Origin: Chloroflexota bacterium
GTDB lineage: Bacteria > Chloroflexota > Anaerolineae > B4-G1 > DUEL01
NCBI GenBank assembly: GCA_014874475.1
Contig: JADBJJ010000027.1
Span: 95,793-159,792 of the forward strand
DNA: 64,000 bases
Direction of reading: 5' to 3'
This document shows positions 1 to 64,000 of this stretch, one piece after another. The position numbers and the translations under genes are program-made. Below the pieces are notes generated by a model, which did no database searches, had not been told where the DNA came from, and saw nothing but the letters and a program-made list of their open reading frames with translations. How positions within the stretch are numbered: the first letter of the stretch is position 1; each line of letters begins with the position of its first letter.

Positions 1-2
1 TC

Positions 3-941
3 ATTCTTGCCAGTGCTTTCATCGTTTATAAAACCATAACAGAGTGGCATCAACTGCAAAAAGCCCTATGGCGATTAGATTTGCATTGCTTTCTTGTAAG
101 TTTCGGGGTATACTCGGTGAGTGTTATGCTCACTGCGTCTTGCTGGGCACTCATTATGGGGCACTTCAGCGGCGTGCGAACTTTTTGGAAGCATGTGAGC
201 ACATTCTGTCTCACTAATTTGGCTCAAAGGCTCCCCACGCCGTTACCTTACATTTCTGCGCGAACTGAGGCTTATAACGCTCAGGGGATATCTCGGAAGA
301 CTACATTGACTGCAATGGCTATGGAGATCACGGTAACTTTGTTTAGCGCCGCTGTAGTTGCATTAGCGACTCTTGTTCTCGGCGCTCCTCTATATGCAAA
401 AGCGATCAAATACATCTTGTATGTTCTACTTCTATTCCTCTTCTTTCCCGCCATTTTCCCCCAAAAATTCCTTGGCCTTGTGAATCTGGTTGGGGGGCGC
501 TTGAATCGCTGCCCTCTGCCCACTGCGCTGAGCGGAAAACAAGTCTTGGGATGGATAGGGATATTTATTATCATCTGGCTGAATAGCGGTGTACTCTATT
601 ACTACTTGATATCCAGTATCTCTTGGGTCCCAGAAGGCCTTTTGCCATTTCTTGTTAATATCTCTGCAGTGTCCGGCATCGCAGGATGGCTTGGGCAGGC
701 TCTCTTCTTTGTACCCACTCCGGCAGTTCGTCAACTGACAATGGTTTATCTTTTAAGCCTTCGCTTTCCGATGCCCTGGGCTGTTGCCCTTGCTCTGTTT
801 TTCCGCATATCTGTTATGGTGTTTGAACTTGTTTGGGCAGGTCTCTGTCTCTTGATATCTGTTGTAATTGAACGTTTCAGCGAACATTCCACGGTTATCA
901 AAGCCAATCAAGAGGATGGTCATGAAGATCATCATAAATAA
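3..941 (+). CDS. Integral membrane protein, 5'-partial (open from the window edge). Multi-TM, resembles the UPF0104 / lysyl-phosphatidylglycerol-synthase TM-domain (flippase-like) family.
   Basis: The frame is open from nt 3 with no upstream stop, so the gene continues beyond the window. The product is hydrophobic with about 8 predicted TM helices. It lies in a lower-GC block. Confidence 0.4.
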   Translation: MLASAFIVYKTITEWHQLQKALWRLDLHCFLVSFGVYSVSVMLTASCWALIMGHFSGVRTFWKHVSTFCLTNLAQRLPTPLPYISARTEAYNAQGISRKTTLTAMAMEITVTLFSAAVVALATLVLGAPLYAKAIKYILYVLLLFLFFPAIFPQKFLGLVNLVGGRLNRCPLPTALSGKQVLGWIGIFIIIWLNSGVLYYYLISSISWVPEGLLPFLVNISAVSGIAGWLGQALFFVPTPAVRQLTMVYLLSLRFPMPWAVALALFFRISVMVFELVWAGLCLLISVVIERFSEHSTVIKANQEDGHEDHHK

Positions 942-1416
942 AACTCTTTCGTGGTGGGTTGTACTAACTACAATGGCATTGCTGATCAGTTGCACCAGCA
1001 AAGTGCAGTCCACACTTTCTCCTCTCTCTCCTCTTGTTCCAGTCAGTACTGAGGGGTCTTGCCCCAGTATTCCCCCTGTAACCGATACACCCGACCCGTC
1101 GGTTTCTCCCCTTATTATTTCTGAAGTAACGCACACCCGGGAGGGAATAGAGGTTATTGTTATAACGAACATCAGTAGTTCTGAACAGAATTTGGAAGGA
1201 ATGGCACTTCTGAATCCGATTACGATGGAACACGTCGTTTTGCCAAACGTCACGATATCGCCCGGGGGCTCGTTTAAGGTTTATAACGGCCTGGAGGCTG
1301 GGAAAACCAATGAAGGAATAAAATGGCTTGATGAGCCTGTTCTGCGCCAACCGGGAGACTACATTGTTTTGCTCAATCCGGCCGGTCGTGCAATTTGGTA
1401 TTACGTTAATCCATAA
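916..1416 (+). CDS. Lipoprotein with a lamin-tail domain (LTD).
   Basis: ATG at 916 is preceded by AAGAGGA. The N-terminus carries a signal peptide with a lipobox (LLISC). The motifs IISEV, EWxxL-like and 'GDYIVLLNPAG' are typical of the LTD fold. Confidence 0.55.
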   Translation: MVMKIIINKTLSWWVVLTTMALLISCTSKVQSTLSPLSPLVPVSTEGSCPSIPPVTDTPDPSVSPLIISEVTHTREGIEVIVITNISSSEQNLEGMALLNPITMEHVVLPNVTISPGGSFKVYNGLEAGKTNEGIKWLDEPVLRQPGDYIVLLNPAGRAIWYYVNP

Positions 1417-1506
1417 TTACCCGTAAGTGGTATGGACTTTGCCCTTGAACTGTGATAAATTATATAACAACTAAAACCTTATCTGTGTTTGCATAAGGAG
1501 GTAAAA

Positions 1507-2919
1507 ATGAAAAAGAGAAGCCGTTTCCTTACGTTGGGTTTCCTGTCATTGGTTGCTGCAATGCTGGTTGTTTCTGGAGGAGTGCGCGCCAATGCACAGG
1601 GATTTGGAGTTGTATGGGACTCCAGTATTCAGGTGCTGAACCTTAGCGATGCCGAGCCCGCCAACATTGCGATTACGTATTATCGCCAGGATGGGACAGT
1701 CGCGGCATCGCCCACTGATACCGTTCAGCCTGGGCAGTCCAATACTTACTTCCCTATCCATGCACCAGATGGTTTTAACGGTTCAGTGGTGATTTCCTCC
1801 GATAAGCCAGTGGTTGTGGTATCCAACCTGGTCGTTAATACTACCCAGAAAGGGTTGGGAAGTTATGTGGGTTTTCAGCAAGGGGCTCCTACGATTTATT
1901 TCCCCCTTGTGATGAAAGGCAATGCGTACAATACAACGACCTTTAATGTACAAAACACAGGGAGTACGGAAGCAAATATTACGATCCAATTTACACCGGA
2001 AGCAGGCAGTACTTACCCCGCTGTGCCTAATATTACGGACACCATTCAGCCTGGGGCGGCAAAAACCTATGATCTGAGCACATTAAGTCAGTTTAGCGGC
2101 ATCACCAAGTGGGTTGGCTCTGCCACTGTGTCCGTGAACGATACCGCCAATGATTCTATCGCTGGTGTGGCTACCACAGTTAACCAGAGATACCCTGCCG
2201 CATATCAGCTTTACACGTACAATGCTTTCTCCCAAGGTTCCACGACAGTTGTATTGCCGCTCATTCAAGAGAACAACAATGGCAACCGCACCAGTGTGAA
2301 CTGCCAGAACATTAGTTCATCTACTTCAACCACCGTCACGGTCACATATATTCCCGAGTCCGGATATGGGGCTAAACCTGCTGAAACCAAGACCAACGTG
2401 CCTCCCAATGGTGTGGCGGTATTCCTGCAGGATTATCAGGGCACGACCAAGTGGGTAGGCAGTGCAAGGGTCACTTCAGATCCCGCGGTGCCGATGGTTT
2501 GTGTGGTGAATCAGCAGAGACCTGCCTATGGTACTGGTTCGGCGTATGAAGGCTTTGACCCCAATTCCGCTACGGACACCGTTGTCTTGCCGCTGATCCA
2601 GAGCCGCAATGGTAGTGCAACTACAGGATGGGTTTATACTTCAATTAACTTGGCTACCGCAGATGGCAACCCCCATACGATTACGTGTGACTTCAAGCCA
2701 GCCCCTGGTTTCACAGACCCGCCTACTGTCACCAAGACTGGCGCTTCTGTGGTGTTCCTACAAAACGACGTGTATGGTAACGGGAGCAAGTTCATTGGAG
2801 GTGCTATATGCAGTACGTCTGATGGGGCCGGTCTGTTTGCTATTGTGAATCAAAGTCGGCAAAGCACTCCCGTCTTCCCGCGTGACACGCTTGCAACTTA
2901 TAACGGGTTCAACCAATAG
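1507..2919 (+). CDS. Secreted protein with four ~105-aa tandem beta-rich repeats; function unknown.
   Basis: AAGGAGG lies 6 nt before ATG 1507. There is an N-terminal signal peptide (MKKRSRFLTLGFLSLVAAMLVVSGG). Repeated blocks recur (…TKWVGSA.V…VNQ…). Composition is rich in T, N, S, G and V. Confidence 0.6.
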   Translation: MKKRSRFLTLGFLSLVAAMLVVSGGVRANAQGFGVVWDSSIQVLNLSDAEPANIAITYYRQDGTVAASPTDTVQPGQSNTYFPIHAPDGFNGSVVISSDKPVVVVSNLVVNTTQKGLGSYVGFQQGAPTIYFPLVMKGNAYNTTTFNVQNTGSTEANITIQFTPEAGSTYPAVPNITDTIQPGAAKTYDLSTLSQFSGITKWVGSATVSVNDTANDSIAGVATTVNQRYPAAYQLYTYNAFSQGSTTVVLPLIQENNNGNRTSVNCQNISSSTSTTVTVTYIPESGYGAKPAETKTNVPPNGVAVFLQDYQGTTKWVGSARVTSDPAVPMVCVVNQQRPAYGTGSAYEGFDPNSATDTVVLPLIQSRNGSATTGWVYTSINLATADGNPHTITCDFKPAPGFTDPPTVTKTGASVVFLQNDVYGNGSKFIGGAICSTSDGAGLFAIVNQSRQSTPVFPRDTLATYNGFNQ

Positions 2920-2943
2920 CATTTGAGCCCTCGCAGATATCTC

Positions 2944-2990
2944 TGATGGGCTCCCCCTCTTCGGTGGGGGAGCTCATTTTATCCGAGTCG
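2944..2990 (+). terminator. Rho-independent terminator after the repeat-protein gene.
   Basis: A GC stem (gggctcccccTCTTCGGTgggggagctc) is followed by a T-rich run (attttat). Confidence 0.55.
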
Positions 2991-3377
2991 CAACTGATAT
3001 TACTGATATTAAGGACAACTGCCGCCACTTCAACCCCCGAGCTTCTTTTTGCCATTGTTTTGCGCCATCGTCAGCTTGATGCGCCGTGGTGTCTCCAGTT
3101 CCTTACAATGGTGGCACAAAGGGCAAGTCGTCCTCTTGGCCGCATGTTACGATGAGCGGGGGTTCCTCGTTGGGGTCGTGCCAGGGTGGTCAGCGAGAAG
3201 CCACACTGCGTGAGTGGCCCAGTTCGGCAGAGGTGCTTGAGCAATATGGCGCGACAGTAGCGAGACTGACCTGTTCGGTCGCTGGATAACGCCGCGCTGC
3301 GCGCCGTCGGCTTCGCCCGCTGCGACGCTGGGAGGAAACGCTGGCGGTGCATGTTGAGGAAAGGTCGGTGCCCATTG

Positions 3378-3700
3378 CTACGACCCGACCGTGATCAAAT
3401 CCTTGATCCCTGCAAACGTCGTCGGGCCGATGCTGGGCACGTCCGGAATCTCATCAATGGCTCCGAATGGCCCGTTGGCCTCGCGGTACGCTACGATGCG
3501 CTGTGCCGTTATCGGCCCGATGCGCGGGGGTGTCTCCAACTCCGCTGCGGTGATAGTATTGATGTTGACCTTGACTCCTGTTGTCTCCCTAAGTATTAAC
3601 TCCGCCGCTTGCCCCCAGTGATGGCGGACTGGCTTTCTCCCGACGCGGCCTGTAGACCTGCTGCGGATCCCGCACCTCCCGTGCTTTCACTTTCGTGCTT
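3378..3700 (-). pseudogene. comEA: ComEA-family helix-hairpin-helix DNA-binding protein, C-terminal fragment only, 5'-truncated by IS insertion.
   Basis: The minus-strand translation reads …GVKVNINTITAAELETPPRIGPITAQRIVAYREANGPFGAIDEIPDVPSIGPTTFAGIKDLITVGS*, a classic ComEA HhH domain. The reading frame runs straight into the IS end at 3701, and there is no Met in the remaining frame. Confidence 0.6.
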
Positions 3701-4582
3701 GTGATTGTTCCAAAAATTGGCATAGAGTTTGAATTTCAAATATTTCCCCATTTACTGCTCTTTCTTATGCGGCCATCAGTTCCACCAGGGAAATCTTCCC
3801 TCTCCTCAACCCTCCGAATAGGCTGCTTACATTACAACACCGACTCCGCGCTTCTACCCGGCACACCGGGTGCTTCAACCCCAATGCATCGGCCACCTTC
3901 TTGAACCCATCCGCATCATCGGTGACCATCACCTCCGCCTGAACCATCTCGGCGACCTCCCGCAACCACTCCTCCAGCGTCTCTGCCGTCTCGTCTTTCA
4001 GAACCCGGATGCTGATGATGACCCTCTTCTGATCATCCACCGCCACCCCGACCGAATCCATTCCCCCCGGCACTTCACGCTGGTGACATCCCCACCGATG
4101 ACGTTCACCCGCCCTCCTTTCTCCAACCACTGGCGACGCAAGCGCTGGGCTCTCTTCCCTGCCGCCTGTATATTCCGATAAACGGTGGTCTTGCCTAATC
4201 CGATGGGCTTCTTCAGGGTACTCCCCAGCAATGCCAGAAAGAGGGCTACGGCGCCGTAACTGAGTTCCAACAAGTACAGAATCCCACTCACCGCTCGTAG
4301 GGCATCCGAATGATGCGCCCGGGAGACACCCGCTGGGTAGGCCCGAAACGTCCGCCGACAACGGAGACAGCGATAGCGCATCGCCTCCACTTCCTCATAC
4401 TCCAGGTCTCGGAGGGGTTTGGGGCACACTTGGAGCGCCTTGAAAAAGCCCCCACCGCAAAAAGGACAACGGGTCGGGGGAGCGGGGCTGGTGTTCACGA
4501 CCGGAATCCGTAGATTGTAAGTCCTCAATGTTCTCACCTCCCACAGAATCTCCCCCTATTTTACCATACCCGGAACAATCAC
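3701..4582 (-). mobile_element. IS1-family insertion sequence (~882 bp) with imperfect terminal inverted repeats (GTGATTGTTCC at both ends).
   Basis: The ends are 3701 gtgattgttccaa and 4572-4582 ggaacaatcac (reverse complement). The internal InsA-like (Zn-finger plus HTH) and InsB-like (DDE) coding regions are present. A related end fragment occurs at 45385-45559. Confidence 0.65.
3765..4537 (-). pseudogene. IS1-family transposase (InsAB'-like) split into two overlapping frames by a frameshift at a G6 run.
   Basis: ORF 3998-4537 carries CPFC…CLRC zinc-finger and HTH motifs plus '…NVIGG'. ORF 3765-4361 continues 'MDSVGVAVDDQ…VTDDADGF', which parallels IS1 InsB 'EMDEQWGYVG…MTDGWPLY'. The frame change maps to the C6/G6 homopolymer at 4063-4068. 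Confidence 0.6.
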
Positions 4583-4666
4583 AAAGAACGCGAGGGCTTG
4601 CCCTGCAGGGGTTTTTATGCTAAAATTAAATCGGTTCGTCCCCCTGCGCTGGCCCCGGAGGAGAGA

Positions 4667-6364
4667 ATGGCGGGTAAAAAAACCCTTCCTGGCCAGTTCC
4701 GCCAGAAAATCCAGTGGTGGTACTGGCGCCATGCCGATGAATGGCCCATTTCGGCTCTCAAGCGATATATCAAAGCTCTCTTTATCCTGTTGTTATGGAC
4801 TCTGACAGCCATTGGGCTCTTCCGCCTCCTGATGTTCCTGCTTCCTGATACTCTCCGCATCCCACTGACAGGCAGAGAGACGGGCGAAGCCTCTAAAGAA
4901 TCCGTTGCCCTCCTGGGCTCCCTCCTTGCTGCCCTGATCGGTTTCGCCCTTCAGCAGTGGAAGGGTCAGGAAGAGGAAGAACGGCGACATCAGGAGGAGG
5001 AAAACAGCGCCATATCCCTGATTGAGGAGAGGCTTTGTGACTCTCGCGGAGATTTATCAGAGATTGCACGCCACTATCTGGACTTCCGAAAGAAAGGAGG
5101 TGTTTGGCAGAGTAACAGAGTCCGGGCGAGGAGAGAAGAGATTTGGGAAAAGTTAGCACCTCCAGAACTCCGATGCGCCATAGCTGTGATGGAAAACCTG
5201 CCGGAAATAAAGGATTTTGATTGGTCGGAACAAGTGGATGCTCTCCACTGGGCCTCTAATTATCTGGATGAAGATTGGCAATCCCGGGCGGTTAACGCCC
5301 TGCTTGATCTGCAGTGGACGGAGAAAGCATGGCGTACGATTCTGTATATGTGGCCTGAGGTATCTCTGGGCAAAGCCCTCTTCATCCCGGACCAACGGAC
5401 CGTTCAGGGCCTTCATTTTTTGAAGTTGAAGGTCAACCCGTTCGGTTCGGAAAGGGCGGAAGCAGATGCCGATCTGCTGAAGGCCCGGGTTATCCCTTCG
5501 TGGTGGGAAAAATTGGCATCCCTCTCTGATGGGCTTTTCTTCACTGCGCCTGGAGGCGGCAGGACTGCCGCTGCGCTTCTCCTGGCCTACGACGTTCTGG
5601 ATAAGAGAACTGCATTTCCCGTCTACTGCCGGATAACGACAGCCCAGTTAGGCCTGGCTGACCTGGCTCGGTGGACAGCACAGGCGATAGCCCGATACAT
5701 CGCGCTTTCCCCTCTCGCTTTCACAAAATGCTCCTACGACGCCAGGCGGGCGATCAAACGGCTCCTTTTCGGCTATATGCCGGCAAACCCCCTGTTGTAT
5801 CTTCAGGAGGCAGGGCTGCCGCTCATAGGAGAGGGCGGAAAGGTGCTGGAGGAGTTCAGGACCCCTCTCGCCGATTCATCCAGGCCAGCCTTCTCTCAGA
5901 CCGATCCTCTCGCCTTGTTGGGCGAAGCCCGCCCAGCGGATTTCCCCCGCACTCTGATTCTGGCAGATGTCCAGGGAGTCGTAGATACCGAAAATGTTGT
6001 CCTCTCTTTTTATGGCTTACACAAAGCACTGGAGCAGGTCGGGGTTACCCTTCAGGTCTTTCTGGCTGCGTCCCCTGCTACAAACCTGCAGAGATACGGA
6101 GAGTTGCTGGAATGGTCGGAGGAAGACCTCCGGGCTTTGCTTCGGAACCGGCTGATCTTCCTTTCCCCCGATGACTCTCTGGATGCCTGGTGCGACATGC
6201 GGGTATGGGAAGAGGATTCAGTGGAGGAGCGGCTTATAAAAGCAGCGGAACGCAACCCGCGCAGGTTGATTCAAAAAGGCAACGCTCTACTTCAGCGCAT
6301 TGGCGAGACAAGGCGCCGGCTGAGACCCGAAGATGTGGATGAAGTGCTGGGCCAGAATCTCTGA
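4667..6364 (+). CDS. Membrane-anchored protein (N-terminal TM helix) with a degenerate P-loop. It is a paralog of the next two NTPases.
   Basis: GGAGGAGA lies before ATG 4667. There is a TM segment (ALFILLLWTLTAIGLFRLLMFLL). The motif 'TAPGGGRTAAAL' corresponds to APAGGGKTAL in the paralog, with K->R in Walker A. 'TLILADVQG' is Walker-B-like. The stop overlaps the next start (TGATG). Confidence 0.55.
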   Translation: MAGKKTLPGQFRQKIQWWYWRHADEWPISALKRYIKALFILLLWTLTAIGLFRLLMFLLPDTLRIPLTGRETGEASKESVALLGSLLAALIGFALQQWKGQEEEERRHQEEENSAISLIEERLCDSRGDLSEIARHYLDFRKKGGVWQSNRVRARREEIWEKLAPPELRCAIAVMENLPEIKDFDWSEQVDALHWASNYLDEDWQSRAVNALLDLQWTEKAWRTILYMWPEVSLGKALFIPDQRTVQGLHFLKLKVNPFGSERAEADADLLKARVIPSWWEKLASLSDGLFFTAPGGGRTAAALLLAYDVLDKRTAFPVYCRITTAQLGLADLARWTAQAIARYIALSPLAFTKCSYDARRAIKRLLFGYMPANPLLYLQEAGLPLIGEGGKVLEEFRTPLADSSRPAFSQTDPLALLGEARPADFPRTLILADVQGVVDTENVVLSFYGLHKALEQVGVTLQVFLAASPATNLQRYGELLEWSEEDLRALLRNRLIFLSPDDSLDAWCDMRVWEEDSVEERLIKAAERNPRRLIQKGNALLQRIGETRRRLRPEDVDEVLGQNL

Positions 6365-7791
6365 TGAGCACAGAACTGCTTGAGTCCGAATCTCCCCCAA
6401 AGCGGTCTGCCGGTTCAGGGGCCAACCCTCCTGGCCCAGTGGCCTTTCGGTTCCTTCGGGCCGAGGAGGAGCCCTGGCTTTCGGCCTGTTTTGTACCTCC
6501 ACCGGAATTCAGCCGCATGGCCGAGTCTCGCTCCTGCGTCATTTTTGGCGAGCCGGGGAGCGGCAAAACGGCCATTTGTCGGGAATTACAGGCGCGCAAT
6601 ACTCGCCCGGATGGTAGGCCCGTGCGCCTGATGACCCCCTGGAGACCTTCTCCGCCCCCGCTGGAGGTCCGCCCCGACCTGGCATGGGTCAGACGACTGG
6701 TGGAAGGGCTACTGGACGCCTGCGCTGCGGCGCTGGTCCAATACCTCTGCCGGTTTCCAGAGGATTACACCCGTGCTCCTACCTGGGCCCAGGACCGCCT
6801 GATCTGGTTCATCCACCGATACACCCTCGGTCAGCCGGAAGTCCGATGGGGGCCGTGGGCAGAAGGCTCCTATCCCGGCGCCCCTCTGATCCGGCGGATT
6901 CTGAGCGCGCCCGTCCCCGTCATTCTGTATGATGATGCCTCTCCGGAGATGGTAATGGCGGAATTGCTCAGCGGATTGGGGGGACTGGGTTTAGAGGGTC
7001 TCTGGGTGATAGCCGACGGCCTGGAAGGGTGGGCCAACGTGGCCTCGGAACATCTGACGGAGAGCCTGAAATCATTTCTTTCCACCCTCTCTTTGTTTGG
7101 CCAATACAGCCCGGTGTACAAGTTGTTCTTGCCAGATGAAATGGAGCCAGCCATCAGCCGCGCCGAGGGGCTGAGCCGACGGCGGATAGAGGGGGTCCGG
7201 ATCCGGTGGGATGCTCCTGCCCTGAAAAGTCTGTTGGAACGGCGCCTGGCTTTTGCGTTCGGGCGGGAGACATTCCCCTTAGAGCAACTCTGTAACGCCC
7301 CTGGGCTACCCGGATGGCTGGAGAAAGTGGGGGGAACATCGCCCAGAGAATGGCTGGACCAGGTGGCATTGCTGGCAGAGTATTACGCGATGCAACCTCA
7401 AAGTGCGCCTATTGACGAGGAAACGTGGAAAACACTGCGGCGGGAACACCCTCTGCGCGTTTACTTGGACGAGGAGAAGCGACAGGTAAGGATTGGAGGC
7501 CGTCTGATAAATCTGGAGGACTTACCAGCAAAAACCTATGAAATGCTCCGCTACCTGTATCGCCACAGTGGCCGGGTGGTCACTAAAGCCGAATTGTACT
7601 TCCGGGCGTATCTCGGCAAGGACCGGGTTCCTCGCCAGGGGGATAATGATTACGAGTGGCCTACCCGATATGCAGGCCTGATAGACACAAACCTCTGGCG
7701 TCTGCGACAAGCGATAGAGCCGGACCCCGACGATCCGGTCCTCCTGATCACTCGCCGGGGGCATGGCGTCATTCTTCAAGTTCGGTGGTGA
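6364..7791 (+). CDS. P-loop NTPase fused to a C-terminal OmpR/PhoB-type winged-helix DNA-binding domain.
   Basis: Walker A is GEPGSGKT and Walker B is LWVIADGLEG. The C-terminus ('TYEMLRYLYRHSGRVVTKAELYFRAYLG…NLWRLRQAIEPD…LLITRRGHGVILQV') matches the trans_reg_C fold. It is translationally coupled to the upstream gene. Confidence 0.6.
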   Translation: MSTELLESESPPKRSAGSGANPPGPVAFRFLRAEEEPWLSACFVPPPEFSRMAESRSCVIFGEPGSGKTAICRELQARNTRPDGRPVRLMTPWRPSPPPLEVRPDLAWVRRLVEGLLDACAAALVQYLCRFPEDYTRAPTWAQDRLIWFIHRYTLGQPEVRWGPWAEGSYPGAPLIRRILSAPVPVILYDDASPEMVMAELLSGLGGLGLEGLWVIADGLEGWANVASEHLTESLKSFLSTLSLFGQYSPVYKLFLPDEMEPAISRAEGLSRRRIEGVRIRWDAPALKSLLERRLAFAFGRETFPLEQLCNAPGLPGWLEKVGGTSPREWLDQVALLAEYYAMQPQSAPIDEETWKTLRREHPLRVYLDEEKRQVRIGGRLINLEDLPAKTYEMLRYLYRHSGRVVTKAELYFRAYLGKDRVPRQGDNDYEWPTRYAGLIDTNLWRLRQAIEPDPDDPVLLITRRGHGVILQVRW

Positions 7792-7896
7792 GAAATGGGT
7801 AAGGTAACTGCAAGCCATCTTAGAGAGATTTGCAATCTCAGCAAGCCATAGTTGTGCCATAATATATCTACACTCTCATAAGGAAGGGGTGAGAAT

Positions 7897-7986
7897 ATGC
7901 CATTTTTCCTATCCGGCGCCTTCCTACCTGGCCCGGCGCAAACCGTGTGCCCACTTCTTCACCCTCCCGCTTCCCTCTTCCCGTAA
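7897..7986 (+). CDS. Small ORF (29 aa, MPFFLSGAFLPGPAQTVCPLLHPPASLFP) with a strong SD, translationally coupled to the following NTPase gene.
   Basis: AAGGAAGGGG sits 7 nt upstream of ATG 7897. Stop TAA (7984-7986) overlaps ATG 7986 of the downstream gene as TAATG. The downstream gene has no SD of its own. Confidence 0.35.
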   Translation: MPFFLSGAFLPGPAQTVCPLLHPPASLFP

Positions 7987-9179
7987 TGGCTTCTCCAGAT
8001 AGCCCTATCGCTCAGATGCCAGGTGCGCCGGAGGTGACCGCATGGCTGAGTTGGGCCGGGTTTCGGTTTGACCCCTTCGGGCCCCTGGATGCTGCCGCAG
8101 ATCCCCACCTCAGCGAATATCTGGTCGGTCACCATATCTTTGCGCGCGTCTGGGGAGACGACTTATCCTGGGTTTTCGCTCCGGCAGGCGGCGGTAAAAC
8201 GGCTTTGCGCATCAGTGTGATGCAGGCCTGCTGGGTCGGACAGGAAACCAATCGCCCATTTCCCATCCCCTATGTACCTCCTTTCCTTTCCTGGGGACAC
8301 GCGCATCCCTCGGAGGAAGAACACCTCGCGGCCCTGGCTCGTGCAGGCGCAATAGCGCTCTTCCTGGCTCTGGCCTACCGTGTCCACTGGTTTCTCCGCT
8401 TGGATAAGTCGGAGCGCCGGCGCGTTGCTGAAGTGCTCCGCTGGAATCTTCCCGGTCCCCTTCCAACCTATCTGGAGCGATGCCGTTCGATCCCCAGTCC
8501 TCAAACTCTGTCGGAGGTTCTGGACCCCGCTTTTATCCTCCGAAGCCCACCAACCCCTGCCGATCTATTGAGGTGGTGCGACGCTCTGGAAGCGGCTTGT
8601 GGGGATGAGGCACCGCCTCCCCTCCGCGAGCGGTGGATGCGACTGAAGGAACTCTTGCGGGATATGGGTTTCCCGAGCATCTACATTTTGCTGGACGGGC
8701 TGGATGGCACGCCCGAAACCATCGCCAATCCGTCAGCTATAGCCCTTTGTATGGAGCCTTTGCTACGATGGGCGGAGAAGTGGGCAGAGGAGCGGGTATT
8801 TCTGAAGGCGTTCCTTCCTGCGGAAACGCAGGCCTTGATGGAGGACCGCTTCCGGGACGTGTTTGCTCCCGCGCGGGTATCCGTCATTCACTGGACGCCA
8901 GACCTGCTGGCGGAGGTCGTTCGCCGACGAGTCTACGTGGCGACCGAGGGCGCCTTTGGTAGCTTAGATGCACTGGCATCCCCGGCCCTGCGGGATATAG
9001 AGACCTTGCTGGCCAAGACGGTCTATCCCCTTCCCCGCGAAATGCTGGTGATCACTCGCCGGGTGATAGAAGAGCACCTCCGGCATGGCGGAAATGGCCT
9101 TTTAGCAGAAGCGGATGTAAAGGCCGCCATCCAGTGGTACCAGACGACATCCATCTATTTCTCTTTTACCCCCGCATGA
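7947..9179 (+). CDS. P-loop NTPase, paralog of 6364-7791 but lacking the winged helix.
   Basis: Walker A is APAGGGKT and Walker B is IYILLDGLDG. The C-terminal region is colinear with the upstream paralog (VSVIHWTPDLLAEVVRRR vs VRIRWDAPALKSLLERRL). The likely true start is ATG 7986, coupled to the uORF; 7947 is the GTG given in the ORF track. Confidence 0.6.
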   Translation: MPTSSPSRFPLPVMASPDSPIAQMPGAPEVTAWLSWAGFRFDPFGPLDAAADPHLSEYLVGHHIFARVWGDDLSWVFAPAGGGKTALRISVMQACWVGQETNRPFPIPYVPPFLSWGHAHPSEEEHLAALARAGAIALFLALAYRVHWFLRLDKSERRRVAEVLRWNLPGPLPTYLERCRSIPSPQTLSEVLDPAFILRSPPTPADLLRWCDALEAACGDEAPPPLRERWMRLKELLRDMGFPSIYILLDGLDGTPETIANPSAIALCMEPLLRWAEKWAEERVFLKAFLPAETQALMEDRFRDVFAPARVSVIHWTPDLLAEVVRRRVYVATEGAFGSLDALASPALRDIETLLAKTVYPLPREMLVITRRVIEEHLRHGGNGLLAEADVKAAIQWYQTTSIYFSFTPA

Positions 9180-9190
9180 GGAGGTTTCAA

Positions 9191-10315
9191 ATGGCTATTA
9201 GACTTTCTCCACCTCCGTACTCACCGGACAAGTTTGTGGATCGGGATGACGAATTAAGGCGGCTGGATGCCATTCTAGAGTCCGGTGAAACGCGCGCTGT
9301 TATTTTTAGAGGAGAGCGCGGTGTCGGGAAATCCTGGCTACCCGCTCACTGGGAATGGCAACTTCGCCGACGTAAAGACCTCCAAGTGCTGCGGCTGGAC
9401 TTGAAGGAGTACAAGGGGAAGGATCCGGGGTGGGCCATGGCACATATGATCCGTCGGGTCAGCGAGAAGATCGGACAGGCTGGAGAGGCACTGGGCGCTG
9501 GCCTGACCGAGATGTCCCGTGCGCTTCTCCAGAATGTCCGTAAGATGGAGAAAAAGATAGTCCTTATCCTGGACCACGTTTATGAATCGGATTGGGCACT
9601 GCTGGCGTTGCTGGAGGAGTACCTGGTGGCTCCCCTGATCGCGGAGCCCCGCGTGTTCATAGTCCTGACAGGGCGCGGCCGATGGTATCCATGGAGGACA
9701 CCTGACCTGAACCTTCGCGCAGAGCGGATGGTTGTGGAACCGCTTCCAAGCGAGGAGGAAACTCAACGACAATTGGAGAAGCAAGCCCCTCAGAGCCGTC
9801 AAAAGGCCAGGGAAATCCACCGTTTGACAGGAGGTAATCCTCTGGCCAATTACCTTCTCGCTGCGGAGCCTCAGCCCGCTCAGGTATCAGAATCAGTTAT
9901 TGAGAGTTTATTGGAGCCGGTCCCGGAGGAAGACCGTCAGAAAATCCGGCAATATTTGGAAGCGCTCTGTGTTCTGCGCGCTTTTGATGAAGAACGGATT
10001 CCTGAAATGATGGCGGTTTATACTGAGAACTCTTCTTACCGGGAGTGGACATATGCTCAGGCCCGGCAAGTACGAGATGAACTGATCCGCTGGGCACTGG
10101 CTCAGTGGGATACTGACCAGAAAGCGTATACGCTGGATAGAATCGTCCGGCAGTTGACAGAAACTCATCTGAAACAAAATCGGCGGGAGAAATGGGTCGC
10201 TCTCCACCAGGCGGCGGCACAGATGTATGAGCGCTGGGCGAGCGATCACCCCGCTTCAGCGCCACGCTGGGAAAAAGAGAGGCAGTATCATCTTGAACGT
10301 TTGCAAAGCCCATGA
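9191..10315 (+). CDS. STAND/NB-ARC-type (AAA_16-like) NTPase, single-domain.
   Basis: GAGGAGG lies before ATG 9191. The motifs are 'FVDRDDELRRLDAIL…RGERGVGKSWL' (Walker A), 'IVLILDHV' (Walker B) and 'TGGNPLA' (GxP motif). Confidence 0.6.
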   Translation: MAIRLSPPPYSPDKFVDRDDELRRLDAILESGETRAVIFRGERGVGKSWLPAHWEWQLRRRKDLQVLRLDLKEYKGKDPGWAMAHMIRRVSEKIGQAGEALGAGLTEMSRALLQNVRKMEKKIVLILDHVYESDWALLALLEEYLVAPLIAEPRVFIVLTGRGRWYPWRTPDLNLRAERMVVEPLPSEEETQRQLEKQAPQSRQKAREIHRLTGGNPLANYLLAAEPQPAQVSESVIESLLEPVPEEDRQKIRQYLEALCVLRAFDEERIPEMMAVYTENSSYREWTYAQARQVRDELIRWALAQWDTDQKAYTLDRIVRQLTETHLKQNRREKWVALHQAAAQMYERWASDHPASAPRWEKERQYHLERLQSP

Positions 10316-10337
10316 CCGTTTACAAGGAGGCAGAGCG

Positions 10338-13300
10338 ATGAGCCCCTTTTTTATCCACCCGGAAGAAGTATACTTGAGCCCTATCGCCACGGTGACGCTG
10401 ATTGGTCGGAAGGGTGAACTGGATGTTTTGGAAAAAGCCATTCGGGATTGCCCCAACCGGTATGTGATTTATCTCACCGGACAGGGCGGCATTGGAAAAA
10501 CTCGACTGCTTCAACATCTCCTTCAAAACCCTCCCGAAGGCTTGCCCCTTCAGGTTGCTATCCAGCCGGTGGATATGTACCACACCATTAACCATACTGT
10601 GGAAGGGCTTCTCCAGTCCATCCAGAAGGTCATCTCCCCCGACGGAAGCGGCTTTGAACGGTATCTGGAGGAACGAGAGAGATGGATGCGGATACCCAGC
10701 GAAGAAAGTAAGCGGTGGCAAGAGCAACGGGAACGGATGATCGGGGCTTTTATCCAGGATTGGAACGCATTGGCGCAGAAAATCCGCATCCTAATCGGCC
10801 TGGATACGGTGGAGCGGCTGTTCCTCCAGGATGACCCTGTGGCTCACGAGTTGGGTCTTCCCCTTAGCACTCCCCTGGTCTACAACTGGCTTCTGAAAGA
10901 TTTCCTCCCCCACCTTCAAAATACGGTGGTCGTTCTGGCCGGCCGCCCTATTCCTATGCCTGTAGTAGAAGAACTCAAAAAAATCGGGGAGCTTATTCAA
11001 GTCTCGCTCTCAGGTTTTACGGAGGAGGAAACTTTAGAATACTTTCAAGCGCTCATCCCGCATCTCCAGGGGAGTTCTGAACCGCGAGACCGCATGGCCG
11101 CCGAGGTATTGTCCCGATGGAACGATGATCTCCGCCGGATGTTTTTCTACGGCCTGCGGGACGACGGCACGGTACGCCCGATCTTCCTTGCCCTGGTCAT
11201 AGACTACCTGACAGTCACTGGGCGGCCCTTTCCGGTAGGACGATCCCTGGTGGAAGTTAAGAGTCTCTCCGAGGAAGATCGGGAGAGGCTTCAAGAGGAG
11301 TTGTTGAAAGGGGTAGAGGAGGAAATTCGCAACGCACTCCATCCAACCGAAGAGATCGTGAGAGTCCTGAGTTGGTTGCACCGGGGGGCCGATGAAAATC
11401 TTTTAGGCCAAATCACCGGTATTGGCGAAGAAACGCTGAAAGAGGCATGTGAGCGGGTTCGCCGCCTCTCCTTTGTGAAAATCCGCCCTGCCGACCAGCG
11501 CCTCTTCCTGCACGATGAAATGTATGCCCTCCTCCGCAGTTTACACGGTGTCATCCCTGAGAGAGCGTTCAAACCCGTCCGGGAATATTATGGAGCGCTC
11601 ATTGATCAGATCAAGAAAAGCATCTGGAGTCTATATGAGGCTCAACCTTATCTTTCCCCTTCAGAGCAAGTTGCCCTGGAAACAACCCGCCTCCGGGAAG
11701 CGATAACGGAGGACCTCCATTACAAATTGCACCGGAGTTTTGACAAAGGGTTTGATCAGTATTTCATCTACGCCGAAGAAGCACTGGCTATGGGTGACGA
11801 GACACTGGATGTGGAGTTGCGAGCGGAATTGGTGGAATTTCTGAGGGAGCAAAACGCCTCCCCTCCAGCCGATGTCCGGGCCGACGCGGCCGTCCGGTGG
11901 GTCAAACGACAGATCAGTGCCGGAAATCTCAACGAAGCGCTATCACTGATCCAGAAAATACGCGAAGAAGCCCGGCATCTGGTTGAACCCGGCGGCCTTC
12001 TTACCCAGGCCGAGTTGGATATTGCCGAGGCCACAGTCTATCTTTACCAGGGAAATCTTGATAAGGCCGAACAACGGTTGTCCGAAGCCCAGCAAAATCT
12101 GGAGCGCTTTCAGGTCTCTCCAGAAACCCCCGTCCGTTTCAATGCTGTGATGGGTCGGTTGTATAATCACTGGGGGTATCTACGGAGGGTACAGGGGCAA
12201 TTTGGTGCTGCAGAGGAGAAGTATCGTAAGGCTCTCCCTTACTGGCGCGCTGCCAGCATGGAGGCTGAGCAAGCCAACACGTTAACCAATCTGGCTTTCG
12301 TGCTGGCATTACGGGGTCGGTTTGACGCCGCTCGCCGTCAGGCGCAGGATGCTTTAAAACTGCGCGGGCAACTGGGGATGACTGGCGCCGTTGCCTTTAC
12401 GCTAAACACTCTGGCCCAGATAGAGATTTATGCCGGGCAGTACCGGGACGCTGAAGATTGGGCCCGTCGGGCCCTGGCTGTGGCCCAGGGTGCCGGATTC
12501 CGTCGTGGCGAGGGACTGGCCCATCTCTCTCTGGCCAGCATTTACCGATATATGAGCGAGCCGCCTTGCCCGGCTGCAAATCGGCGAGAGTGGCTGGAGA
12601 AATCTCTGGAACACAGTTCCAGGGCGCGGGAAATCTTCTCCAAAGAAATCTCAGAGCCAGAGCGGCTCGGTACGGCCTATTACGAGGATGCCATTGCCCA
12701 CCAGGAATTCTGTCGCCCTCCCTTGATAGAAGGCATTGACGTTAAGAGGCACGCCGATCAATCTGAAAAATCGTTTCAGCAGGCAATGAAGATTGCAGAA
12801 GAATGTAGGTTATGGCCCCTTTATTTGGATGCGGGAATGGGTCTGGCTTGGCTTTACTATTATACCGAGGAGAAAGAGAAACTGGCTTCCCACCTGGAAT
12901 CTCTGGAGACATTTCTCCAGGAGCAGTTTGCTTCACTCCAGATTACTCCAACTGCCTCTCCATCAATTGGAGAAGATACAATTCTTGATGTTTTCTCTCA
13001 GAGGGCCCGATGGCACGTTTTAAGGGGAGTGCAGGCACTGGATGGCTTTGACTCGGCCCGTGAGAGCCGGCAAGCGCCGCCGTATCCTTCATTGAGGCGA
13101 GCCGCCCGGGAATTTGCTTTGGCCCTGGAATATGACACCCTGGTGGCGGACAACTTCCGGGACCTTCGTCGAGCCCTTAATCTCATCTATGAGCGGTTGA
13201 AAGTGCTGAACACGGCTGAGTTGAGGGCCTTCTATGAGACCATCACGGAAATGGCTGATGAATTCCCCTGGAAGCCCCGCGAGGAATGGCGTTTGTGGAA

Positions 13301-13355
13301 AGAACTCGTGGATCACTTCGGCCCTTATGATGAACTGCGTCCGCCGGCCTTATGA
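10338..13355 (+). CDS. Large STAND NTPase: N-terminal NB-ARC-like ATPase plus central TPR repeats and a C-terminal domain of unknown function.
   Basis: AAGGAGG lies before ATG 10338. The Walker A is 'LIGRKGELDVLEKAI…YLTGQGGIGKTRLL'. TPR-like repeats fall at roughly residues 600-760 (…ANTLTNLAFVLALRGRFDAARRQAQDALKLR…). Confidence 0.65.
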   Translation: MSPFFIHPEEVYLSPIATVTLIGRKGELDVLEKAIRDCPNRYVIYLTGQGGIGKTRLLQHLLQNPPEGLPLQVAIQPVDMYHTINHTVEGLLQSIQKVISPDGSGFERYLEERERWMRIPSEESKRWQEQRERMIGAFIQDWNALAQKIRILIGLDTVERLFLQDDPVAHELGLPLSTPLVYNWLLKDFLPHLQNTVVVLAGRPIPMPVVEELKKIGELIQVSLSGFTEEETLEYFQALIPHLQGSSEPRDRMAAEVLSRWNDDLRRMFFYGLRDDGTVRPIFLALVIDYLTVTGRPFPVGRSLVEVKSLSEEDRERLQEELLKGVEEEIRNALHPTEEIVRVLSWLHRGADENLLGQITGIGEETLKEACERVRRLSFVKIRPADQRLFLHDEMYALLRSLHGVIPERAFKPVREYYGALIDQIKKSIWSLYEAQPYLSPSEQVALETTRLREAITEDLHYKLHRSFDKGFDQYFIYAEEALAMGDETLDVELRAELVEFLREQNASPPADVRADAAVRWVKRQISAGNLNEALSLIQKIREEARHLVEPGGLLTQAELDIAEATVYLYQGNLDKAEQRLSEAQQNLERFQVSPETPVRFNAVMGRLYNHWGYLRRVQGQFGAAEEKYRKALPYWRAASMEAEQANTLTNLAFVLALRGRFDAARRQAQDALKLRGQLGMTGAVAFTLNTLAQIEIYAGQYRDAEDWARRALAVAQGAGFRRGEGLAHLSLASIYRYMSEPPCPAANRREWLEKSLEHSSRAREIFSKEISEPERLGTAYYEDAIAHQEFCRPPLIEGIDVKRHADQSEKSFQQAMKIAEECRLWPLYLDAGMGLAWLYYYTEEKEKLASHLESLETFLQEQFASLQITPTASPSIGEDTILDVFSQRARWHVLRGVQALDGFDSARESRQAPPYPSLRRAAREFALALEYDTLVADNFRDLRRALNLIYERLKVLNTAELRAFYETITEMADEFPWKPREEWRLWKELVDHFGPYDELRPPAL

Positions 13356-13356
13356 G

Positions 13357-13785
13357 GTGAGGCGATATCGGCTTCAGGATCAGAATGCTCTCCATTCTGC
13401 GATCAACGCCGTCTGCGCCGAGGGGATGATGCGCACCCCCCGCTTTGAGCCCACCCCGGCCTGGGAGCACGCGCTGGCGTGCCCGGATTGCCCCTGCCAC
13501 CTCCTGTTGGTAGCGGAAGAGAGGCCGCATATCGCAGGCTGGTGTCGCCTTTTCCCAACCGACGAGGGTACACTGGAGTTGGGTATCGGGGTGGTGGCCC
13601 CATACCGCCACCGGGGGATTGGCCGCGCACTGCTGGCAAACGCGCTGGACTGGGCCTCGGCTCGGAGGATGCCGGTGGTGCTGGAAACCCGAACCGATAA
13701 CATCCCGGCCGTTCGCCTGTTCACTCGCTTCGGCTTCCACGTGGTCGGGCAGGCGGACGGACACTGGCAAATGCGATATCCGTAA
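13357..13785 (+). CDS. GNAT-family N-acetyltransferase.
   Basis: GTG 13357 lies 2 nt after the stop of the upstream gene. The motif 'YRHRGIGRALLANALDWA…LETRTDNIPAVRLFTRFGF' is the acetyl-CoA-binding motif A/B. Confidence 0.6.
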   Translation: MRRYRLQDQNALHSAINAVCAEGMMRTPRFEPTPAWEHALACPDCPCHLLLVAEERPHIAGWCRLFPTDEGTLELGIGVVAPYRHRGIGRALLANALDWASARRMPVVLETRTDNIPAVRLFTRFGFHVVGQADGHWQMRYP

Positions 13786-13828
13786 CCCCTCTGCGACCTG
13801 CGACTTGCGACCGGTGAGGAGGCAACCC

Positions 13829-15352
13829 GTGGCGACGAACAAGATGGACTTTCCCCAAATTTTCTGGGATTCCAGCCGCGAACGGGCGGAACTAGAACCG
13901 GTTACCGAAACCGACTGCGCCTGCGCGCCCGCTGGGCCCTCTGATCCGCAATCTGCCATCTCCCATCCGCCATCCGCAGGCCTCTGGGGACTTCCCCCCT
14001 CCCTCTATCGCGCCCCCCTCCCCAACGGCCACCAACTGGCTTTCAACCCCGTCGGCCCCGCCGGTGTGGTGGTGCTGAACGGCCCGGCGGCCCATCTCCT
14101 GGCTTCCTTCGCCACCCCAGCCCCTCTGGCCGACCACACCGCCCGCCAACTGGCCGCTCTGGGCCTGCTCACCCCGACCCACGCAATGGAATACGCAAAG
14201 CGCTACACGCCTCACGTCCTCACTCTCTGGCTCCACCTCACCACCCGCTGCAACCTCCGTTGCGCCTACTGCTACGCCCCCCGGGGCGACGCCGATATGC
14301 CCCCAGAGATTGGGCGGGCAGCAGTGGACGGGGCCATCCGTTCCGCGCAGGCCCACGGTTTCCAGGCCCTGAAACTCAAGTACGCCGGCGGTGAGCCTCT
14401 CTTCAATCTCCCCACCCTCCGCGCCGTCCACGAGTGGGCGCGGGCGCGCGCGGCGCAGGCCGGCCTGGAACTCCGGGAGGTGATTCTCACCAACGGGACC
14501 ACCCTCACCCTTGCTCTGCTGGCCTGGCTCCGAGATGAAGGGGTCCGGCTCTCCGTCTCTCTGGACGGCCTGGGTCCGGCCCACGACGGGCAACGGGTGG
14601 CGGCCAGCGGCGACGACTCCTTTGCTGCTACCGCCAGGGGGTTGGAGCGGGCGCTGGCCCTGGGCCTTACCCCTCATCTATCCATTACCGTCACCGCGCA
14701 CAATGTGGACAGGCTGGCAGAGGTGGTGACCTTCGCCCTGGACCGGAACCTCCCCTTCAACCTGAACTTCGTCCGCCCGACCCCCGGTCATCTCAACCTG
14801 GCCCCGGCGCCGGAACGTCTCATCGCCGGCCTGCAGGCCGCCCTCTCTGAGATAGAGCGCCGTCTGCAATCCGCAACCTCTACTCTGCCATCCGCTATCT
14901 GCCATCTGCTGGACCGCTGCGACTTCAGCCTCCCCCACCACTACCCCTGCGGCGCTGGACACGCCTATATCGTGGTGGGTCCGCAGGGAGAACTGGCCCC
15001 CTGCCATATGAAGATGGAGCGCACGGTGGGCACCATTTGGGAGGAAGACCCACTGGCGGCGGTGCAAGGGGAGGACGGGTTCCACAACCCGCCAGTGGAG
15101 GAGAAAGAAGACTGCCGGGAATGCCTCTGGCGCTACGTCTGCGCGGGCGGATGCCCCTTAATGGCCCAACGGCATCGGGGCACCCCCGCCGCTCCATCCC
15201 CCTACTGCGCCGTCTATCAAGCCATCCTCCCCGAACTTCTGCGGCTGGAGGGGTTGCGGTTACTACGCGATAGACCACAAGCCCCAGCCCCTGAACCGCG
15301 GTCAGTTATCAGCGAAGACCCTCGTTCCTCCGGGAGACCGGCGGCCCAGTAG
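13829..15352 (+). CDS. Radical SAM enzyme with a C-terminal SPASM domain and an N-terminal PqqD-like RRE. This is a RiPP/peptide-modifying type.
   Basis: GAGGAGG lies 7 nt before GTG 13829. The radical SAM core is CNLRCAYC (CxxxCxxC). The C-terminal Cys cluster (CGAGH…CHM…CRECLWRYVCAGGCP) is the SPASM domain. The N-terminal ~110 aa contains 'LAFNPVGPAGVVVLNGPAAHLLASF', which is RRE-like. Confidence 0.7.
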   Translation: MATNKMDFPQIFWDSSRERAELEPVTETDCACAPAGPSDPQSAISHPPSAGLWGLPPSLYRAPLPNGHQLAFNPVGPAGVVVLNGPAAHLLASFATPAPLADHTARQLAALGLLTPTHAMEYAKRYTPHVLTLWLHLTTRCNLRCAYCYAPRGDADMPPEIGRAAVDGAIRSAQAHGFQALKLKYAGGEPLFNLPTLRAVHEWARARAAQAGLELREVILTNGTTLTLALLAWLRDEGVRLSVSLDGLGPAHDGQRVAASGDDSFAATARGLERALALGLTPHLSITVTAHNVDRLAEVVTFALDRNLPFNLNFVRPTPGHLNLAPAPERLIAGLQAALSEIERRLQSATSTLPSAICHLLDRCDFSLPHHYPCGAGHAYIVVGPQGELAPCHMKMERTVGTIWEEDPLAAVQGEDGFHNPPVEEKEDCRECLWRYVCAGGCPLMAQRHRGTPAAPSPYCAVYQAILPELLRLEGLRLLRDRPQAPAPEPRSVISEDPRSSGRPAAQ

Positions 15353-15534
15353 AAGGAGATGGTTCTCTGAGGGGCATCATCTTCCCACCGGATGGGACTG
15401 CGGAGCGATCAAATCGGTGCTGGAGGACAGCGCTCTGAAGGGGAGGGGGCACTCTTCGGCAGAAACGCGGCCGGGACGGTGCGGGCATTTCTCCAGCGAT
15501 CGGGCGCCCAGGGATAGAAAGCCCCACCCCGCCT

Positions 15535-16590
15535 CTACCGGCAATAAATTGGACTGCTGAAAATCCAGCCGCGCGTCCGTCCCCGGAACGTCCGCCAGAC
15601 TTCCACCCGATACGTGCCCGGCTCCGCTGTGGTGAACCGAAGGGTCCGGCCATAGGTACGGGCCACCACCCGGCCCTCCCGTAGGAGACGGATCGCCCCT
15701 GGCCGGGAGACCTCCACCTCAAAGACCAGAGCACCGGCGCGGGGGATTTCTTCCCCCATCGTCGCCACGGCTGGCCCGCTGCGGACATGGAAGCGGAAGC
15801 CGCGCGTGGCTCCGATCCGGTCGTACCCCACCCATGTGCGCCCCGCCCGCAGCGCGTCGTAAATCAGCCGCCGATCCGTCTCCAGGTCGCCGGTCAGGGG
15901 TTGCTCCACCAGGACGTGGGTGTTGACCCAGCGCAAGAGCGTATCGTAGGGGAAAACGACCCGCCGGATAGGCCCCAGACGGTAGGTATGGCCGTGGGCA
16001 TCCGCTCCGCCGATGGCTGCCACCTTCCGACCGGCCCGCAGGAGCGCATCCCACTGGCGCAGGGTGGCGCGAAATGGCCCCCGAATCCCCAGTTCCGGGA
16101 ACAGCGCGTAGAACAGCGCGGCCAGTCGCCCCCACAGCAACCCCTTGAACTCCGACATTGCGTTCCAGATTTCCAGCCCCGTGTACCCATCTACCTCCCA
16201 GTCCACCCAGGGAATGGGCTCCAGGTCGGGGCTGATGGGGCTGCCCTTTTCGTAAGGGTGGGCCAGAAAACAAATGCCGCCTCGCTCATTGACTTCGTGG
16301 ATTAACCGCTGAGGGTCGGCGGCGAGGGGGGCCAACTCCGCTTCCGCCCCGTAGATGAGGAGATGGTTGACTTGGGGGTATCGGCGCACAGAGTGAACTT
16401 CCTCCCCCACCAGGAGAAGGACGCCGTCGGTGTATCCCTCCACCCCGTGCACCCAGATGTTGTGGTCGGTGACCACAACGAAATCCAGACCGGCCCGGGC
16501 CGCCGCCCGGGCGACCCCTCGGTGGTCTGCTACCCCGTCGGAGTACACGGTGTGGATGTGCAGGTTGCCAACGACCTCGTAGTAGCGCAT
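15535..16590 (-). CDS. PHP-domain metal-dependent phosphoesterase.
   Basis: 'GNLHIHTVYSDG…VVVTDHN' is the PHP motif. Confidence 0.65.
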   Translation of the reverse strand: MRYYEVVGNLHIHTVYSDGVADHRGVARAAARAGLDFVVVTDHNIWVHGVEGYTDGVLLLVGEEVHSVRRYPQVNHLLIYGAEAELAPLAADPQRLIHEVNERGGICFLAHPYEKGSPISPDLEPIPWVDWEVDGYTGLEIWNAMSEFKGLLWGRLAALFYALFPELGIRGPFRATLRQWDALLRAGRKVAAIGGADAHGHTYRLGPIRRVVFPYDTLLRWVNTHVLVEQPLTGDLETDRRLIYDALRAGRTWVGYDRIGATRGFRFHVRSGPAVATMGEEIPRAGALVFEVEVSRPGAIRLLREGRVVARTYGRTLRFTTAEPGTYRVEVWRTFRGRTRGWIFSSPIYCR

Positions 16591-16624
16591 TTCGGGGCAA
16601 TCATACCCGATGGCCGGGGCATTG

Positions 16625-17359
16625 TCAAGTCGCCTGCACTCCCTCCTGCCATTTCAGCATCCAGCGGGCAAAATCGGCCAGTTCCCCCTGCCCGTCGGGG
16701 GGCGGCTCGCTGGCCGGGTGAGGGGCCTTTCGGTCGGCAATCCAGAATGTCCGCATCCCGACCTGGCGGGCAGGGCGGATGTCCATCTCCCAATCGTCCC
16801 CCACCATCATGCACTCCTCCGGCGTCCGGCCCAACCCCTCGGCGACTTCCGCGAAAAAGGCCAGGTGGGGTTTGGAGGCGTGCATCACCTCGTAGGACGT
16901 GATGAGGTGGTACGGGAACTCCTCCACCGGCACGCCTGCCCAGGCCAGCCGCTGGTCTATCGCCGTACGGGGGAAGAGAGGATTGGTGGCAATAGCGACC
17001 TGGAATCCCTGTCGGAAGAGCCACTCCATCAGCGGCCGCGCAACGCGCACCGGACGGGTGAGCGCGCGCAGCGTGGGGAAGTGGGTGGCGTAGAACTCCT
17101 CAAACAGCGGCTCCATCTCCTCCCGCGTCCGGCCGATGGCTGGAAAGAACGCGGCATCAAAGACGTCCCGGTTGGTCCGCTCCGACCCGTTGTTGGCCAT
17201 CATCGCGTCCGTCGCGCGCATCAGATGACGGATAAACGCGTCCGGCGGATAGTGGTCGGCGATGAACCGGCCCAGAAGCCCCAGATAGGCCGGGATGAAC
17301 TGTTCCATGTCGTTCTCCAGTAGGGTGTTATCCAGATCCAGAAGTACAGCGCGAATCAC
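16625..17359 (-). CDS. HAD-superfamily hydrolase.
   Basis: The N-terminal 'LLDLDNTL' (DxDxT) and a C-terminal 'VGDDWEMD' are present. Confidence 0.65.
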   Translation of the reverse strand: MIRAVLLDLDNTLLENDMEQFIPAYLGLLGRFIADHYPPDAFIRHLMRATDAMMANNGSERTNRDVFDAAFFPAIGRTREEMEPLFEEFYATHFPTLRALTRPVRVARPLMEWLFRQGFQVAIATNPLFPRTAIDQRLAWAGVPVEEFPYHLITSYEVMHASKPHLAFFAEVAEGLGRTPEECMMVGDDWEMDIRPARQVGMRTFWIADRKAPHPASEPPPDGQGELADFARWMLKWQEGVQAT

Positions 17360-17417
17360 GGCTCCTCCTTGTGCTGGTACATCGGCAAACGGGGCAGAGG
17401 GTCATTCGGCCATTGAG

Positions 17418-18116
17418 TCATTCGGTCATTTCTTCCGCGCGACGTTCTCCGATGATGCGCCCGTCTCGCATCAGCAGAATCCGGTCGGTGCGGCGGGCCA
17501 CCGATGGGTCGTGGGTGACGATGATGATGGTAGTCTCCAGGTCCCGGTTCAACTCCCGCATCAAGCCCACCACCTCCGCCCCACTCTGAGAGTCCAAATT
17601 CCCGGTGGGTTCGTCGGCCAGGAGCAGGGCGGGACGGTTCGCCAGAGCGCGGGCGATCGCCACCCGCTGCCGCTCCCCGCCCGACATCTGGTTGGGCAGG
17701 TGGTTCATCCGGTCGCGCAAGCCCACCCGCTCCAGCAACTCCTCCGCCCGCCGTCGGCGCTCCCGGCGGCCCACGGGCTGGCCCATCATCGGCACTTCCA
17801 CATTCTCCCGCGCCGTCAGTGTGGGAATCAGGTTGTGCAACTGGAAGACGAAGCCCACCGTCCGGGCGCGAAAGGTATCCAGGTCCCGAATCTGGAGCAG
17901 ATTCTGCCCGTCCACCCAAACCTCCCCACCGGTAGGCCGGTCCAGCGCGCCGAGGATGTGGAGCAGGGTGGACTTCCCGGAGCCAGAGGGCCCCATCACA
18001 GCGACGAACTCGCCCCTGGCCACCGTCATTGTCAGCCGGTCCAGTGCCCGGACCTCCGCGCCGTCTCCGTAGACCTTCACCAGGTCCCGTGCGACAACGA
18101 TCGCATCCCTCTCCAT
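17418..18116 (-). CDS. ABC transporter ATP-binding protein (MacB/LolD/FtsE type).
   Basis: Walker A is GPSGSGKST. The signature LSGGERQR and Walker B LLLADEPT are present. GAGGGGG lies before the ATG. Confidence 0.75.
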   Translation of the reverse strand: MERDAIVVARDLVKVYGDGAEVRALDRLTMTVARGEFVAVMGPSGSGKSTLLHILGALDRPTGGEVWVDGQNLLQIRDLDTFRARTVGFVFQLHNLIPTLTARENVEVPMMGQPVGRRERRRRAEELLERVGLRDRMNHLPNQMSGGERQRVAIARALANRPALLLADEPTGNLDSQSGAEVVGLMRELNRDLETTIIIVTHDPSVARRTDRILLMRDGRIIGERRAEEMTE

Positions 18117-18139
18117 GGCCCCCTCACGTTTGTCACATT

Positions 18140-19246
18140 TCACTTCTCAATATCCACAAACGCCGTCATCCCCCAGCGCAGGGCCGGGTCCGTCTCTTCC
18201 AGCGCGATGATGGCGGTGTAGCGCACCCCACCGGCTCCCGGCTCCGCCATCGGGTAGATGCGCACAATAGTGCCCTCAAAGGCGCGGTCCGCGACGGCAT
18301 CAAAGGTGACCTTCACCTTCTGGCCCACCTGCACCCGCGCCACATCCACCTCGTCCAGGTCGGTGGTCTCCACCTGGAGGGCAGTCAGGTCTCCCAGCGT
18401 CACCAGCGGCTGGCCAGGCGTGACCAGTTCCCCGGTTCGGACGTGGACCCGCCCGACGGTACCCGCAAAGGGGGCGCGGATTTCGCAGCGGCTCAGGGCC
18501 AGTCGCGCCGCTTCCAGCGCGGCGCGGGCGCGCGCCACCTCTGCCTCGGCGATGGCGATTTCCTCTGGTCTCGCCCCCGCCTCCAGGCGCGCCAGCCGTG
18601 CCTGAGCCTGCTGCAGTTGGGCGCGGGCCGCCGCCACGTCGGCGGAGGACGGGCTCAGCAGAGCGTCTAGCCGGGCTTTGGCCACGTTGTAGGCCCCGGT
18701 GGCTTGCTCCAGTTGCAGCGCCTCCGGCCGGGCCCCGATGGCAGGGTCCCACTTCACCGCGTCGTAGGCCGACTGGGCCCGCCGCAGATTGACCTCTGCC
18801 TGGGCCAGTTCCGCCCGCGCGGCCGCTACCAGCACCGGGTCGGGCCGGAGCAGTCTCTGGAGCGCAGCCTGGGCCGTGGCGACGGCCGCTTTCGCCTCCT
18901 CCAGTTCCTCCGGGCGCGGGCCGGCCTTCAATCCATCCAGGCGGGCCTGCGCGGCGGCCAGTGCCGCCTCCGCTTGCTGCACCGCCAGCAGGGCGTCGGC
19001 GGGGTCCAACCGGACCAGCACATCCCCGGCCTGCACCGGGTCGCCAGGGGCCAACCGGACCTCCAGCACCACCCCGCCGGTCTGGGCGCTCAGAGTTGCC
19101 CACACTGCTGGGACCACTTTGCCGCTCACGGAGATGACCGACCCCACCTCCGTCGCGGCCTCCGGGACCGGCGTTGGCGTGGCCTGACCGCAGGCAGAAA
19201 GGAGCAGAACGACCAGAGCCATTGCCATCTTGAGCATCCTGCGCAT
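18140..19246 (-). CDS. HlyD/MacA-type periplasmic adaptor (membrane fusion protein).
   Basis: There is a signal/lipobox (LLSAC). The product has a long Ala/Glu/Leu/Gln-rich coiled-coil and a beta-barrel C-terminus. GGAGGT lies before the start. Confidence 0.7.
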   Translation of the reverse strand: MRRMLKMAMALVVLLLSACGQATPTPVPEAATEVGSVISVSGKVVPAVWATLSAQTGGVVLEVRLAPGDPVQAGDVLVRLDPADALLAVQQAEAALAAAQARLDGLKAGPRPEELEEAKAAVATAQAALQRLLRPDPVLVAAARAELAQAEVNLRRAQSAYDAVKWDPAIGARPEALQLEQATGAYNVAKARLDALLSPSSADVAAARAQLQQAQARLARLEAGARPEEIAIAEAEVARARAALEAARLALSRCEIRAPFAGTVGRVHVRTGELVTPGQPLVTLGDLTALQVETTDLDEVDVARVQVGQKVKVTFDAVADRAFEGTIVRIYPMAEPGAGGVRYTAIIALEETDPALRWGMTAFVDIEK

Positions 19247-19338
19247 CACCGACCTCCAAAATTCACGAATTCACGTTCCACTTTTCACGCTTCACCCTCA
19301 CCCCACGCCCCCGCTTCCATCCCCAGTCGCATCTTCTC

Positions 19339-21573
19339 TCACTCGTATCTCAGCGCTTCCGCCGGACGCATCCGGGTGGCCCGCCAGGCCGGGTAGAGGC
19401 CGCCCAGTGCGCCCGCCACCAGCGAGACAGCCGCGGCCTGCAGGAAGAGCCCCGGTTTGAAAACGGGCATGAAGGCCTGGGCAATCCCCGGCATCCGGGT
19501 GACCCCTGCGGCCAGAAGGATGCCCAGGGCAGTCCCGCAGAGCCCCCCCAGAATTCCCAAGAGGAGCGATTCCCGTAGGATCATTCCCAGCACGTGGCGA
19601 CGCCGCCACCCCAGCGCCCGCAGGACGCCTATCTCACGCGTCCGTTCCAGCACGCTCATCAGCATCGTGTTGAGCATCCCCACCGCGCCAATGAAGACCG
19701 CCAGAAAGGAAATCTGGCCCACCATTTGCCGGAGCACTCGCAGGTCGCTGACCACCTGCTCGGCCTCGGTGGTGAGGGCGAAATCCACCCCCGGGAAGGC
19801 CGCTTTCAACCGGTCCCGCACGGCCTCAGCCTCTTCGGGCCGCTTCAGTTTGATGTAATATATCTGGACCTGGCGGGGCTTTCCAGCGAGCGTCTGGGCC
19901 TCCCGCAGGCTGACGACTGCGCCGATATCCTCGTACGCGACGCCCGTCTCATAGATGCCGACAACGCGGAAAGTGGATTCCTGCAGACGGAGGGTATCTC
20001 CCACCTTCAGGCCCATCTGCTCCGCTGCGCGCCGCCCGACCAGAATCTGGCGCGGCGCCGTGAGTGGGCCGCCCTCCACGATGCGAAAATGGCCCATCAC
20101 AAAACTGCGCGGGTGGTAGCCGGAGAGGATCAGCATGGGGGTCTTCTCGGTGCTGAGCGCGGCGAAAATGACCCCTGCCACCGCCTCCACTTCGGGCAGA
20201 GCGGCGAGGCGGGACCTCACCCGTTCGTCTATCGCGCTGAAGTCGCTATCCACGTTGGCCTGCATAGCGATCAGGTCCACCTGGCTATCCCGCCAGATTT
20301 GGGAGAACATCGCATACATCCCCTCGGCCATACTGCCCAGGGCGACCACCGCTGCGATGCCGATGGCGATGCCCAGCGTGGTCAGCGCGGTGCGCGTTCG
20401 GCGGCGGAGGAGATTCCGGAGCGGCATCCCGCCGGGCAGCGGGCGGGAGACGCGGCCGCCCGCGCCCCCTTCGTAGCGCATCGCCTCCACGGGCTGGAGA
20501 CGGCTGGCCCACCATGCCGGATACGCGCCTCCTACCAGTCCCAGCACTCCCACCGTGACCAGCGCGCGGGAGAAAACGCCCGGCGAGAACTGGCTTCCCC
20601 ACGCGCCGATCCAGCCTCCGGCCCGACGAACCAGCAGGGCCGCCGCCACGCCCAGGACAACGCCCGCCAACCCTCCCAGCAGGGAGAGGACCAGCGACTC
20701 CCGCAGAACCAGGGACACTACCCGACGGCGGCGCCACCCCAGCGCGCGCAGGACGCCTATCTCCGTCGTCCGCTCAAAGACGGACATGAAGAGCGTATTG
20801 GTCATCCCCACCCCGCCGATGACGACTGCCAGCCCGGCGACAGCCATCGCCATCGCGTCTACTGCGCGCACCATATACTCCTGGTCGGCAAACCCCGCTG
20901 TAGCCATAACCGAGAGGTCCGGAAAGCGGCGGGCCATCCGCGCGCGGAACGCGTCGGCCATGCCGGGATCCCGCAGTTTGACATACAGGAGGGTCAACCG
21001 ATGCGGCTGGAGAGTCAACGTCTGGGCATCTTCCAGAGAGACGACAGCGGCAGTGTCTTCCATGTTGCTGCCTGTCTCATAGAGACCGACGACGCGGAAC
21101 GGAACCTGGCCCAAGTAGAGGAGATCGCCCACCGTTCGGTGTAGCCGTTCAGCAGCCTGGCGGCCCAGCAGAAGGGGTCGCCCCCGCCGCACGGACGCCT
21201 GATCCAGCCGTTCCCCCTCCACAATGCGGAACCGGCGGATAGCGAAGCCCCGGGGGTCCAGCCCGAAGCAGAAAAGATACGAGCCGTCATCCAGAATCGT
21301 ATTGGCGAAGACCAGGCCATCCACCGCGGCAACCTCGGGCATAGCCTGCACCTCATCGGCGATAGCCTGGTCCACGCTGCCCAGGATGGCCGTAAGGGTT
21401 CCCGCCTGGGTAATGACCAGGTCGGCCTCTGATCCGCGCGTCATAGACGCAAAGCCCTCCCGGAGACCGCCCGCCACCGCCCCCAGTGCAACAATCGCCG
21501 CCACCCCGATGGCAATCCCGACCAGGGTGAGAATCGTTCGTCCCTTGCGCCGGAAGAGATTCCGCAGCACCAT
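19339..21573 (-). CDS. ABC transporter permease with duplicated FtsX/MacB-like domains.
   Basis: There are two repeats of the 'MVLRNLFRRKGRT…' / 'MPLRNLLRRRTRT…' modules, each with 4 TM helices. Confidence 0.7.
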   Translation of the reverse strand: MVLRNLFRRKGRTILTLVGIAIGVAAIVALGAVAGGLREGFASMTRGSEADLVITQAGTLTAILGSVDQAIADEVQAMPEVAAVDGLVFANTILDDGSYLFCFGLDPRGFAIRRFRIVEGERLDQASVRRGRPLLLGRQAAERLHRTVGDLLYLGQVPFRVVGLYETGSNMEDTAAVVSLEDAQTLTLQPHRLTLLYVKLRDPGMADAFRARMARRFPDLSVMATAGFADQEYMVRAVDAMAMAVAGLAVVIGGVGMTNTLFMSVFERTTEIGVLRALGWRRRRVVSLVLRESLVLSLLGGLAGVVLGVAAALLVRRAGGWIGAWGSQFSPGVFSRALVTVGVLGLVGGAYPAWWASRLQPVEAMRYEGGAGGRVSRPLPGGMPLRNLLRRRTRTALTTLGIAIGIAAVVALGSMAEGMYAMFSQIWRDSQVDLIAMQANVDSDFSAIDERVRSRLAALPEVEAVAGVIFAALSTEKTPMLILSGYHPRSFVMGHFRIVEGGPLTAPRQILVGRRAAEQMGLKVGDTLRLQESTFRVVGIYETGVAYEDIGAVVSLREAQTLAGKPRQVQIYYIKLKRPEEAEAVRDRLKAAFPGVDFALTTEAEQVVSDLRVLRQMVGQISFLAVFIGAVGMLNTMLMSVLERTREIGVLRALGWRRRHVLGMILRESLLLGILGGLCGTALGILLAAGVTRMPGIAQAFMPVFKPGLFLQAAAVSLVAGALGGLYPAWRATRMRPAEALRYE

Positions 21574-21606
21574 ATTGCGTACTCCGTACTCCGTGTCCCG
21601 TGCCCT

Positions 21607-22419
21607 TTATTCCGCGATGTGACTCTCCATTGCCCGGGCGAAGAGTTCCCGGTCCTCCTCGCGGATGATCTCTTCGGCCCGCTCTCCCAGGCAGACCAGA
21701 ATCTGCGGGAGATACGGGTCGGTACGGAGGTGATGCTCGGCAATGAAGACCAGGAGCGGGCTGCAGGTCCAGGACGCCCGGGCCTGGAGAGCCCCCAGTT
21801 GCTCCCCAATCAGGACCTCTTTCTCGTCAATCACCAGGATCAGCCAGAAGCCCTCCACCCGCTCCTGCGCCTCCTCGGATACTGGAGCAACGACCACCTG
21901 ACCGCCGGGCAGGTCTATCGGTCTGGGCGAATAGACCACCACCCGGACGCCCTTGCGGATGGCCTCCAGGAGGGCGGGACGAACTTCAAGGAAAGTGGCC
22001 GGCGTGAGAGAAAGATAAATCTCCTGCTCGGCCTGGCGGATCATCTCCTCCGCCTTGGCGAGAATGTTCTCCCGACCCTCTATGTTCCAGACGTACTCCA
22101 GGTCGGGAGCGACGGCGAGGGAGGAAAGGTCCTGCCGGAGAGCCGCGATGAGGGCCTCGTATTCCCGGTGGAGTTGGTCCAGGAACTCTTCCGGCGGGAT
22201 GGGAGCGTAGCGAACGACTCCCTCCTGCCGGAGGCTCATCACCGCACCGCGCGCGATCAACTTGCCCACCACCTCGTAAATCATGGAACGGGGCACATTG
22301 GAAATTTTGGAGAGTTGGTAACCGGTGACCGGGTTCTCTTGCAGCAAGGCAACATAGGCTTTGGCTTCATACTCTGAAAAACCCAGCGCCATCAGTTGCT
22401 CTATCGGATCACTCCCCAT
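21607..22419 (-). CDS. TrmB-family transcriptional regulator.
   Basis: The N-terminal wHTH is 'LGFSEYEAKAYVALL…GYQLSKISNVPRSMIYEVVGKLIARG'. It lies immediately upstream of the efflux operon. Confidence 0.6.
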   Translation of the reverse strand: MGSDPIEQLMALGFSEYEAKAYVALLQENPVTGYQLSKISNVPRSMIYEVVGKLIARGAVMSLRQEGVVRYAPIPPEEFLDQLHREYEALIAALRQDLSSLAVAPDLEYVWNIEGRENILAKAEEMIRQAEQEIYLSLTPATFLEVRPALLEAIRKGVRVVVYSPRPIDLPGGQVVVAPVSEEAQERVEGFWLILVIDEKEVLIGEQLGALQARASWTCSPLLVFIAEHHLRTDPYLPQILVCLGERAEEIIREEDRELFARAMESHIAE

Positions 22420-22602
22420 TGGACAAGCCCTCCTGCGCCAGACGCGCCTTTAGTAGTTAGCCCAATAACTACGCCAATTATACTCCAATTGAAAATTTTG
22501 TCAAGACCCTTCTCTGCTCTCTACTCGCCCCTGGGAACGCCTGCCCTTTTCCGGACGTCTAAAAAACGTAAATCTATCCCACAGAGATAAGGAGAGCGCA
22601 AA

Positions 22603-23886
22603 ATGAAAACCTCCGTTCCCCTGCTTATTGTCCTGCTTCTGATAAGCCTGGTTACAGGTTGCATCCACCCTGAAGCCCCCCGTATACAGATCGTCCAGGC
22701 GGACGTGGCGCGGGTGACCCAGCCCGATGTCCCCGACCAGGACCTGGCCGAACTGGTCAGTGGCAACAACGGTTTCGCTTTTGATCTGTACCACGCGCTG
22801 CGGGAGAGCCAGGACGGCAATCTCTTCTACTCCCCGCTGAGCATCTCCATCGCTCTGGCGATGGTCTGGGCGGGTGCCCGGGGCGAGACGGAGCGGCAGA
22901 TGGCCGAAACCCTTCATTTCACCCTCCCCCAGACCCGCCTGCATCCCGCTTTCAACGCCCTGGACCTGGAACTGGCCCGACGAGGCCAGGGGGCCCAGGG
23001 CAAGGACAACAAGGGCTTCCGGCTCCACGTCGTTAACGCCCTCTGGGGGCAGAAGGACTACCAGTTCCTCTCCGAATTCTTGGAGACGCTGGCCCGCAAC
23101 TACGACGCCGGGCTGCGGCTGCTGGACTTTGCAGGCGACCCTGAGGCGGCCCGGCGCATCATCAACGACTGGGTCAGCCGGCAGACGGAGGGCCGCATCC
23201 AGGACCTGATCCCGCCGGGAACCATAGACGCCCTAACGCGCCTGGTGCTGACCAACGCCATCTACTTTAACGCCGCATGGGATCAGCCATTTGACCGGCG
23301 GGACACCCGAGATGGCACTTTCTATCTGCTGGACGGGAGCCAGGTTGCCGTGCCGATGATGCGACAGATGGCCAAATACGGCTATGCAGGAGGGGAAGGG
23401 TTTCAGGCAGTGGAGTTGCCCTACGACGGGGGAGAACTGGCGATGGTCATCCTTCTCCCGGACGCGGGCCGGTTTGAGGAGTTTGAGAGATCGCTGAGCG
23501 CCAGCCAGATGGAGGAAATTTTGAGAAGATTGGAGTATCAACGGCTCCATCTCACTATGCCCCGGTTCCGGGTGGAATCGGCCATCGGCCTGAGGGACGT
23601 GCTGGCTGAGATGGGCATGCCTGCCGCTTTTGACCCCGGTCAGGCCGATTTTTCGGGGATGGATGACAGTCGCGACCTCTACATCAGCCACGTCCTGCAC
23701 AAAGCCTTTGTCGTCGTGGATGAGAGTGGCACCGAAGCAGCCGCTGCGACGGCGGTCGTGATCGGCCTGACAAGCCTCCCCTCCCATATGGAGGTCACCG
23801 TGGACCGTCCTTTCATCTTCCTCATCCGTGACCTTCAGACTGGCACGATTTTATTCATCGGGCGGGTCGTCAATCCGGCGCAGTAG
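22603..23886 (+). CDS. Serpin (serine protease inhibitor) with a lipoprotein signal peptide.
   Basis: AAGGAGAG lies before the ATG. A lipobox (LVTGC) is present. The serpin body and the C-terminal 'VDRPFIFLIRD…FIGRVVNP' hinge/signature are present. Confidence 0.75.
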   Translation: MKTSVPLLIVLLLISLVTGCIHPEAPRIQIVQADVARVTQPDVPDQDLAELVSGNNGFAFDLYHALRESQDGNLFYSPLSISIALAMVWAGARGETERQMAETLHFTLPQTRLHPAFNALDLELARRGQGAQGKDNKGFRLHVVNALWGQKDYQFLSEFLETLARNYDAGLRLLDFAGDPEAARRIINDWVSRQTEGRIQDLIPPGTIDALTRLVLTNAIYFNAAWDQPFDRRDTRDGTFYLLDGSQVAVPMMRQMAKYGYAGGEGFQAVELPYDGGELAMVILLPDAGRFEEFERSLSASQMEEILRRLEYQRLHLTMPRFRVESAIGLRDVLAEMGMPAAFDPGQADFSGMDDSRDLYISHVLHKAFVVVDESGTEAAAATAVVIGLTSLPSHMEVTVDRPFIFLIRDLQTGTILFIGRVVNPAQ

Positions 23887-23963
23887 GCACCGGTTGGACA
23901 GGCCCGGGAGAGGCCGCCCGGGTTCTCGGGTATGATTTGTGGCGGCGGTCCACAGCAAACCAG

Positions 23964-24010
23964 GCGGCCTTCTCAGCCGCTGGCTGTGGGTTCAAGTCCC
24001 ACCGGGGATG
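23964..24010 (+). other. tRNA-like 3' fragment: anticodon arm (loop CTTCTCA), variable loop, T-arm GTGGG-TTCAAGT-CCCAC and a 3' acceptor strand. There is no matching D-arm or 5' acceptor.
   Basis: The stem/loop geometry from tRNA position 27 onward is perfect, but the upstream sequence cannot form a D-arm or acceptor stem. Confidence 0.3.
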
Positions 24011-24084
24011 CTGCTGGAGGTCAGGAAAAGGCTGACGAGCCGGAGGATGTTTGGAGGTCGGCGGCGGAGCCGCCGACCCCCAAA

Positions 24085-24723
24085 TTATTTACCCTCAGTG
24101 ATGCGCTCAATAATTATCTCAGCGGCGATCCGGGCCCCGATACCGGGCAGGAGGCTGCACTTTTCAAAACCTTTCGCCGCTGCGAAAGCCGCCATATTCT
24201 CCGGACTGGCTGCCGGGTCCATATAACGACCGAATATCACAGCCTCCTGCAACTCGGGACAGCGGACAAACCCGACTGTCTCCTGGAAGCGGGGCATGAA
24301 TGTTCGCGCAGCCTGAATGGTCGCCCTGGTCGCGTCGTAATTCAGCACGTCCCTGCTGCCGAAGTAAAGGCCCAGAGCAATCAGCCCCCCGGTCACTGCC
24401 CCGCACATCCAGCCGGTCCCGCCGAAGCCGGGGAACGGAGAGAGCCCCTGGATGATTTCCAGATTGCCCAGACCGAATTCCTCCATAAGAGCCAGAGCGG
24501 TCCCTTTCGCACAGTTGCGGGCGAGAAAGTTGTACTCTTCGGCCCGTCGCTGGACCCGGTCCAGGATTTGCTCCCTGTTCGCCAACACCTCATCCGGGTT
24601 GAGCGCCTTCTGGGGAATTCCCGTTTCGGCCATTCTCCGGTATCGGGCGACTATCGCCTCTATATCCCACTCCCTCTCAGCCAGTTCCTGCACCCTGGCC
24701 TTTAGGGATTCGTAGTCTACCAT
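24085..24723 (-). CDS. C_GCAxxG_C_C-family putative redox protein.
   Basis: 'NCAKGTALAL' and 'GWMCGAVTGGLIALG' are the motifs. GGGAGGTGG lies before ATG 24723. Confidence 0.45.
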   Translation of the reverse strand: MVDYESLKARVQELAEREWDIEAIVARYRRMAETGIPQKALNPDEVLANREQILDRVQRRAEEYNFLARNCAKGTALALMEEFGLGNLEIIQGLSPFPGFGGTGWMCGAVTGGLIALGLYFGSRDVLNYDATRATIQAARTFMPRFQETVGFVRCPELQEAVIFGRYMDPAASPENMAAFAAAKGFEKCSLLPGIGARIAAEIIIERITEGK

Positions 24724-24800
24724 CGGCCACCTCCCTGTGTCATCGCAAAATGGGTGTTTTTGAGTCGGCGGCGAAGCCGCTGGCTCCAAAGCAAATATGC

Positions 24801-26903
24801 TTAAATATCTAATAAAATCCGCGCATCCAGGATGTCGTACCCCTTTTCGTAAACGCGAATCGGATTCAGGTCAATTTCCCTGATTTGCGGGTACTGCGCG
24901 GCCAACCGGGATACCCACACCAGCAATTCCGACAAACTCGTAATGTCTTTCGGTTTCTCGCCGCGCATACCCTGCAACACGCGATATCCCCGGGTCTCCT
25001 TGATCATATCCAGTGCGACCTCCTTTTCAAAGGGCGCAACGCGGAAACTCACATCCTTGAACAATTCCACAAATACGCCGCCCATGCCGAACATGATAGT
25101 GGGGCCGAATTGCGGGTCGCGCGTCATTCCGATGATGAACTCAGGGCCCGGCGATGCCATCGGCACAACCAGTGCACCATGAATATCTGCATCGGGAACG
25201 GCACGCCGGACGTCGTCAATCAACTGGTCGTAACCCTGACCGACGGCCTCAGGGCCCCAAAGGTTGAGCCGGACACCGCCAACGTCGCTCTTGTGAATGA
25301 CCTGGGGCGAGACGACCTTCAGGGCAACGGGACCTCCCATTTCCATCGCGGCGCGCTGGGCCTCTTCCCGCGTCTTCGCCAGGACATGCGGCATCACTGC
25401 GATGCTATGGTCAGCAAGGAAATCCAGCGCCTCGGGCTCCAGAAGGTGACGTCCTTCCGCCACCGCGCGCTCAAGAATTGGATGGGTGGCGGCGGGTAAA
25501 TCTGTAAGCGGATACCCTTTGCGGAAGGTCGCCTGAGTCAGAATCGCCAGCGCGCGCACGGCGGCATCCGGCGTGTCAAAGGTCGGGATACCGTTCTCTT
25601 CCAGGTAGCGGCGCGCCTCCACCACAGTTTCGTTGACGGTGAAGCACGCTACGACTGGCTTGTGAAACTCTTTGATGACTGGTACAACGGCCCGCGCGAC
25701 GTCCATCGGAGGGAGGAAAGTGGGCGGAATGCTGTTGAAGACGACCATATCCACGTTGGGGTCTGCGAGGATCAGGCGCATGGCTTCGCCGAATTCCTTC
25801 GCCATCGCAGCAGCAGACGTGTCCACATACCCATTCGGTTTGCAGACCATAGCCATCGGCGGCAGCAGTGCGGTCAGTTTCTCGCACGTCTCCTGGCTCA
25901 TCGGCGCCAGTTTCAGCACGCCGCTGGCCTCCACCTCGTCTGTGCTGATGACCCCCATGCCGCCCGCCTCGGTCAGGATGCACACCCGATTGCCCTGGGG
26001 TTGGGGCAGCATGGAGATGGCCTTGGCGCCGGCGATCAAATCCTGCATAGTGTTCACACGGACGGCGCCGCATTGCTGGAAAGCGCCACTGTATACTGCA
26101 TCCGTACCGGCGAGCGTGGCCGTGTGGGAGAGTGTCGCCCGGGCGCCGCTCTCCGTGCGCCCCACTTTGAGCACGAGCACCGGTTTCTTGTTCGTCACCT
26201 GGTAGGCAACACGCATAAATTCCCGGCCGTCCCTGACTCCCTCCAGATAGACCAGGATCACCTTCACTGCAGGGTCGTTGCCGAACTCCTCCATCACTTC
26301 CACGTTAGAAACATCGCACATGTTCCCGACATGTCCGAAGCGCGCGAAACCCAGCGGTTTGGGCTGGCTGAGGGCTAGGGTCACCAGTGAGCCACCCAGT
26401 GCTCCGCTCTGGGTCACGTAACCAACGTTGCCCGGGACGAGAGTGACCCCCGGATGAAAGCCGGTGACCAGTTTCGTCTCGGGGCTCATAATCCCGATGC
26501 AATTGGGCCCAAACACGCGGATGCCGGAACGGCGAGCAATCTCAGCGAGTTGCCGCTGTGCCTCTACGTTCTCCGGTATTCCGGTTTCTGCGAATCCGGC
26601 AGAGAGCACCACGGCGCCTTTGACATCGCCGCGCTGCTCAGCCTCCTCCATTACGGTGACAGCCGCTTTGCCCGGCAGACAGATTACCACCAGGTCCAGC
26701 GGCTCCTGGATTTCGGCGATGGAACGATAGCATGGCAGCCCCAGGATTTCTTTTTCGTTGGGGTTGACCGGGTAAATCTTGCCCGCATATCCGACGGCGA
26801 GGAGCGTCCGCACGACCTGGTGCCCTGCCTTGAATGGGTCCCTGGATGCGCCGACGACGGCAACGGATTTGGCTTCAAAAATCTCGCGCAGAGAAACAGC
26901 CAT
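24801..26903 (-). CDS. Acyl-CoA / acetyl-CoA synthetase (ADP-forming, NDP-forming type), alpha-beta fusion.
   Basis: The N-terminus is a CoA-binding domain ('KSVAVVGASRDPFKAGHQV') plus a succinyl-CoA-synthetase-like flavodoxin domain. The C-terminus is an ATP-grasp domain. Confidence 0.7.
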   Translation of the reverse strand: MAVSLREIFEAKSVAVVGASRDPFKAGHQVVRTLLAVGYAGKIYPVNPNEKEILGLPCYRSIAEIQEPLDLVVICLPGKAAVTVMEEAEQRGDVKGAVVLSAGFAETGIPENVEAQRQLAEIARRSGIRVFGPNCIGIMSPETKLVTGFHPGVTLVPGNVGYVTQSGALGGSLVTLALSQPKPLGFARFGHVGNMCDVSNVEVMEEFGNDPAVKVILVYLEGVRDGREFMRVAYQVTNKKPVLVLKVGRTESGARATLSHTATLAGTDAVYSGAFQQCGAVRVNTMQDLIAGAKAISMLPQPQGNRVCILTEAGGMGVISTDEVEASGVLKLAPMSQETCEKLTALLPPMAMVCKPNGYVDTSAAAMAKEFGEAMRLILADPNVDMVVFNSIPPTFLPPMDVARAVVPVIKEFHKPVVACFTVNETVVEARRYLEENGIPTFDTPDAAVRALAILTQATFRKGYPLTDLPAATHPILERAVAEGRHLLEPEALDFLADHSIAVMPHVLAKTREEAQRAAMEMGGPVALKVVSPQVIHKSDVGGVRLNLWGPEAVGQGYDQLIDDVRRAVPDADIHGALVVPMASPGPEFIIGMTRDPQFGPTIMFGMGGVFVELFKDVSFRVAPFEKEVALDMIKETRGYRVLQGMRGEKPKDITSLSELLVWVSRLAAQYPQIREIDLNPIRVYEKGYDILDARILLDI

Positions 26904-26998
26904 TGCAGTTCTATCCTCTGGTGGATTTTTGTGACGAAAGGAGCGCAGGCCGTCGGCCTGGATGCGGACCTGGCGGCCTGCGCTATGCAATCATCCGC

Positions 26999-28888
26999 TC
27001 ATTGTGGCTCCTCCCCGGTAAAGACCGGCGGGCGCTTTTCCAAGAACGCTCGCATGCCCTCCACGCGGTCTGGGGTCGCGTGGGCTTCCATCGCCCGCTC
27101 CAGTTCAAAGGCCAGCCCCTCCTCCAGTGGCAGTTGTTCCGCAGCAAGGATTGCCGCTTTCGCTTTGGCAATTGCAATTGGCGCCCGCGATGCGATGCGT
27201 TCCGCCATCTTGCGGGCTGTCTCCATCAACTGAGCCGGTGGGACAACCCGGTTGACCAAGCCTACCCGCGCGGCTTCCTCAGCGCTGATCAGGTCGCCAG
27301 TGAAGATGAGTTCCGATGCGACGCCGCGCCCCACCAGGCGCGTTGTCCGTTGGGTGCCGCCCAAACCCGGTATGATGCCCAGGCCCACTTCAGGCAGACC
27401 CATGCGCGCGGTGGACGAGGCGACGCGGATATCGCAGGCCAGCGCGAGTTCCAGCCCGCCGCCGAGGGCGAAGCCATTGATTGCGGCGATGACGGGCTGC
27501 GGAGAGGTCTCAATATCGCGCAGCACGCTTTGCCCGAGTTCAGTGAACGCGCGGATCGCAGCCGGGTCGTCTGCGATGGCCTGCATCTCTTTAATATCCG
27601 CGCCAGCGATGAACCCATCGCCCTCGCCGGTAATGATGACGACCCGCACCGCGCGGTTGGCGCGCACCTGCGCGAGCGCGTCCTTCAAATCGTTCAGTAC
27701 TTTGGTGTTGAGCGCATTCAGGGCTTCAGGACGGCTCATCAAAATGGTCGCAATCGGACCGTCAACGGTCAACCGCACGTAGCGCAGAGGCCAGGGCTGG
27801 CCGCTGGCCGCCTGCTTTTTGAGCAGATCGGGGACGAAACCAGGATACTTCTCCTCAACGATGTTCATTAACTCCATCACGCGGTCCCATCCCAGGTCAT
27901 CCATCATCGCAAACGGCCCTTTCGCCCAGCGCAGGCCGACCGTCGTGCCGCGATCCATGTCCTCAATCGTTGCTACGCCCTCTTCCACGACGCGCGCGGC
28001 CACCCCGCACACCACCGCCAGCAAACGGTCCGCGACGGCCTGCTTGCGGGCCGGGTCCACCTCGCCGGAGAGGTCCCACAACTGCCCGGCTTCGCAGAGT
28101 TCGCGCAGGGCCTTTGCCGGTGTGTAGAAGGGACCGACGGATTCGGATAGGGAGACTGCGGCATGGTACGCCAGAGGCACGCCCGAGATATTGATGAGTT
28201 TGAACGGCCCCATCGTGAGCCCGAAGGTCTCGCAGGCTGCCGCGTCAATCGTCGGAATGTTGGCCACGCCTTCGTCCAGCATACGGATAGATTCGTTGTA
28301 CCAGGCAATGAAAACGCGGTTGACGGCAAACCCTGGCGAGTCTGCGACGAGGATCGGCAATTTGCCGGTAAGGCGAGCGAAATTCATCAGCGTATCAATG
28401 ACCTCGGGGGCTGTCTCTTTTGCCTGGACGACCTCCAGCAGTTTATTGATGACCGGCGGGAAGAAATAATGCAACCCGGCAAAGAGAGGCGGGCGTCGGG
28501 TCAATGCGGCGAATTCCGCAACGCGGAATGACGACGTGTTGGTTGCGAAGATCGTCTCAGGCTTGCAGATTCGGTCCAGTTCGGTGAACAACTCTTTCTT
28601 CGCCTCGCGGTCCTCGGTGATGGCTTCAATGATAAGGTCGCAGTCCGCCAGGTCCGAGAGGTCTGTCGTCCCCCGGATGCGCGCCCATACCTCATCGCGA
28701 CGCTCCGGGGTCATCTTGCCCCGTTCCACGCCCTTCGCCATAAAGTCGCGAATCCGTTCCAGGCCCTTCTCCAGTAATTCCGGGGTCGGCTCGCGCACGA
28801 TGGTGAGGAATCCGCCCTCCGCGGCCGTCTGCGCGATGCCTGAGCCCATCAGCCCACAACCGACAACGCCAACTTTTTTGATTTGCAT
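26999..28888 (-). CDS. Bifunctional 3-hydroxyacyl-CoA dehydrogenase / enoyl-CoA hydratase (FadB/FadJ-like).
   Basis: 'KVGVVGCGLMGSGIA' is the NAD-binding motif. The C-terminus has the crotonase fold. AGGAGG lies before ATG 28888. Confidence 0.7.
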   Translation of the reverse strand: MQIKKVGVVGCGLMGSGIAQTAAEGGFLTIVREPTPELLEKGLERIRDFMAKGVERGKMTPERRDEVWARIRGTTDLSDLADCDLIIEAITEDREAKKELFTELDRICKPETIFATNTSSFRVAEFAALTRRPPLFAGLHYFFPPVINKLLEVVQAKETAPEVIDTLMNFARLTGKLPILVADSPGFAVNRVFIAWYNESIRMLDEGVANIPTIDAAACETFGLTMGPFKLINISGVPLAYHAAVSLSESVGPFYTPAKALRELCEAGQLWDLSGEVDPARKQAVADRLLAVVCGVAARVVEEGVATIEDMDRGTTVGLRWAKGPFAMMDDLGWDRVMELMNIVEEKYPGFVPDLLKKQAASGQPWPLRYVRLTVDGPIATILMSRPEALNALNTKVLNDLKDALAQVRANRAVRVVIITGEGDGFIAGADIKEMQAIADDPAAIRAFTELGQSVLRDIETSPQPVIAAINGFALGGGLELALACDIRVASSTARMGLPEVGLGIIPGLGGTQRTTRLVGRGVASELIFTGDLISAEEAARVGLVNRVVPPAQLMETARKMAERIASRAPIAIAKAKAAILAAEQLPLEEGLAFELERAMEAHATPDRVEGMRAFLEKRPPVFTGEEPQ

Positions 28889-29074
28889 GATGGACCTCCT
28901 GTTGTGTTGGTTTTGCATCACTGTTCAGCCCGATGGAAATCGCTCTCCATAGGCGCTTTGCGCCGGGTGTCGGCCTGCGCCGACACGTTCACCGGCACGG
29001 TGATAGACAGGTTGGCGAGGGCCAACCTTGTTCCAAACTGGGGATGGCTGTTTCGCGGTCTCCAACCTCTATGC

Positions 29075-30271
29075 CTAACCCACTCTGATGACCAGGGCTG
29101 CTCCGGAGTCGCCTGCCGCGCAACCGGTCACCAGGCCGTAACCGCCGCCTTTCATAACCAGTTCCTCTATCAATTCAATGGCCAATCTCATCGTGGTGGG
29201 GCCTTGGGGGTGTCCCCAAATCAGCGAGCAGCCGTAATTGTTGAATATTCTATCGTCAATCCCTAACTCCTTTCTCAGGACGATGTCGTTCACAGAGAAC
29301 GGGTTGTGGGACTTCACCGCTGTCAGGTCCGATGCCTTGATGCCTGCTCTTTCCAGAGCCCGCATAGCGGCCGGGACGGGTGCCTCCGGCATGTACGCTT
29401 TTTCGGCCCGCGCAAATCCATAGGAGACAATCCGAATGGTCACGGATGGGTCGGCAGAGAGTTCGCCCGCCTTCTCTTTCGTGGTGACGATCATCCCGGC
29501 ATTGCCGTCGGCCGGATGAGTCTGGGCGGCGTAGGTCAGGATGGAATCCGGGGAGACGGGCTTCAGCGACGCCAGGCCTTCAGGGGTACAGGGAATGATC
29601 CCTTCATCCTCTTCTACGACGATGGTTTCTTTCCTGGAAATCCTGACCTCCAGGGGAATCATGAAGCCCTTCTGAAACTTGCGGTCCTCTGTCAGTGCGT
29701 CCAGGTACTTGTGGTACCGGTCAAGGACCAGGGCGTCGGATTCTTCCCGGGTGATGCCGTATTTCCGGGCAACGTTGTTCGCTGTGCCCAGAGGGCTGGT
29801 ATCGGCGACAGGGTCCAGGTTGAACCCGTCGACCATCCAACTTTCATAGATAGGCTTTCCGCCGAGGCCCTGAGGGTTGGGCCAGATGATGTTCGGGCCG
29901 TTGGACGTTCGGTCAGCGGTGACCACCAGCAAGTTGGAGTTGCTTCCGGCCTCAATGGCAGACGCGCCGTAGTTGAGAGCGACCGTGGAGGTGGCGCATG
30001 CCTGGGAAATGCGGGGGCCGCTGATAGTGGGATTGCCGATCATCGTGGCCAGATAGGGGACGTCAAAAAACCACTGGGGCTGGGGGATGGTCGCGCCGTA
30101 GATGAGCCCGTCAAAGATGTCCGGCGAGAGCCCACGCAGTTCAAAAAAACGCTTTGCTGCGGCGGCGGCCAGTTCGGTGGCGTTCTGATTTTGTAGGGAG
30201 CCCTGCCAGCGGCAAAAAGGCGAGCACCAATACCCCTTATAGGGAATATACGCTTTTGTGTACATCGTCAT
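29075..30271 (-). CDS. Thiolase-family protein (acetyl-CoA C-acyltransferase-like).
   Basis: It has the thiolase fold, with the active-site Cys region 'SQACATS' and a C-terminal 'GCAAGDSGAALV'. Confidence 0.6.
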   Translation of the reverse strand: MTMYTKAYIPYKGYWCSPFCRWQGSLQNQNATELAAAAAKRFFELRGLSPDIFDGLIYGATIPQPQWFFDVPYLATMIGNPTISGPRISQACATSTVALNYGASAIEAGSNSNLLVVTADRTSNGPNIIWPNPQGLGGKPIYESWMVDGFNLDPVADTSPLGTANNVARKYGITREESDALVLDRYHKYLDALTEDRKFQKGFMIPLEVRISRKETIVVEEDEGIIPCTPEGLASLKPVSPDSILTYAAQTHPADGNAGMIVTTKEKAGELSADPSVTIRIVSYGFARAEKAYMPEAPVPAAMRALERAGIKASDLTAVKSHNPFSVNDIVLRKELGIDDRIFNNYGCSLIWGHPQGPTTMRLAIELIEELVMKGGGYGLVTGCAAGDSGAALVIRVG

Positions 30272-30316
30272 CTCCTTTCCAAAAGATTTTTCGCGGATAC
30301 CTTGGGCCGGAATTCT

Positions 30317-31648
30317 TTAAATCACACCGGCCTCCTTCAACTTCTTCAGTTTGCGGGGCCCGAAGCCCAGATATTTGAGGTAGATGTACTCATTGTCATA
30401 GCCCACAGGCCGGCAGACCCACTTCGTCCGAATGGGTGTCTCCGACAATTTGTATTGGGCCTGGGCAACGATGACCTCACCATACACAGGGTCCTGAACT
30501 GGGGTGAAGATCCCCCGGTCCAGCCAGTTCGGCTCGCGCATGGTCTCCTCAGGGGAACACACTGGTGCCACGACCGGGGTGATGGGTGCCAGGCGGCCCT
30601 TCTGGCCGTATTCCACAGCCATTCTCACCAGTTCTTCGGAGGTGTACTTGCTTGTCTCAGCGAAAACCCGCTCCGCCCATTTCAACTGTTCCTCTCTGGT
30701 TGAGAAGTCCGCCAAGTCTCTCCAGTCTGCAGCGCCCCACTCATCCCACTTTCCCAACATATCGGCAAATGCCTGCCACATCTCTAACCGGAGGCCGCCC
30801 AGGAAGACGGCACCGTCTCGGGTCGGGGCAAAGCAGTAGAGCCAGCCGCCTATATTCAGGTTGCCGAAGCGCTCACTCACGACTCCTGCCCCCTGATACC
30901 ACACTGCCGCCCAGTCCTCCAGGGAGGTGTAAGCCTCTACGGCCGAGACGTCCAGTGCCTGCCCCTCTCTGGTCAGTTCTCTCCAGTGCAGAGCCGCCAG
31001 GATGCCGACGGCCATATACGTCCCCGCCACGACCCAACCGATCCAGGGGCCGGCCTTGGTGGGAACAGCCCACGGACACTCATCATAGGTCTTGCCCTCT
31101 GGCAACATCTCGCCATTATCGTACTGGTTCCCCGATATGGCCTGAATGATGTTATCATAGCCCGGCATCCGGCTATGGCTTCGGGGCCCAAACTGTCCAA
31201 ATAGCGTGATAGAGGCGTAAATCAACCGGGGGTTAATCTCTTTGAGTCTCTCGTAGCCGATACCCCATTCATCCATCAGTCCTGGTCGGAACGTCTCTAT
31301 GAGTACGTCTGATTGAGCGACAAGACTCTTGAGAATATCTCTGGCCTCCGGTTTCTCCAGATTCAGGGTAATGTGGAACTTATTTCTGCCCTCGGACAGG
31401 TAATTGAGTCCCTCGCCCCTGTACAGGATTCCGTAGGGGGTGCACTTCCGAATGAAATCGCCCCCTGGCGGTTCTGCTCTCAGAACTTCCGCGCCAAACT
31501 CGGCCAGGAGGGAAGAGCAGTAACAGCCCGCAAAGGACTTGTAACTCAGGTCCAGAACGGTGATATCATCCAGTGCCTCGGGTTTGGTGGATGCAATTCG
31601 GGGATCATCCCGCTCCCTGATCCAATCCTGCCACCGTTGTTTTTCCAT
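30317..31648 (-). CDS. CoA-transferase family III (CaiB/BaiF type).
   Basis: 'ITVLDLSYKSFAGCYCSSLLAEFGAEV' is the motif. GAGGAGG lies before ATG 31648. Confidence 0.65.
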   Translation of the reverse strand: MEKQRWQDWIRERDDPRIASTKPEALDDITVLDLSYKSFAGCYCSSLLAEFGAEVLRAEPPGGDFIRKCTPYGILYRGEGLNYLSEGRNKFHITLNLEKPEARDILKSLVAQSDVLIETFRPGLMDEWGIGYERLKEINPRLIYASITLFGQFGPRSHSRMPGYDNIIQAISGNQYDNGEMLPEGKTYDECPWAVPTKAGPWIGWVVAGTYMAVGILAALHWRELTREGQALDVSAVEAYTSLEDWAAVWYQGAGVVSERFGNLNIGGWLYCFAPTRDGAVFLGGLRLEMWQAFADMLGKWDEWGAADWRDLADFSTREEQLKWAERVFAETSKYTSEELVRMAVEYGQKGRLAPITPVVAPVCSPEETMREPNWLDRGIFTPVQDPVYGEVIVAQAQYKLSETPIRTKWVCRPVGYDNEYIYLKYLGFGPRKLKKLKEAGVI

Positions 31649-31665
31649 ATGCCCTCCTCGTACTC

Positions 31666-33000
31666 TCATTCTCTGGATAGAATCAGGCCGGCTTTGCCGT
31701 CCCAGTCTGGGGGGGGTCGGCGACCGCGCACCTGAGCCCATTTGCCCAATGCACCACACTGGTACAATTGCCGGATCTCGTCTTCGCTCTTGCCCAGGAT
31801 ATATTTCATGACGTATTCGTTATCAAAACCTACCGGCCTGACAGACCATCTGACCCTCGGTGAAGTCCTGGACATCATTACCGGGAATTCGTAGTCCAGA
31901 AACTCACCGAGGAGGGGGTCGTCCACTTCCGCCAAAAATCCACGGGCCCGGGAATGTTCGCTTTCAACGACGTCCTTAATAGAGTAGACACGGGATGCTG
32001 CGAAACCGTACTCTTCCGCCAGACGCTCAATCTCCTCAGCGGTCCTGGTCCGGGCCCATTCGGCGATGATCTGGAGAATCTCCAACGCGTTTTCTTCCTG
32101 TAACCGGGTCAGGTGGTCCGCGAATCTGGGGTCTTCAGCCAGTTCCGGCCTGCCCATTGCCAGACACAGGCCTCTGAACTCCTCTTCATCCGGGGCGGCA
32201 ATCGCCACAAACGTATCGTCCGCGCAGCGGAATGTGTCGGCCGGGCATATGGATACGTCCCGATTCCCCGCCGGCTCGGCACCCTGGCCCGTAATCTGCT
32301 GATAAGGCCAGACCCATGACATAGTCCGCATAATCGCTTCGGACTGGGATAATTCAATGTACTGCCCCTTCCCGGTTCGATCCCGATAATAGAGAGCCGC
32401 CAGAACTGCTACCTCACCCAGCAATGCGCCGTAACTATCGCAAACGTACAGGCGGTTCTTCAGCGGAGGCCGTCCGGGGAAACGGGAAATCCATGCGTAC
32501 CCGGACATCCCCTGAGCCGCGCCATCGTTGCTGGGCCGGTTCTCTTCGGCGTACTGACCCCATTGACCAAAACCGGTCTTTGAGATGTAGATGATACCCG
32601 GATTGATCGCTGAGATTTGCCGATAGCCAACATTCCACCGCTCCATTACGCCGGGTCTCAGGTTCTCTTCTATGATATCCGCCTTTGCAGCCAGTTCCAG
32701 AAATAGTTGCTGGCCTTCGGGTTTGTGTAAATCCAGGCCGACCCAGTACTTGTTGGGGTTGGGGCGGATCAACGATGTGCTCTGGTCTTTGAAAAAGTAA
32801 CTGAAGGGCGCCATACTGCGCAGAGTATCTCCCATAGGGGGCACTTCGCACTTGATGACTTCGGCACCCAGCCTGGCCAGGAAGCCCGGGCCGGAGGGCC
32901 CCAGCACGAGGGTACACACTTCCAGCACCCGGATGCCCTTCAGCGGTAGCGGTTTAGAAAATTTGGTTTCTTTATAACTCTCCCACGAGTATTCCGCCAT
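31666..33000 (-). CDS. CoA-transferase family III (CaiB/BaiF type), paralog of the preceding gene.
   Basis: 'IRVLEVCTLVLGPSGPGFLARLGAEV' is the motif. It is in tandem with its paralog. Confidence 0.65.
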   Translation of the reverse strand: MAEYSWESYKETKFSKPLPLKGIRVLEVCTLVLGPSGPGFLARLGAEVIKCEVPPMGDTLRSMAPFSYFFKDQSTSLIRPNPNKYWVGLDLHKPEGQQLFLELAAKADIIEENLRPGVMERWNVGYRQISAINPGIIYISKTGFGQWGQYAEENRPSNDGAAQGMSGYAWISRFPGRPPLKNRLYVCDSYGALLGEVAVLAALYYRDRTGKGQYIELSQSEAIMRTMSWVWPYQQITGQGAEPAGNRDVSICPADTFRCADDTFVAIAAPDEEEFRGLCLAMGRPELAEDPRFADHLTRLQEENALEILQIIAEWARTRTAEEIERLAEEYGFAASRVYSIKDVVESEHSRARGFLAEVDDPLLGEFLDYEFPVMMSRTSPRVRWSVRPVGFDNEYVMKYILGKSEDEIRQLYQCGALGKWAQVRGRRPPPDWDGKAGLILSRE

Positions 33001-33159
33001 AATAACGCAACCTCCGCTTGTAGTTTTTGGACCTTTCTAATCGCAGAGCACAGAGAGCCCAGAGAAAATCTGCAGGGGGCAAAATTACACTTTGGGCTAT
33101 CCACGCAGCCGTTGGCCCCGTATCCCCGTTATCCTCTTCTCCCTACCGCTTCGCGGCGA

Positions 33160-33480
33160 GGGAGAGAGATGAAAGAGGGATTTTCCGCTCCCGCTGCCGG
33201 GGCGAGCGGGAGAGGGAAAGGGCTGGGGGTGGGGTGGGGGCCATAGCCCAGGCAAGCGCAGTGCGGATTTTGTCTTGATGCGAAATATCATGAGACTCTC
33301 TGCGTCCCCTGCATTCTCTACGGTAAGTCCCGTTGAACCGTCCAGTAGAAAAATCGTGGTGCTCCAACCTCTGGCACAATGCACTTATCCGCATTTCATC
33401 CAGAAGGACAAATAGACTCTCCTTCTCTCTGTCCCCTGCGGGGGGGACAGGGGCAAGGGGGATAAGGGGTAAAAGCCCGA
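33160..33480 (+). repeat. Intergenic G-rich block with G-quadruplex-type motifs (GGGAGAGGGAAAGGGCTGGGGGTGGGGTGGGGG; GGGGGGGACAGGGGCAAGGGGGATAAGGGG) and short GC hairpins.
   Basis: There are four or more G-tracts of at least 3 G with short loops. Similar motifs recur at 62610-62640 and 63650-63700. Confidence 0.4.
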
Positions 33481-33569
33481 GGAGCGGAAGGCCATCGCCG
33501 AAGCAAGAGGGTCCGGGGTTTGGGGGTAGCGGCTTTGCTGCCGTCCCCAAACCTGCCCACCGACAGACT

Positions 33570-34358
33570 TCATATCGGCTGCCGATCGGGTGGATAGAAG
33601 GCCACCGACAATTTCCGGATGATCGCACCGGCGGGTGTATTGTGGATGCTCCCGTCTTCACCGATGGCAAAGAACTTGCCTGTGCTTCTCATCTGGTCCC
33701 AGTTGTAGAAGAACACAGTGGAGACCGGCAGGCCGAACTCTCGGAAAGCGAAGATGTACTGGTTGTCGTCAAATTTGTAGATAGTGGACATATCCACATC
33801 CGCCTGGCCGCGCAGCGGGCCGACGATGCAGTGCCAGGCATACCGCTCCGAATTCAGGTAGATGTGCTCAAAACACTGGGTGGGGCTGTAGTCATAAAGT
33901 CCCCGCAGGCCAATGAGGTCCCGGGTGGGGGCCGGTTTTCGCCCTGTCGGCGGAACGGTGGGGTCGCCGAGTACGCCGGGGGAGAACTCGTGAGCCGCGC
34001 GAGGCTCCCTGCCCACGTCACCGTCTCGCATGATCGTGCGAATTCCCAGCACCTGCCGCGTTTGAACGTTGACGATGAAGGTCTGCGACTCGCGGGGTTT
34101 CTGGACAAATGTCATATCAATAAAATAGGTGTTCGGTGCCACTTCTATCACTTCACACCAGTCCGTGCCGGACTCGCCGTTGCTTTGCCAGATAACCTTG
34201 TTGGGCTCCACGAACTGGAGTTTAAAGGTCGTTCCCGAATCCAGGGTAATCTGGAACGTCTGACCTACCAGTGCAGAGGTCGGAGGGAGACGATAGGCGG
34301 CCACTTCCGACGCGTAGTCCTCATACTTGTAATTGGTGGTTCCCTCTTGTTGTGGCAT
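33570..34358 (-). CDS. Hypothetical two-domain beta-rich protein (possibly MoaF-like).
   Basis: AAGGAGA lies before ATG 34358. There is no clear catalytic motif. It is co-oriented with the SDR gene upstream. Confidence 0.3.
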   Translation of the reverse strand: MPQQEGTTNYKYEDYASEVAAYRLPPTSALVGQTFQITLDSGTTFKLQFVEPNKVIWQSNGESGTDWCEVIEVAPNTYFIDMTFVQKPRESQTFIVNVQTRQVLGIRTIMRDGDVGREPRAAHEFSPGVLGDPTVPPTGRKPAPTRDLIGLRGLYDYSPTQCFEHIYLNSERYAWHCIVGPLRGQADVDMSTIYKFDDNQYIFAFREFGLPVSTVFFYNWDQMRSTGKFFAIGEDGSIHNTPAGAIIRKLSVAFYPPDRQPI

Positions 34359-34408
34359 GGGTCTCCTTATGCGAAAGGTGCGGGTTGGTCTGAGCGACTG
34401 TTGCTTTC

Positions 34409-35230
34409 TCACACCCCCCACTTCACACCGACAGTGGTCAATGCGGCGCCCGCCACATCCACAATCGCGGCGCCTCCGTCAACCAGGAAAACGGCTCCGG
34501 TCACAAAGGAGGAATCATCGCTAGCGAGATAACTGCAAATGCCAGCAATCTCTTGGGGATATGCTGTTCGCCTCAGCGGAACCATGGCAGAGATGCGGGT
34601 GAAGACGTCATCCAGGTTCGTCCCGAGCGCTTCTGCAAGGGGAGTCAGCGACTTTTCCAGCATAGCCGTCCGGGTGCCGCCCGGGCAGACGGCATTGCAG
34701 CGGATGTTGAGCGGCCCGAAATCCAACGCCACCTGTTGGGTGAGCATAATGAGTCCCGCCTTGGACGTGCAATAGGCCGGCATGCCAGGGAGACAACGCA
34801 ACCCTCCCAGAGAAGCGATGTTAATAATAGAGCCACCACCCGCTTCAATCATATGCGGTATGGATACCTTCATCAGGTACATAGGGCCGGTGAGGTTAGT
34901 CTCAAGGACTCTATGCCAAAGTTCCGGATCGATGTCCACGACGGTCGTGCCGCCCGGATCAATGGCTGCGTTGTTCACCACCACGTCCAGTTTACCGGTG
35001 AATCCGAGTGCCGTATTTACCATGCGTCGGACGTCCTCCAGGTTGGTGACATCTCCGGCGCACGTCACAACGGTTCCCGCCGGCAACGATTGGGCCACCC
35101 GGTCCAGCATCTCCTGGCGGCGGCCGGTGATGCAGATTCTGGCCCCATCTGCGACGAACCGCTCGGCGATAGCAGCCCCGATGCCAGTTCCCGCTCCGGT
35201 AATGAGAGCGACCTTGCCATGTAATCTCAT
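34409..35230 (-). CDS. Short-chain dehydrogenase/reductase (SDR).
   Basis: 'KVALITGAGTGIGAAIA' is the motif; the catalytic motif is 'YCTSKAG'. Confidence 0.75.
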   Translation of the reverse strand: MRLHGKVALITGAGTGIGAAIAERFVADGARICITGRRQEMLDRVAQSLPAGTVVTCAGDVTNLEDVRRMVNTALGFTGKLDVVVNNAAIDPGGTTVVDIDPELWHRVLETNLTGPMYLMKVSIPHMIEAGGGSIINIASLGGLRCLPGMPAYCTSKAGLIMLTQQVALDFGPLNIRCNAVCPGGTRTAMLEKSLTPLAEALGTNLDDVFTRISAMVPLRRTAYPQEIAGICSYLASDDSSFVTGAVFLVDGGAAIVDVAGAALTTVGVKWGV

Positions 35231-35250
35231 CTTTTGCCCCTTTGGACGGG

Positions 35251-35949
35251 TTACATCCCCAGATAGGCTCGCCGGATGTGGTCACTTTCCAGCAATTCCG
35301 TGCATTCTCCTTCCATACAGATGCGGCCATTCTCCAGGACATACGCTCGGTCGGCGATCTCCAGAGCACGCCGGACGTTCTGCTCCACCAGCAGAACTGT
35401 TACCCCCTGCTCACGAATCTTCTGCACAATCTCAAAGATTTCTCTCACCATCAGCGGGGCCAGACCATATGAGGGCTCGTCAAACAGGCACAATCGGGGC
35501 CTGGACATCAAGGCCCGGGCGATGGCCAGCATCTGGCGCTCACCGCCGCTCAGCGTCCGGGCCAGTTGCCGTTCCCTTTCCTTCAGCCGTGGGAACAACT
35601 GGTAGACATACGCCAATGCCTCTTTCCGGCGCTCCCAGGCATAATATGCGCCCATCTCCAGGTTTTCCCGCACGTTCATATCGGGGAACACCCGTCCGCT
35701 TTCGGGCACCACGGAAATTCCCTGTTCCGCGATGGCATAAGAGGGCAGGCCGTCTATGCGCCGGCCCAGAAAAGTCACGCTACCGGAGGTGGGACGCACC
35801 AGGCCCAGGATTGAGTTCAGGAGGGTTGTCTTGCCAGCGCCGTTAGGCCCCACAATGGCGACGATTTCCCCTTCTTGGACCTGGAGGGATACACCCCACA
35901 ATACCTGTATCTTGCCGTAGAAAGTTTTGAGATCCTGGACTTCCAGCAT
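35251..35949 (-). CDS. livF: Branched-chain-amino-acid-type ABC transporter ATPase (LivF-like).
   Basis: Walker A is GPNGAGKTT. 'LSGGERQMLAIARAL' is the signature motif. Confidence 0.7.
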   Translation of the reverse strand: MLEVQDLKTFYGKIQVLWGVSLQVQEGEIVAIVGPNGAGKTTLLNSILGLVRPTSGSVTFLGRRIDGLPSYAIAEQGISVVPESGRVFPDMNVRENLEMGAYYAWERRKEALAYVYQLFPRLKERERQLARTLSGGERQMLAIARALMSRPRLCLFDEPSYGLAPLMVREIFEIVQKIREQGVTVLLVEQNVRRALEIADRAYVLENGRICMEGECTELLESDHIRRAYLGM

Positions 35950-35953
35950 AGGG

Positions 35954-36673
35954 TTATTCTCCCAGGTAGACCTCAATGACGGTTCTGCTGGTGGCAATCT
36001 CCTGTGGCGTCCCTTCGGCGATCTTCTCGCCGTGGTGGAGTACCATAATGCGGCCGCACACGCCCATAATGGCTGTCATCACGTGCTCCACCATAAAAAT
36101 GGTAATCCCCTGCTCCCGGATCCGGTTCACCAGTTCCATCGCCTGAGCTACTTCAGTGGGGTTCAGTCCAGCCATCAATTCATCCAGTAACAGGAGTTCG
36201 GGACCGGTAGCCAGCGCTCTGGCGACTTCCAGCCGTTTCTGGTTCGCCAGGGTCAGACTCCGGGCCGGCAAACCTTTCACAGCCGATAGCCCCACAAAAT
36301 CCAGCCACTTCTCCGCTTGCTCCAGCGCTTGTCCCCTTCCGTGACCATCGGACTTCCCGAACAGTACCCCCATCAGCACATTTTCCAGAACGGACATGTT
36401 GGGGAAAACCCTGACCAGTTGAAAGGTTCTGGCGATCCCCTTTCTACAGATCGCATGGGGCTTCAGGTTGGTGATATTTTCACCTTTGAACCAGATGGTT
36501 CCCGATTGGGAGACCAGAGCGCCTGAGATCAGGTTGAATAGAGTGGTTTTGCCGGCTCCATTGGGGCCGATCAGGCCCACCACCTCTCCCTGTTCCACAT
36601 AAAAATCTACATTTAGGACGGCGGCAAGCCCCCCGAAATACTTTGTCACTCCCTTTCCTTCAAGCAAGGGCAT
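35954..36673 (-). CDS. livG: ABC transporter ATPase (LivG-like).
   Basis: Walker A is GPNGAGKTT. A LivG-type C-terminus is present. Confidence 0.7.
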   Translation of the reverse strand: MPLLEGKGVTKYFGGLAAVLNVDFYVEQGEVVGLIGPNGAGKTTLFNLISGALVSQSGTIWFKGENITNLKPHAICRKGIARTFQLVRVFPNMSVLENVLMGVLFGKSDGHGRGQALEQAEKWLDFVGLSAVKGLPARSLTLANQKRLEVARALATGPELLLLDELMAGLNPTEVAQAMELVNRIREQGITIFMVEHVMTAIMGVCGRIMVLHHGEKIAEGTPQEIATSRTVIEVYLGE

Positions 36674-37607
36674 CTTGACCTCCTGCCACCCTCTTCCGTA
36701 TATTCGCGACCAATCCGATGAGTCCTTCGGGCAAGTATAGAACAGTCACGATTAAAACAATGCCAAAGATGAGCATGTAATAGTAGGGGAACCGGGTGAT
36801 CAGAATTTCCTCCAGATAGGCAAAAATCGCCGCGCCCAAGATGGGGCCGTAGGGCTGCCCGATGCCGCCGAAAATAGCCATCAGGACAGACATAAACGAG
36901 TAGAGTGGGTTGAAGGCAACATACGGATCAACGTATGTCCATCGGGTCGCCATAATTGCCCCGGCTGCTCCCATAAAGATGGCGCTGATGGCAAAGGTGG
37001 CTGTTTTGAGCGCATTTACATGAACGCCGATATGAGCCGCTGCCTCCTCGCATTCTCCGATGCCCCGCAGGGCCAGCCCAAACCTGGAGCGCCGGATGAG
37101 ATAGGTGACCAGCAATAACAGGGCAAGGATAATGAGCATAACGTAATAAATCGTGGTGTTATCCACAAAAATCACAAATCGCCCCCGGGTGCCCGTAAAC
37201 TGAATCTCGTACCACAGCCAGAAGTTCTTGATCAGTTCCACAAGTCCAAAGGTGAACATAGCGAAATAGATGCCCCGCAATCGGAGAGTGAGAGCACCGA
37301 TGAGAAGGGCAAGGCAGAAACTGATCAGACTGCCAGCCAGGATAACGGCCGGTAGGGGAAGTCGGGTCCCCAGAATGGCAGAGGTATATATGCCAATCCC
37401 GAAGAACGCGGCAGGAGCCAGGGAGATGTAACCAGTGGGGGCAGAAAAGAGAGCCCAACTCATAGTCAGGACAATGTACATCAGAATGCTGGTCATCAGA
37501 ATGATGGTGTAGGTTGGAGCATATAAGGGAAGAGTGGCAAGCAGAGCCAGAAAGATGAGCGTCAGCCCCAGGAGCCAAATCTGGCGAAGATTCTTTCGGG
37601 TGTTCAT
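36660..37607 (-). CDS. livM: ABC permease (LivM-like).
   Basis: It is a polytopic membrane protein in the Liv operon context. Confidence 0.65.
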   Translation of the reverse strand: MNTRKNLRQIWLLGLTLIFLALLATLPLYAPTYTIILMTSILMYIVLTMSWALFSAPTGYISLAPAAFFGIGIYTSAILGTRLPLPAVILAGSLISFCLALLIGALTLRLRGIYFAMFTFGLVELIKNFWLWYEIQFTGTRGRFVIFVDNTTIYYVMLIILALLLLVTYLIRRSRFGLALRGIGECEEAAAHIGVHVNALKTATFAISAIFMGAAGAIMATRWTYVDPYVAFNPLYSFMSVLMAIFGGIGQPYGPILGAAIFAYLEEILITRFPYYYMLIFGIVLIVTVLYLPEGLIGLVANIRKRVAGGQDALA

Positions 37608-37609
37608 AT

Positions 37610-38479
37610 CTATCTCCCCAGGATGCCCGTTGGTCTCACCAGCAGTAAGAGGATGAAGATAACGTAGTAAGCTACCAGGGCCAGCCCTGGTTCAAAGAAG
37701 GTAACCACACTCCCGATCAGGCCCAGGATAAAGCCGCCAATGAAACTGCCGGGGATACTGCCCAGCCCGCCCAGGACCACCACAATGATAGCAATAATGG
37801 TGTATTCAAGTCCCATCACGCCATGAACGGGATAGCACATGCTGATCAGTACACCCGCGATACCGGCCATCGCGGCGCCCAGGCCGAAGCACAGAGCCAG
37901 CACATTGTTGATGTTGACCCCCATAAGTCCCGCGGTGGGGGGGTCCTGGGCTGCTGCCCGGATGGCTTTACCCGTACGAGTGAGGCTCAGGAACAGGTAA
38001 AAACCCAGGCCAATAACAAGAGCCAGCCCGAAGGTCAACAGCCGGTTGGCGCCAAATAGCGTTCCCAGAAAATGGACCGGTATAACCAGATATGAGTACC
38101 CTCTGATCTCAGGCCCCCATATGAGCAGGGCGATGTTCTGGAGGATGAACATCAGGCCGAAAGCGGCCAGCATAGAGTTGCTCTCAAAGATGGCCGGCGA
38201 TGCCGACGAGGCCAACAGCCTCTTGAAGAGGGTTCTGTGAATCACAAAACCCAGGATGAAAGCCACAGGACCACATATAGCAAGGGATAACAGCGGGTTG
38301 ACGCCCAACGCCGTGTACAGGGCCCAGGTAGTCAAACCGCCGAGCATGATGAATTCGCCGTGAGAGATATTCAGAATCCGGGCGACCCCGTACTGCAGGC
38401 TGAGGCCCACAGCAACCAGGGCATACAGACCGCCCATCAACAGACCAGTAATCAGTACCTCTATGATCTTGATCGTCAT
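37610..38479 (-). CDS. livH: ABC permease (LivH-like).
   Basis: It is a polytopic membrane protein immediately downstream of the SBP gene. Confidence 0.65.
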   Translation of the reverse strand: MTIKIIEVLITGLLMGGLYALVAVGLSLQYGVARILNISHGEFIMLGGLTTWALYTALGVNPLLSLAICGPVAFILGFVIHRTLFKRLLASSASPAIFESNSMLAAFGLMFILQNIALLIWGPEIRGYSYLVIPVHFLGTLFGANRLLTFGLALVIGLGFYLFLSLTRTGKAIRAAAQDPPTAGLMGVNINNVLALCFGLGAAMAGIAGVLISMCYPVHGVMGLEYTIIAIIVVVLGGLGSIPGSFIGGFILGLIGSVVTFFEPGLALVAYYVIFILLLLVRPTGILGR

Positions 38480-38680
38480 AAATCTTCTCCGACAATATCA
38501 TCGTGGCGGATTGCAATCCGCTGCGCCCCGTAGCCTGCCAGGTATAGGAAAATTACAGCGGTAGTAAGGGCGCAGGCTGCCTGAGAAATGGGAAACGCCC
38601 TGAATCAGGGCCTGCTGACCTGACATTCTCAGACAGCCTGCCCGGTATTCATCCCGCTATCAGGGTACTCCTACCTTATT

Positions 38681-39928
38681 TTACCCCTTCGGCCACGGGG
38701 GCTTAGGATAGACGAATTCCGCCGTTGCCCACTTCTCGGGCCCGACGACCTCGTACACGCCGTTGATCCACTGGCCGATTTCCCCGGTGTGGCAGTCCTT
38801 GGAGAGCAGGCCGTTCTCAAACCAGGTGTCCCCCAGCACCGTCTGGAAGCGCTCTGTGGCGATGATATCGCGAATCTTCTTCTGGTCTAGGGTGCCAGCC
38901 TTCTCTATAGCCTGCTTCCAGATTTCCAGGCCCGCCCAGTAGAGCGGATGCCCCCAGTAGTCCTGGACGTCTATAGGCTTGCCCGCATACAGTTTCTCGG
39001 CCAGCGCCCGGGCGGCATCGGACTGCTTGGGGCTGTAGGATGTGAAACCGATAACTCCTTCGGTGGCGGGGCCGAACGCAGTATAGTAGAACCCGAAGTT
39101 GACGCCGGGACCGCCGACCCAGGCCTTGGGGTTGAAATCCAGTTCTATGGAGAGCGCGGTCGCAGGCATAATCTGGTCGGGATAGGCAAAGCAGCAGAAG
39201 ACGTCCGGGTTTGCCGCCTTCGCATCCCGGATGATGGGCGAGAGGTCTTTCATATCCGGCGGGATGCTCTTCACACCGAGAATCTCAATGCCCACTTTGG
39301 GGAACTCAATCCCCGCCACGCCGGAGTACTCAATGCCGTGGAGGTCAGCGATGTAGGCGATGTAGGCTGTCTTGGCACCCTTCTTGGACAGCAACTCAGC
39401 CAGGACGGGCAACTGGTACCAGTCGGAGAAACTCAGGGTGACAAACACGTAGGGCAGGCTGGGGAGCATGTCTTTAATGGTGGTGGCGCCTCCCTCGGCA
39501 GTGATCAGCACATACCCGTACTTATTGGCGATGGGGGCCTGAGCGAAGATGAACGAGGTGCCGCATGCGGGCCAGAGGAAATCCACCTTGTCCTCAACGA
39601 TCAACTTCTCCGTCAGCCTCGTCATCGTGCCTACATCGGTTTTGTCGTCGTAGACGATCAGTTCAATGGGCAGTTTCTTGCCGTACTCCTCCACGTAGAC
39701 TCCACCGGCATCGTTGACCTCTTTGACAAAGGTCTCATAGACCGGTCTGAAGGCGGAATCCCCAACGATCGCTTGCGGGCCGGAAAGGGGCCTGGACATC
39801 CCGACGACAATCTTGTCCTTGGCGGGCTTGGGGGTCACTTTTGGAGCGCAAGCGCTCAGCGCCAGTCCGGCACCGGCCACAGCCACGCCCCGAAGGAACT
39901 CCCGGCGGGTCCAACCTTTGGTAGCCAT
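38681..39928 (-). CDS. Periplasmic substrate-binding protein (LivJ/K-like) with a Tat-type signal.
   Basis: 'TRREFLRGVAVAGAGLALSAC' is a twin-arginine plus lipobox signal. The type-I PBP fold is present. Confidence 0.7.
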   Translation of the reverse strand: MATKGWTRREFLRGVAVAGAGLALSACAPKVTPKPAKDKIVVGMSRPLSGPQAIVGDSAFRPVYETFVKEVNDAGGVYVEEYGKKLPIELIVYDDKTDVGTMTRLTEKLIVEDKVDFLWPACGTSFIFAQAPIANKYGYVLITAEGGATTIKDMLPSLPYVFVTLSFSDWYQLPVLAELLSKKGAKTAYIAYIADLHGIEYSGVAGIEFPKVGIEILGVKSIPPDMKDLSPIIRDAKAANPDVFCCFAYPDQIMPATALSIELDFNPKAWVGGPGVNFGFYYTAFGPATEGVIGFTSYSPKQSDAARALAEKLYAGKPIDVQDYWGHPLYWAGLEIWKQAIEKAGTLDQKKIRDIIATERFQTVLGDTWFENGLLSKDCHTGEIGQWINGVYEVVGPEKWATAEFVYPKPPWPKG

Positions 39929-40038
39929 CTCTCCCTCCTTGCACTAATTACATAGCCATTAAGGGGTCGCAAATGATCTCTGGTTCTGCCGGTTCATAGG
40001 AACATTCCCATATGCACCTCCTTTCGGGATAGACGTCT

Positions 40039-41760
40039 TTAAAAATCAAAAACACTATCCAGTTCCTCATCTCGGATGACGAAGACTTTGTTATGGGGCG
40101 GCAGGGGCTCTTCGTAGAAGAACCGGGGCAGTCGGTCGTCCTCTTTCGTGAAGCCCGCCTTCCGGTTGAACTCCCGCTCCGCGTTCAGCACCCGTCGGCC
40201 CAGGCCGAAGGGAAATTCATCGGGCTCCAGCGGCCGGCCCAGTCTGGCGCTGATGGCCTTGCTGACCACCTCAAACCCCTCCGGGCTCAGCAGAGAGACG
40301 CTCGCCATAAAGCACATCCCCAGCGTGTCGTAGGCGGCAATCGCGATCTGGAGGAACCGGGAAGTCTCCACCTGCCCCTCAGGGCTCAGCGGGTTCAGCG
40401 CACCTGTCAGGTATGCCCCAACTACGTTCCCCGCCGTGTGGTCTGCTCCCATCGGCGAGGTGGCGTAGGTTACGCCGTTCCCCAGCATTGCCCGGGGGTC
40501 GTAGGCGGCAATTGTCTGCCCCTTGACCGCAGGGACGCGGGGGTTATTGAAGTGCTTGCCCACCGCGACTCCGCCGCCCCCCAGAATCCGACCCAACTCC
40601 GTACCCCTGCCGATTTCCTCCACCATCTCCAGGACGGCTTCGGCGTCCCCGAACTGCCGGTACCCAGCATCCAGCGCCACTGCGATGGCTGCCCCGGTGC
40701 TCATCGTGTCTATCCCGATGTTGTCGCACATATAGTCCAGCCGGGCAATCACATCCAGGTCGGTGATGCCGGTCATCCCACCCATCGCCCAGATAGTCTC
40801 ATACTCCAGGGAACTGGTAACATACTTGCTGTCCTTATCCACATAGACGTTGGAGCAGTGGATGATGCACTGGGCACATCCCTGGTGGGTGGGATTTCCT
40901 CCCCGCTGCTGGATGATTTCGGCCATCCGCTCTCCACAGATGTTTTCCCAGCCGTCCAGTACCCCCTTCCGCGCGTTGTAACTGGGGAAGGCTCCCATTG
41001 TGTTGACCGGCGCCACCAGGGCTGCGGTGCCCAGTTTGGGCATCACTTCGGCATTCATCGGGTCCGATTTGACCATCTGGACAATGGCCTGGACGGCCTC
41101 TTTGAAAGCCTGGGGGTCCGCGATGGGGTCGGCGCTCTTGCCGTGCTGATCCACCACGATGGCTTTGAGGCCCTTGGCCCCCATCACTGCCCCCATGCCG
41201 CCCCGTCCCGCAGCCCGGCAGGGATGATTATCCACATCGGAGGATTGAACGGACGCAATGGGCATCCGGTACTCGCCCGCCGGCCCAATACAGAGTACCG
41301 AATTGTCCTTCCCGTAGATTTCCATGAGCCGCTCTACCAGCGGGTACGTCCGCATCCCCCAATATTCCTGGGCTGGGACCAGGCTGGCGTTCCCTTCACG
41401 GTCAATCCGAAGGATGTAGAGTTCTCCTTCCGGCGCCTGGCCCTCCACGATGATGGCCGTGATGCCCAGGCGGCCCAGAGAGGCTCCCATTGTCCCTCCG
41501 ACGTTGCTCTCTTTGATCCCGCCCGTCAGCGGGCTCTTGGCCCCGATGGAGGTGCGGCTGGTATTGGGGAGTGTCGTGCCGCTCAGGAGTCCGGGGGCGA
41601 CAATCAGTTTGTTCTCCGGCCCCAGAGGGTCACAGTGGGCGGGCACTTCGGCGTTGACGATGGTGGATGTCAGCCCCCGGCCCCCAAGCCCCGTGTACGC
41701 CAGAGGCACATCCTCCACACGGATGGCCCTGCGGGTCATATCTACGCGGATCAGTTTCAT
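40039..41760 (-). CDS. Aldehyde:ferredoxin oxidoreductase (tungsten-containing AOR family).
   Basis: The AOR N-terminal signature is 'MKLIRVDMTRR…GLGGRGL…'. The product is about 570 aa. AAGGAGG lies before the ATG. Confidence 0.75.
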   Translation of the reverse strand: MKLIRVDMTRRAIRVEDVPLAYTGLGGRGLTSTIVNAEVPAHCDPLGPENKLIVAPGLLSGTTLPNTSRTSIGAKSPLTGGIKESNVGGTMGASLGRLGITAIIVEGQAPEGELYILRIDREGNASLVPAQEYWGMRTYPLVERLMEIYGKDNSVLCIGPAGEYRMPIASVQSSDVDNHPCRAAGRGGMGAVMGAKGLKAIVVDQHGKSADPIADPQAFKEAVQAIVQMVKSDPMNAEVMPKLGTAALVAPVNTMGAFPSYNARKGVLDGWENICGERMAEIIQQRGGNPTHQGCAQCIIHCSNVYVDKDSKYVTSSLEYETIWAMGGMTGITDLDVIARLDYMCDNIGIDTMSTGAAIAVALDAGYRQFGDAEAVLEMVEEIGRGTELGRILGGGGVAVGKHFNNPRVPAVKGQTIAAYDPRAMLGNGVTYATSPMGADHTAGNVVGAYLTGALNPLSPEGQVETSRFLQIAIAAYDTLGMCFMASVSLLSPEGFEVVSKAISARLGRPLEPDEFPFGLGRRVLNAEREFNRKAGFTKEDDRLPRFFYEEPLPPHNKVFVIRDEELDSVFDF

Positions 41761-41771
41761 TGCAGACCTCC

Positions 41772-42872
41772 TTAGTGCTCCATGCGTAGGACTGGCTTAA
41801 TCACACGGCCCGCCTCCATATCATGAACAGCCCGCCCGATTTCCTCAAAGGGGTAGTATGTAATCAACCGGTCAAAGGGGAAACGACCCTGACGGTACAG
41901 TTCCACCAGTCTGGGGATGAAGAGGTCCGGGATGGCATCGCCCCCGAGGATGCCCCGGACCACCCGACCGTTCATCAACAGGTCCATATCCAGGGCCACC
42001 TCTGTGCCAGGCGGGACCACGCCGATCAGGCCACAGACTCCCAGACGAGGGAGAGAGTCCACTGCCTGCCGCAGGACTTTCGGATTCCCCACGCACTCCA
42101 GAGTGAATTGGGCTCCGCCACCGGTGATCTCCCGGATAGCATCCACGGGGTTCACTTCGGCCGCGTTGACGGTGTGCGTCGCGCCTAATTCTCGGGCCAC
42201 CGCCAGACGCTCCGGGTTGATGTCCACCGCGATGATAGTTGTACATCCGCAGACTATCGCCCCCAGAATAGCGCTCATTCCCACTGTGCCAATACCGAAC
42301 ACCGCGATGGAATCCCCCGGCCCGGCCTGAAGCGAATTGATGACCGCTCCCGCACCGGTCATCACGCCACAGCCCATAGGGGCCAATACGTCCAGAGGCA
42401 CATCGTCCGGCACTTTGACCACATTCCGCTCATTAGCCAGTGCAAAGGTGGCAAATGAGGACTGGCAGAAAAAGGAGCCGTGGACGGCCTGATGGTCTTT
42501 GTGGAGGGTTATGCTGCCATCCGGTCGGGCGCCGTGGAAATTGTGCAGGAAGAAGTTCAGGCAGTAGAGGACCTTACTCGCCTTGCATGCGGAGCATGTT
42601 CCGCAATAATCCCAGGTCATAATCACATGGTCGCCCGGTTTGACTTTGGTCACCCGCGCGCCGACCTTCTCCACAATGCCAGCCCCTTCGTGCCCGAAGA
42701 CGCTGGGCGGCTCAGGGATCGGCAGGTGACCAGCCCGAGCACCCAGGTCGGTGTGGCAGATACCCGAAGCGACGATGCGGACCAGCACCTCGTCGTCCCT
42801 GGGCTCATCCAGTTCCAGTTCCTCAATCTGGAAATCCCCCCCGGTCTCAAAAATGACGGCCGCTTTGACCTT
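41772..42872 (-). CDS. Zn-dependent alcohol dehydrogenase (MDR family).
   Basis: 'GICHTDL' and 'GHEGAGIVEKVG' are the motifs. GGGAGGG lies before ATG 42872. Confidence 0.7.
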   Translation of the reverse strand, partial: KVKAAVIFETGGDFQIEELELDEPRDDEVLVRIVASGICHTDLGARAGHLPIPEPPSVFGHEGAGIVEKVGARVTKVKPGDHVIMTWDYCGTCSACKASKVLYCLNFFLHNFHGARPDGSITLHKDHQAVHGSFFCQSSFATFALANERNVVKVPDDVPLDVLAPMGCGVMTGAGAVINSLQAGPGDSIAVFGIGTVGMSAILGAIVCGCTTIIAVDINPERLAVARELGATHTVNAAEVNPVDAIREITGGGAQFTLECVGNPKVLRQAVDSLPRLGVCGLIGVVPPGTEVALDMDLLMNGRVVRGILGGDAIPDLFIPRLVELYRQGRFPFDRLITYYPFEEIGRAVHDMEAGRVIKPVLRMEH

Positions 42873-43069
42873 CATAATATCCCTCCCGTTTTGAAGGACG
42901 GTTTTTGCGGCGGCTGCAGGCTGCCGCAAAAAACCTTCGGCCCTTACACTCCCGGGCTGGTGAGGCCACCAGCCCCTGCCCGGCGAATCAGGAGGCTTGT
43001 TGTCTGCCGGAATCGCCTGTCAACAAGCCTGACAGGCCCCCAGAAAGGGGGGCCTGTCAGGATGCAAGT

Positions 43070-44410
43070 TCAGTATCCGCCGTATTCTTTGGCCGCCTCC
43101 ACCATCGCCTTCACGTTCTCTGGCTTCGCCTCGTCAAAGAACGATCCGTTGGAGATGATGAGGCCACCATCCTTCCCGGCCACTTCTATGATTCGCTTGA
43201 CGTAGGCCCGGACCTCGTCCGGCGTCCCCAGATTCAGCAGGGAGGACGGCACATTGCCCATGATGCAGGCGTTCTGGCCGAGGGTCCGCTTGGCATCCGC
43301 CATGTCGGTCAGGTCAATCATCCACAATGTCTTGCCCCGAGGCAGGTCCTTTACCACCTCCAGGCGGGAACTGTAGCCACCCTCGGCAGCCGGCAGCGGG
43401 ACGCAGCCTCCTTCAATCAGGCCCAGGATGACTTCCTTCAGTGTGGGCCAGTAGAAGTTCTTGAACTGTTCGTCGGAGAGGAAGCCATCGGCGCCCTTGT
43501 GGAGTGGGATGAAGATGAGCGGATTGCCGGTCGCTTGAGCGGAGTTGATTCCCATTTGGATCATCAAGGGGGTAAGGACCTCCATCGCATTGAGGAGTTT
43601 TTGGGGCCGCCGGTAAATATCCAGCATGATCCCCCGGGTGCCCCGGAGAGTATCGCCGATGACGTCAAACGGGGCCTTGGTAAAGCCTCCCAGAAGCGTC
43701 GGATATCCGAGGGTGGCCAACTCCACGTCCAAGCCACCGATGGGCACCACCCATTTCAGGGCTTCGGCGCCGGCCTCAAAGAGAGCCTGGAACGTCGCCT
43801 GAACCGGGGGCAGGCCAAAGGGAATGAAGGTGAGGGCCAGGCCGTACATCTCCAGGATGCCAGGGAAGAAGGGGAGCATCTGGAAGCCACCCAATACCCC
43901 AAAGACCCGAGGCAGGTAAACGTGGATGAAGTAGCCCGTGGGGTCCTGGATCAGGGCATCGTACTCCTCCGGCTTCATATACTCGCCTTCGTTGCACTGA
44001 TAACAGCAATCTGGAGCCACCCCATGGCCAGGCCAGGAGTACAATTTGTAGTCCAGAATCTCAAAGAACCTTCCCGGACCGGGGGCGTATGCGCCCCACT
44101 GCAAATCCGGATCAAAGTCCAGGATGAACTTCTTGAAGGCCGCGGCGCACTTCTCGTAATCGTACATAGCCTCCTGGACGGTCATCCCGGCATACTTCCA
44201 GGGGAACATGCTGGGGAAAATGGTCACCGGGACCCGGTCTGGCAACTTTTCCATCTCAATCGCGGCCTTGACCCGGAGGATTCGCTCTTTATATTTCTTC
44301 TCGGCTTCCGGACTCTGGAAGGGGAGAGGATTCCCCTGGGGATCTTTCGGTGAGAGTTTCCCCTGCCAGAGCGCTTCTCGCTTTTCGTCGGGTGACAACT
44401 GAGGATTCAT
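43070..44410 (-). CDS. Uroporphyrinogen-decarboxylase (URO-D)-like methyltransferase (corrinoid-dependent methyltransferase family, MtaA/MtvB-like).
   Basis: It has the URO-D-like fold and is immediately downstream of a corrinoid protein gene. GGAGGT lies before the ATG. Confidence 0.5.
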   Translation of the reverse strand: MNPQLSPDEKREALWQGKLSPKDPQGNPLPFQSPEAEKKYKERILRVKAAIEMEKLPDRVPVTIFPSMFPWKYAGMTVQEAMYDYEKCAAAFKKFILDFDPDLQWGAYAPGPGRFFEILDYKLYSWPGHGVAPDCCYQCNEGEYMKPEEYDALIQDPTGYFIHVYLPRVFGVLGGFQMLPFFPGILEMYGLALTFIPFGLPPVQATFQALFEAGAEALKWVVPIGGLDVELATLGYPTLLGGFTKAPFDVIGDTLRGTRGIMLDIYRRPQKLLNAMEVLTPLMIQMGINSAQATGNPLIFIPLHKGADGFLSDEQFKNFYWPTLKEVILGLIEGGCVPLPAAEGGYSSRLEVVKDLPRGKTLWMIDLTDMADAKRTLGQNACIMGNVPSSLLNLGTPDEVRAYVKRIIEVAGKDGGLIISNGSFFDEAKPENVKAMVEAAKEYGGY

Positions 44411-44437
44411 TTTTTTACCTCCGTTGCTCGCTGGGGG

Positions 44438-45070
44438 TTATTGAACGCCGATCCATTTCTTGGCCAGAGACACGCCGGTCACGGCGTCCCTCCCGTAGGC
44501 GTCTGCGCCGGTGTAAGTCCGCACATGCTCGTCCACCGAGCCGCCGCCGATCATTACTTTCACCTTGTCCCGTAGCCCGGCCTCCTCCAGCGCCTGGATG
44601 GTCGCTTTCATGGAGTCATAGGCCAGGGTGAGGAACCCGCTCAGGCCGACGACCTGGGGCTGGAAATCCCGTACTGCCTCCACAAACTTCTGCGGGGGAA
44701 CGTCCACGCCCAGGTCCAGGACCTCAAAGCCGTTGGCATCCAGCATAAAGGTCACGATGTTCTTGCCGATGTCGTGGATGTCTCCCTGGACGGTGCCAAT
44801 GAGGACCCGCCCGAGCCGCTTGACCTCCGGGGATTCGGCCAGTTTGGGTTTGAGGATTTCGGCGATCTGGCCCATAATCTCACCAGCCATCATCAGTTCC
44901 GGGAGGAAATAGACACCCTTCTCGTACTGCTGGCCGATGATGTCCATTGCCTGCCGGGCCGCATCCAGGATCGCCATGGGCTTGACGCCCGTATCCAGCA
45001 TGTCTCGGACTAATTGGATGGCCTCTTCTTCTCTCATCTCGGCAATGGCATTGACCAGTTTTTCTGACAT
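44438..45070 (-). CDS. Cobalamin-binding corrinoid protein (MtaC/MtbC-like; B12-binding cap plus Rossmann domain).
   Basis: The DxHxxG motif is 'GDIHDIGKN', and the Rossmann part is 'GLSGFLT…IGGG'. AGGAGGA lies before ATG 45070. Confidence 0.75.
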   Translation of the reverse strand: MSEKLVNAIAEMREEEAIQLVRDMLDTGVKPMAILDAARQAMDIIGQQYEKGVYFLPELMMAGEIMGQIAEILKPKLAESPEVKRLGRVLIGTVQGDIHDIGKNIVTFMLDANGFEVLDLGVDVPPQKFVEAVRDFQPQVVGLSGFLTLAYDSMKATIQALEEAGLRDKVKVMIGGGSVDEHVRTYTGADAYGRDAVTGVSLAKKWIGVQ

Positions 45071-45350
45071 TTTATCCTCCTGCTGAAAGTAGAATGGGGA
45101 GATCAAACGAAGAGTTTTTTCACTTGAGGAATGACTTGAGGGATACGTTCAGAGTACGGGCACCTCCTGTTACAGTTTATACGACCGCCTTTGATTGTAA
45201 ATAGATGCCCCCTCAGGGAACCAGGGGGAATGGCCAGAGGCTCTGTGGAGCCTGAAGGTACACGAAGCTCTGTTCTTCGTACCCACCTCGTTCCAGTTCG
45301 CTGGGGCGCAGGTGAAGGTCCGACCCGACGTGTTACGCGTGGTGGAGTTG

Positions 45351-45379
45351 CTCTGCTATAATTATACACTGGTATAGGG
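45351..45379 (-). promoter_or_regulatory. Sigma70-type promoter (TTGACA-N17-TATAAT on the minus strand) with an embedded TATAC-N4-GTATA palindrome. It drives the corrinoid/methyltransferase operon through a ~270-nt 5' UTR.
   Basis: The reverse complement reads cTTGACAatttccctataccagtgTATAATtat. The same motif recurs at 61810-61838. Confidence 0.5.
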
Positions 45380-45384
45380 AAATT

Positions 45385-45559
45385 GTCAAGGCCGTTCGGG
45401 GGTATAAGCGGACGGCGTCGGTGTTGAATGTGAGCAGCCTGTTAGGAGAATTGAGGAGAGGGAAGATTTCCCTGGCGGAACTGATGGCCGCATAAGAAAA
45501 AGGCGGTAAATGGGGGGATATTTGAAATTCAAACTCTATGCTAATTTTGGAACAATCAC
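45385..45559 (+). mobile_element. Solo right-end fragment (~175 bp) of an IS1-family element related to 3701-4582, in inverted orientation.
   Basis: It is about 90% identical to the reverse complement of 3701-3870, including the transposase C-terminus (…NVSSLLGELRRGKISLAELMAA*) and the terminal GGAACAATCAC. Confidence 0.6.
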
Positions 45560-45856
45560 CGTGTCCCCCGTTCCCTTATAGACTGCAACCTGCGGGTATG
45601 GGCAGATGGGACGAGTCCGAAGCACATTGATGCGAAGTGTATCAAACCTGGCCGCGATGATCTGGTCGGGCGCTACCCCGTCCTCCACCCATGCCTGGAT
45701 GGCCGCGAGCCAGTCAATGGTATCCGGACCATCCCCGCCTCCGCAGTGTGTTACCCCGGGCAGCAGAAAGAGGCGGAAGAACTTCTGTGTCTTCTCCAGA
45801 CCGTCCATTGCTTTGACGACACTGTTAGGTAGTTGATGTTGTTTCCCTACACTCAC
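45536..45856 (-). pseudogene. C-terminal ~100-aa remnant of a tannase/feruloyl-esterase-family gene. Its last 7 codons and stop are supplied by the IS end.
   Basis: 'FRLFLLPGVTHCGGGDGPD…AIQAWVEDGVAPDQIIA' matches the family C-terminus. There is no N-terminal catalytic part, because the upstream sequence is another gene. Confidence 0.45.
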
Positions 45857-46914
45857 GATGAGGGCAAATCCACCGTGGCCCCTAGTTCAGCAGATAGTTC
45901 CTTTAACTCCTTTAATGCTTTGACCGGTACAGGAACGCCGGATTGCCGGTACTCGCGCTCCTTGAGCCATTCAATCTCCCCAGGTAGGTAGATGCGATCC
46001 ACGCCCGGAGCGCGCGGAGAATGGCGAATGACGTCAATCAGCGATGCCATGTCGTTCGTGTACTCCGTCCAGTCACTGAACGCCGCGATGTCCACCGCCT
46101 GCATTACGAAACCAACCGACGCGCGACGACTCAGGTCATGGAGCGAGGCCAGATATATGCTGTAATCCGATCCGGTCAACACCCCGGCCAGGGCATCTAC
46201 CACCAGTGCCAAGCCGTACCCCTTCGGCCCACCGATAGGCAGTAGAGTCCCTTCCAGGGCGGCTTCCGGGTCTTCGGTGGGGCGCCCTTCGGCATCCAGG
46301 GCCCATCCCAGGGGAATCCGTTCGCCCTGGCTGGCAGCAGAGCGAATCTTCCCCCGCGCCACGATGGACGCCGCCATGTCCAGGACAATATCCACCTCCT
46401 GACCCGTGGGGATAGCCACGCTGATCGGATTTGTACCGAGCACGGCGGTGGCACCGCCCCAGGCGGCCATACTGGGCGCCGCGTTGGTGGCCGCGATCCC
46501 GATCATCTGGTGGGGTAAGGCCATCATGGTGTAGTACGCGGCGATCCCAAAGTGATTCGCGTTCCGTACGGCGACGACTCCCACCCCCCACTGGCGCGCC
46601 CGCTCAATGGCATGATTCATCGCGTACGCACCGGCTACCTGCCCGAATCCTCCCTGCGCGTCCAGCAGAACGGTGGCGCCCCGCTCCCGAACGACCCGGA
46701 GTCGGGTATCGGCCGTCATCAGTCCAGCCTGTACCCGGTGGACATAGGCCGGCAGCCGGAGCACTCCGTGGGAGCCCACACCGCGCAGGTCGGCCTTGAC
46801 GGTAGCCTCCGCGATAATCCTGGCCTGGTCCTCTGGCACACCGACTTTCTGCAATATCCGCTCGCACGCTTCTAAAAGAACATCCGCAGCGACGAGAATT
46901 ATGTTCCCTGCCAT
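45853..46914 (-). CDS. Ldh_2 family oxidoreductase (malate/L-lactate/ureidoglycolate dehydrogenase type).
   Basis: 'LRGVGSHGVLRLPAYV' is the motif. GAGAGGA lies before ATG 46914. Confidence 0.6.
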   Translation of the reverse strand: MAGNIILVAADVLLEACERILQKVGVPEDQARIIAEATVKADLRGVGSHGVLRLPAYVHRVQAGLMTADTRLRVVRERGATVLLDAQGGFGQVAGAYAMNHAIERARQWGVGVVAVRNANHFGIAAYYTMMALPHQMIGIAATNAAPSMAAWGGATAVLGTNPISVAIPTGQEVDIVLDMAASIVARGKIRSAASQGERIPLGWALDAEGRPTEDPEAALEGTLLPIGGPKGYGLALVVDALAGVLTGSDYSIYLASLHDLSRRASVGFVMQAVDIAAFSDWTEYTNDMASLIDVIRHSPRAPGVDRIYLPGEIEWLKEREYRQSGVPVPVKALKELKELSAELGATVDLPSS

Positions 46915-46927
46915 TTTAACCGTCCTC

Positions 46928-48640
46928 TCAGAGGGCCGAGAATATCTCGTCCAGTTCAGCGTCCGGCACATCAAAGACGGTGTTGTGGGGTGGGAGCGGC
47001 TCTCGCCTCATATACTCCGGTATCCGGGCATCCGCCGATGTGAGGCCAGCCTGCCGGTTGAATTCCAGTTCCATTTTCAGCACCGTCTTCTTGTACTCCT
47101 GGAGGTCTGCCACTGTCCACCCCCAGCCGAAGCGGCCGTTAATCAGGTCCACCATCAACTGAGGGTCGCTGAACACCGGCGGCCTGGCGAACAGGCACAA
47201 TCCCGTACTATCCAGGGAGATGACGTCCAACTGGAGCCGGAGCGATGCTTCACATTGTCCTGTGGCGGCCAGCGGATCTACCTTGTCCCTGACGCCGAAA
47301 GCGTTCCCTGCGGTATGGTCCGCGCCCATCGGCGACGTGGCGTAGGTCACTCCGTTGCCCTTGAGCGCGCGGGGGTCGTAGGCTGGCATAGCCTGCCCTT
47401 TGGCCGCAGGCACCCGGGAGATCCCCAGCACACGGCCTGCGACAACGGCTCCCTGTCCCAGCACCCGTCCCAAAACGCTGCCTGCTGCAATCTCGTTCAG
47501 GAGCGCCTCAAAACTGGCTGCATCACCAAAGCGGGCCAGGCCTGCCTCCGCCGCCACCCCCAGAGCGGCTCCGGTCTCAATGGAATCCAGACCCAGGTCG
47601 TTGCAGATGCGATTCAGACGGGCAACCTCATCCAGCGTCCCGATGCCCAGATTGGAGCCGAGCATCCCGATGGTCTCATATTGCAGGGTGGCTACGATGG
47701 GATTGCCGTCCGGGTCCACGAACTGGTTGCAGCAGGCGATAACACAGTTGGCCATGCACCTTGTGCCGACCTTGCCACCTCGCGCCAGCGCGGTTTCCCG
47801 TAGCCGCGGACCGGTCAGATTCTCTATCTTCTCAAACTGGCCTGCGCTGAAGTTGCGCGTGGGGAAAGCTCCCATCTCGTTGACGGCCTCAACGATGGCC
47901 GAGGTCCCATATAGGTGCATAGAGCCCTGGCGGCCCGTCCGGGGGTTCTCGGCCAGTTCGGTGGCGAAGCGGCGCGCTGCGGCGCGGAACAACTCGGGGT
48001 CAGCCAGAGGGGGCATCTCACCTCCCGAGGCGTCCAGCACAACGGCCTTCAGTCTCTTGCTGCCCATCAGCGCGCCCAGTCCGCCGCGCGCGGCCATCCG
48101 GCTGACTTGCTCTTCGTACCCGGTGCAGGCGATGGCAGCAGCGGTCATCCCCATCTCACCGGCCGGGCCGATGGAGATGACTGTGCAATGCTCCCCCCAC
48201 CGCTCCTGCGCCTTCGCAACCGTCGCGTACGTGCCCAGCCCGCGCCACTCATCGGCGGGGAGCAACTCCGCTCCCTGCCGGGATATATACAGCAGGTACA
48301 ACTTCCCATCTCTGGGCTGACCCTCCACCACCACGGCCTTGATGCCGAGGCGGATCAGGTGGGAGCCGGCGTCCCCACCGCAGTTGGCCTCTTTGACCCC
48401 GCCGGTCAGAGGGCTCTTGCCGCCGACGGAGAGTCTCGCCGAACTGGATAGATTCGTGCCGCCCAGGAGGCCGGGCGCCAGAATGAGTTTGTTATATGGG
48501 CCGAGAGGTTCGCACTGAGGTGGGACTTCTGTCAGCAATACCTTTGCGATCAGGGCGCGCCCCCCGAAGCGTTCGTACTCCGGGGGGACGGGCTCCCAGT
48601 TCAGTTCCAAACGATCCATGTTGACCCTCAAAATCTTCAT
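46928..48640 (-). CDS. Aldehyde:ferredoxin oxidoreductase (AOR family), second copy.
   Basis: 'MKILRVNMDRLELNWEPVP…' begins the product; it is colinear with the first AOR. Confidence 0.75.
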   Translation of the reverse strand: MKILRVNMDRLELNWEPVPPEYERFGGRALIAKVLLTEVPPQCEPLGPYNKLILAPGLLGGTNLSSSARLSVGGKSPLTGGVKEANCGGDAGSHLIRLGIKAVVVEGQPRDGKLYLLYISRQGAELLPADEWRGLGTYATVAKAQERWGEHCTVISIGPAGEMGMTAAAIACTGYEEQVSRMAARGGLGALMGSKRLKAVVLDASGGEMPPLADPELFRAAARRFATELAENPRTGRQGSMHLYGTSAIVEAVNEMGAFPTRNFSAGQFEKIENLTGPRLRETALARGGKVGTRCMANCVIACCNQFVDPDGNPIVATLQYETIGMLGSNLGIGTLDEVARLNRICNDLGLDSIETGAALGVAAEAGLARFGDAASFEALLNEIAAGSVLGRVLGQGAVVAGRVLGISRVPAAKGQAMPAYDPRALKGNGVTYATSPMGADHTAGNAFGVRDKVDPLAATGQCEASLRLQLDVISLDSTGLCLFARPPVFSDPQLMVDLINGRFGWGWTVADLQEYKKTVLKMELEFNRQAGLTSADARIPEYMRREPLPPHNTVFDVPDAELDEIFSAL

Positions 48641-48864
48641 GATGCCTCCGGTTGTGCAAAGTATCTGTTTGTTCTCGTGGTCGGAATGGTTTAAATTGGC
48701 TCGCTTCAGGCATCGCTTTCATTGCTCACAGCGGGAGACCTCCCGGGCAACGACTCCAGGCCTGACGGAGGTGAGGGTAGCCGTCTCGCAAAGGGTTACT
48801 GCACAACGTCCGCCACTCTCCCGTCTGCCAGAACGCGAGGGTCATCGGGCTGCAGAGCGCATAC

Positions 48865-49827
48865 TCATGGTGGGTAGGCGATGGTGTAGATATGTCTGCC
48901 GCCGCGAAGCGGCCCCTTGAGCACCGCCTCAATCTCTGCAGGGTCACGCATGGAGACTTTATCGGCTGGCGGCAGTTGCCCCGGCGGGAACCGCTCCAGA
49001 ATGTCGTTGATCAGCCGAACCATGTAGTCAAAGAGCGCGTTCAGGCCCGCCTCGGCCTTGGCCGGGTCTGCCAGCGAGGGCTTGCCGAGCACTCCTTCTG
49101 GCGTCATAATGACTTCCAGACCACCGAAGCCCACTTGCTCGTGGCCTTTGATCGGCGCGTGATAGACGTCGCCACCCTTATCCACGTGATCGGGAGGCAG
49201 AAACCCGTGGGGGGTCGTATCTACGGCCTTTTCCAGTTTGATCATCTCCGGGAACAGAGCCATTGAATAAGAGCACTCCGCTTCGTCGGCGTGACGGAAG
49301 GGGGTCTCAAACGGCCCGCCGTGCGCTTTGTCCTTCATGTAATCGTGGATCACCGTCGGCCAGTGCAGAGAAATCAACAGGCAGGGCACCTGGTATTTCT
49401 TGGCAAACTGATGAAGGGCCAGCGGAATGACCTCTTCCTGTCCGTGGCCGTTGAGGAGTATCTGTTTGCGGAAGCCCGCGTTCCAGAATCCGGCAATGAT
49501 AGCCCGCAGATAGGCAATGAACGTATCTTCCGGAATGATCACGGTGCCCGGCATGCCCAGGTGATTGTGCGGATGGGAACCGTACCACACCGGCTCGGCG
49601 ACAGTGCACCCGGTCGCCTGGGCCACCATTTCGGCCATCCGGGTCACCAGGAAGGTGTCCTCACCAAACGGCTGAGCGTCGCCGTGACATTCGGTGCTGC
49701 CTACAGGGATCAGGAGAATATCGTTGACTTTGAGCCGCTCTTCCACCTCGGCCTTGGTCATCGTCTGAAAATAAATACCCGTCGGCTTATCCATGTGGCC
49801 GCCTGAGGGTGGCAGTTTCCACTTCAT
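48865..49827 (-). CDS. Creatininase-family amidohydrolase.
   Basis: The creatinine-amidohydrolase fold is present ('LLIPVGSTECHG…' metal ligands). GAGGAGG lies before ATG 49827. Confidence 0.55.
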   Translation of the reverse strand: MKWKLPPSGGHMDKPTGIYFQTMTKAEVEERLKVNDILLIPVGSTECHGDAQPFGEDTFLVTRMAEMVAQATGCTVAEPVWYGSHPHNHLGMPGTVIIPEDTFIAYLRAIIAGFWNAGFRKQILLNGHGQEEVIPLALHQFAKKYQVPCLLISLHWPTVIHDYMKDKAHGGPFETPFRHADEAECSYSMALFPEMIKLEKAVDTTPHGFLPPDHVDKGGDVYHAPIKGHEQVGFGGLEVIMTPEGVLGKPSLADPAKAEAGLNALFDYMVRLINDILERFPPGQLPPADKVSMRDPAEIEAVLKGPLRGGRHIYTIAYPP

Positions 49828-49950
49828 ACGAGCCTCCTCGCGGGGTAATGTGCCAGGCACCTTCAAAGTGCCTGGCACGTTCCCGTTATGAAAAAAACCG
49901 TTCTCACTGGGGTGACTACACCGCCACAGCGAGCACCCGGATCGCCGTTG

Positions 49951-50865
49951 TTACGCGTGAGGGATCTTCAGATCTGGATCGCCTCGCTTCGTCTGCTTCG
50001 CCTCTGGGTAATACTTGCTCACCATCTCCACGACGATGGCTGCCTGCTCAGCCATACGCCGGCCATCGGCCGCGCTGGTGATTTGTCCGTGAGCGCTCAC
50101 TACCGAGTTGCCGGTCTTCAAGTGGACCGGTGCAGCCACGCGGGCAATCTCGGGGGCTTCGTAGACGCGAATGAAACCGCCCGACCCGGGTGGGTTGTCC
50201 GTGTGGACGTCAATGTGGGCCTTCACGGCTGCCCGCAGGGCAGCGATCATGGGAAGTTGGAGGTCCCGCACAGGGTTGATGCTATCGGCCCCCAGTTCCT
50301 CCAGCACCTTGAACGATGCCGGGTTGGAGTAGCCCATATGTGCTGAAGCCTTGAAGATGATGTCGCTCGGCAGGAAGCCGTCTCTGCGCATCCGCCCCAG
50401 GAGCCAGAGCAGACCCTCGTCGTAGACTACGAAGCCACGGCACCCGATGTCAATGCCGCGTCGGATATCCTCCACTGCGCGAATCAGTTGCTCCATCCCG
50501 CGCAGGCGGTAGCCAATCCGCATGCCCTGGGGAGATAGGGCGGTGGCGCTGGTGTCGTAGGTGGCCCGCGGTCCCACCGAGAGGAGCAACTCTGCACCGT
50601 ACTCGTGGCACAGGCGGCAGTACTCCTTCAATTCCTGGCGCGTGTGCCGGAAGATGCCATAAGTCTCCGTTACCCGGTTGACAGTGATGCCGAGTTTGTC
50701 GCTGGTCTCCAGCAGCGCGGCAACCGCTTCGGCCGAGTTCACCGTTGGCACCTCAATGCGGTAGACGGCCCCGTCGGGGAACCGGGCCTGGGACGTCGGG
50801 AGGTCCCACAGGTCCCCCTCTGGCAGACCCAATGTCTTGATATAACGCCGGATATCCTCAAACAC
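49951..50865 (-). CDS. Hypothetical protein (304 aa).
   Basis: It is an uninterrupted ORF in operon context with the creatininase and cupin genes. No diagnostic motif was recognised. Confidence 0.35.
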   Translation of the reverse strand: MFEDIRRYIKTLGLPEGDLWDLPTSQARFPDGAVYRIEVPTVNSAEAVAALLETSDKLGITVNRVTETYGIFRHTRQELKEYCRLCHEYGAELLLSVGPRATYDTSATALSPQGMRIGYRLRGMEQLIRAVEDIRRGIDIGCRGFVVYDEGLLWLLGRMRRDGFLPSDIIFKASAHMGYSNPASFKVLEELGADSINPVRDLQLPMIAALRAAVKAHIDVHTDNPPGSGGFIRVYEAPEIARVAAPVHLKTGNSVVSAHGQITSAADGRRMAEQAAIVVEMVSKYYPEAKQTKRGDPDLKIPHA

Positions 50866-50913
50866 CTTTTACCTCCTTTGGTGAGATTAATTTATGGTTG
50901 GATAACGAATTGG

Positions 50914-51276
50914 CTACTCATAGTGCTGTGGCAGGGGTGGGCAATAGACCCACACCAGTTTCAGTGGTTCGTCACCGATATTTTCCAGGCGATGCTTCTT
51001 GCCGGGCGGGGAGTAGATAGCCGTCTCCGGGCCGACCTCCCACTCCCCTTCTCCCTCAATCACCAGTCTGGCACGCCCACTGATAATGAACATGACCTCC
51101 TCGCAGTCCTCATGGACATGGTCCGGGATCATGCTCCCGACCGCGGTGACATTCAATCCCATAGAGACGTTCTGGGTGCCTACCGTCTTGGGAGCGAGGA
51201 GCAACTTGGACACTCGCTTGGGGATTCGCTCCTCCCCTTCCACATCGGCAGCGGCTACAAAAGGAACTTTATCCAT
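50914..51276 (-). CDS. Cupin-domain protein.
   Basis: 'HVHEDCEEVMFIISG…GKKHRLEN' are the cupin motifs. Confidence 0.6.
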   Translation of the reverse strand: MDKVPFVAAADVEGEERIPKRVSKLLLAPKTVGTQNVSMGLNVTAVGSMIPDHVHEDCEEVMFIISGRARLVIEGEGEWEVGPETAIYSPPGKKHRLENIGDEPLKLVWVYCPPLPQHYE

Positions 51277-51348
51277 AACCCTTCATCCTCCTGATTGGGA
51301 ATGAGAACGCATACCCCACTGGCTTGCGCTCGAGATGGTGATTGCAAC

Positions 51349-52125
51349 TTACCGGCGCAGAACATGAGCGGAGAGCGCGCTCGCGGCCTCCATTAGGGCC
51401 TGGGCCATTTCAGAAACACGGTCCCAGGTCATCCGATACACAGGACCGGGTATGGCGAGCGTGGCGATAACGTTTCCAAAAACGTCGCGAACCGGCACGG
51501 CGACGGCCCGAATTCCGGGCTCAAACTCTCCGTCGTCAATGGCGTATCCTCGTTGGCGGATCGCTTCCAGTTCCTCCCGCAACCGGTCGACGCAGGTTAT
51601 CGTCTTCTCCGTACAGGCTTTTATGGGAACGTTCAGTAAAGGCCCAACGATCTCCGGCGGAAGAAAAGCCAGAAATATTCTACCGCTGGCCGTACAGTGG
51701 ATGGGCAGATAGGTGCCGACCCGGGTCGCCACGATCAGCGCATGGTCACCGTATATAACCTCAATGGATAGCACCTGGCCCTGGTCAAAGATACCCAGGT
51801 CGCACGTTTCCTCAAAGCGGTTCACCAACTGCTCCATATACGGACGGGCAACCCGGGGAAGGTCCAGATGACGCAGCGCCCTCAGCCCCAGATTCACCAT
51901 GCGCACTCCCAGGCGGAACTTCTCTCCCTCCGCTGTACGCTCCAGCAGGCCATGCTGGAGCAGGGTCATAATGATGCGATGGACGGTTGCCTTGTGCAGG
52001 CCCGTGGCCTGTGCGATCTCAGTCACTCCCCGTTCGGGATGTCCGTCGTCAAAGGACATCAGAATCTGGATCGCCCGTTCTACAGCCCGAACGTTATATT
52101 GGTCCAGGTCCGGTTCCTTGTTCAT
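51349..52125 (-). CDS. IclR-family transcriptional regulator.
   Basis: The N-terminal HTH is 'VERAIQILMSF…GVTEIAQATGLHKATVHRIIMTL', followed by an IclR effector domain. Confidence 0.7.
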   Translation of the reverse strand: MNKEPDLDQYNVRAVERAIQILMSFDDGHPERGVTEIAQATGLHKATVHRIIMTLLQHGLLERTAEGEKFRLGVRMVNLGLRALRHLDLPRVARPYMEQLVNRFEETCDLGIFDQGQVLSIEVIYGDHALIVATRVGTYLPIHCTASGRIFLAFLPPEIVGPLLNVPIKACTEKTITCVDRLREELEAIRQRGYAIDDGEFEPGIRAVAVPVRDVFGNVIATLAIPGPVYRMTWDRVSEMAQALMEAASALSAHVLRR

Positions 52126-52247
52126 CTGCAGACCCTATTTGCTGGAGGATGGCCGGCGCTCCGGCTTCTGGCTCGGGGGTCGGTAGACCGGCCGCGCCGG
52201 CCATAATTGTGTCGCAGCCCTCTACTTTGCCGAGAGCATCCCGCTGT

Positions 52248-53540
52248 TTACCGCTGGTCAAACGGGACTGCCGGGTAGGCCAGCGGCGCTGTGGCGTGCT
52301 CCGGCGGCCATACCAACTCCTGCTTGCCGTTCTGCCACTGGACCAGCGGGTTGAGGACGTTGCCTGTGCCATCCGTGTTGAAGTTGACCGGGCCAACCAC
52401 TGTCATCATTTGGATGGCAGCGATCGCGTCCCGGATCGCGTCCCGGTCCAACGTGCCGGCTTTCTCAATGCCCGCGGCGGCGATCTGCACGCAGGCGTAC
52501 GCAGGCCCCGTCAGCAGGTCAGCAGGCCGCCCGAACTGGGCCTGGTACTTGGCGTTGAGTTCATCTACCCCGGGGAAGTTCACCGCATAGTGCCACCCGG
52601 GGAAGATGGTGACATAGTCGCCGTTTTTACCCATCGTCTCTCCCCAAGCGACATTCTCGGGAGCCCGGATCATCAGGGTGAACTTGGGCGTCCATCCCAG
52701 TTCGGCCATCTGCTTGACCATCGTGATGCCGTCCGGAGGGCTGGGCACAGTGAGCAGTGTCTCCGCCCCTGCCTCCTTAGCCTTGAGGATCATGGCCGAC
52801 ATGTCCTCAGCTCTGGGGGCGTATGTCTCGTAGACAACCACCTCATACCCGTACTTGGGGGCGTTCTCCTTCCACAGATTGCCTAACTCTATGCCCCAGT
52901 CGGTGGTCTCTTGGAAGATGGCGACTTTGGTCGGCCGTTCGCCCTTAGGAATGGAGGCGTTGAGGATTTCAAAGACGTCCCTGGCCTGGGCAGGGGACTT
53001 GGGGAACGGAGAGAACAGGTACCGGTAGCCCTGCTGGTGAATGGAGTACAGAGCGAAAGCAATGCCGAGATAGGGGACCTTGTTCTTCTCTGCAACGGCC
53101 GCGGTCGCAGCGTGCATATCGCTAGCGGCACCGCCCAAGTAGACCACCACCTTCTGCTCGGCGTAGAGGGACTCCAGTTTGCTCACCGCCTTTGTCGGGT
53201 CGGATTCGTCGTCGTAGATGGTCAGGCGGATGGGGATCTTTTTGCCGTATTCGGCAACGTATACCCCACCCTGGGCATTGATGTCCGCCACAGCGATCTC
53301 ATACCCCGGCTTCACCATGGCACCGAGGGCACCGTACTTCCCGGTGAGGGGAATGGACGCGCCGAACTCAATGTACTCCGGGGCCGGCGGCGCCTGGGTG
53401 GGTGCCGCCGTGGGCGGAGCCTTTGTGGGCGCTACTGTGGGTGGGGCCTGGGTGGGCGTCGCTGTCTGGGGCCCGCAACTGACCACCAGTGCGCCGATCA
53501 AGAGTACGGTTATGACCACCACTGCTTTTCCGGTTCTCAT
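52248..53540 (-). CDS. ABC substrate-binding lipoprotein (Liv-type) with a Pro/Thr/Ala-rich linker.
   Basis: A lipobox (VVSCG) is followed by an (APPT)n linker and a type-I PBP fold. Confidence 0.7.
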   Translation of the reverse strand: MRTGKAVVVITVLLIGALVVSCGPQTATPTQAPPTVAPTKAPPTAAPTQAPPAPEYIEFGASIPLTGKYGALGAMVKPGYEIAVADINAQGGVYVAEYGKKIPIRLTIYDDESDPTKAVSKLESLYAEQKVVVYLGGAASDMHAATAAVAEKNKVPYLGIAFALYSIHQQGYRYLFSPFPKSPAQARDVFEILNASIPKGERPTKVAIFQETTDWGIELGNLWKENAPKYGYEVVVYETYAPRAEDMSAMILKAKEAGAETLLTVPSPPDGITMVKQMAELGWTPKFTLMIRAPENVAWGETMGKNGDYVTIFPGWHYAVNFPGVDELNAKYQAQFGRPADLLTGPAYACVQIAAAGIEKAGTLDRDAIRDAIAAIQMMTVVGPVNFNTDGTGNVLNPLVQWQNGKQELVWPPEHATAPLAYPAVPFDQR

Positions 53541-53612
53541 GGCTAGTCCTCCTTAACCTGCCTGTTGAGAGTGGTCTATAAACTACGAGCCTTGATTTAC
53601 ATATCCGTCACA

Positions 53613-54638
53613 TCATATCATTGGCACCTCCTTCCTTTCACTGGCTAATGAGTTGCCCGATAAATCACTCCCCTCGGCGGAGGGGGAAAGCACGATCTTC
53701 CCCGCCGGACGGTGGGTAAATACCCGGCGTATCCGCTCCCAGGCCTCAACCAGTCCACCAGGCAGGAAGAGCACAACCAGAAGGAACAGAACGCCAAATA
53801 TGATTAAATGGTACTCGCCCACCTTCATCACCAGCCACTCTTTAAGCAAGACAAAGAACACCGCGCCGATGACGGGGCCGTGAATCGTGCCCACGCCGCC
53901 AATGAAGGTCATTGTCACCGGCTCCAGGCTCCACGGAGGCGAGAAGGTGTAGTTGAAATAGTAACTCGTCTGATAATACGCGTAGGCTCCCCCGGTCAGG
54001 CCGCCCAGGAAGGCGCTGACTGCCAGGGCCAGCAACTTGTGCGCAAAGGCGTTGATGCCCAGCGATTCCGCCGCGTCCTCATTCTCCCGCACCGCTACCA
54101 TGCCCAGCCCTAGCCTGGATTTAACCAGCGCGTAGGCAACCCCAATGGTGAAAAGCGCCGAGGCCAGAATGATGTGATAGCGGGGGCCCAGTTGGTAGTT
54201 CTGGATGTCCGCGATAGGGAGATACGTAATTTTCGGGAGCACATTCCCAATGGTGATGTAGAGAATCTGCGAGAGCGCCAGCGTGCCAATAGTGAAATAA
54301 TCTCCCCTGAGCCGGAGCCTGAAGGCTGGAATCCCGATGAGCATGGAAAAGGCCACAGGCACAACGCATGCTGCCAGAAGGGCGAGGAAAAGAGGACGCC
54401 CACCGGTATATAGTATGCGCGCGACCAGGGTTCCCAGACCAAAGAACGCCGCATGGCCCAGATTGACCTGCCCGGTGTAGCCACCCAGAATGTTCCAACT
54501 GGAGGCCAGCATGGTGTAGATAAACATCAAGATCAGCAGGTTGAGCAGGCTATCTGACACCCCCATGCTGGGGACCAACCAGAGCGCCGCCACGCCAGCG
54601 ACAAGAAGGGCGAGAGAGATGCCTTTTTTCGCCGTCAT
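53613..54638 (-). CDS. livM: ABC permease (LivM-like).
   Basis: It is a polytopic membrane protein. Confidence 0.65.
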   Translation of the reverse strand: MTAKKGISLALLVAGVAALWLVPSMGVSDSLLNLLILMFIYTMLASSWNILGGYTGQVNLGHAAFFGLGTLVARILYTGGRPLFLALLAACVVPVAFSMLIGIPAFRLRLRGDYFTIGTLALSQILYITIGNVLPKITYLPIADIQNYQLGPRYHIILASALFTIGVAYALVKSRLGLGMVAVRENEDAAESLGINAFAHKLLALAVSAFLGGLTGGAYAYYQTSYYFNYTFSPPWSLEPVTMTFIGGVGTIHGPVIGAVFFVLLKEWLVMKVGEYHLIIFGVLFLLVVLFLPGGLVEAWERIRRVFTHRPAGKIVLSPSAEGSDLSGNSLASERKEVPMI

Positions 54639-54641
54639 GGA

Positions 54642-55520
54642 TTACCCCTCTTTTGCGCCGAATAGCCCCTGGGGCCTGATGAGCAGAACTAGAATAAAGA
54701 TGGCGAGGCCAATGACATGCCGATAGTTGCTGATCCAGATGGCGGCAGCCGACTCGGTCACACCCAGGATGAGGCCCCCGACCAGGGTTCCCGCGATGCT
54801 CCCTATACCTCCCATAACCAGCACGATCAAGGATTTGAGTGTCCAGTGCATCCCCATCACCGGTTCTACCGAATATCCCACGGCCACCAGAGTCCCTGCA
54901 GCCCCCGCCAGCGCAGCGCCCAGCACGAAGGATAGGCGGTAGATACCGTGTACGTTGATGCCCATCAGCGTGGCCGCCTCCCAGTCCTGCGCGGTCGCCC
55001 GGATGGCTTTGCCTATGTAGGTCCTCCGCAAGAACAGCTGAAGGGCGAGGAGGAAGACGAAAGCAATCACCAGGCTCGCTACCCGCACGTAGGGTAGGCG
55101 TACCCCAAGGACAGTGAATGTCGCTCCTGCATACGCAGTCGTAATGCCCCGATTGTCGGCGGTCCACAGGCGCAGGGCTATGTTCTGCAAAATCAGGCCC
55201 AACCCGAACCCAATGAGGAGGGAGTTCCTGATCTTGTCTTCCGTGGGGAGTTTAATCAGGCGGGAAAAGAACAGTTGATACATAATTAACCCGATCAGGA
55301 CCAGGGCGAACATGGACAGGGGAATTCCACCGAAGGGGTCTACGCCCAGTAGAGTGAAGAGCCAGAAACTGGCGTAGCCGCCCAACATCAGGAGTTCGCC
55401 GTGGGCCACGTTGAGGATTTTGGTGACCCCAAAGACCAGCGAAAGACCCACTGCCGCCAATCCGTACAGGGCACCGACCAGAATTCCAGAAACCAGGCTC
55501 TGGGCTACAGTTGTAGGCAT
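54642..55520 (-). CDS. livH: ABC permease (LivH-like).
   Basis: GTGAGGGG lies before ATG 55520. It is a polytopic membrane protein. Confidence 0.65.
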   Translation of the reverse strand: MPTTVAQSLVSGILVGALYGLAAVGLSLVFGVTKILNVAHGELLMLGGYASFWLFTLLGVDPFGGIPLSMFALVLIGLIMYQLFFSRLIKLPTEDKIRNSLLIGFGLGLILQNIALRLWTADNRGITTAYAGATFTVLGVRLPYVRVASLVIAFVFLLALQLFLRRTYIGKAIRATAQDWEAATLMGINVHGIYRLSFVLGAALAGAAGTLVAVGYSVEPVMGMHWTLKSLIVLVMGGIGSIAGTLVGGLILGVTESAAAIWISNYRHVIGLAIFILVLLIRPQGLFGAKEG

Positions 55521-55554
55521 AGAACCCCTCACTTTCTGAGATGTTTTCTTTGCT

Positions 55555-56256
55555 CTATCCCAGGTACGCGCTGCGCACGGATTCAAAGGACAGCAGGGCA
55601 TCGCCGCTGCCTTCTCCCACGATCCGGCCGTTCTCAATCACGTATGCCCGCTGCGCCAGTTCCAGAGCCGCCCGGACGTTTTGCTCAACCAGCAGGACGG
55701 CGACATCTTGCTGGTTAATCTCCTGGATCATTTCAAACATCTGTTCCACCAGTATCGGGGCCAGACCAAAAGAGGGCTCGTCCAGCAACAGAAGCCGGGG
55801 TTGGGCCATCAAGGCCCGGCCAATGGCCAGCATCTGCCGCTCGCCACCGCTCAAGGTGCCTGCTCGCTGGTTCTTGCGCTCCTCCAGGCGAGGGAAGAGT
55901 TGATACACCCATTTCATTCTTTGCTCTTTCTCTCTCCTGGCCCGGGCGGTGAAGGCCCCCAGTTCCAGATTCTCCTCCACGCTCATGCCGGTGAATATTC
56001 GTCCCCCTTCCGGTACCTGGGATATACCCATCTCCACAATTCGGTGGGGTGGCTCTCTATCCAGAGAGCACCCGTAGAAACGGACAGACCCAGCAGTAGG
56101 TTTGAGCAACCCGCTGATAATCCGCAGGGTGGTCGTCTTACCGGCCCCGTTCGGGCCCACCAGTGCGACCAGTTCGCCCTCCCCGACCCGAAGGGAGATA
56201 CCCCAGAGAACCCGCAAATCCTTATAACCGGCGTACACGCCTTCCAGTTCAAGCAT
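55555..56256 (-). CDS. livF: ABC ATPase (LivF-like).
   Basis: Walker A is GPNGAGKTT. Confidence 0.7.
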   Translation of the reverse strand: MLELEGVYAGYKDLRVLWGISLRVGEGELVALVGPNGAGKTTTLRIISGLLKPTAGSVRFYGCSLDREPPHRIVEMGISQVPEGGRIFTGMSVEENLELGAFTARARREKEQRMKWVYQLFPRLEERKNQRAGTLSGGERQMLAIGRALMAQPRLLLLDEPSFGLAPILVEQMFEMIQEINQQDVAVLLVEQNVRAALELAQRAYVIENGRIVGEGSGDALLSFESVRSAYLG

Positions 56257-56980
56257 GATGGGCCTTCCCTAAATAGACTTCTATGACATGGGGGTCATGA
56301 ACGATCTCCTGGGGCGGCCCTTCGGCGATTTTCTGCCCCATGTTGAGGACAATGACCCGGTCCGAGAGCCCCAAAATCGCTTTGACGATGTGCTCTACCA
56401 CCAGAATGGTGACCCCCGAATCCCGGATTTTCCGGATCAACTGCATTGTCACCTCGGTCTCGGCGGGGTTCAGACCTGCCATCAGTTCGTCCAGGAGAAG
56501 CAGGGAAGGTTGGGCGGCTAGGGCGCGGGCCAGTTCCAGCATTTTGCGCTCCATCAACGTGAGGTCCCGGGCCAGGAAATTTGCCTTGTCCGCCAGACCC
56601 ACTTGCACCAGAATTTCGGTGGCCTCCTTAGCTGCCACCCGCAGGTTCGGTGCCGGACTCCGGCCATACATCCGCGCAATCATCACGTTCTGCAGAACGG
56701 TGCAGCAGAGGAACGACTTGGTCAGTTGAAAGGTCCTGGCCACACCGTTCCGGCACATCTGATGGGGCGGCAGGCCGGTGACATTCCTCCCTGCCAGGGT
56801 GACCCGGCCGGCATTGGGCTTGAGGAACCCGGTAATCAGGTTCAAGACCGTCGTCTTGCCCGAACCGTTGGGGCCGATGAGACCAATAATCTCCCCCTCC
56901 CGGATCGTGAATCCCACCTTGTAAACCGCCGCCAGACCTCCGAAGAACTTGGTAAGCCCTTCTACGGCGAGGAAATCCAT
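56249..56980 (-). CDS. livG: ABC ATPase (LivG-like).
   Basis: AGGAGG lies before ATG 56980. Walker A is GPNGSGKTT. Confidence 0.7.
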   Translation of the reverse strand: MDFLAVEGLTKFFGGLAAVYKVGFTIREGEIIGLIGPNGSGKTTVLNLITGFLKPNAGRVTLAGRNVTGLPPHQMCRNGVARTFQLTKSFLCCTVLQNVMIARMYGRSPAPNLRVAAKEATEILVQVGLADKANFLARDLTLMERKMLELARALAAQPSLLLLDELMAGLNPAETEVTMQLIRKIRDSGVTILVVEHIVKAILGLSDRVIVLNMGQKIAEGPPQEIVHDPHVIEVYLGKAHHA

Positions 56981-56987
56981 AGTCCTC

Positions 56988-57173
56988 CTATTCTTCATCC
57001 ACGTAAATAATGGCCTCTACTGGACAATTCTCCTCACATGTTCCGCATTCAATGCAGACTTCCGGGTCAATCCGGGAGCGGGTATCGCCATCGGCGATGG
57101 TCACGGCGCCTGTCGGGCAGCCCGCCATACAGGCCCCGCAGAGAATGCATTGATCAGTGACTTGGTACGGCAT
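56988..57173 (-). CDS. 2x[4Fe-4S] ferredoxin (61 aa).
   Basis: There are two CxxCxxCxxxCP motifs (CILCGACMAGCP; CIECGTCEENCP). Confidence 0.75.
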   Translation of the reverse strand: MPYQVTDQCILCGACMAGCPTGAVTIADGDTRSRIDPEVCIECGTCEENCPVEAIIYVDEE

Positions 57174-57215
57174 CGCTTATCATCCTCGTTTGGAATGGCG
57201 AAAGAATCCGGCGGA

Positions 57216-57983
57216 TCAACCCGCGTAGATCCGCTCCGGATCAATCTCCTCCCGGATCAGGCGAATCTGCTCTACCGTCGGCGGTTCGGTGACCGGCACC
57301 TGATCGGGCACCAGCGGCTGAAAGCCCATATTGGCCAGGACGTCTTCCAGCGTGATGCGCGGGTGGATGGATTCTAGTCTCAACCGTTTGCTATGGGGAT
57401 CAAAACCGAAAATGGCCTTATCGGTGATGACGCGGACCGGTCCGCCCCGTAGTCCGGCAGCCTCGCGGGCGCTTCCCCCCTGCAGGTAGCCGGGGCTGGT
57501 GACAAACGAGACCGCCTCTTTGAGTTTGCGCGCCTGGTGGCGGATGATGATAACGGTCCGCTTCGCCGAGGACGCGATATCGTTGGCCCCTCCGCTGCCG
57601 ACGGAATGGGTGAATGTGCCCCTGGGGTCGCCCAGCAACGTGGTGTTCAGGTTCCCATAGGCGTCGGTCTCCAGGCCGCCCAGAAAGCCCACATCCACCA
57701 GCCCTCGGTGCAGCACCATCCCCAGCATATCCACGAAACTGCTCATCACCTTCGCCCGATACCAGACCCGGGGATCTGCCAGACCTACTCCGGTGTGGAT
57801 GGGCTCCGGGTCCACGATGCCCAACTCAAAAAGAATGGTCAGGCGGGGCGCATGGGTGCGCTTGGCCAGGAACGACGCAACCACTGGCAACCCAATCCCT
57901 ACGGCCACAATCTCGCCGTCTTTCAACTCTCGCGCCCCTGCCACTGCCATCAGTTCAAAGGGTGTGTAATCCTCTGCGTACAT
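57216..57983 (-). CDS. CoA-transferase subunit B (glutaconate/3-oxoacid CoA-transferase family).
   Basis: The real start is ATG 57983 (MYAEDYTPFEL…). The long GC-rich N-terminal extension in the ORF track is spurious. The subunit B fold is present. Confidence 0.6.
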   Translation of the reverse strand: MYAEDYTPFELMAVAGARELKDGEIVAVGIGLPVVASFLAKRTHAPRLTILFELGIVDPEPIHTGVGLADPRVWYRAKVMSSFVDMLGMVLHRGLVDVGFLGGLETDAYGNLNTTLLGDPRGTFTHSVGSGGANDIASSAKRTVIIIRHQARKLKEAVSFVTSPGYLQGGSAREAAGLRGGPVRVITDKAIFGFDPHSKRLRLESIHPRITLEDVLANMGFQPLVPDQVPVTEPPTVEQIRLIREEIDPERIYAG

Positions 57984-57997
57984 AACTCTCTCCCCTC

Positions 57998-58897
57998 TCA
58001 GTACCCCAGAATCGGATCGGCCATCAGGCTGGTCAGGCGCTTCATACCGCCGATCAACTCCAGGTATTCCCAGTGGTCCTGGACGCCGAAGACGTATTTC
58101 TCCAGGTACGCCCGGAACTCCTCCACCGTCCTGGTCGCTGCCGCGTATTCCCGGATATGCTCCGCGTCGTAGTCGTAGACGCGATAAACGGACGTGGGAT
58201 GAGCGGAGAAGGGCAGATGGACGACATGCGAGACCTTGAAGCCAGGAATGACCGTTCGCTCCGGGTCGCGGCGGATGATCTCCGTGGGGACCAGTTGCTC
58301 GGTGATGACGATCACCCGCTGGCTGGCCTTCACCTGCTCCTCGTTGTCCCAGCGCGGGCCGAAAATCCAGGCGTTGCCTTCCTCGTCCGCCACCTGCACC
58401 TGGACAACGGCGACATCCGGCACCAGGGGCCGCAGGGCCAGCCACTCGTCGCCGGTGAAAGGGTCCTGCACCGTGCCGATATTCTCGGGCGCAATCTGCT
58501 GCAGCCTGGCGAGGATGTCCGAGCCACGCAGGGAGCGGGTGGGGATGAACGGCAGGCCGAGGGCGCCAGCCAGGTAACGGAAGGCCACCGAGAGGCTGCT
58601 GTATTCCTCGGCGATCAGCGTGCCGGACTCAATCGCTCGGTTCACGTTGTTGAGCCGCCCGAAGCGGTCCAGTGAGCCGCCGCCGTAAATCATCCGCTCC
58701 ACCGCCCCTGCTCCCACCAGCAGGTCCGCATCCATTGCTCCGACGCACTGGGAGACCGTCAGCCCGCGGATGCCCTGACGGATCACCTCGCGCGCGAAGG
58801 CCATATTGCAGCGCGTGATGGCAAATCCCGAGAGGGCGACATGCGTGCCGGAGGGGATGGATGCCACGGCTTCCGCGAGGGTCGCCAGTTTGCCCAT
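57998..58897 (-). CDS. CoA-transferase subunit A (glutaconate CoA-transferase GctA-like).
   Basis: GGAGGT lies before the ATG. It has the subunit-A fold and sits upstream of the B subunit. Confidence 0.6.
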   Translation of the reverse strand: MGKLATLAEAVASIPSGTHVALSGFAITRCNMAFAREVIRQGIRGLTVSQCVGAMDADLLVGAGAVERMIYGGGSLDRFGRLNNVNRAIESGTLIAEEYSSLSVAFRYLAGALGLPFIPTRSLRGSDILARLQQIAPENIGTVQDPFTGDEWLALRPLVPDVAVVQVQVADEEGNAWIFGPRWDNEEQVKASQRVIVITEQLVPTEIIRRDPERTVIPGFKVSHVVHLPFSAHPTSVYRVYDYDAEHIREYAAATRTVEEFRAYLEKYVFGVQDHWEYLELIGGMKRLTSLMADPILGY

Positions 58898-58909
58898 ACC
58901 GACCTCCGT

Positions 58910-59377
58910 TCAATCAAATGTTGGACGGGCGTCAAAGACCACCAGCAGAAGGTTGCAGACCCCGTCTTCCACCTTGATCTCCGCCAGTTCTACTGGCCGG
59001 TCCAGGGCCTCCTCCATCGCCAGCACGATCAGGTTAGCCGGGATGCAGGTGAAGGGCTCCACCCCTTTGGAGACCAACCGCTGCTCCACCGGCACATGTA
59101 GGCAACCCCGCACCTGGACCTGCAGGAGTTTGTCCTCTAACTGATGGGATACCTCAGTAACCAGCCTCTCTTCCCTCAATACCTGCTTAATGATCTCAAT
59201 AATCGGCTCTACATCTTTGTTTTGAATCCTGGGCAGACACTTGCTCAGAAAATAATCCCGCCCCACTGTTGTCACGCGAAAGCGGGCCCCCTTGCCCCTT
59301 TCGTCCCAGAATGCTTTTTGCAGGTCGTGGACGATGCTATTGACGTATTCCAGAGAGACCTGGCGCTCGCTCATCAT
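58910..59377 (-). CDS. Hypothetical small protein (possibly a V4R-type hydrocarbon/ligand-binding domain).
   Basis: AAGGAGG lies before the ATG. Conserved Cys and His residues (GCLHVP…FTCIP) are present. The assignment is tentative. Confidence 0.3.
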   Translation of the reverse strand: MMSERQVSLEYVNSIVHDLQKAFWDERGKGARFRVTTVGRDYFLSKCLPRIQNKDVEPIIEIIKQVLREERLVTEVSHQLEDKLLQVQVRGCLHVPVEQRLVSKGVEPFTCIPANLIVLAMEEALDRPVELAEIKVEDGVCNLLLVVFDARPTFD

Positions 59378-60051
59378 TCCTCCTTTTTCCCGTAGTAAGG
59401 AACGCCCCACTTCTCGCGGTAGACCAGTTCGTGCAGGGGGATGCGCGGACGGGGCCGGGGATAGCGCGCGGGGTGGCCCACAGCGATAATGCTGACAATC
59501 TTCAGCCCCTCCGGCACGCCCAGCAGGTCCTTCAGGCGTTCTTCGTCGCGGATGTCAATGCAGGGCGCGATCACCCAGCAGGCACCCAGTCCCAGCGCCG
59601 TCACCATCAGCAACATATTCTCAATGGCTGCCGACGTGTCGTAGGGCAGGTCCCAGACGTCCTTGCGGCCGCAAACGACGATGCTGACCGGCGCCTCGGC
59701 AAGGAAGGCGGATACCTGACCCGACGTCAGTTTCTCAAAGGCCGCTTTCCGCTTCGCCTCATCTTCCAGACCGGCGAAGCGCTCCTGCATTTTTTGGGTG
59801 ACAAACTCCGCCGTGAACCGGCGCCCGCTGCCACCGCCCGCGATGGCCCCCATCCGTTTGCGCGTCTCTGGGTCTTTGACGATGATGAACCGCCAGGGCT
59901 GGGCATTCTCCCCAGAGGGCGCCAGGCGGCCTGCCTCCAGAATCATCTGCAGCGCTTCCTCAGATACCGGCTCCTCCGTGTACTGCCGGATACTCCGGCG
60001 GTCTTGGATGACCTTTTCCACGGCCTGAACCAGGGTATAGAGTTCTGACAT
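59374..60051 (-). CDS. Nitroreductase-family protein.
   Basis: 'RRSIRQYTEEPVS…APSGENAQPWRFIIV' is the motif. AAGGAGG lies before ATG 60051. Confidence 0.7.
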   Translation of the reverse strand: MSELYTLVQAVEKVIQDRRSIRQYTEEPVSEEALQMILEAGRLAPSGENAQPWRFIIVKDPETRKRMGAIAGGGSGRRFTAEFVTQKMQERFAGLEDEAKRKAAFEKLTSGQVSAFLAEAPVSIVVCGRKDVWDLPYDTSAAIENMLLMVTALGLGACWVIAPCIDIRDEERLKDLLGVPEGLKIVSIIAVGHPARYPRPRPRIPLHELVYREKWGVPYYGKKEE

Positions 60052-60548
60052 TGGATGCCTCCTTGCGGAAAAGTGAGCATGAGAGGTGGATCGGTCTATG
60101 CTGTGAAAGAAAACAAAATGGGGGTTGAGGACGGCGGATTTGCCCTTCTCCTCAACCCCCGTTGATATCTCCCCTTCCCCGCGTCCCAAAGTGGACGCGA
60201 AAGGATAGAGGCGGAAGAAAGCCAGTGAGATAGCGCTCGTTACATCGGCACAAACGGGAGCAGAATAAATACTCGCTATCCATAGAGTGCCCAACCGAGG
60301 AGTAGTCGCCCTGGAGATACTCTTTTACGATGCCGGCGATAAGTGTCTCATACAATGATACAGGGTATCATTCTGTAATACATTGTACCATATTTTGTTG
60401 CATTTGTCAAGACCCTTTCATCGGTCGTCGGCCTCTCCCACGGTCAGGATCGCGGTGTTCTGAGGCAACTCGGCCCCGGATAGGGCAGTCGTCAAGGTCA
60501 GCAGCATCTCTCTGGCCATAATGCACCATACAGGGCCGGCGCAAGTCC

Positions 60549-61104
60549 TTGACCGGGAGGAGGATGTACAGGAATACTGATGGGCGGGTCTACGTCGGGG
60601 ATGGGCTGGTCGTGCGCTCCGAGGGGTCGCGCGGGGGGCTGGGGATGCGGGAGTTATCTCTGCCAGCGGCCATCATAGTCGGGATGGTCTGGCGGATTCC
60701 GTCGCGATGGTCACCGATGGACGGTTCTCCGGGGCGACCCGCGGGCCTGCATTGGGCACGTCTGCCCGGAGGCGGCGGTGGGCAGGCCGCTGGCAGCCCT
60801 GCGGGGCGGAGGTGTCATTGAGACGGACATCCCGGCCCGGACCCTGAACGTCCGCCTGAGCGAAGACAAATTACGGGTCCGGATGAGGGACTGGATGCTG
60901 CCAAAGGAGGAGATTCCGCCGGGATTTTTGCGCTTCTGTACCCGCTATGTGGGCGCTGCCCACCAGGGGGCGATGCTGGGGGAATCGTTGCCGAGTTGGA
61001 AATCTACCTTGTCCCGCTTCTTGAAACCTCCGCGTTCTCTGGGCCCTCTCCAGCGAGTTCAATCTCTGGGGGTCTCTTTGTCGGGAGGGAAGAAATCCTC
61101 GTAG
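60549..61104 (+). pseudogene. ilvD: Frameshifted 3' remnant (~130 codons) of a dihydroxy-acid dehydratase / phosphogluconate dehydratase (IlvD/EDD family) gene.
   Basis: Frame 1 reads 'LVVRSEGSRGGLGMRELSLPAAIIVG' (compare IlvD [26 protein letters not shown]). Frame 2 reads 'LRGGGVIETDIPARTLNVRLSEDKLRVRMRDW' (IlvD C-terminus). There is no N-terminal part. Confidence 0.5.
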
Positions 61105-61745
61105 CGGACCGTCGCACTGGGCGGCACCACGACGAATTCATCGGGGAGCCAGGGTCCGTAGAGCATCTTCTGGATCAGGTCTGTGGAGCCCAGAATCTCC
61201 TCGTAGCGCAGCCCAAACCGCTCCGCTGTCCGACGGGCGTATTCCCGATACTTCTCCAGCGCGTACTGACCAGTATTGATGAGCGCCAGCCGGGTGTAGT
61301 GGGCCAACATAATGCGAATGAGGCGGTCGGCCCGCTCCTGGCCGTACTGCTGAACCATCCGCTCGTATTCGTTAAAGGGGGTATCGCCTACCTCAATCCA
61401 GCCTTTGGTCAGATAGTACGTCCCAGGCTCCCGGGCGTGCTGCTCCCGATGGGCATCCCGGGAGCCGAGAAAAATGGCGATACAATCATCCACCCGGGGA
61501 ATCACCAGGGGGGACTGACGGGCCTGGATGGCGATGACTGCCTGGGAGCAGAGACCGTAGCCGAGGATGACTGCATCGTAGGGCTTCTGGAGGGCATCTA
61601 TGTGTTGCTGGAGGGTGTGCCGGAGGTGCTCGGGATTGATGTGGAGGCCAAAATCCAGAACTTCGTACTCTGTGCCCTCGGGCATCAGGGGTACCATTTC
61701 CTCAATGACCGTTGCGCAGGCGAGAACAAAGAGTCTCCGGTTCAT
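61059..61745 (-). CDS. DUF1638-like protein (a family often found with corrinoid methyltransferase systems).
   Basis: The start is at 'MNRRLFVLACATVIEE…'. A perfect promoter lies 60 nt upstream. It is divergent from the GntR gene. Confidence 0.4.
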   Translation of the reverse strand: MNRRLFVLACATVIEEMVPLMPEGTEYEVLDFGLHINPEHLRHTLQQHIDALQKPYDAVILGYGLCSQAVIAIQARQSPLVIPRVDDCIAIFLGSRDAHREQHAREPGTYYLTKGWIEVGDTPFNEYERMVQQYGQERADRLIRIMLAHYTRLALINTGQYALEKYREYARRTAERFGLRYEEILGSTDLIQKMLYGPWLPDEFVVVPPSATVRYEDFFPPDKETPRD

Positions 61746-61746
61746 G

Positions 61747-61775
61747 TTGACGAGTCGCTCCGTTCGGGCTATAAT
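61747..61775 (+). promoter_or_regulatory. Sigma70-type promoter TTGACG-N17-TATAAT for the GntR regulator gene.
   Basis: There is exact 17-nt spacing. Confidence 0.45.
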
Positions 61776-61809
61776 AGAGGATGGAATGGTGCCTGTGTGT
61801 CCTGGTAAT

Positions 61810-61838
61810 ATTATACACTGGTATAGAGAAGTTGTCAA
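61810..61838 (-). promoter_or_regulatory. Divergent sigma70-type promoter TTGACA-N17-TATAAT (minus strand) with the TATACACTGGTATA palindrome. It is near-identical to the motif at 45351-45379.
   Basis: The reverse complement reads cTTGACAacttctctataccagtgTATAATatta. The palindrome lies between the GntR promoter and its GTG start. Confidence 0.5.
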
Positions 61839-62579
61839 GTGGGAAATAAGTACGCCATAGACCGGAACTCCTACGAGCCAGCCTACGCGCAACTAGCCCG
61901 CATCCTCAGTATGCAGATTGCCGAAGGAACCTACCGCCCTGGCGACCAGTTGCCCTCTGAGGCCCAGTTGGTTGCCCAGTTTGGTGTCAGTCCGATGACG
62001 GTACGGCGGGCCATCGGACTGTTGCTGGACCGGGGCATCGTCAGCACAGCGCAGGGCAAAGGGACGTTCGTTCGGGGATTGGTCATCTCCGAGGCCACTT
62101 TTCGCCTGCAGGAAATGGGGGAGGAGGAAGCGGAACGCACTGTCCGCCTGCTTCAGGCCACCATTCTTGCAGCCGACGAGCGGGTGGCCCGCAAACTGGC
62201 GGTTCCGAAGGGGACGCGAGTCATCTATCTGCGCCGTCTGGTTTCCCGCGCTGAGGGGCCGACGATGTACCACCGGGAGTATCTCATCTACGACCCTCAT
62301 CGTCCGGTGGTGGAGGCGGAGTTGCAAATTACGTCTCTGGAGGGGCTGTTTCGGGGGAACGGCGGGCAAGGGTTGCGCCGGGGCGATCTTTCCATAGAGG
62401 CGGTGACGCTGACCCCGGAAGAGGCAGAGTTACTGGAGGTTTCTCCAGGTTCTCCGGCCTTCTGTCTGGAGCACATCTTCTATGATTTCACCAACCAGCC
62501 GATAGCCTGGGGATGGTTCATCTGCCGGGCCGACCGCTTCCGGCTGACCACCCGTGTCGGGCCGGATGTGGAGGTGTGA
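61839..62579 (+). CDS. GntR-family (HutC subfamily) transcriptional regulator.
   Basis: The N-terminal wHTH is 'PAYAQLARILSMQIAEGTYRPGDQLPSEAQLVAQFGVSPMTVRRAIGLL'. A UTRA-like effector domain follows. Confidence 0.7.
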   Translation: MGNKYAIDRNSYEPAYAQLARILSMQIAEGTYRPGDQLPSEAQLVAQFGVSPMTVRRAIGLLLDRGIVSTAQGKGTFVRGLVISEATFRLQEMGEEEAERTVRLLQATILAADERVARKLAVPKGTRVIYLRRLVSRAEGPTMYHREYLIYDPHRPVVEAELQITSLEGLFRGNGGQGLRRGDLSIEAVTLTPEEAELLEVSPGSPAFCLEHIFYDFTNQPIAWGWFICRADRFRLTTRVGPDVEV

Positions 62580-62726
62580 AAGGTAAGGTTGGACAGCAAA
62601 GATGCCGCTCCCCAAACCCCTCTTTCTCCGAAGGGGGTGGGGGGATTGAGGAGGGGTGAATCACTGCCCGCTATGAGATAGCGATTCGGATTGCCTGTGC
62701 GCTACAGATTCAGGAGTTAGAAAGAG

Positions 62727-63368
62727 ATGAACCTGTCCCTTCGGGAAACGATGAAAGAAAAAGTTGCCGGGCTGGACGAGGAGGGGGTTCTGGCCCTGGT
62801 TCGCCAGTCGCTGGAATCGGGCGTGGACCCGGTAGAGATCATTGCGGCCTGCGAAGAGGGGATGCGGCAGGTCGGAGAGAAGTATGAGCAGGGGGTTTTC
62901 TATCTATCGGGGCTGATTATGGCGGGGGAGATATTCCGCCAGGTGCTGGAACTGACCCAGCCGGCCCTTCAGGAGGCGCTGAAAGGGGATGCCTCCGGAC
63001 GGGTGCTCATTGGTACCGCCCACGGCGATATTCACGACATCGGCAAGACGATTGTCCACATCGCCCTGCGCAGTTTTGGCTTTCAGGTGGAAGACCTGGG
63101 GGTAGACGTGCCGCCGCAGCGGTTTGTGGAGCGGGCTCTCACCTGGCAGCCGGATGTCATCGGCATTTCCGGCCTGATCACGTCCTCCTATGGGAGCATG
63201 CGGGAGACCGCCCGTTTATTACGGGCTGCTCTCTCCTACCCCATCCCCATCATCATTGGCGGCGGGATGATGAATGAGCAGATTTGTCGCTTTGTCGGCG
63301 CTGACTACTGGACCAACGACGCCCTCAAGGGCGTGCGGATCTGTGAAGAGATTATCCGCAGCAAATAG
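62727..63368 (+). CDS. Cobalamin-binding corrinoid protein (second copy).
   Basis: 'GDIHDIGKT' (DxHxxG) and the B12-binding Rossmann domain are present. It is about 55% identical to the 44438-45070 product. Confidence 0.75.
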   Translation: MNLSLRETMKEKVAGLDEEGVLALVRQSLESGVDPVEIIAACEEGMRQVGEKYEQGVFYLSGLIMAGEIFRQVLELTQPALQEALKGDASGRVLIGTAHGDIHDIGKTIVHIALRSFGFQVEDLGVDVPPQRFVERALTWQPDVIGISGLITSSYGSMRETARLLRAALSYPIPIIIGGGMMNEQICRFVGADYWTNDALKGVRICEEIIRSK

Positions 63369-63483
63369 CGGTTCATTGGGTCATACTGGGAGCGGATGTG
63401 AGCCGCTATTGACTATGTAGAGTTCAACCTATCTTTGCAACGCCTTGCCGTTTGCTTGCGTCTCTGGCGAAAAACAAAACGAG

Positions 63484-63513
63484 GAGGCCGGCAATTCGCC
63501 GGCCTCTTTTATT
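63484..63513 (+). terminator. Rho-independent terminator after the corrinoid protein gene.
   Basis: The stem gaggccggc-aattc-gccggcctc is followed by TTTTATT. Confidence 0.6.
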
Positions 63514-63824
63514 GGCCAGGACGACCATTGGGACAGAGCGGGGTGTGTCCCCATTTCGTCGGAAACGGCCTTTTAGGCTCGGACATATTGCGGCTCAGTA
63601 AATGATTCTGGCAATCGCCTACGAGGGGATTTGACCCCTCTTATTCCTCTTGCCCCCTTCTTCTCCAACGCGGAGGGGAAGGGGACAGAAATGGGGTTGG
63701 GGGGGGCGGCCCCAAGGGCTGCTCCCTCCAAACTCCCACGATTTCCCCTGGAACCCTGCGGTGAACCGCCGGGCGAATGAAGCCTGTCAATTTGGGGATA
63801 CACCCGGCAGGGCGTTTGCACTCT

Positions 63825-63872
63825 TGACAATCAGGCTGAAAGGTGTATAATCTGAATGAACGTTCATTCAGG
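63825..63872 (+). promoter_or_regulatory. Sigma70 promoter TTGACA-N17-TATAAT followed by a perfect 20-bp palindrome (CTGAATGAACGTTCATTCAG), the putative TetR operator.
   Basis: The sequence reads cTTGACAatcaggctgaaaggtgTATAATctgaatgaacgttcattcag, immediately upstream of the TetR gene. Confidence 0.5.
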
Positions 63873-63878
63873 AGTGCC

Positions 63879-64000
63879 TCGTGACCGAACTGCAGGAAGC
63901 CCGGGACCGCCGCGAGCAGATTCTGCAGGCCGCCGTTGCGGTTTTCGCCGAGCGCGGCTATCAGCGGGCGACCGTCAAAGAGATCGCTGCCCGCGCGGGG
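63879..64000 (+). CDS. TetR-family transcriptional regulator, 3'-partial (runs off the window).
   Basis: GTG 63879 follows AGGAGTG. The N-terminal HTH reads 'RREQILQAAVAVFAERGYQRATVKEIAARAG'. Confidence 0.6.

Follow-up and report, generated by a model that had tools for sequence, protein, structure and literature searches.

The window, which is the whole 64,000-nucleotide stretch of DNA analyzed, contains an 882-bp insertion sequence (IS) with a minus-strand transposase gene at positions 3701-4582. This element is very probably a dead, non-autonomous remnant that lies outside the IS1 family and belongs to a Chloroflexota-wide family of DDE transposases for which no curated Pfam or NCBIfam model exists. 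Its small size is attributed to a deletion in an element of ~1.3 kb. This ordinary genomic fossil has little wider biological import; most genomes contain decayed mobile elements of this sort. For annotation, the best description is an IS of an IS256/IS66-like family without a curated model, pseudogenised and internally deleted, and not an IS1 element.

Anatomy of the element

The element is bounded by 11-bp tips (GTGATTGTTCC) at 3701-3711 and 4572-4582 that are perfectly inverted, and the original prediction of an 882-bp IS with terminal inverted repeats was therefore correct. The tips on their own are weak evidence (13 of 100 shuffles reach at least 3 matches); the ends are considered genuine because identical tips bound ~60 related full-length elements elsewhere. 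The following features were observed directly in and around the coding region:

3701..4582, minus strand: defective IS, probably an internally deleted copy of a ~1.3-kb IS256/Mutator-like DDE element (tips, transposase homology)
4560..4582, minus strand: left inverted repeat GTGATTGTTCCGGGTATGGTAAA with subterminal TGGTAAA, located 5' of the transposase and fitting the family consensus
3701..3723, plus strand: right inverted repeat GTGATTGTTCCAAAAATTGGCAT, with a degenerate subterminal motif and one extra A
3998..4537, minus strand: 5' part of the transposase, frame 0, 179 codons (zinc finger, helical DNA-binding region, first Asp)
3765..4067, minus strand: continuation of the transposase in the -1 frame (beta strands 2-5 of the RNase H fold)

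The left inverted repeat is identical to the family consensus GTGAyTGTTCcAAaatTGGTAaA at 21 of 30 positions, and the right inverted repeat resembles the right-end repeat (IRR) of a fragment found elsewhere in the window (45549-45559). In the profile alignment, the 5' part of the transposase covers positions 4-225 with 296 bits. Its zinc finger contains four Cys residues (C24, C27, C57 and C60), and the first catalytic Asp is D150, after which this part reads out of frame to the stop at 3998. The DNA-binding open reading frame (ORF) is intact to codon ~158. The second catalytic Asp (TDDAD) is encoded in the -1-frame continuation, as is the Cys of CxxH; past the deletion junction this frame supplies the last ~22 codons (NVSSLFGGLRRGKISLVELMAA) and ends at the stop at 3765-3767. 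A zinc-finger/HTH segment that runs into a DDE domain is present as first described, with a frameshift within the catalytic domain, but its assignment to IS1 is not supported.

The transposase family

A search of 5.8 billion protein clusters identified 319 relatives of the window protein, the best of which was only 57% identical. These relatives are single-ORF transposases, and nearly all of the best-scoring ones have 388-399 aa. An exhaustive profile search of 1.84 billion representatives of 50%-identity clusters yielded 321 clusters at E<=1e-30. Scanning the genome contigs of GTDB representatives with the window protein itself returned no relatives, and 79 related loci were obtained from a profile-guided scan of GTDB representative genomes. 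According to the record titles, 75 of these 79 loci are from Chloroflexota (Anaerolineae, Thermoflexales, Chloroflexia, Ktedonobacteria and Herpetosiphon), and the family is almost confined to this phylum. One uninterrupted ORF spans the whole family profile in 61 of the 79 loci, and the breaks in the others are scattered. A tblastn search against plasmids gave no match, and a PDB sequence search with the family profile gave nothing relevant.

The limits of the full-length element are fixed because the element is multicopy in long-read metagenome-assembled genomes (MAGs) of Chloroflexia, with lengths of 1339 and 1344 bp in two of these MAGs. The ends of these copies read GTGAyTGTT(C/T)CAA..TGGTAAA and are flanked by perfect 8-bp direct repeats of the target. 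Full-length relatives are mostly ~1260-1345 bp long and have inverted repeats of ~23 bp (GTGAyTGTTCcAA..TGGTAAA). A perfect 8-bp target duplication was found at 32 loci, which represent 20 distinct elements, and several more have a duplication offset by 1 base. The inverted repeat consensus of the 20 distinct elements is GTGAcTGTTCcAAaatTGGTAaA, and both ends of the window copy fit it.

The acidic triad D150, D208 and E346 is invariant in the family, as are C226 and H229. The spacing between D208 and E346 is 138 residues in the relatives, and this stretch holds an alpha-helical insertion domain. A confident AlphaFold model of one full-length member (pLDDT 93.4) combines a zinc module rich in beta structure with three helices and an RNase H fold, in which helices at residues 227-329 separate beta5 from the Glu helix. 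The top structural match of the AlphaFold model of a full-length relative is the ISCth4 transposase.

Internal deletion and frameshift

The window protein aligns to residues 1 to ~227 of its relatives and then jumps to the last ~22 residues (...NVSSL.G.L......L.ELMAA). Relative to the family, ~136 codons are missing (family residues ~228-363); this loss from the coding region had been overlooked in the original prediction. The lost stretch contains the His of the CxxH motif, the alpha-helical insertion domain and the catalytic Glu motif DGTNNxxE (E346), so the transposase gene is dead regardless of the frameshift. Three further features bear on the damage to the gene:

3834..3860, minus strand: deletion junction (~3855-3860, right after ...HPVCR) followed by small compensating indels, identified from alignments
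45370..45559, plus strand: solo 3' end of a related IS copy, 190 bp, with the last ~43 codons and the right inverted repeat
4045..4068, minus strand: zone of the 1-nt frameshift, in which both frames are open and which contains the G6 run; the best score is obtained with a base missing at 4053-4057

The fragment at 45370-45559 is 89% identical to 3701-3859 and keeps codons that are absent from the 882-bp element, which confirms the deletion in the latter. The deletion would amount to ~410-460 bp, as estimated from homologues that are 50-57% identical and from the 89%-identical fragment of 190 bp. No parent or near-identical copy of the 882-bp element was found. At the junction, a third frame reads RSAESVL, which is comparable to KRxESVL in the family, and an additional T at ~3834, in comparison with the 45.4-kb fragment, returns this reading to the frame of the ORF. 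The third frame and the extra T are products of decay and not of design.

The plus-strand C6 tract at 4063-4068 was correctly located in the original prediction and corresponds to G6 on the coding strand. On the minus strand, the homology in frame 0 (ORF 4537..3998) carries on in the -1 frame. The break had been placed exactly at the G6 run, but the indel can be positioned by homology alone because both frames are open where the homology switches from one to the other (~4045-4068). Each possible 1-nt repair was scored against a profile built from 111 relatives. Repairs at 4053-4057 (...KCRGEWISVGVAVDD) scored 296.5-297.0 bits, whereas the G7 repair (...KCRGGMDSVGVAVDD) scored 291.8 bits. This edge of ~5 bits gives a modest preference for the loss of a base 6-12 nt 3' of the G run rather than within it. 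Within the catalytic domain, the frameshift affects the first beta-hairpin and comes after the first of the catalytic Asp residues.

The frameshift is decay and not a recoding signal. A programmed shift had been offered as one option, but the shift is considered a mutation because the family has a single ORF, no canonical slippery heptamer is present and the downstream frame is without the catalytic Glu. Three lesions have ruined the gene, namely the internal deletion, the 1-nt frameshift and the small indels at the junction, so that the copy is unable to transpose by itself.

Comparison with known insertion sequence families

The repaired window protein (257 aa) scored below every curated cutoff of Pfam and NCBIfam, and its best weak matches were to ISL3 and IS1595. 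Forty-eight full-length members of the family were also scanned against NCBIfam and Pfam, with E<1e-3 counted as a match. The NCBIfam models for IS66, IS6, IS256, ISH6, ISL3 and IS1 matched 45, 43, 40, 36, 31 and 4 of the 48 members, respectively, and every NCBIfam score of the individually listed members was far under the curated cutoff. Matches to Pfam were weak (DDE_Tnp_IS66, 26/48; Transposase_mut, 12/48; best E 1.4e-12), and the listed scores were below the gathering cutoffs.

The element had originally been assigned to the IS1 family, with a programmed frameshift at the G6 run as one option; in the corresponding model, slippage during translation or transcription would produce the transposase. 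IS1 consists of InsA and InsB joined by a -1 frameshift at A6C. IS1 elements are compact (~0.74-1.2 kb), have the Glu only a short distance after the second Asp, and generate target duplications of 8-9 bp. Several traits of the window copy are similar, including its small size, a zinc finger ahead of a DDE domain, a zinc knuckle (RYxCxxCxxTF) like that of IS1 InsA and tips (GTGATTGTTCCAA) that loosely resemble the IS1 repeat (GGTGATGCTGCCAAC), at ~10 of 14 positions; the 8-bp duplications of the family are also close to those of IS1, and IS1 itself is generally known to employ a -1 frameshift. This model is nevertheless so improbable that it can be given almost no weight. The IS1 model NF033558 (cutoff 100 bits) gave 16.0 bits with the repaired window protein and 18.8-18.9 bits with two full-length relatives, and only 4/48 of the members scanned matched it. 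When the family profile was compared by hhalign with E. coli IS1 InsAB', 16 columns of the zinc knuckle were aligned at a probability of 9%, and no part of the DDE domain was aligned. Intact relatives are ~1.3 kb long with one ORF and a large insertion domain, for which the compact IS1 enzyme has no room. The family lacks the two-ORF organization with a programmed -1 frameshift; the single ORF of the relatives is intact in 61/79 loci without a recurrent break at this position, and the break in the window copy occurs after the first catalytic Asp. The sequence CGG GGG GAA does not correspond to a slippery heptamer of the form X XXY YYZ, and no slip could give an active enzyme because the downstream frame has no catalytic Glu. 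Alignment to a non-IS1 family, which the original prediction had itself named as grounds for abandoning the IS1 assignment, is thus what was found.

The family is placed in an IS256/IS66-like (Mutator-like) group of DDE transposases, a placement drawn from weak HMM matches and similarity of fold. ISCth4 is an IS256 element with the catalytic residues D175, D241 and E348, an alpha-helical insertion domain bearing a C/DxxH motif, 8-bp duplications and a subterminal TGTAAA, and it transposes by copy-out/paste-in chemistry (PMC7780238). The Chloroflexota family shares with ISCth4 (PDB 6XG8/6XGX) a single ORF of ~390-400 aa, 8-bp duplications and a subterminal TG(G)TAAA-like motif; in both, the RNase H-like DDE domain is interrupted by an all-alpha insertion domain with C/DxxH at its start. 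By analogy, this suggests that the family may also transpose by copy-out/paste-in. The catalytic and insertion-domain architecture of IS256 is found in the full-length relatives; in the window copy, the His, the Glu and the insertion domain are gone. Likewise, the 8-9-bp duplication sought as a mark of IS256 occurs in the family (8 bp) but is absent at the window copy. Differences from IS256 include listed NF033543 scores of 19.9-41.6 bits against a cutoff of 150 (best E 1.9e-11; 40/48 match), a gap between the second Asp and the Glu of 138 residues compared with 107 in ISCth4, and a four-Cys zinc finger at the N-terminus. The tips of IS256 begin with G(G/A), whereas those of the family begin with GTGA.

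The IS66 model NF033517 was the one matched by the most members (45/48, best E 1.1e-16), over the whole protein including the Glu region. Further similarities to IS66 are an N-terminal zinc finger, an 8-bp duplication, ends of the form GT.A and, past the second Asp, a C.AH..R motif. The listed NF033517 scores (21-38 bits) are far below the cutoff of 180, and three members shown for Pfam DDE_Tnp_IS66 score 12-23 bits, just below the cutoff of 23.1. Classical IS66 elements contain a tnpA-tnpB-tnpC operon, whereas the 1.3-kb elements consist of one ORF without accessory tnpA and tnpB ORFs; single-ORF IS66 elements are of the ISBst12 type. The IS66 TnpC has ~500 aa compared with ~390 aa in the family, and the tips read GTGAyTG in the family and GTAAGCG in IS66.

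The NCBIfam IS6 model gave the best single-protein scores (29-48 bits), which cover the HTH and the stretch from the first Asp to the second. IS6/IS26 elements also have an 8-bp duplication, and their size of 0.8-0.9 kb is like that of the window copy. The cutoff of this model is 125 bits, however, and the matches end before the Glu region. IS6 enzymes lack an insertion domain and have their Asp and Glu close together, and the ends of the elements start with GG.

The family therefore falls outside all curated Pfam and NCBIfam models, although ISfinder may already have a name for it. A literature search with the relevant IS subgroup names gave no usable description. With 321 clusters and multiple copies in MAGs, the family could merit its own HMM and, if none exists, its own ISfinder entry.

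Assembly evidence and alternative readings

The contig was cross-checked against short-read assemblies of two independent runs, in which 13.7 kb of the window was matched without any indel. Both junctions between the IS and its flanks were recovered at 100% identity in the assemblies of both runs. All four flank contigs end inside the element, 49-55 bp from the left end and 92 bp from the right end, and such breaks within the element ends hint at a repeat in the samples.

The same data bear on two readings in which the sequence itself would be wrong. That the G run was missequenced or misassembled, with a true G7 and a gene otherwise as read, is quite improbable. Homopolymers are classic error sites, the G7 repair gives a frame of the right length, and the independent short-read contigs leave out the interior of the element (3756-4489) including the G tract. 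Within the cross-checked 13.7 kb, however, all 58 homopolymers of at least 5 nt agree, the profile favours a repair outside the G run by ~5 bits, and even with G7 the copy would be dead from the deletion of ~136 codons. The record of exact-protein look-ups for the first ORF (ORF-A), its contig-edge form, the second ORF (ORF-B) and its ATG-start form was empty. Still less credible is the reading in which the 882-bp form is an assembly artefact that arose from a collapsed or mis-threaded path through several full-length copies. IS copies are notorious assembly breakpoints, and the independent assemblies provide no bridge across the interior, including the deletion junction at ~3857. Against this, both outer junctions are exact in two runs, the remaining contig is in perfect agreement with those assemblies, and the out-of-frame sequence and small indels at the junction are typical of decay rather than of mis-joins in an assembly graph.

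Another reading accepts the sequence and regards the 882-bp form as a live non-autonomous element, a MITE or deletion derivative that an intact copy at another place in the genome moves in trans and whose intact N-terminal zinc-finger/HTH ORF possibly acts as a transposition inhibitor. Both inverted repeats with their perfect tips and the DNA-binding ORF to codon ~158 have been kept, and in two samples the short-read contigs stop within the element's termini, a pattern seen at repeats. This reading is nonetheless distinctly unlikely. The window holds no second copy of the deleted form, the right repeat has a degenerate subterminal motif and the copy has no target duplication. A metagenome scan with the 19-nt left end gave only four chance 19-mer matches and no transposase, and the exact-protein look-ups returned no record. 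No protein more than 57% identical was present among the 5.8 billion clusters; this collection includes an NCBI-sourced protein that is 100% identical to one encoded in the window, and this or a near-identical genome therefore appears to be included in it. A combined proposal holds both that the relatives of ~390 aa constitute a distinct uncurated family and that the 882-bp copy is a trans-mobilisable derivative with a zinc-finger/HTH ORF that dampens intact copies. Taken as a whole, this proposal is unlikely.

Flanking sequences and history of the locus

The element adjoins a 5'-truncated comEA-like remnant, as originally predicted. The features on this side are as follows:

3378..3686, minus strand: comEA-like remnant without a start codon, with a helix-hairpin-helix (HhH) domain at 3387-3578 (Pfam HHH_3, TIGR00426)
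3687..3689, minus strand: TGA closing the HhH frame, 11 nt before the end of the IS

The HhH domain was matched by Pfam HHH_3 (7.9e-19, 68 bits) and by TIGR00426 at 54.8 bits, above the cutoff of 53.1, whereas the model of full-length ComEA (TIGR01259) gave 58 bits against a cutoff of 152. The HhH frame had been thought to be open into the IS end but is closed by the TGA; neither of the two remaining frames has a stop at the border between the remnant and the IS. The 36 codons upstream of the HhH domain contain no start codon and no recognisable domain, and no ATG, GTG or TTG occurs between the TGA and the domain. A complete comEA gene would have a start codon and an N-terminal membrane anchor, signal peptide or SLBB domain, whereas the HhH domain is all that is left of comEA here. 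An SLBB-like match at 3640-3684 was not significant (E 0.14). Repair of the remnant into either upstream frame was tried and rejected; at 59.5 and 58.5 bits compared with 58.0 bits, the ComEA score was not improved. The sequence of the remnant is identical in the two independent short-read assemblies. Its closest ComEA relatives are short HhH-only proteins that are 60-69% identical, and the one ComEA-relative locus examined showed no synteny with the window.

Truncation by insertion of the element into comEA, as originally proposed, does not agree with the flanks. The 8 bases next to one end (TCGTGCTT) differ at every position from those next to the other (AAAGAACG), and within 30 nt of the ends the flanks have no word of 6 nt or longer in common. 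A 5' half of comEA is present neither on the other flank nor elsewhere in the window. Because a target duplication is lacking (0/8) although the family makes 8-bp duplications, we infer that the flanks were never one target site; the absent duplication, which is directly observed, demonstrates no more than a difference between the flanks. To the right of the element the sequence is intergenic, and an unrelated plus-strand gene (4667-6364) follows 85 bp downstream.

As to the order of events, we infer a rearrangement. Through a deletion or rearrangement mediated by the element or by a pair of copies, the comEA-like gene may have lost its 5' part together with sequence beyond it, and the same event would have set the remnant 85 bp upstream of the unrelated gene. 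The missing target duplication and the stubs of comEA and tannase genes beside IS ends point to a genome region shaped by IS-mediated deletions. The organism is an Anaerolineae-like member of Chloroflexota: the acetate-CoA ligase encoded in the window shares 85% identity with proteins from Anaerolineae MAGs, and a 398-kb NCBI contig encodes a protein 100% identical to it. Rfam and tRNA scans of the window found nothing. The gene at 4667-6364 is followed by AAA/STAND-type genes.

Short-read contigs and broken copies of the insertion sequence

The defective 882-bp insertion sequence (IS) of the window is represented at its edges by four flank contigs (L087, L088, L089 and L090) from the Logan short-read assemblies of runs SRR15510188 and SRR16588181. 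The flank-bearing contigs from both runs are 100% identical to the window, and all of them stop inside the element. The left-flank contigs end 49-55 bp inside it (window 3749-3755) and the right-flank contigs end 92 bp inside it (window 4490), which suggests that its interior is repeated or polymorphic in these samples.

Four independently broken copies of the same family in other genomes (L003, L039, L061 and L066) have open reading frames interrupted right after the CxxH motif that follows the second catalytic Asp, at positions ~234-240 of the family transposase profile. These breaks lie near the start of the deletion in the window element; the shared zone may be a coincidence or a fragile spot.

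Family copies in other genomes

Two full-length copies are arranged in tandem in the Chloroflexia MAG MFD00032.bin.3.204 (locus L042, 2881-5592). The layout is CACTACCC-IS-CACTACCC-IS-CACTACCC, in which one 8-bp target sequence occurs three times, and the two copies differ at 4 nt. This arrangement could have arisen when the element inserted again into a target it already occupied or by unequal crossing-over, or it could be an effect of long-read assembly. Four of the 79 family loci (L015, L030, L033 and L040) lie on short contigs whose bins are assigned to Terriglobales, Gammaproteobacteria, Gloeobacterales and Parachlamydiaceae. Either these contigs could be contaminants of their bins, or the element could on rare occasions have been transferred from Chloroflexota to other groups.

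Genes flanking the IS copies

The comEA-like stub to the left of the element contains the following features upstream of its HhH domain:

3596-3751 (-), alternative open frame, open across the IS boundary
3589-3723 (-), alternative open frame, open across the IS boundary
3623-3627, C5 tract (G5 run on the coding strand)

A 1-nt change at the G5 run would connect either alternative frame with the HhH frame, and the stub may therefore carry a frameshift of its own. Model scores did not discriminate between the frames.

A run of poorly characterized genes is located to the right of the element (window 4667-13355, +), including a 565-aa protein without a Pfam match and the following:

within 4667-13355 (+), AAA ATPase with a winged-helix Trans_reg_C domain
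within 4667-13355 (+), ATPase_2 protein
within 4667-13355 (+), TPR/MalT-like STAND protein of 1042 aa

This region looks like a variable island, possibly with a role in defence or signalling.

A related IS copy is present elsewhere in the window as a solo 3' end, which adjoins the 3' end of a tannase/feruloyl-esterase gene stub:

45370-45559 (+), last ~43 codons and right repeat of the IS copy, 89% identical to the 882-bp element
45536-45856 (-), C-terminal tannase/feruloyl-esterase stub of 106 codons, matching positions 391-481 of 490 of Pfam Tannase

The tannase/feruloyl-esterase stub is the second gene remnant associated with an IS in the window.

Follow-up and report, generated by a model that had tools for sequence, protein, structure and literature searches.

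Gene content and surroundings of the locus

The window (the whole 64-kb stretch of DNA analysed) carries seven plus-strand genes, g1 to g7, all of which are present as open reading frames at the positions given in a preliminary description. g1 (4667..6364) follows a GGAGG ribosome-binding site and encodes a membrane-anchored protein with a C-terminal ORC/Cdc6-type AAA+ module of the DS-41/Sll1717-like kind. Its end overlaps the start of g2 (6364..7791) in a TGATG that can be read directly in the DNA; g2 encodes a DS-41/Sll1717-like AAA+ ATPase with a C-terminal OmpR/PhoB-type winged helix. A third protein of this kind, a stand-alone DS-41/Sll1717-like ORC/Cdc6-type AAA+ ATPase, is encoded by g3 (7986..9179). 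g4 (9191..10315), which follows after an 11-nt gap containing GGAGG, encodes a STAND-type NTPase (ATPase_2/AAA_16 plus DUF7779) without a sensor repeat domain, and g5 (10338..13355), after a 22-nt gap containing AAGGAGG, a STAND-type NTPase with a long C-terminal MalT-like TPR array, the putative sensor. Five of the six core genes encode NTPases. The last two genes both start with GTG: g6 (13357..13785), 1 nt downstream of g5, and g7 (13829..15352), after 43 nt that include GGAGG. g7 encodes a radical SAM (rSAM)/SPASM enzyme with an N-terminal tail, an RRE-like domain at about residues 50–115 and a seven-cysteine SPASM region. The start of g3 at 7986 and the long start of g6 are backed by ortholog alignments.

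g6 is a small GNAT acetyltransferase, RimI-like at best (Pfam Acetyltransf_1, 62.7 bits), whose GTG start is supported by a conserved N-terminal block, RFEPTPAW.HAL. It is an accessory member, missing from about 30% of loci (L007, L012, L014, L020, L023, L039, L040 and L044). No PADLOC, Pfam or NCBIfam model places the gene set in a described system, and the combination, which the preliminary description did not recognise either, is undescribed.

The window's copy is flanked by PHP, HAD and ABC genes and does not lie in a defence island. The IS element reported beside it is a frameshifted IS1595-like transposase remnant on the minus strand (3765..4537; NCBIfam IS1595, 26.5 bits, cut-off 75), outside the cassette, with a Zn-ribbon N-terminus and a partial DDE region. 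No inverted repeats were found at the remnant, and it is incidental, being specific to the window and not a feature of related loci. A 162-nt copy with 89% identity lies at 45400-45559, and the short-read contig L001 breaks at the remnant.

Two paralog groups of NTPases

The five NTPases form two paralog groups. The first comprises g1 (residues 238–562), g2 (23–360) and g3 (10–383), which match one another with hhalign probabilities of 99.6–99.9% and share an ORC/Cdc6-like AAA+ module of about 320 residues. Their paralogy had been proposed together with a common DGL[DE]G-type Walker B. The motif is present in g2 (Walker A GEPGSGKT, Walker B IADGLEG) and g3 (GGGKT, LDGLDG), but the corresponding region of g1 reads ILADVQG and is therefore not of this type. 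Walker A of g1 is GGGRT, with a K-to-R exchange in the window's subclade, and distant orthologs have GxGKT. Two N-terminal hydrophobic segments (about residues 34–60 and 77–98 in the hydropathy profile), followed by a charged, helical linker, identify g1 as the one membrane-anchored protein anticipated earlier. The winged helix of g2 (residues ~366–475) was likewise confirmed with Pfam Trans_reg_C (31.1 bits, cut-off 26.2), while its AAA_16 and ORC-CDC6-like matches are weak.

Whether these NTPases belong to a known family had been left as a check, and the trio is not an orphan. g2 scores 63 bits against NCBIfam Sll1717, below the cut-off of 75; the DS41_1 and Sll1717 models match 31/31 g2 orthologs and all g3 orthologs, and the g3 profile aligns with DS-41 end to end (probability 97.7%, 351 columns). 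The AAA+ module of g1–g3 is homologous over its full length to DS-41, of the NCBIfam Sll1717 family, a validated anti-phage ATPase of E. coli that is mechanistically unstudied (PMC13092281). g3, whose fold is ORC/Cdc6-, BrxC- and TnsC-like, shares with g7 the highest conservation among the cassette's proteins. None of the five NTPases fits a PADLOC model.

The second group is the STAND pair. g4 exceeds the Pfam ATPase_2 cut-off (41.2 versus 33.2 bits) and is paralogous to residues 20–401 of g5 (hhalign, 98%); the two are joined in frame as one protein in loci L012, L013 and L016, and g4 carries an EAD7 domain in L051. g5 has a conserved Walker A (GQGGIGKT) and Walker B (LDTVE), matches TPR_12 (64 bits) and TPR_MalT (45.5 bits), and gives weak AAA_16 and NACHT matches. 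The TPR part of the earlier annotation of g5 as NB-ARC plus TPR stands, but the NB-ARC part does not, nor does the description of g4 as an NB-ARC-only protein: the Pfam search gave no PF00931 match for either. Judged from sequence, both are of the STAND/ATPase_2 type and not demonstrably NB-ARC. The comparison with an AfsR/SARP-type regulator dispersed over several polypeptides is also loose, as the cassette lacks a BTAD and its winged helix is C-terminal on an ORC-like, not a STAND, ATPase.

The g2–g3 spacer and the radical SAM enzyme

Tight packing had suggested a single transcription unit, and most junctions are indeed short or overlapping, but 194 AT-rich nucleotides separate g2 from g3. 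A spacer of 130–520 nt is found here in every related locus. It contains a direct-repeat array and a −10-like box, and it separates what are probably two transcription units, g1–g2 and g3–g7. The array (7788..7814, plus strand) consists of GTGAG, GTAAG and GCAAG spaced by 11 nt, the first repeat lying on the g2 stop codon. A GT[GA]AG array occurs once in the window, where none is expected. Over 39 loci, such motifs occur at 2.05 per 56 nt versus 0.25 in shuffled sequences, with a spacing of exactly 11 nt in 32/44 cases. No array was found in L138, which lacks g2, or in L017, where g2 is present and g3 missing. The repeats are Pho-box-like, which fits the OmpR-type winged helix of g2 and makes the array a candidate binding site for it. 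An array of this kind could in principle also work at the RNA level.

Downstream of the array, an extended −10-like box (TGcCATAAT, 7850..7858, plus strand) is a candidate promoter of g3–g7. It lies in a conserved GCCATAAT block of the close relatives L002, L015, L006 and L009, and was not recovered by a strict sigma-70 scan. A 29-codon upstream ORF with a ribosome-binding site (MPFFLSG..., 7897..7986, plus strand) ends in a TAA that overlaps the g3 ATG (TAATG). Its significance is doubtful: the MPF[FL]L start is shared by close relatives alone, in ORFs of 12–52 codons, and is lost in L003.

The presence of STAND-class NTPases beside a GNAT and an RRE-containing rSAM/SPASM enzyme was upheld. 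g7 matches Pfam Radical_SAM, has a CNLRCAYC motif and carries an invariant set of seven SPASM cysteines. Among the NCBIfam models, TIGR04064 matches it best (146 bits, cut-off 519), ahead of PapB and QhpD; the PADLOC pVip models matched only through the generic rSAM core. CteB (5wgg) is both the nearest solved structure and the top structural match of the AF2 model (pLDDT 87.5), in which a beta strand at tail residues 11–13 is followed by an RRE-like b-b-b-a-a unit; g7 resembles CteB in its RRE-rSAM-SPASM architecture.

The tail follows the pattern PxI[LF]W ... ExDCAC. DCAC, the hallmark of this rSAM family, occupies residues 29–32 in the window's g7 (13913..13924, plus strand), where AF2 confidence is low (pLDDT 50–57). 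One to three copies are present in 114 of the 120 best g7 homologs; the other six are short or N-truncated gene calls, and in the one that was checked (P0241) two copies lie in the upstream in-frame DNA. Of the two copies that are usual, the window's g7 has lost the first. The tail is always in frame with the enzyme and fused to it, and no conserved small ORF or precursor-peptide gene was found near the cassette in related loci. The families nearest to g7 (CteB, PapB, QhpD and the nif11 maturase) act on cysteine-containing peptides or proteins. DCAC is also known from zinc-ribbon repeats and His-rich metallochaperone loops, so the tail may be no substrate at all but a site for metal binding or redox chemistry.

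Inheritance of the cassette and its possible function

Neighbourhoods were compared in 48 GTDB loci and four metagenome contigs. In all 24 complete loci, i.e. those with at least 9.3 kb downstream of g2, this gene is followed by g3, g4, g5 and g7 in unchanged order, and g6 is present in 17. Coincidental adjacency, which would have undone the preliminary description, is thus refuted. A large plus-strand g1-like ORF lies upstream of g2 in related loci. Per-gene percent identities co-vary between loci (rho 0.36–0.90), most strongly for g3–g4 (0.90) and least where the GNAT is one of the pair. L138, the most divergent variant (g7 36% identical), keeps the g1-like gene, g3, g4, g5 and the DCAC-rSAM gene. 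More than 40 genomes of filamentous Chloroflexota have inherited the cassette as a unit. We retrieved 95 full-length g2 homologs, from Chloroflexota in every named case, and the cassette is probably specific to the Anaerolineae/Thermoflexales/Caldilineales lineages of this phylum.

The distribution is patchy, and both genomic location and flanking genes differ from locus to locus. The neighbours are mostly housekeeping genes (SecDF, PheT, SufBD, GyrB, S20 and ABC transporters), and some loci are flanked by RM, CRISPR-Cas I-B/III-B, WYL, mad2 or PDC genes. Six loci have EAD7 adaptor domains in a g4-like or g1-like protein. A NYN (LabA-like) gene adjoins the cassette in seven loci, and this NYN nuclease, a possible accessory effector, is thus seen in a quarter of them; the window's copy has no EAD7, NYN or SWIM partner. 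No g2 relatives were found on IMG/VR contigs, which leaves no phage link either way. Cassette GC follows host GC from 0.39 to 0.72, suggesting long residence rather than rapid horizontal turnover. Two or three deeply divergent cassettes can share one MAG, as in PO_4 (L003, L021 and L035).

The most serious competitor to a conflict role, possible yet clearly the less probable of the two, is a regulatory module in which the five NTPases together would act as an ATP-dependent switch of the MalT/AfsR kind, with DNA binding by g2 as its output. The rSAM, with its oxygen-sensitive Fe-S chemistry, and the GNAT would then tune a component post-translationally, for instance as a redox or metabolic sensor, and regulated genes may reach beyond the cassette. 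The g2 winged helix next to an 11-nt phased array, the MalT-like TPR region of g5, the mostly housekeeping neighbours, a GC content ameliorated to the host, the long-term retention of deep paralogous cassettes and the likeness of the CxC motifs in the tail to redox or metal switches all agree with this. However, the 64-kb window has a single array, the cassette's own, and thus shows no regulon beyond it, and L138 retains the other genes without g2 and the array, indicating that DNA binding is dispensable for the core function. The patchy distribution and variable location also argue against a purely regulatory role, as do the DS-41 homology, EAD7 domains and NYN partners.

A RiPP-type cluster is unlikely. 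Here g7, with g6, would mature a peptide encoded elsewhere or released by a protease from the g7 N-terminus, the NTPases serving as pathway-specific regulators or scaffolds, as TPR/STAND FxsT and HaaT may in triceptide clusters. g7 has the full RRE-rSAM-SPASM architecture and RiPP maturases as its closest relatives, the ExDCAC repeats that come after a conserved PxILW segment resemble a leader with multiple cores, and HaaT gives a weak match to the TPR region of g5 (E 3.5e-9). GNATs N-acetylate some RiPPs. Yet neither a separate precursor gene nor a protease or exporter is conserved within or next to a cassette made up so largely of NTPases, g7 reaches only 57.6 bits with the FxsB model (cut-off 370), FxsT is not matched, and a peptide that forms part of a cytoplasmic enzyme of 500 residues makes a doubtful candidate for export. 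Far less probable still is a mobile-element part, with ORC/TnsC/MuB-like AAA+ proteins choosing transposition targets or starting the replication of an integrated element: location varies and an IS remnant adjoins the window's copy, but that remnant is confined to the window, and the loci share no transposase, integrase, terminal repeats or tRNA target next to the cassette. Least probable is the chance abutment of an acquired NTPase island, g1–g5, and a resident GNAT-rSAM pair. The upstream IS remnant and GC3 values of 0.57–0.66 in g1–g5 against 0.76 in g6–g7 and the downstream genes would suit it, but the same gradient, from low GC in g1, g4 and g5 to high GC in g7, is seen in most loci at any host GC. 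The neighbourhood data rule this explanation out, since g7 lies downstream of g5 in 24/24 complete loci and within the cassette on every g7-homolog contig examined.

The reading we favour, at a probability of roughly 0.4, is a self-regulated NTPase-switch system with two tiers, of the conflict or defence type. In it, g3–g7 would be under the control of g2, and the rSAM would have as its target either the tail of the enzyme itself or a protein of the cassette. The first tier would be g1–g2, the membrane-tethered AAA+ paralog and the AAA+ ATPase ending in a winged helix; the second would be g3–g7, i.e. the third AAA+ paralog, the STAND pair, the optional GNAT and the RRE-rSAM-SPASM enzyme. Alone, or as a hetero-oligomer with g1 and g3 of the kind formed by ORC/Cdc6 subunits, g2 would bind the 11-bp-phased T-G-T-G-A-G array where the g2 gene ends and from there control the g3–g7 promoter. 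g4, as helper, and g5, as TPR sensor, may work as one unit that oligomerises when a ligand is sensed through the TPR array. g7 would then cross-link or otherwise modify a cysteine-containing target. The likeliest candidate is the DCAC tail at the enzyme's own N-terminus, which would then be a cis-fused leader and core; the GNAT, where present, would add an acetyl group.

The preliminary description did not include the fused DCAC tail, the 11-nt repeat array or the lack of a precursor gene. Coupling of rSAM-SPASM peptide modification to AP-ATPase-TPR proteins has been described in conflict systems of multicellular bacteria (Kaur et al. 2020, PMC7159879). In the Chloroflexota cassette, a role in immunity or conflict is suggested by the relationship to DS-41, by the EAD7 domains and by the NYN partners, with an output that would come through the modified product or through accessory effectors such as the NYN nuclease.

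A seven-gene set inherited together in Chloroflexota

Seven plus-strand genes (g1–g7) occupy positions 4667-6364, 6364-7791, 7986-9179, 9191-10315, 10338-13355, 13357-13785 and 13829-15352 of the window, exactly where the preliminary description had placed them. Its account of tight packing holds for g1/g2 and for every junction from g3 to g7 (43 nt or less), but not for g2 and g3, which are separated by a 194-nt AT-rich spacer. Read directly, the g1/g2 junction is a TGATG overlap, while the g3–g4 and g4–g5 gaps measure 11 nt and 22 nt and contain GGAGG and AAGGAGG, respectively. Only 1 nt separates g5 from g6, which starts with GTG, and the 43-nt gap between g6 and g7 contains GGAGG ahead of the GTG start of g7 at 13829. 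Scans of the window proteins with Pfam, NCBIfam and PADLOC models confirmed a P-loop in g2 and the assignments of g6 as a GNAT acetyltransferase and of g7 as a radical-SAM enzyme. No Pfam match was retrieved for g1 or g3.

Related loci (L numbers) were retrieved by a pattern scan built from a 12-sequence alignment, using one genome per GTDB species. This yielded 48 loci, almost all of them in Anaerolineae, Anaerolineales, Thermoflexales or Caldilineales MAGs. The 95 full-length homologues of g2 all belong to Chloroflexota wherever the source names the organism. In tblastn comparisons of the seven window proteins with the loci, the order g1-g2-g3-g4-g5-(g6)-g7 was kept down to about 30% identity. 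Genes g3, g4, g5 and g7 were present in all 24 complete loci, defined as those whose sequence continues for at least 9.3 kb beyond g2. The association of g2–g5 with a radical-SAM enzyme, suspected from the window alone, is invariable in these loci (24/24), whereas the GNAT part of that suspicion stands in only 17 of the 24. Where g6 is missing, g7 follows g5 directly or after a short non-coding gap. The exceptions to the gene order were L017, which has g2 alone, L038, with an extra g4/g5 pair, and L034, with a second radical-SAM gene.

Four more contigs, reached through homologues of g7, carry the same cassette. The most divergent variant (L138, Ga0079997_119042, 1266-11265, minus strand) encodes a g7 protein with 36% identity and two DCAC motifs, together with a g1-like protein (738 aa, GSGRT Walker A), g3, g4 and g5 (1214 aa). 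It lacks g2 and its winged helix, the GNAT gene and the repeat array described below. Two or three deeply diverged cassettes can occur in one MAG; no second cassette was found in the 64-kb window, nor were tRNAs or Rfam families. Gene identities rise and fall together from locus to locus (Spearman 0.36-0.90, with the lowest values in pairs that include the GNAT), and the genes flanking the cassette are not conserved among loci. The seven genes are one co-inherited set, in which g6 is optional, and a coincidental adjacency of unrelated genes is essentially excluded.

A place within a mobile element is likewise essentially excluded. The array had been described as directly flanked by an IS element, and an IS1595-like sequence does lie at 3765-4537 on the minus strand. 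However, it is a frameshifted transposase remnant that lacks inverted repeats and, at 26.5 bits, stays below the NCBIfam cut-off of 75. A second fragment of this element, a 162-nt segment at 45400-45559, matches 3701-3859 in reverse orientation with 89% identity. The remnant adjoins a short minus-strand ORF (3071-3352) with a ComEA-like helix-hairpin-helix segment (…GPITAQRIVAYREANGPFGAIDEIPDVPSIGP…). The GC content of window positions 1-3000 (0.46-0.52) is markedly below that of the rest of the window; this stretch encodes a multi-TM protein (81-941) and a secreted-looking protein of 476 residues (1489-2919), rich in Thr, Ser, Asn and Val and with no NCBIfam match. Cassette GC follows that of the host, from 0.39 to 0.72. 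We rejected a composite origin in which g1–g5 form a foreign low-GC island placed beside native g6 and g7, as the GC gradient recurs at every GC content and g7 always comes after g5. The gradient is a property of the gene families themselves.

ATPases and the g2 repeat array

The first three genes had been regarded as paralogues. Profile–profile comparisons bear this out, matching g1 (238-562), g2 (23-360) and g3 (10-383) to one another with probabilities of 99.6-99.9%, and detected no significant link between this trio and the g4-g5 pair. The trio shows significant, full-length profile similarity at the superfamily level to the Sll1717 family (NF047389) and to DS41_1 (NF053860). The curated cut-offs of these models are 75 and 370 bits, and all three window proteins fall below them: NF047389 and NF053860 respectively gave 63.3 and 48 bits for g2, 40.8 and 79.6 for g3, and 16.5 and 16.4 for g1. 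All 31 g2 and all 45 g3 orthologues match both models, again below the cut-offs, and none was reported above them. The g3 profile aligns end-to-end with the DS-41 sequence over 351 columns (hhalign probability 97.7%, E 1.5e-12).

DS-41 ('AAA2', WP_033812887.1) is a single-gene anti-phage ATPase of E. coli validated in the DefensePredictor study (Science 2026, PMC13092281). A module of about 320-400 residues in g1, g2 and g3 is homologous to it over its full length, and both have the N-terminal NPF/DPF...AE.EP motif, the helical lid, Walker A and a Walker B of the form hhhhD(G/K)LD. In contrast to the one-gene DS-41, the cassette has three diverged paralogues, which invariably occur with a radical-SAM enzyme and a pair of STAND NTPases. 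One paralogue is membrane-anchored and has a K->R change in Walker A; another is fused to an OmpR-type winged helix. The membrane anchor, predicted in the preliminary description, corresponds to two hydrophobic segments of g1 at about residues 34-60 and 77-98. The Walker A Lys of g1 is replaced by Arg (GGGRT) in the subclade of the window, whereas distant g1 orthologues keep GxGKT. A literature search on Sll1717 found nothing, and no relatives of g2 were found on IMG/VR viral contigs, where the radical-SAM matches were only generic.

The AAA+ alpha/beta core and helical lid place the trio in the ORC/Cdc6-like initiator clade, with Orc/Cdc6 as the structurally nearest proteins. Nevertheless, identity to ORC/Cdc6 initiators and to BrxC is just 12-17%, and the winged helix of the cassette is of the OmpR/PhoB type. 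The cassette also differs from BREX, the system of BrxC, in lacking the partners PglX, PglZ and BrxL. No replication genes are conserved near the cassette. Sequence searches of the PDB with g3 (as a single sequence and as a profile) and with g4 gave nothing useful.

The second ATPase group consists of g4 and g5; in hhalign profile–profile comparison, g4 matches the N-terminal part of g5 at 98% probability. Pfam ATPase_2 (41.2 bits, cut-off 33.2) and DUF7779 were detected in g4, while g5 has TPR_12 (64 bits) and weak AAA_16 and NACHT matches. Both proteins have the general STAND layout, in which an AAA_16/ATPase_2/NACHT-type P-loop precedes helical and winged-helix modules and a repeat sensor is often present. 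The earlier assignment to NB-ARC was not upheld: neither window protein matches PF00931 at E<=0.01, and the sole match is a partial one of 20 bits in g5 of L138. In three loci (L012:12828-16976, L013:12868-17124 and L016:7513-11625) g4 and g5 form a single ORF, whose product of about 1400 residues carries two STAND NTPase modules in tandem as well as TPRs. These in-frame fusions argue for a physical cooperation of g4 and g5.

The core of g4/g5, a STAND-type P-loop with helical and winged-helix (DUF7779) modules, is shared with Avs and with MalT/AfsR-type STAND regulators, and the TPR sensor array of g5 includes a MalT-like TPR match. Unlike Avs, g4 and g5 have no fused effector, and no Avs model of PADLOC matched. 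Unlike MalT/AfsR-type regulators, neither carries a fused DNA-binding domain. A further difference from known STAND systems is the split of the NTPase into a sensor-less and a sensor-bearing paralogue. The AfsR model matches only the TPR region of g5 (30.8 bits, cut-off 1430). The proposed SARP/AfsR architecture dispersed over separate polypeptides is a loose analogy: BTAD (PF03704) is absent from all seven proteins (0/7), and the winged helix is not N-terminal, as in AfsR, but sits at the C-terminus of g2, a separate ORC-like ATPase.

This C-terminal winged helix of g2 (residues ~366-475) was retrieved with Pfam Trans_reg_C (31.1 bits, cut-off 26.2), and in 19 of 31 orthologues the region also matches RpaB, YycF and MtrA models. 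Immediately beyond it at the DNA level, two to four GT[GA]AG direct repeats begin at the g2 stop codon (unit consensus ~T[GT]GTGAG[AG]T, 11-nt spacing). The window has three, starting on the stop codon itself at 7788, 7799 and 7810 (7788-7814), and the three-unit pattern occurs once in the 64 kb. The array is conserved at the 3' end of g2 in about 37 loci (L002-L045), with successive spacings of exactly 11 nt in 32 of 44 cases. Across 39 loci, the 56 nt past the g2 stop codon hold a mean of 2.05 motifs, compared with 0.25 in shuffles (the highest of 1000 shuffle means being 0.69) and 0.07-0.21 in control regions. A conserved TGcCATAAT box lies about 40-75 nt downstream. The array is missing from L138, which lacks g2, and from L017, which lacks g3.

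Direct repeats one helical turn apart are the classic arrangement of OmpR/PhoB operators, and the Pho box is TGTCA. The cassette shares with PhoB/OmpR regulators and the Pho box a Trans_reg_C winged helix, tandem direct repeats of 11-bp period (TGTGAG versus TGTCA) and an array upstream of a promoter-like element. It differs from PhoB/OmpR response regulators in having neither a receiver domain nor a histidine kinase, with an AAA+ ATPase in their place as the driver of the DNA-binding domain. The 11-nt spacing fits OmpR/PhoB operators, and g2 has a DNA-binding domain of that type; the array is probably the operator of the g2 winged helix and offers a candidate binding site. Between the array and g3, at 7897-7986, lies a 29-codon ORF (MPFFLSGAF...) with a strong RBS, whose stop codon overlaps the start of g3 (TAATG). 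Its start region, ATGCCATTTTT, is conserved in close relatives only, and its length varies. This could represent a leader ORF, or simply a conserved stretch of 5' UTR.

The radical-SAM enzyme and its DCAC tail

Pfam Radical_SAM matches g7 with 52 bits. Ten cysteines are invariant in 58 g7 sequences: C141, C145 and C148 of the CxxxCxxC motif, and C374, C392, C429, C432, C438, C442 and C460 of the SPASM region. An RRE-like unit with the b-b-b-a-a fold is visible at residues 60-110 of the AF2 model, and PqqD of Pfam gave no match in g7. The best solved relative, by sequence as well as by structure, is the RRE-bearing CteB (Foldseek, full-length, 457 columns, E 1e-19, TMt 0.70). Yet g7 scores below the NCBIfam cut-off of every named maturase family: 146 bits against 519 for TIGR04064, 122 against 340 for PapB, 122 against 453 for QhpD, 113 against 425 for SCIFF and 57.6 against 370 for FxsB. 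The PADLOC match to pVip, the viperins, is limited to residues 134-254, the generic radical-SAM core. Viperins rank far below CteB and anSME, and g7 differs from them in carrying an RRE and SPASM.

The N-terminal RRE, the CxxxCxxC motif and the seven-Cys SPASM region are common to g7 and the CteB, PapB, QhpD and nif11 maturases. By analogy with these thioether-forming enzymes, a Cys-containing target would be expected for g7. Unlike them, it sits among NTPases instead of proteases and exporters, has no separate precursor gene and carries a unique N-terminal tail, PxILW...(ExDCAC)1-3. Small-ORF clustering over about 45 loci revealed no conserved small ORF in the spacers, upstream or downstream. 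Candidate precursor peptides in the g2–g3 spacer, after g7 or before g1 were rejected, the clustering having given only alternate-frame and low-complexity artefacts.

Every g7 orthologue has the same tail layout, in which P-x-I-L-W is followed by one to three E-x-D-C-A-C units about 20-25 residues apart, ahead of the RRE. All copies of the tail are fused in frame to the enzyme. Among the 120 best g7 homologues (P0216-P0335), DCAC occurs twice in 86, usually with some 23 residues between the copies, once in 26 and three times in two. The other six are short or N-truncated gene calls; in the one checked, P0241, the motifs were found in upstream in-frame DNA. The window protein has lost the first of the usual two repeats and keeps DCAC at residues 29-32 (DNA 13913-13924, plus strand). 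Its AF2 model has a beta strand at residues 11-13 and is of low confidence in the DCAC segment. Two further DCAC pattern matches in the window, at 35484 and 47191, were discarded as out of frame with real genes. In g7 orthologues of three metagenome contigs (L178, L229 and L238), five to seven in-frame tandem (HAFTF)n units lie between the RRE and the radical-SAM core.

Among the matches listed in a metagenome scan for paired DCAC, there was no stand-alone peptide. Most were stretches of low-complexity, CA-rich DNA, Zn-ribbon repeats or His-rich metallochaperones, and at least 11 were ordinary family members. DCAC itself also turns up in Zn-ribbon repeats and the loops of His-rich metallochaperones, and no literature was found on DCAC with radical SAM. 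We consider two readings of the tail. It may be a cis-fused leader and core, serving as self-substrate or pseudo-substrate, or it may be a metal or redox site.

Partners, known conflict systems and a possible role

In other loci the cassette has additional partners, none of which is present in that of the window. A putative NYN (LabA-like) nuclease gene, absent from the window, abuts the cassette in seven loci, after g7 in L020, L039, L023, L029 and L027 and divergently before g1 in L041 and L011. Just downstream of g7 are SWIM-type CxC...CxH proteins of about 90 residues (L050:11575-11859; L051:11731-12006 and 12238-12513; L031:19658-19879), and small 2-TM proteins and TM plus coiled-coil proteins of about 200 residues follow g7 in L015, L037, L051 and L052. 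EAD7 (PF19960) was found in six loci of distant cassette clades, on proteins resembling g4 or g1 (L036:295-2940; L037:1232-2572; g1-like ORFs of L020 and L039; L051:4336-6117; L027:12943-14439), with one copy per locus in the DNA examined, and is not detectable in the proteins of the window. Some flanks hold RM, CRISPR-Cas, WYL, mad2 or PDC genes, while the majority of flanking genes have housekeeping functions.

Every component can be placed in a known superfamily, yet falls below the curated thresholds of every named family except generic domains. The combination had been put forward as matching no described system, and indeed no library model or paper that we found describes the gene set. 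The FxSxx-COOH system was reportedly described by Haft and Basu in 2011. A search of the cassette and its conserved flanks gave neither its precursor nor a zincin peptidase/FxsB, FxsT or vWA-MoxR. The poorly conserved C-terminus of g3 (...YFSFTPA) departs from the FxSxx-COOH pattern. At the level of whole systems, the nearest theme is that of the NTP-dependent conflict systems with peptide-processing modules, including the VMAP/FtsH 'ternary' systems, where rSAM-SPASM and AP-ATPase-TPR modules have a precedent in multicellular bacteria (Kaur, Burroughs, Iyer & Aravind 2020, PMC7159879). The cassette shares with the VMAP/FtsH and FxSxx-COOH systems the genomic coupling of an rSAM-SPASM enzyme with a STAND (AP-ATPase)-TPR protein, multicellular or filamentous hosts and, in some variants, EAD adaptor domains. 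It differs from them in lacking the vWA-MoxR pair, zincin peptidase, TIR and FxSxx/RxD/acidic precursor gene, in having its Cys motif fused to the enzyme and a DS-41-like AAA+ trio with a winged helix and its probable operator, and in occurring in Chloroflexota and not in Actinobacteria.

We tentatively assign the cassette a role in conflict or immunity, with a probability of roughly 40% and on the basis of association. The homology to DS-41, the STAND-TPR pair and the EAD7 and NYN partners suggest this role, as do the patchy, multi-copy distribution and the precedent for coupling rSAM-SPASM to AP-ATPase-TPR modules. A purely regulatory or redox-sensing role is less likely but has some chance, and a RiPP-biosynthetic role is less likely still.

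In a conflict or immunity setting, g2, perhaps as a hetero-oligomer with g1 and g3, would bind the array and control g3–g7, while g4/g5 would sense a ligand and then oligomerise. The target of g7 might be a protein of the cassette or the enzyme's own tail, with g6 providing acetylation. The response could be carried out by the modified product or by the accessory nucleases. There is a minority chance that a cis-fused substrate makes the cassette a more unusual case. The most far-reaching proposal is a long shot: g7 would be the first maturase with its own RRE-docking leader (PxILW) and core repeats (ExDCAC, one to three) on one polypeptide, a five-NTPase switch with an AAA+-driven factor of Pho-box type would time its making and firing, and a cross-linked N-terminal peptide or protein-bound cofactor would act as signal or toxin in an immune-like system of filamentous Chloroflexota that had so far gone unrecognised.

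The repeat array lends itself to assays of DNA binding by an AAA+-driven OmpR-type regulator and makes the logic of the operon testable. We know of no earlier case of a radical-SAM maturase fused in cis to its substrate, and the DCAC tail poses the biochemical question of whether it is such a substrate or a new N-terminal metal/redox module. To our knowledge, immunity in Chloroflexota is almost unexplored. If the cassette does act in conflict or defence, it would add a multi-component architecture of three DS-41-like AAA+ paralogues, a split STAND sensor and a radical-SAM effector, and the newly validated, mechanistically opaque DS-41/Sll1717 family would gain a genomic context with testable partners.

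Follow-up and report, generated by a model that had tools for sequence, protein, structure and literature searches.

AAA+ ATPases assemble into oligomers in which the subunits are arranged head-to-tail, and ORC and RFC are hetero-oligomers of AAA+ paralogues that contain inactive subunits. The DNA sites of OmpR/PhoB proteins are direct repeats of ~7 bp spaced with an 11-bp period, known as the pho box. Of the named sequence families, only the P-loop ATPase Sll1717 family (NF047389) and the DS-41 anti-phage protein (NF053860) are matched by all three paralogues considered here. DS-41, the 'AAA2' of DefensePredictor, is a single-gene E. coli system of ~500 aa and ~1.5 kb that has been validated experimentally (PMC13092281).

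The locus under study lies in a 64-kb stretch of Chloroflexota DNA that was analysed as a whole (the window), and all features located below are on its + strand. Three consecutive genes, c1 (4667..6364, 565 aa, identical to database protein P0121), c2 (6364..7791, 475 aa, an AAA+ core with a C-terminal winged helix) and c3 (7986..9179, 397 aa, or from an ATG at 8016, 387 aa, P0001; within the ORF 7947-9179), are all annotated as hypothetical and have no Pfam family at present. The initial annotation had treated them as a three-gene unit, and its ORFs and Walker A/B motifs are correctly placed (c1 TAPGGGRT/LILADVQG, c2 GEPGSGKT/WVIADGLEG, c3 APAGGGKT/YILLDGLDG), but the unit is in fact a conserved cluster of 5-7 genes. 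It continues with two STAND-like ATPases, g4 (9191..10315, ATPase_2/AAA_16 and DUF7779) and g5 (10338..13355, with an alternative start ATG at 10227; AAA_16, TPR_12 and MalT-type TPR, the C-terminus being a TPR array), a GNAT acetyltransferase (13234..13785, start uncertain; Pfam Acetyltransf_1, E 9e-17) and a radical SAM/SPASM peptide-maturase-like enzyme (Pfam Radical_SAM; 13619..15352, which are the ORF limits, the true start probably being later). The order c1-c2-c3-g4-g5-(GNAT)-radical SAM/SPASM is fixed across Chloroflexota, in loci sampled from Anaerolineae, Thermoflexales, Caldilinea, Roseiflexus and Chloroflexaceae MAGs; among loci with enough flank it holds for c2 in 47/47, g4 in 41/42, g5 in 31/31 and the radical SAM gene in 22/22, and the GNAT gene is optional, being present in a minority of loci.

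The c1 stop and c2 start codons overlap (TGATG), overlaps of a few nucleotides recur in the ORF coordinates of related loci, and g4 starts 12 nt 3' of the c3 stop behind a GGAGG Shine-Dalgarno sequence; the overlap and the 12-nt spacing are signals of co-expression. A consensus scan found a promoter-like site, TTGCCC-17-TAAAAT with TG (4598..4626), ~40 nt 5' of the c1 start, which is weak because such sites are no more numerous in the region than in shuffles. Upstream of c1 the window holds a transposase remnant and no recognisable repeat array.

Homology of the three products beyond the generic P-loop, as first proposed, is borne out by comparison of whole families. Pairwise BLASTP gave E-values of 0.012, 0.059 and 0.018 with alignments only around Walker A, unconvincing alone; the decisive test was the profile-profile comparison (hhalign) of the c1, c2 and c3 orthologue families, in which c2 matched c3 over 330 columns (probability 99.4, E 1.6e-21), c1 matched c3 over 322 (99.3, E 6e-21) and c1 matched c2 over 303 (99.4, E 1.9e-21). 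Cross-family HMM scores remained significant with the database size set to 1.8e9 (best E from 1e-12 to 5e-18). As a control, the same profiles were compared with the neighbouring ATPases g4 and g5 and agreed at P-loop level only (E 6e-6 to 0.12, 25-64 columns); g4 and g5 are paralogues of each other (probability 98.9, E 1e-17, 319 columns). The stretch shared by c1, c2 and c3 runs from an N-terminal NPF..AE.D motif through Walker A, Walker B and W....L..hh.RR to a C-terminal helix containing P-R. Identity between the copies is ~18-20%, and each forms a separate orthologue family that extends from Anaerolineae to Roseiflexus and Chloroflexaceae. The proposed tandem triplication thus stands as to paralogy but not as a local or recent event: judged by their sequences, c1, c2 and c3 are ancient paralogues of one uncharacterised AAA+ family, related well beyond the P-loop. 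Since c2 and c3 score against the Sll1717 and DS-41 models about as well as against each other, they may be long-standing members of a larger superfamily, each with closer relatives in it than the other.

Predicted models of c1 and c3 have ORC/Cdc6-type AAA+ ATPases as their best matches, with a P-loop alpha/beta core and a helical lid in a fold most similar to ORC/Cdc6. Among the clades suggested at the outset (KAP, AAA_16, ORC or another), the modelled folds thus place the family on the ORC/Cdc6-initiator/STAND side of AAA+, not with KAP. The ORC-CDC6-like Pfam model PF24389 scored 19.6 bits with c2 against a cut-off of 27, and did not match c1 or c3. Scores with NF047389 (cut-off 75 bits) were 63.3 for c2, 40.6 for c3 and 16.5 for c1, and with NF053860 (cut-off 370 bits) 79.4 for c3, 48 for c2 and 16.4 for c1. 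These matches are colinear, with the N-terminal motif and Walker A at the model start and the C-terminal half at ~200-375, and c1-c3 and the two named families probably belong to the same AAA+ superfamily. Some c2 orthologues have a precomputed PF24389 match. The combination of a PF07693 match with TM helices inserted inside the NTPase domain, by which a KAP family P-loop NTPase would be recognised, was not found.

Walker A is invariant in c2 (72/72, GxGK[TS]) and in c3 (81/81). Walker B of both has Asp followed by Gly, with an acidic residue at +3 (D-G-L-D/E), and reads D-V-Q in c1. With Gly in c2 and c3 where Walker B classically has glutamate, even the copies taken as 'active' may switch slowly, or may use a non-standard residue for ATP hydrolysis. 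Conserved positions assigned from alignment, with the sensor 1, arginine finger and sensor 2 of AAA+ proteins in mind, are a Lys on strand 4 (c3 K264, c2 K253) and an Arg of the first lid helix (c3 R305, c2 R294, c1 R495), both invariant, and the P-R motif at the start of a lid helix (c3 R341 in 80/81, c2 R328 in 72/72, c1 R532 in 8/16).

The claimed N-terminal membrane anchor of c1 is predicted to be a TM hairpin at residues ~34-98 (YIKALFILLLWTLTAIGLFRLLMFLLP ... KESVALLGSLLAALIGFALQQW; 4766..4960), on the basis of two hydropathy peaks (Kyte-Doolittle 19-residue maxima of 2.18 at residues 34-60 and 1.69 at 77-98) and two long helices in the model, at 27-58 and 74-124. A helical juxtamembrane domain comes next (~residues 125-226), then an AAA+ core of ORC/Cdc6-like type whose ATP site is degenerate: the Walker A GGGRT (residues 296-300; 5552..5566) has Arg for the canonical Lys. 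The reported K->R substitution is a feature of most of the aligned relatives, GGGRT being found in 14/16 and GKT kept in 2/16. The window's clade has, in addition to GGGRT, lost the conserved strand-4 Lys (K->Q), while other c1 orthologues keep GKT, and both the P-loop and the Walker B Asp are erased in Roseiflexus, L027, L032, L033, L035 and L036; several Anaerolineales loci, like Roseiflexus, lack a P-loop altogether. In these alignments, the ATP site of c1 decays stepwise and repeatedly across lineages while those of c2 and c3 stay invariant. c1 is also the fastest diverging of the three; for proteins from one and the same contig, identity to those of the window is 61% for c1, 73% for c2 and 85% for c3. 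It is present in 32/39 loci with enough flank and missing in 7, among them Chloroflexaceae, L028 and L002; some lineages can thus do without the membrane subunit.

In c2 the AAA+ core (residues ~20-354) precedes a winged-helix domain (residues ~366-472; 7459..7779). The OmpR-type DNA-binding domain noticed in the initial annotation is recognised by Pfam above threshold (PF00486 Trans_reg_C, 31.1 bits against a gathering cut-off of 26.2), and the family profile matches the structures of RegX3 (E 1.7e-12), WalR (8e-10) and PhoB (2e-7). c3 is the bare core that it was taken for, with neither TM nor winged-helix additions; the residues of its ATP site are conserved throughout, and ~125 aa of helical insertion separate strand 2 from the strand that carries Walker B. 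Before c3 there is a small putative ORF, MPFFLSGAFLPGPAQTVCPLLHPPASLFP (7897..7986), with a strong Shine-Dalgarno sequence (AAGGAAGGGG) and a stop codon that overlaps the in-frame c3 ATG (TAATG). Its MPF[FL]L-type start recurs in L005-L008 and L041, but its coding status is uncertain because the start codon is lost in L004.

An array of phased GTGAG-like direct repeats with an 11-bp period, newly found here, begins at the c2 stop codon (7788-7814). The units are GTGAG at 7788-7792, which overlaps the stop codon, GTAAG at 7799-7803 and GCAAG at 7810-7814, and from a regex search and locus comparison the segment 7786..7816 is a candidate pho-box-like operator. The regex GT[GA]AG-N6-GT[GAC]AG has a single match in the window, at 7788, and 71 matches in the 1.59 Mb of the window and related loci, all within the cluster or before its accessory genes. 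Its enrichment is 454-fold within the 109 nt 3' of the c2 stop, the loci being phylogenetically related so that the P-value overstates their independence. The array follows the c2 stop in 33/52 loci, and all of the remaining matches (27/27) are located in the gap between c2 and c3, on the minus strand 5' of c1 or c2, or immediately beyond the stop of the radical SAM gene. Fifteen of the 20 outer repeats checked are 114-499 nt upstream of, and co-oriented with, a gene for an NYN-domain protein or a ~207-aa accessory protein; the other five have no assignable target, and neither accessory gene occurs in the window. At +22 a third unit, not required by the regex, is enriched, and variants co-vary within a genome: L032 has GTGAGATTTTTGTGAGA at both its sites, and L044 and L048 have TGTCAG variants at theirs. 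An extended -10-like box, TGcCATAAT (7855..7863), is visible in the sequence and would belong to a putative internal promoter serving c3 and the genes up to radical SAM, and a [CT]ATAAT or TACAAT box lies 3' of the repeats in most related loci. The pattern suggests that the array is probably the cluster's own DNA control site, although the repeats could be used by a DNA-binding protein other than c2.

We favour, with a probability of about 0.5, the reading that the cluster encodes an ATP-driven, probably hetero-oligomeric membrane-to-DNA switch in a Chloroflexota-specific operon, with c1, c2 and c3 as paralogous subunits. A membrane-to-DNA device had been suggested at the outset and is a reasonable reading, strengthened by the conserved candidate operator that adjoins c2. 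Points against it are the Gly in Walker B of c2 and c3, the absence of c1 from 7/39 loci and, in the window, the missing repeat array upstream of c1. The operon would consist of c1-c2, then operator and promoter, then c3-g4-g5-(GNAT)-radical SAM/SPASM, and we infer that c1-c3 form one nucleotide-dependent switch. c1 would be its membrane-tethered subunit, largely or wholly non-catalytic, reporting the state of the membrane or envelope, and c3 the catalytically intact core partner. c2 would be the output subunit, in which AAA+ oligomerisation would bring the OmpR-type winged helices head-to-tail onto the GTGAG repeats, phased at 11 bp, whose first unit overlaps the c2 stop codon. Binding would control the putative internal promoter that serves the genes from c3 to radical SAM; elsewhere it would act on an adjacent NYN-nuclease or small membrane-protein gene as well. 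The two STAND-like ATPases, g5 with its TPR sensor, would probably supply a second input. Candidate physiological roles are a stress or defence response, or control of the radical SAM product.

The same molecular mechanism would also fit an anti-phage or abortive-infection (conflict) system, in which g5, together with g4, serves as the sensor of an invader, the AAA+ paralogues serve as relay or amplifier, and the effectors induced are the NYN RNase, small membrane proteins or the radical SAM product. We regard this as possible, although rather unlikely. The best named matches of c3 and c2 are DS41_1_antiphage, from a validated defence system, and the Sll1717-family ATPase, but they are far under the cut-offs (79 vs 370; 63 vs 75). 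g5, an ATPase with TPR, resembles Avs-type sensors, and the accessory genes behind the same repeat motif encode an NYN-domain nuclease or small TM proteins; those genes are however absent from the window, and the five ATPases lack a fused classical effector domain. PADLOC-DB v2 gave no matches for c1, c3 and g4, short P-loop matches only for c2 (E 0.002-0.09), TPR only for g5 and generic pVip-level similarity only for the radical SAM gene. Flanking genes are not conserved between lineages and mobile-element genes adjoin the cluster in the window and in L003, which speaks for a defence role, but the window's neighbouring genes are ordinary metabolic and transport genes, and the core order is fixed over several Chloroflexota classes with identity roughly tracking taxonomy (87% to 25%), unlike the usual patchy defence islands.

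It is less probable that the ATPases are pathway-specific regulators of a RiPP-like peptide or protein-modification pathway formed by the radical SAM/SPASM and GNAT enzymes, for which AfsR/SARP, or the STAND-TPR proteins of the Fxs and Haa radical SAM systems, offer parallels. The radical SAM/SPASM gene follows g5 in 22/22 loci and stays adjacent where inverted (Roseiflexus), the putative internal promoter and operator are located 5' of this module, and the g5 TPR region weakly matches the HaaT RiPP TPR protein (E 3.7e-9), AfsR (6.5e-8) and NsdA (5.7e-11). The best named matches of the enzyme are peptide maturases (nif11-type, 145.6 bits; PapB, 121.9; QhpD, 121.1; SCIFF), but the NCBIfam scores are all far under the family cut-offs; when all ORFs of 30 aa or more around the clusters were clustered all-against-all, no conserved precursor peptide, protease or exporter emerged, and the gaps from g5 to the radical SAM gene are often <50 nt. 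The GNAT gene is optional, and five ATPases would be an unusually heavy regulatory load for a two-enzyme pathway. Very unlikely, in our view, is that c1, c2 and c3 are separate homo-oligomers with tasks of their own, sharing an operon for co-expression only, and that the GTGAG repeats are bound by another factor or mark the ends of a mobile element. In L017, L021 and L028 the repeats are inverted on the left and direct on the right of the cluster, like terminal repeats, and flanking genes differ by lineage; yet nearly all loci have repeats within the cluster as well, the 15/20 outer copies that face an accessory gene, with a -10-like box between, suit promoters better, and no transposase or recombinase is conserved with the cluster. 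Strict gene order, stop/start overlaps and ATP-site decay in one paralogue only argue against separate homo-oligomers, since this combination is what hetero-oligomeric AAA+ assemblies like ORC and RFC usually show.

A bolder form of the membrane-to-DNA switch, which we hold to be improbable, would unite c1, c2, c3, g4 and g5 in one membrane-tethered, Chloroflexota-specific ORC-/RFC-like hetero-oligomer on the phased GTGAG repeats, a novel kind of signal-transduction machine for bacteria, with an ATP-driven 'AAA+ relay' in place of a phospho-relay, that switches on the radical SAM/GNAT module and nuclease or membrane effectors. If the favoured reading is true, the cluster would be an undescribed regulatory machine found across a whole phylum, in which an ORC/Cdc6-like ATPase replaces the receiver domain before an OmpR-type DNA-binding domain and paralogous subunits have specialised into membrane anchor, DNA binder and catalytic core. 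It would also be a natural bacterial case of the 'active plus dead paralogue' logic of ORC and clamp loaders, with an ATP-site decay in c1 that can be traced step by step across lineages. The cluster-specific candidate operator offers a direct experimental handle, and the distant link to DS-41, a defence ATPase whose mechanism is not known, could inform both systems.

The known systems nearest to the cluster share some of its features and lack others. Like archaeal Orc1/Cdc6 and eukaryotic ORC/Cdc6, c2 has the order AAA+ base, lid and C-terminal DNA-binding winged helix; the helical insertion between strand 2 and the Walker B strand is at the position of the initiator-specific motif, the P-R motif at the lid helix start resembles the sensor-2 'GDAR' of Cdc6, and, as in ORC, several paralogues are encoded together, one of them probably inactive. 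However, identity to Orc1/Cdc6 lies at just 12-18%, the Cdc6/ORC Pfam models stay below threshold, the winged helix belongs to the OmpR/PhoB type, the ~125-aa insertion is far larger than the initiator-specific motif, Walker B is D-G-L-D/E and not D-E, one subunit is membrane-anchored, and the genes share an operon with those for STAND ATPases and a radical SAM enzyme, a setting in which nothing suggests replication. Unlike the single-gene DS-41, the cluster has three specialised paralogues with TM and winged-helix additions in an operon of 5-7 genes. The C-terminal domain of c2 and the candidate operator, in which short direct repeats spaced at 11 bp precede a -10 box, are like those of OmpR/PhoB regulators, but there is no receiver domain or histidine kinase, and the AAA+ module would replace the phospho-switch. 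As in STAND regulators (AfsR/SARP-type, MalT), a nucleotide-switch ATPase, a TPR-type sensor and a DNA-binding domain occur together, and g5 weakly matches the TPR regions of AfsR, NsdA and MalT, but here the functions are on separate polypeptides (TM in c1, winged helix in c2, TPR in g5), the c2 winged helix is C-terminal and there is no BTAD domain; in the fold ranking, c1-c3 are nearer to ORC/Cdc6 than to STAND.

The three neighbouring ATPase genes c1, c2 and c3 make up the front half of a previously undescribed cluster of AAA+, STAND and radical SAM genes that occurs across the phylum and has a candidate operator of its own; this finding is real and of more interest than the local tandem triplication that the initial annotation had claimed. 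ORFs in 54 genomic loci encoding c3 relatives were scored with profiles, and a single gene order was found throughout, c1-c2-c3-g4-g5-(GNAT)-radical SAM, where g4 and g5 are STAND-like ATPases and the GNAT gene is optional. The loci span Anaerolineae, Thermoflexales, Caldilinea, Ardenticatenaceae, Roseiflexus and Chloroflexaceae, with Anaerolineae and Thermoflexales MAGs closest to the window. When only loci with enough flanking sequence were counted, c3 was accompanied by c2 in 47/47, by g5 in 31/31, by the radical SAM gene in 22/22, by g4 in 41/42, the exception resembling a g4-g5 fusion (seemingly locus L016), and by c1 in 32/39. Literature searches on Sll1717, on ORC-CDC6-like/PF24389 proteins and on Chloroflexi with radical SAM and STAND proteins turned up no account of this cluster. 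Extra copies were seen of g4, between c1 and c2, in L044 and L048, and of g5 in L027 and L033.

In the window, c1 (4667-6364, 565 aa), c2 (6364-7791, 475 aa) and c3 (7947-9179) are co-directional forward-strand ORFs, and every motif that the initial annotation quoted for their products is found in them. c1 and c2 share one base (TGATG), the likely start of c3 is ATG 7986 (397 aa) or ATG 8016 (387 aa), the latter 224 nt from c2, and g4 starts 12 nt 3' of the c3 stop with GGAGG ahead of it. Pairwise BLASTP of the three products gave E values of 0.012-0.059 confined to the surroundings of Walker A, too weak to decide on their homology, and profile-profile comparison was therefore used instead. 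Public data contained a separate orthologue family for each protein (239 matches for c3, 95 for c2 and 17 for c1), all from Chloroflexota MAGs and all annotated as hypothetical, with no Pfam domain on the c1 and c3 orthologues. The three families align with a probability of 99.3-99.4 and E values of 1.6e-21 to 6e-21 over 303-330 columns, a stretch that covers the whole module: the N-terminal NPF..AE.D..L, Walker A, Walker B, the K-containing strand, W....L..hh.RR and the lid helix starting with P-R. Against g4 and g5, which served as controls, these profiles align over only 25-64 columns, no further than the P-loop level (E 6e-6 to 0.12), and cross-family HMM scores (best E 1e-12 to 5e-18) are significant at a database size of 1.8e9 sequences. 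These profile alignments, the control and the HMM scores together confirm that c1, c2 and c3 are paralogues beyond the generic P-loop. The triplication is thus real as a set of three paralogues but not as a recent local event, since each has its own orthologue family and the cluster order is fixed. The operon contains a further pair of duplicated ATPases, g4 and g5 (9191-13355; hhalign E 1e-17 over 319 columns), and by sequence the cluster holds two paralogue sets, three c-type and two STAND-type.

The domain additions proposed for each copy are upheld. c1 has two hydrophobic segments (residues 34-60 and 77-98), modelled as long helices and consistent with the N-terminal membrane anchor; C-terminal to them lie a helical domain and, after it, the AAA+ core. 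The C-terminus of c2 is an OmpR/PhoB winged helix, above the Pfam threshold and with profile matches to the RegX3, WalR and PhoB structures, while c3 is a bare core with a helical insertion of ~125 residues between strand 2 and the Walker B strand. Searching PDB sequences with the c3 profile gave no match at E <= 1, so fold comparison was needed; next in the ranking behind ORC/Cdc6-type AAA+ proteins came the archaeal ATPase_2 protein 2qen (13.0), then BrxC, TnsC and MuB (~12), with plant NLRs and MalT lower (~10-11). No curated sequence family is reached by the c-type ATPases: the closest named model for c2 is the NCBIfam 'Sll1717 family P-loop ATPase' (63.3 bits vs a cut-off of 75), and for c3 the 'DS-41 anti-phage protein' (79.4 bits vs a cut-off of 370), a single-gene E. 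coli system validated by the DefensePredictor study (PMC13092281). PADLOC assigned no system. The c3 family is small: when its profile was run with HMMER against all 1.84e9 representative proteins, 1977 clusters passed E <= 1e-3, of which 336 also passed E <= 1e-30.

The radical SAM enzyme of the cluster has a SPASM-type peptide-maturase signature, under all family cut-offs; the copy in the window (13619-15352) is extended at its N-terminus by a long segment. None of the loci yielded a conserved precursor peptide, protease or exporter, and when every ORF of 30 aa or more from the 54 loci was clustered, the only conserved neighbours were two optional accessory families, with no precursor, the remaining neighbours not being conserved across loci. 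A small ORF with a strong Shine-Dalgarno sequence lies upstream of c3 (7897-7986; MPFFLSGAFLPGPAQTVCPLLHPPASLFP), and in TAATG its stop codon shares bases with an in-frame ATG of c3. ORFs that are likewise short and start with MPF[FL]L/MPFLI occur in L005-L008 and L041. The ORF was rejected as a radical SAM substrate because recurrence is limited to its first few residues, the remainder differs, its length ranges between 9 and 29 aa and L004 lacks the start codon; it could be a leader peptide or a device for translational coupling, or else be non-coding. At 3000-17000, no RNA family was found in Rfam at E <= 0.1, and a promoter/terminator scan gave no signal above shuffles.

The nucleotide-binding sites of the three paralogues have diverged unequally. 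GxGK[ST] is kept in every c2 and c3 sequence, and the c1 orthologues form a graded series of Walker A states. GKT is present in c1 of several lineages, including L001 (a 666-aa protein matching the c1 profile at E 1e-72); c1 of the window's clade has GGGRT and has also lost the conserved lysine of strand 4 (K->Q); and the P-loop is fully erased in Roseiflexus, L021, L027, L032, L033, L035 and L036, together with the Walker B Asp in L027, L032, L033, L035, L036 and one Roseiflexus locus (L024). The classical Walker B glutamate is absent from all three proteins. c1 is the fastest-evolving paralogue: proteins encoded on the same contig are 61% (c1), 73% (c2) and 85% (c3) identical to those of the window. 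In ORC and RFC, the scaffold subunits of hetero-oligomeric AAA+ machines show repeated, independent site loss in one paralogue only. Because the site has likewise been lost repeatedly and independently in c1 alone, a non-catalytic role for c1 is supported by this analogy; the K->R substitution is real, and its reading as a pseudo-enzyme is favoured by the site decay rather than proven. The Roseiflexus c1 orthologues (L022 5846-8221, L024, L026, L052), of ~790-810 aa and with an unrecognisable P-loop, have ~150-190 aa between two TM helices predicted from sequence, possibly an extracytoplasmic sensor domain.

The candidate operator starts right at the c2 stop codon, where direct repeats with an 11-bp period (array span 7786-7816) read GTGAG (7788-7792), GTAAG (7799-7803) and GCAAG (7810-7814) on the forward strand, with an extended -10-like TGcCATAAT (7855-7863, +) 3' of them. 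The pattern GT[GA]AG-N6-GT[GAC]AG has 1 match in the 64-kb window and 71 in the 1.59 Mb of window and loci. Of these, 44 lie within 109 nt past the c2 stop, in 33/52 loci, a 454-fold enrichment that overstates independence because the loci share descent; enrichment also extends to a third unit at +22, which lies outside the search pattern. The other 27 matches are also tied to the cluster, being deeper in the c2-c3 gap, on the opposite strand upstream of c1/c2 or just past the radical SAM stop. When 20 outer copies were checked, 15 lay 114-499 nt upstream of an accessory gene and were oriented toward it, and no target could be assigned to the other five. Repeat variants co-vary between both sites of one genome. 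The repeats could also be the ends of a mobile element, which we judge unlikely given that nearly every locus has an internal copy, that outer copies point toward accessory genes and that no transposase is conserved. The classic site of the OmpR/PhoB family, the pho box, has short direct repeats spaced at an 11-bp period in front of a -10 box, and since the layout matches this architecture and the winged helix of c2 is of the same type, c2 is the obvious candidate to bind the repeats.

The accessory genes are optional and of two types. One encodes a predicted RNase, ~500 aa long and with a NYN domain; the other encodes a ~207-aa membrane protein whose TM helix is N-terminal. Genes of one or the other type follow the motif in L001 (4649-6193, -), L017 (4521-6002, -), L021 (17996-19573, +), L031 (12056-13660, +) and L036 (13181-14650, +), and further ones, among others, in L006 (17267-17812, +) and L032 (5216-5839, -). 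A small hydrophobic ORF lies between motif and accessory gene in L031, L036 and L006. Right behind its TM helix, the ~207-aa protein (L032; L006; L027 5021-5677, -) carries NP..SQAEAER, whose resemblance to the NPF..AE.D preceding Walker A in c1-c3 may be coincidence or mimicry. Neither accessory gene was found in the window, and unlike other loci it has no repeat array upstream of c1. Directly upstream of c1, two overlapping ORFs (3765-4537, -) with zinc-finger-like CxxC motifs and a DDE-like tail have no Pfam match and look like a disrupted transposase remnant; its insertion may have pushed out the ancestral sequence at this position, where the repeat array and an accessory gene are located in other loci. 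The genes around the cluster in the window are ordinary. Downstream, the opposite strand encodes an HlyD-type adaptor and a MacB/FtsX-type permease (18140-21573, -), with a TrmB regulator and a bacterial serpin beyond them (22603-23886, +), none of which is conserved beside the cluster in other loci. The window is compositionally heterogeneous, its GC content increasing from 0.47 over the initial 2 kb to 0.54-0.58 across the ATPase genes and 0.65-0.68 at 14001-22000.

We propose that the cluster encodes a nucleotide-dependent switch made of specialised paralogues, in which c1 would be a membrane-tethered, largely non-catalytic subunit, c2 the DNA-binding output and c3 an ATPase partner with an intact site, and g4 and g5 may provide a second, TPR-mediated input. 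The output would be control of a putative internal promoter serving the genes from c3 to the radical SAM enzyme and, where present, of the accessory gene. The role may be a defence- or stress-type response, with which the distant DS-41 link, the STAND-TPR architecture and the NYN and TM accessory genes are compatible, or it may be control of a radical-SAM-made product, which the evidence would fit as well. AAA+ oligomers are head-to-tail, and such an oligomer would set the winged helices of c2 in tandem, fitting direct rather than inverted repeats. c2 joins two known kinds of protein, an ORC/Cdc6-like AAA+ module and an OmpR-type transcription factor.
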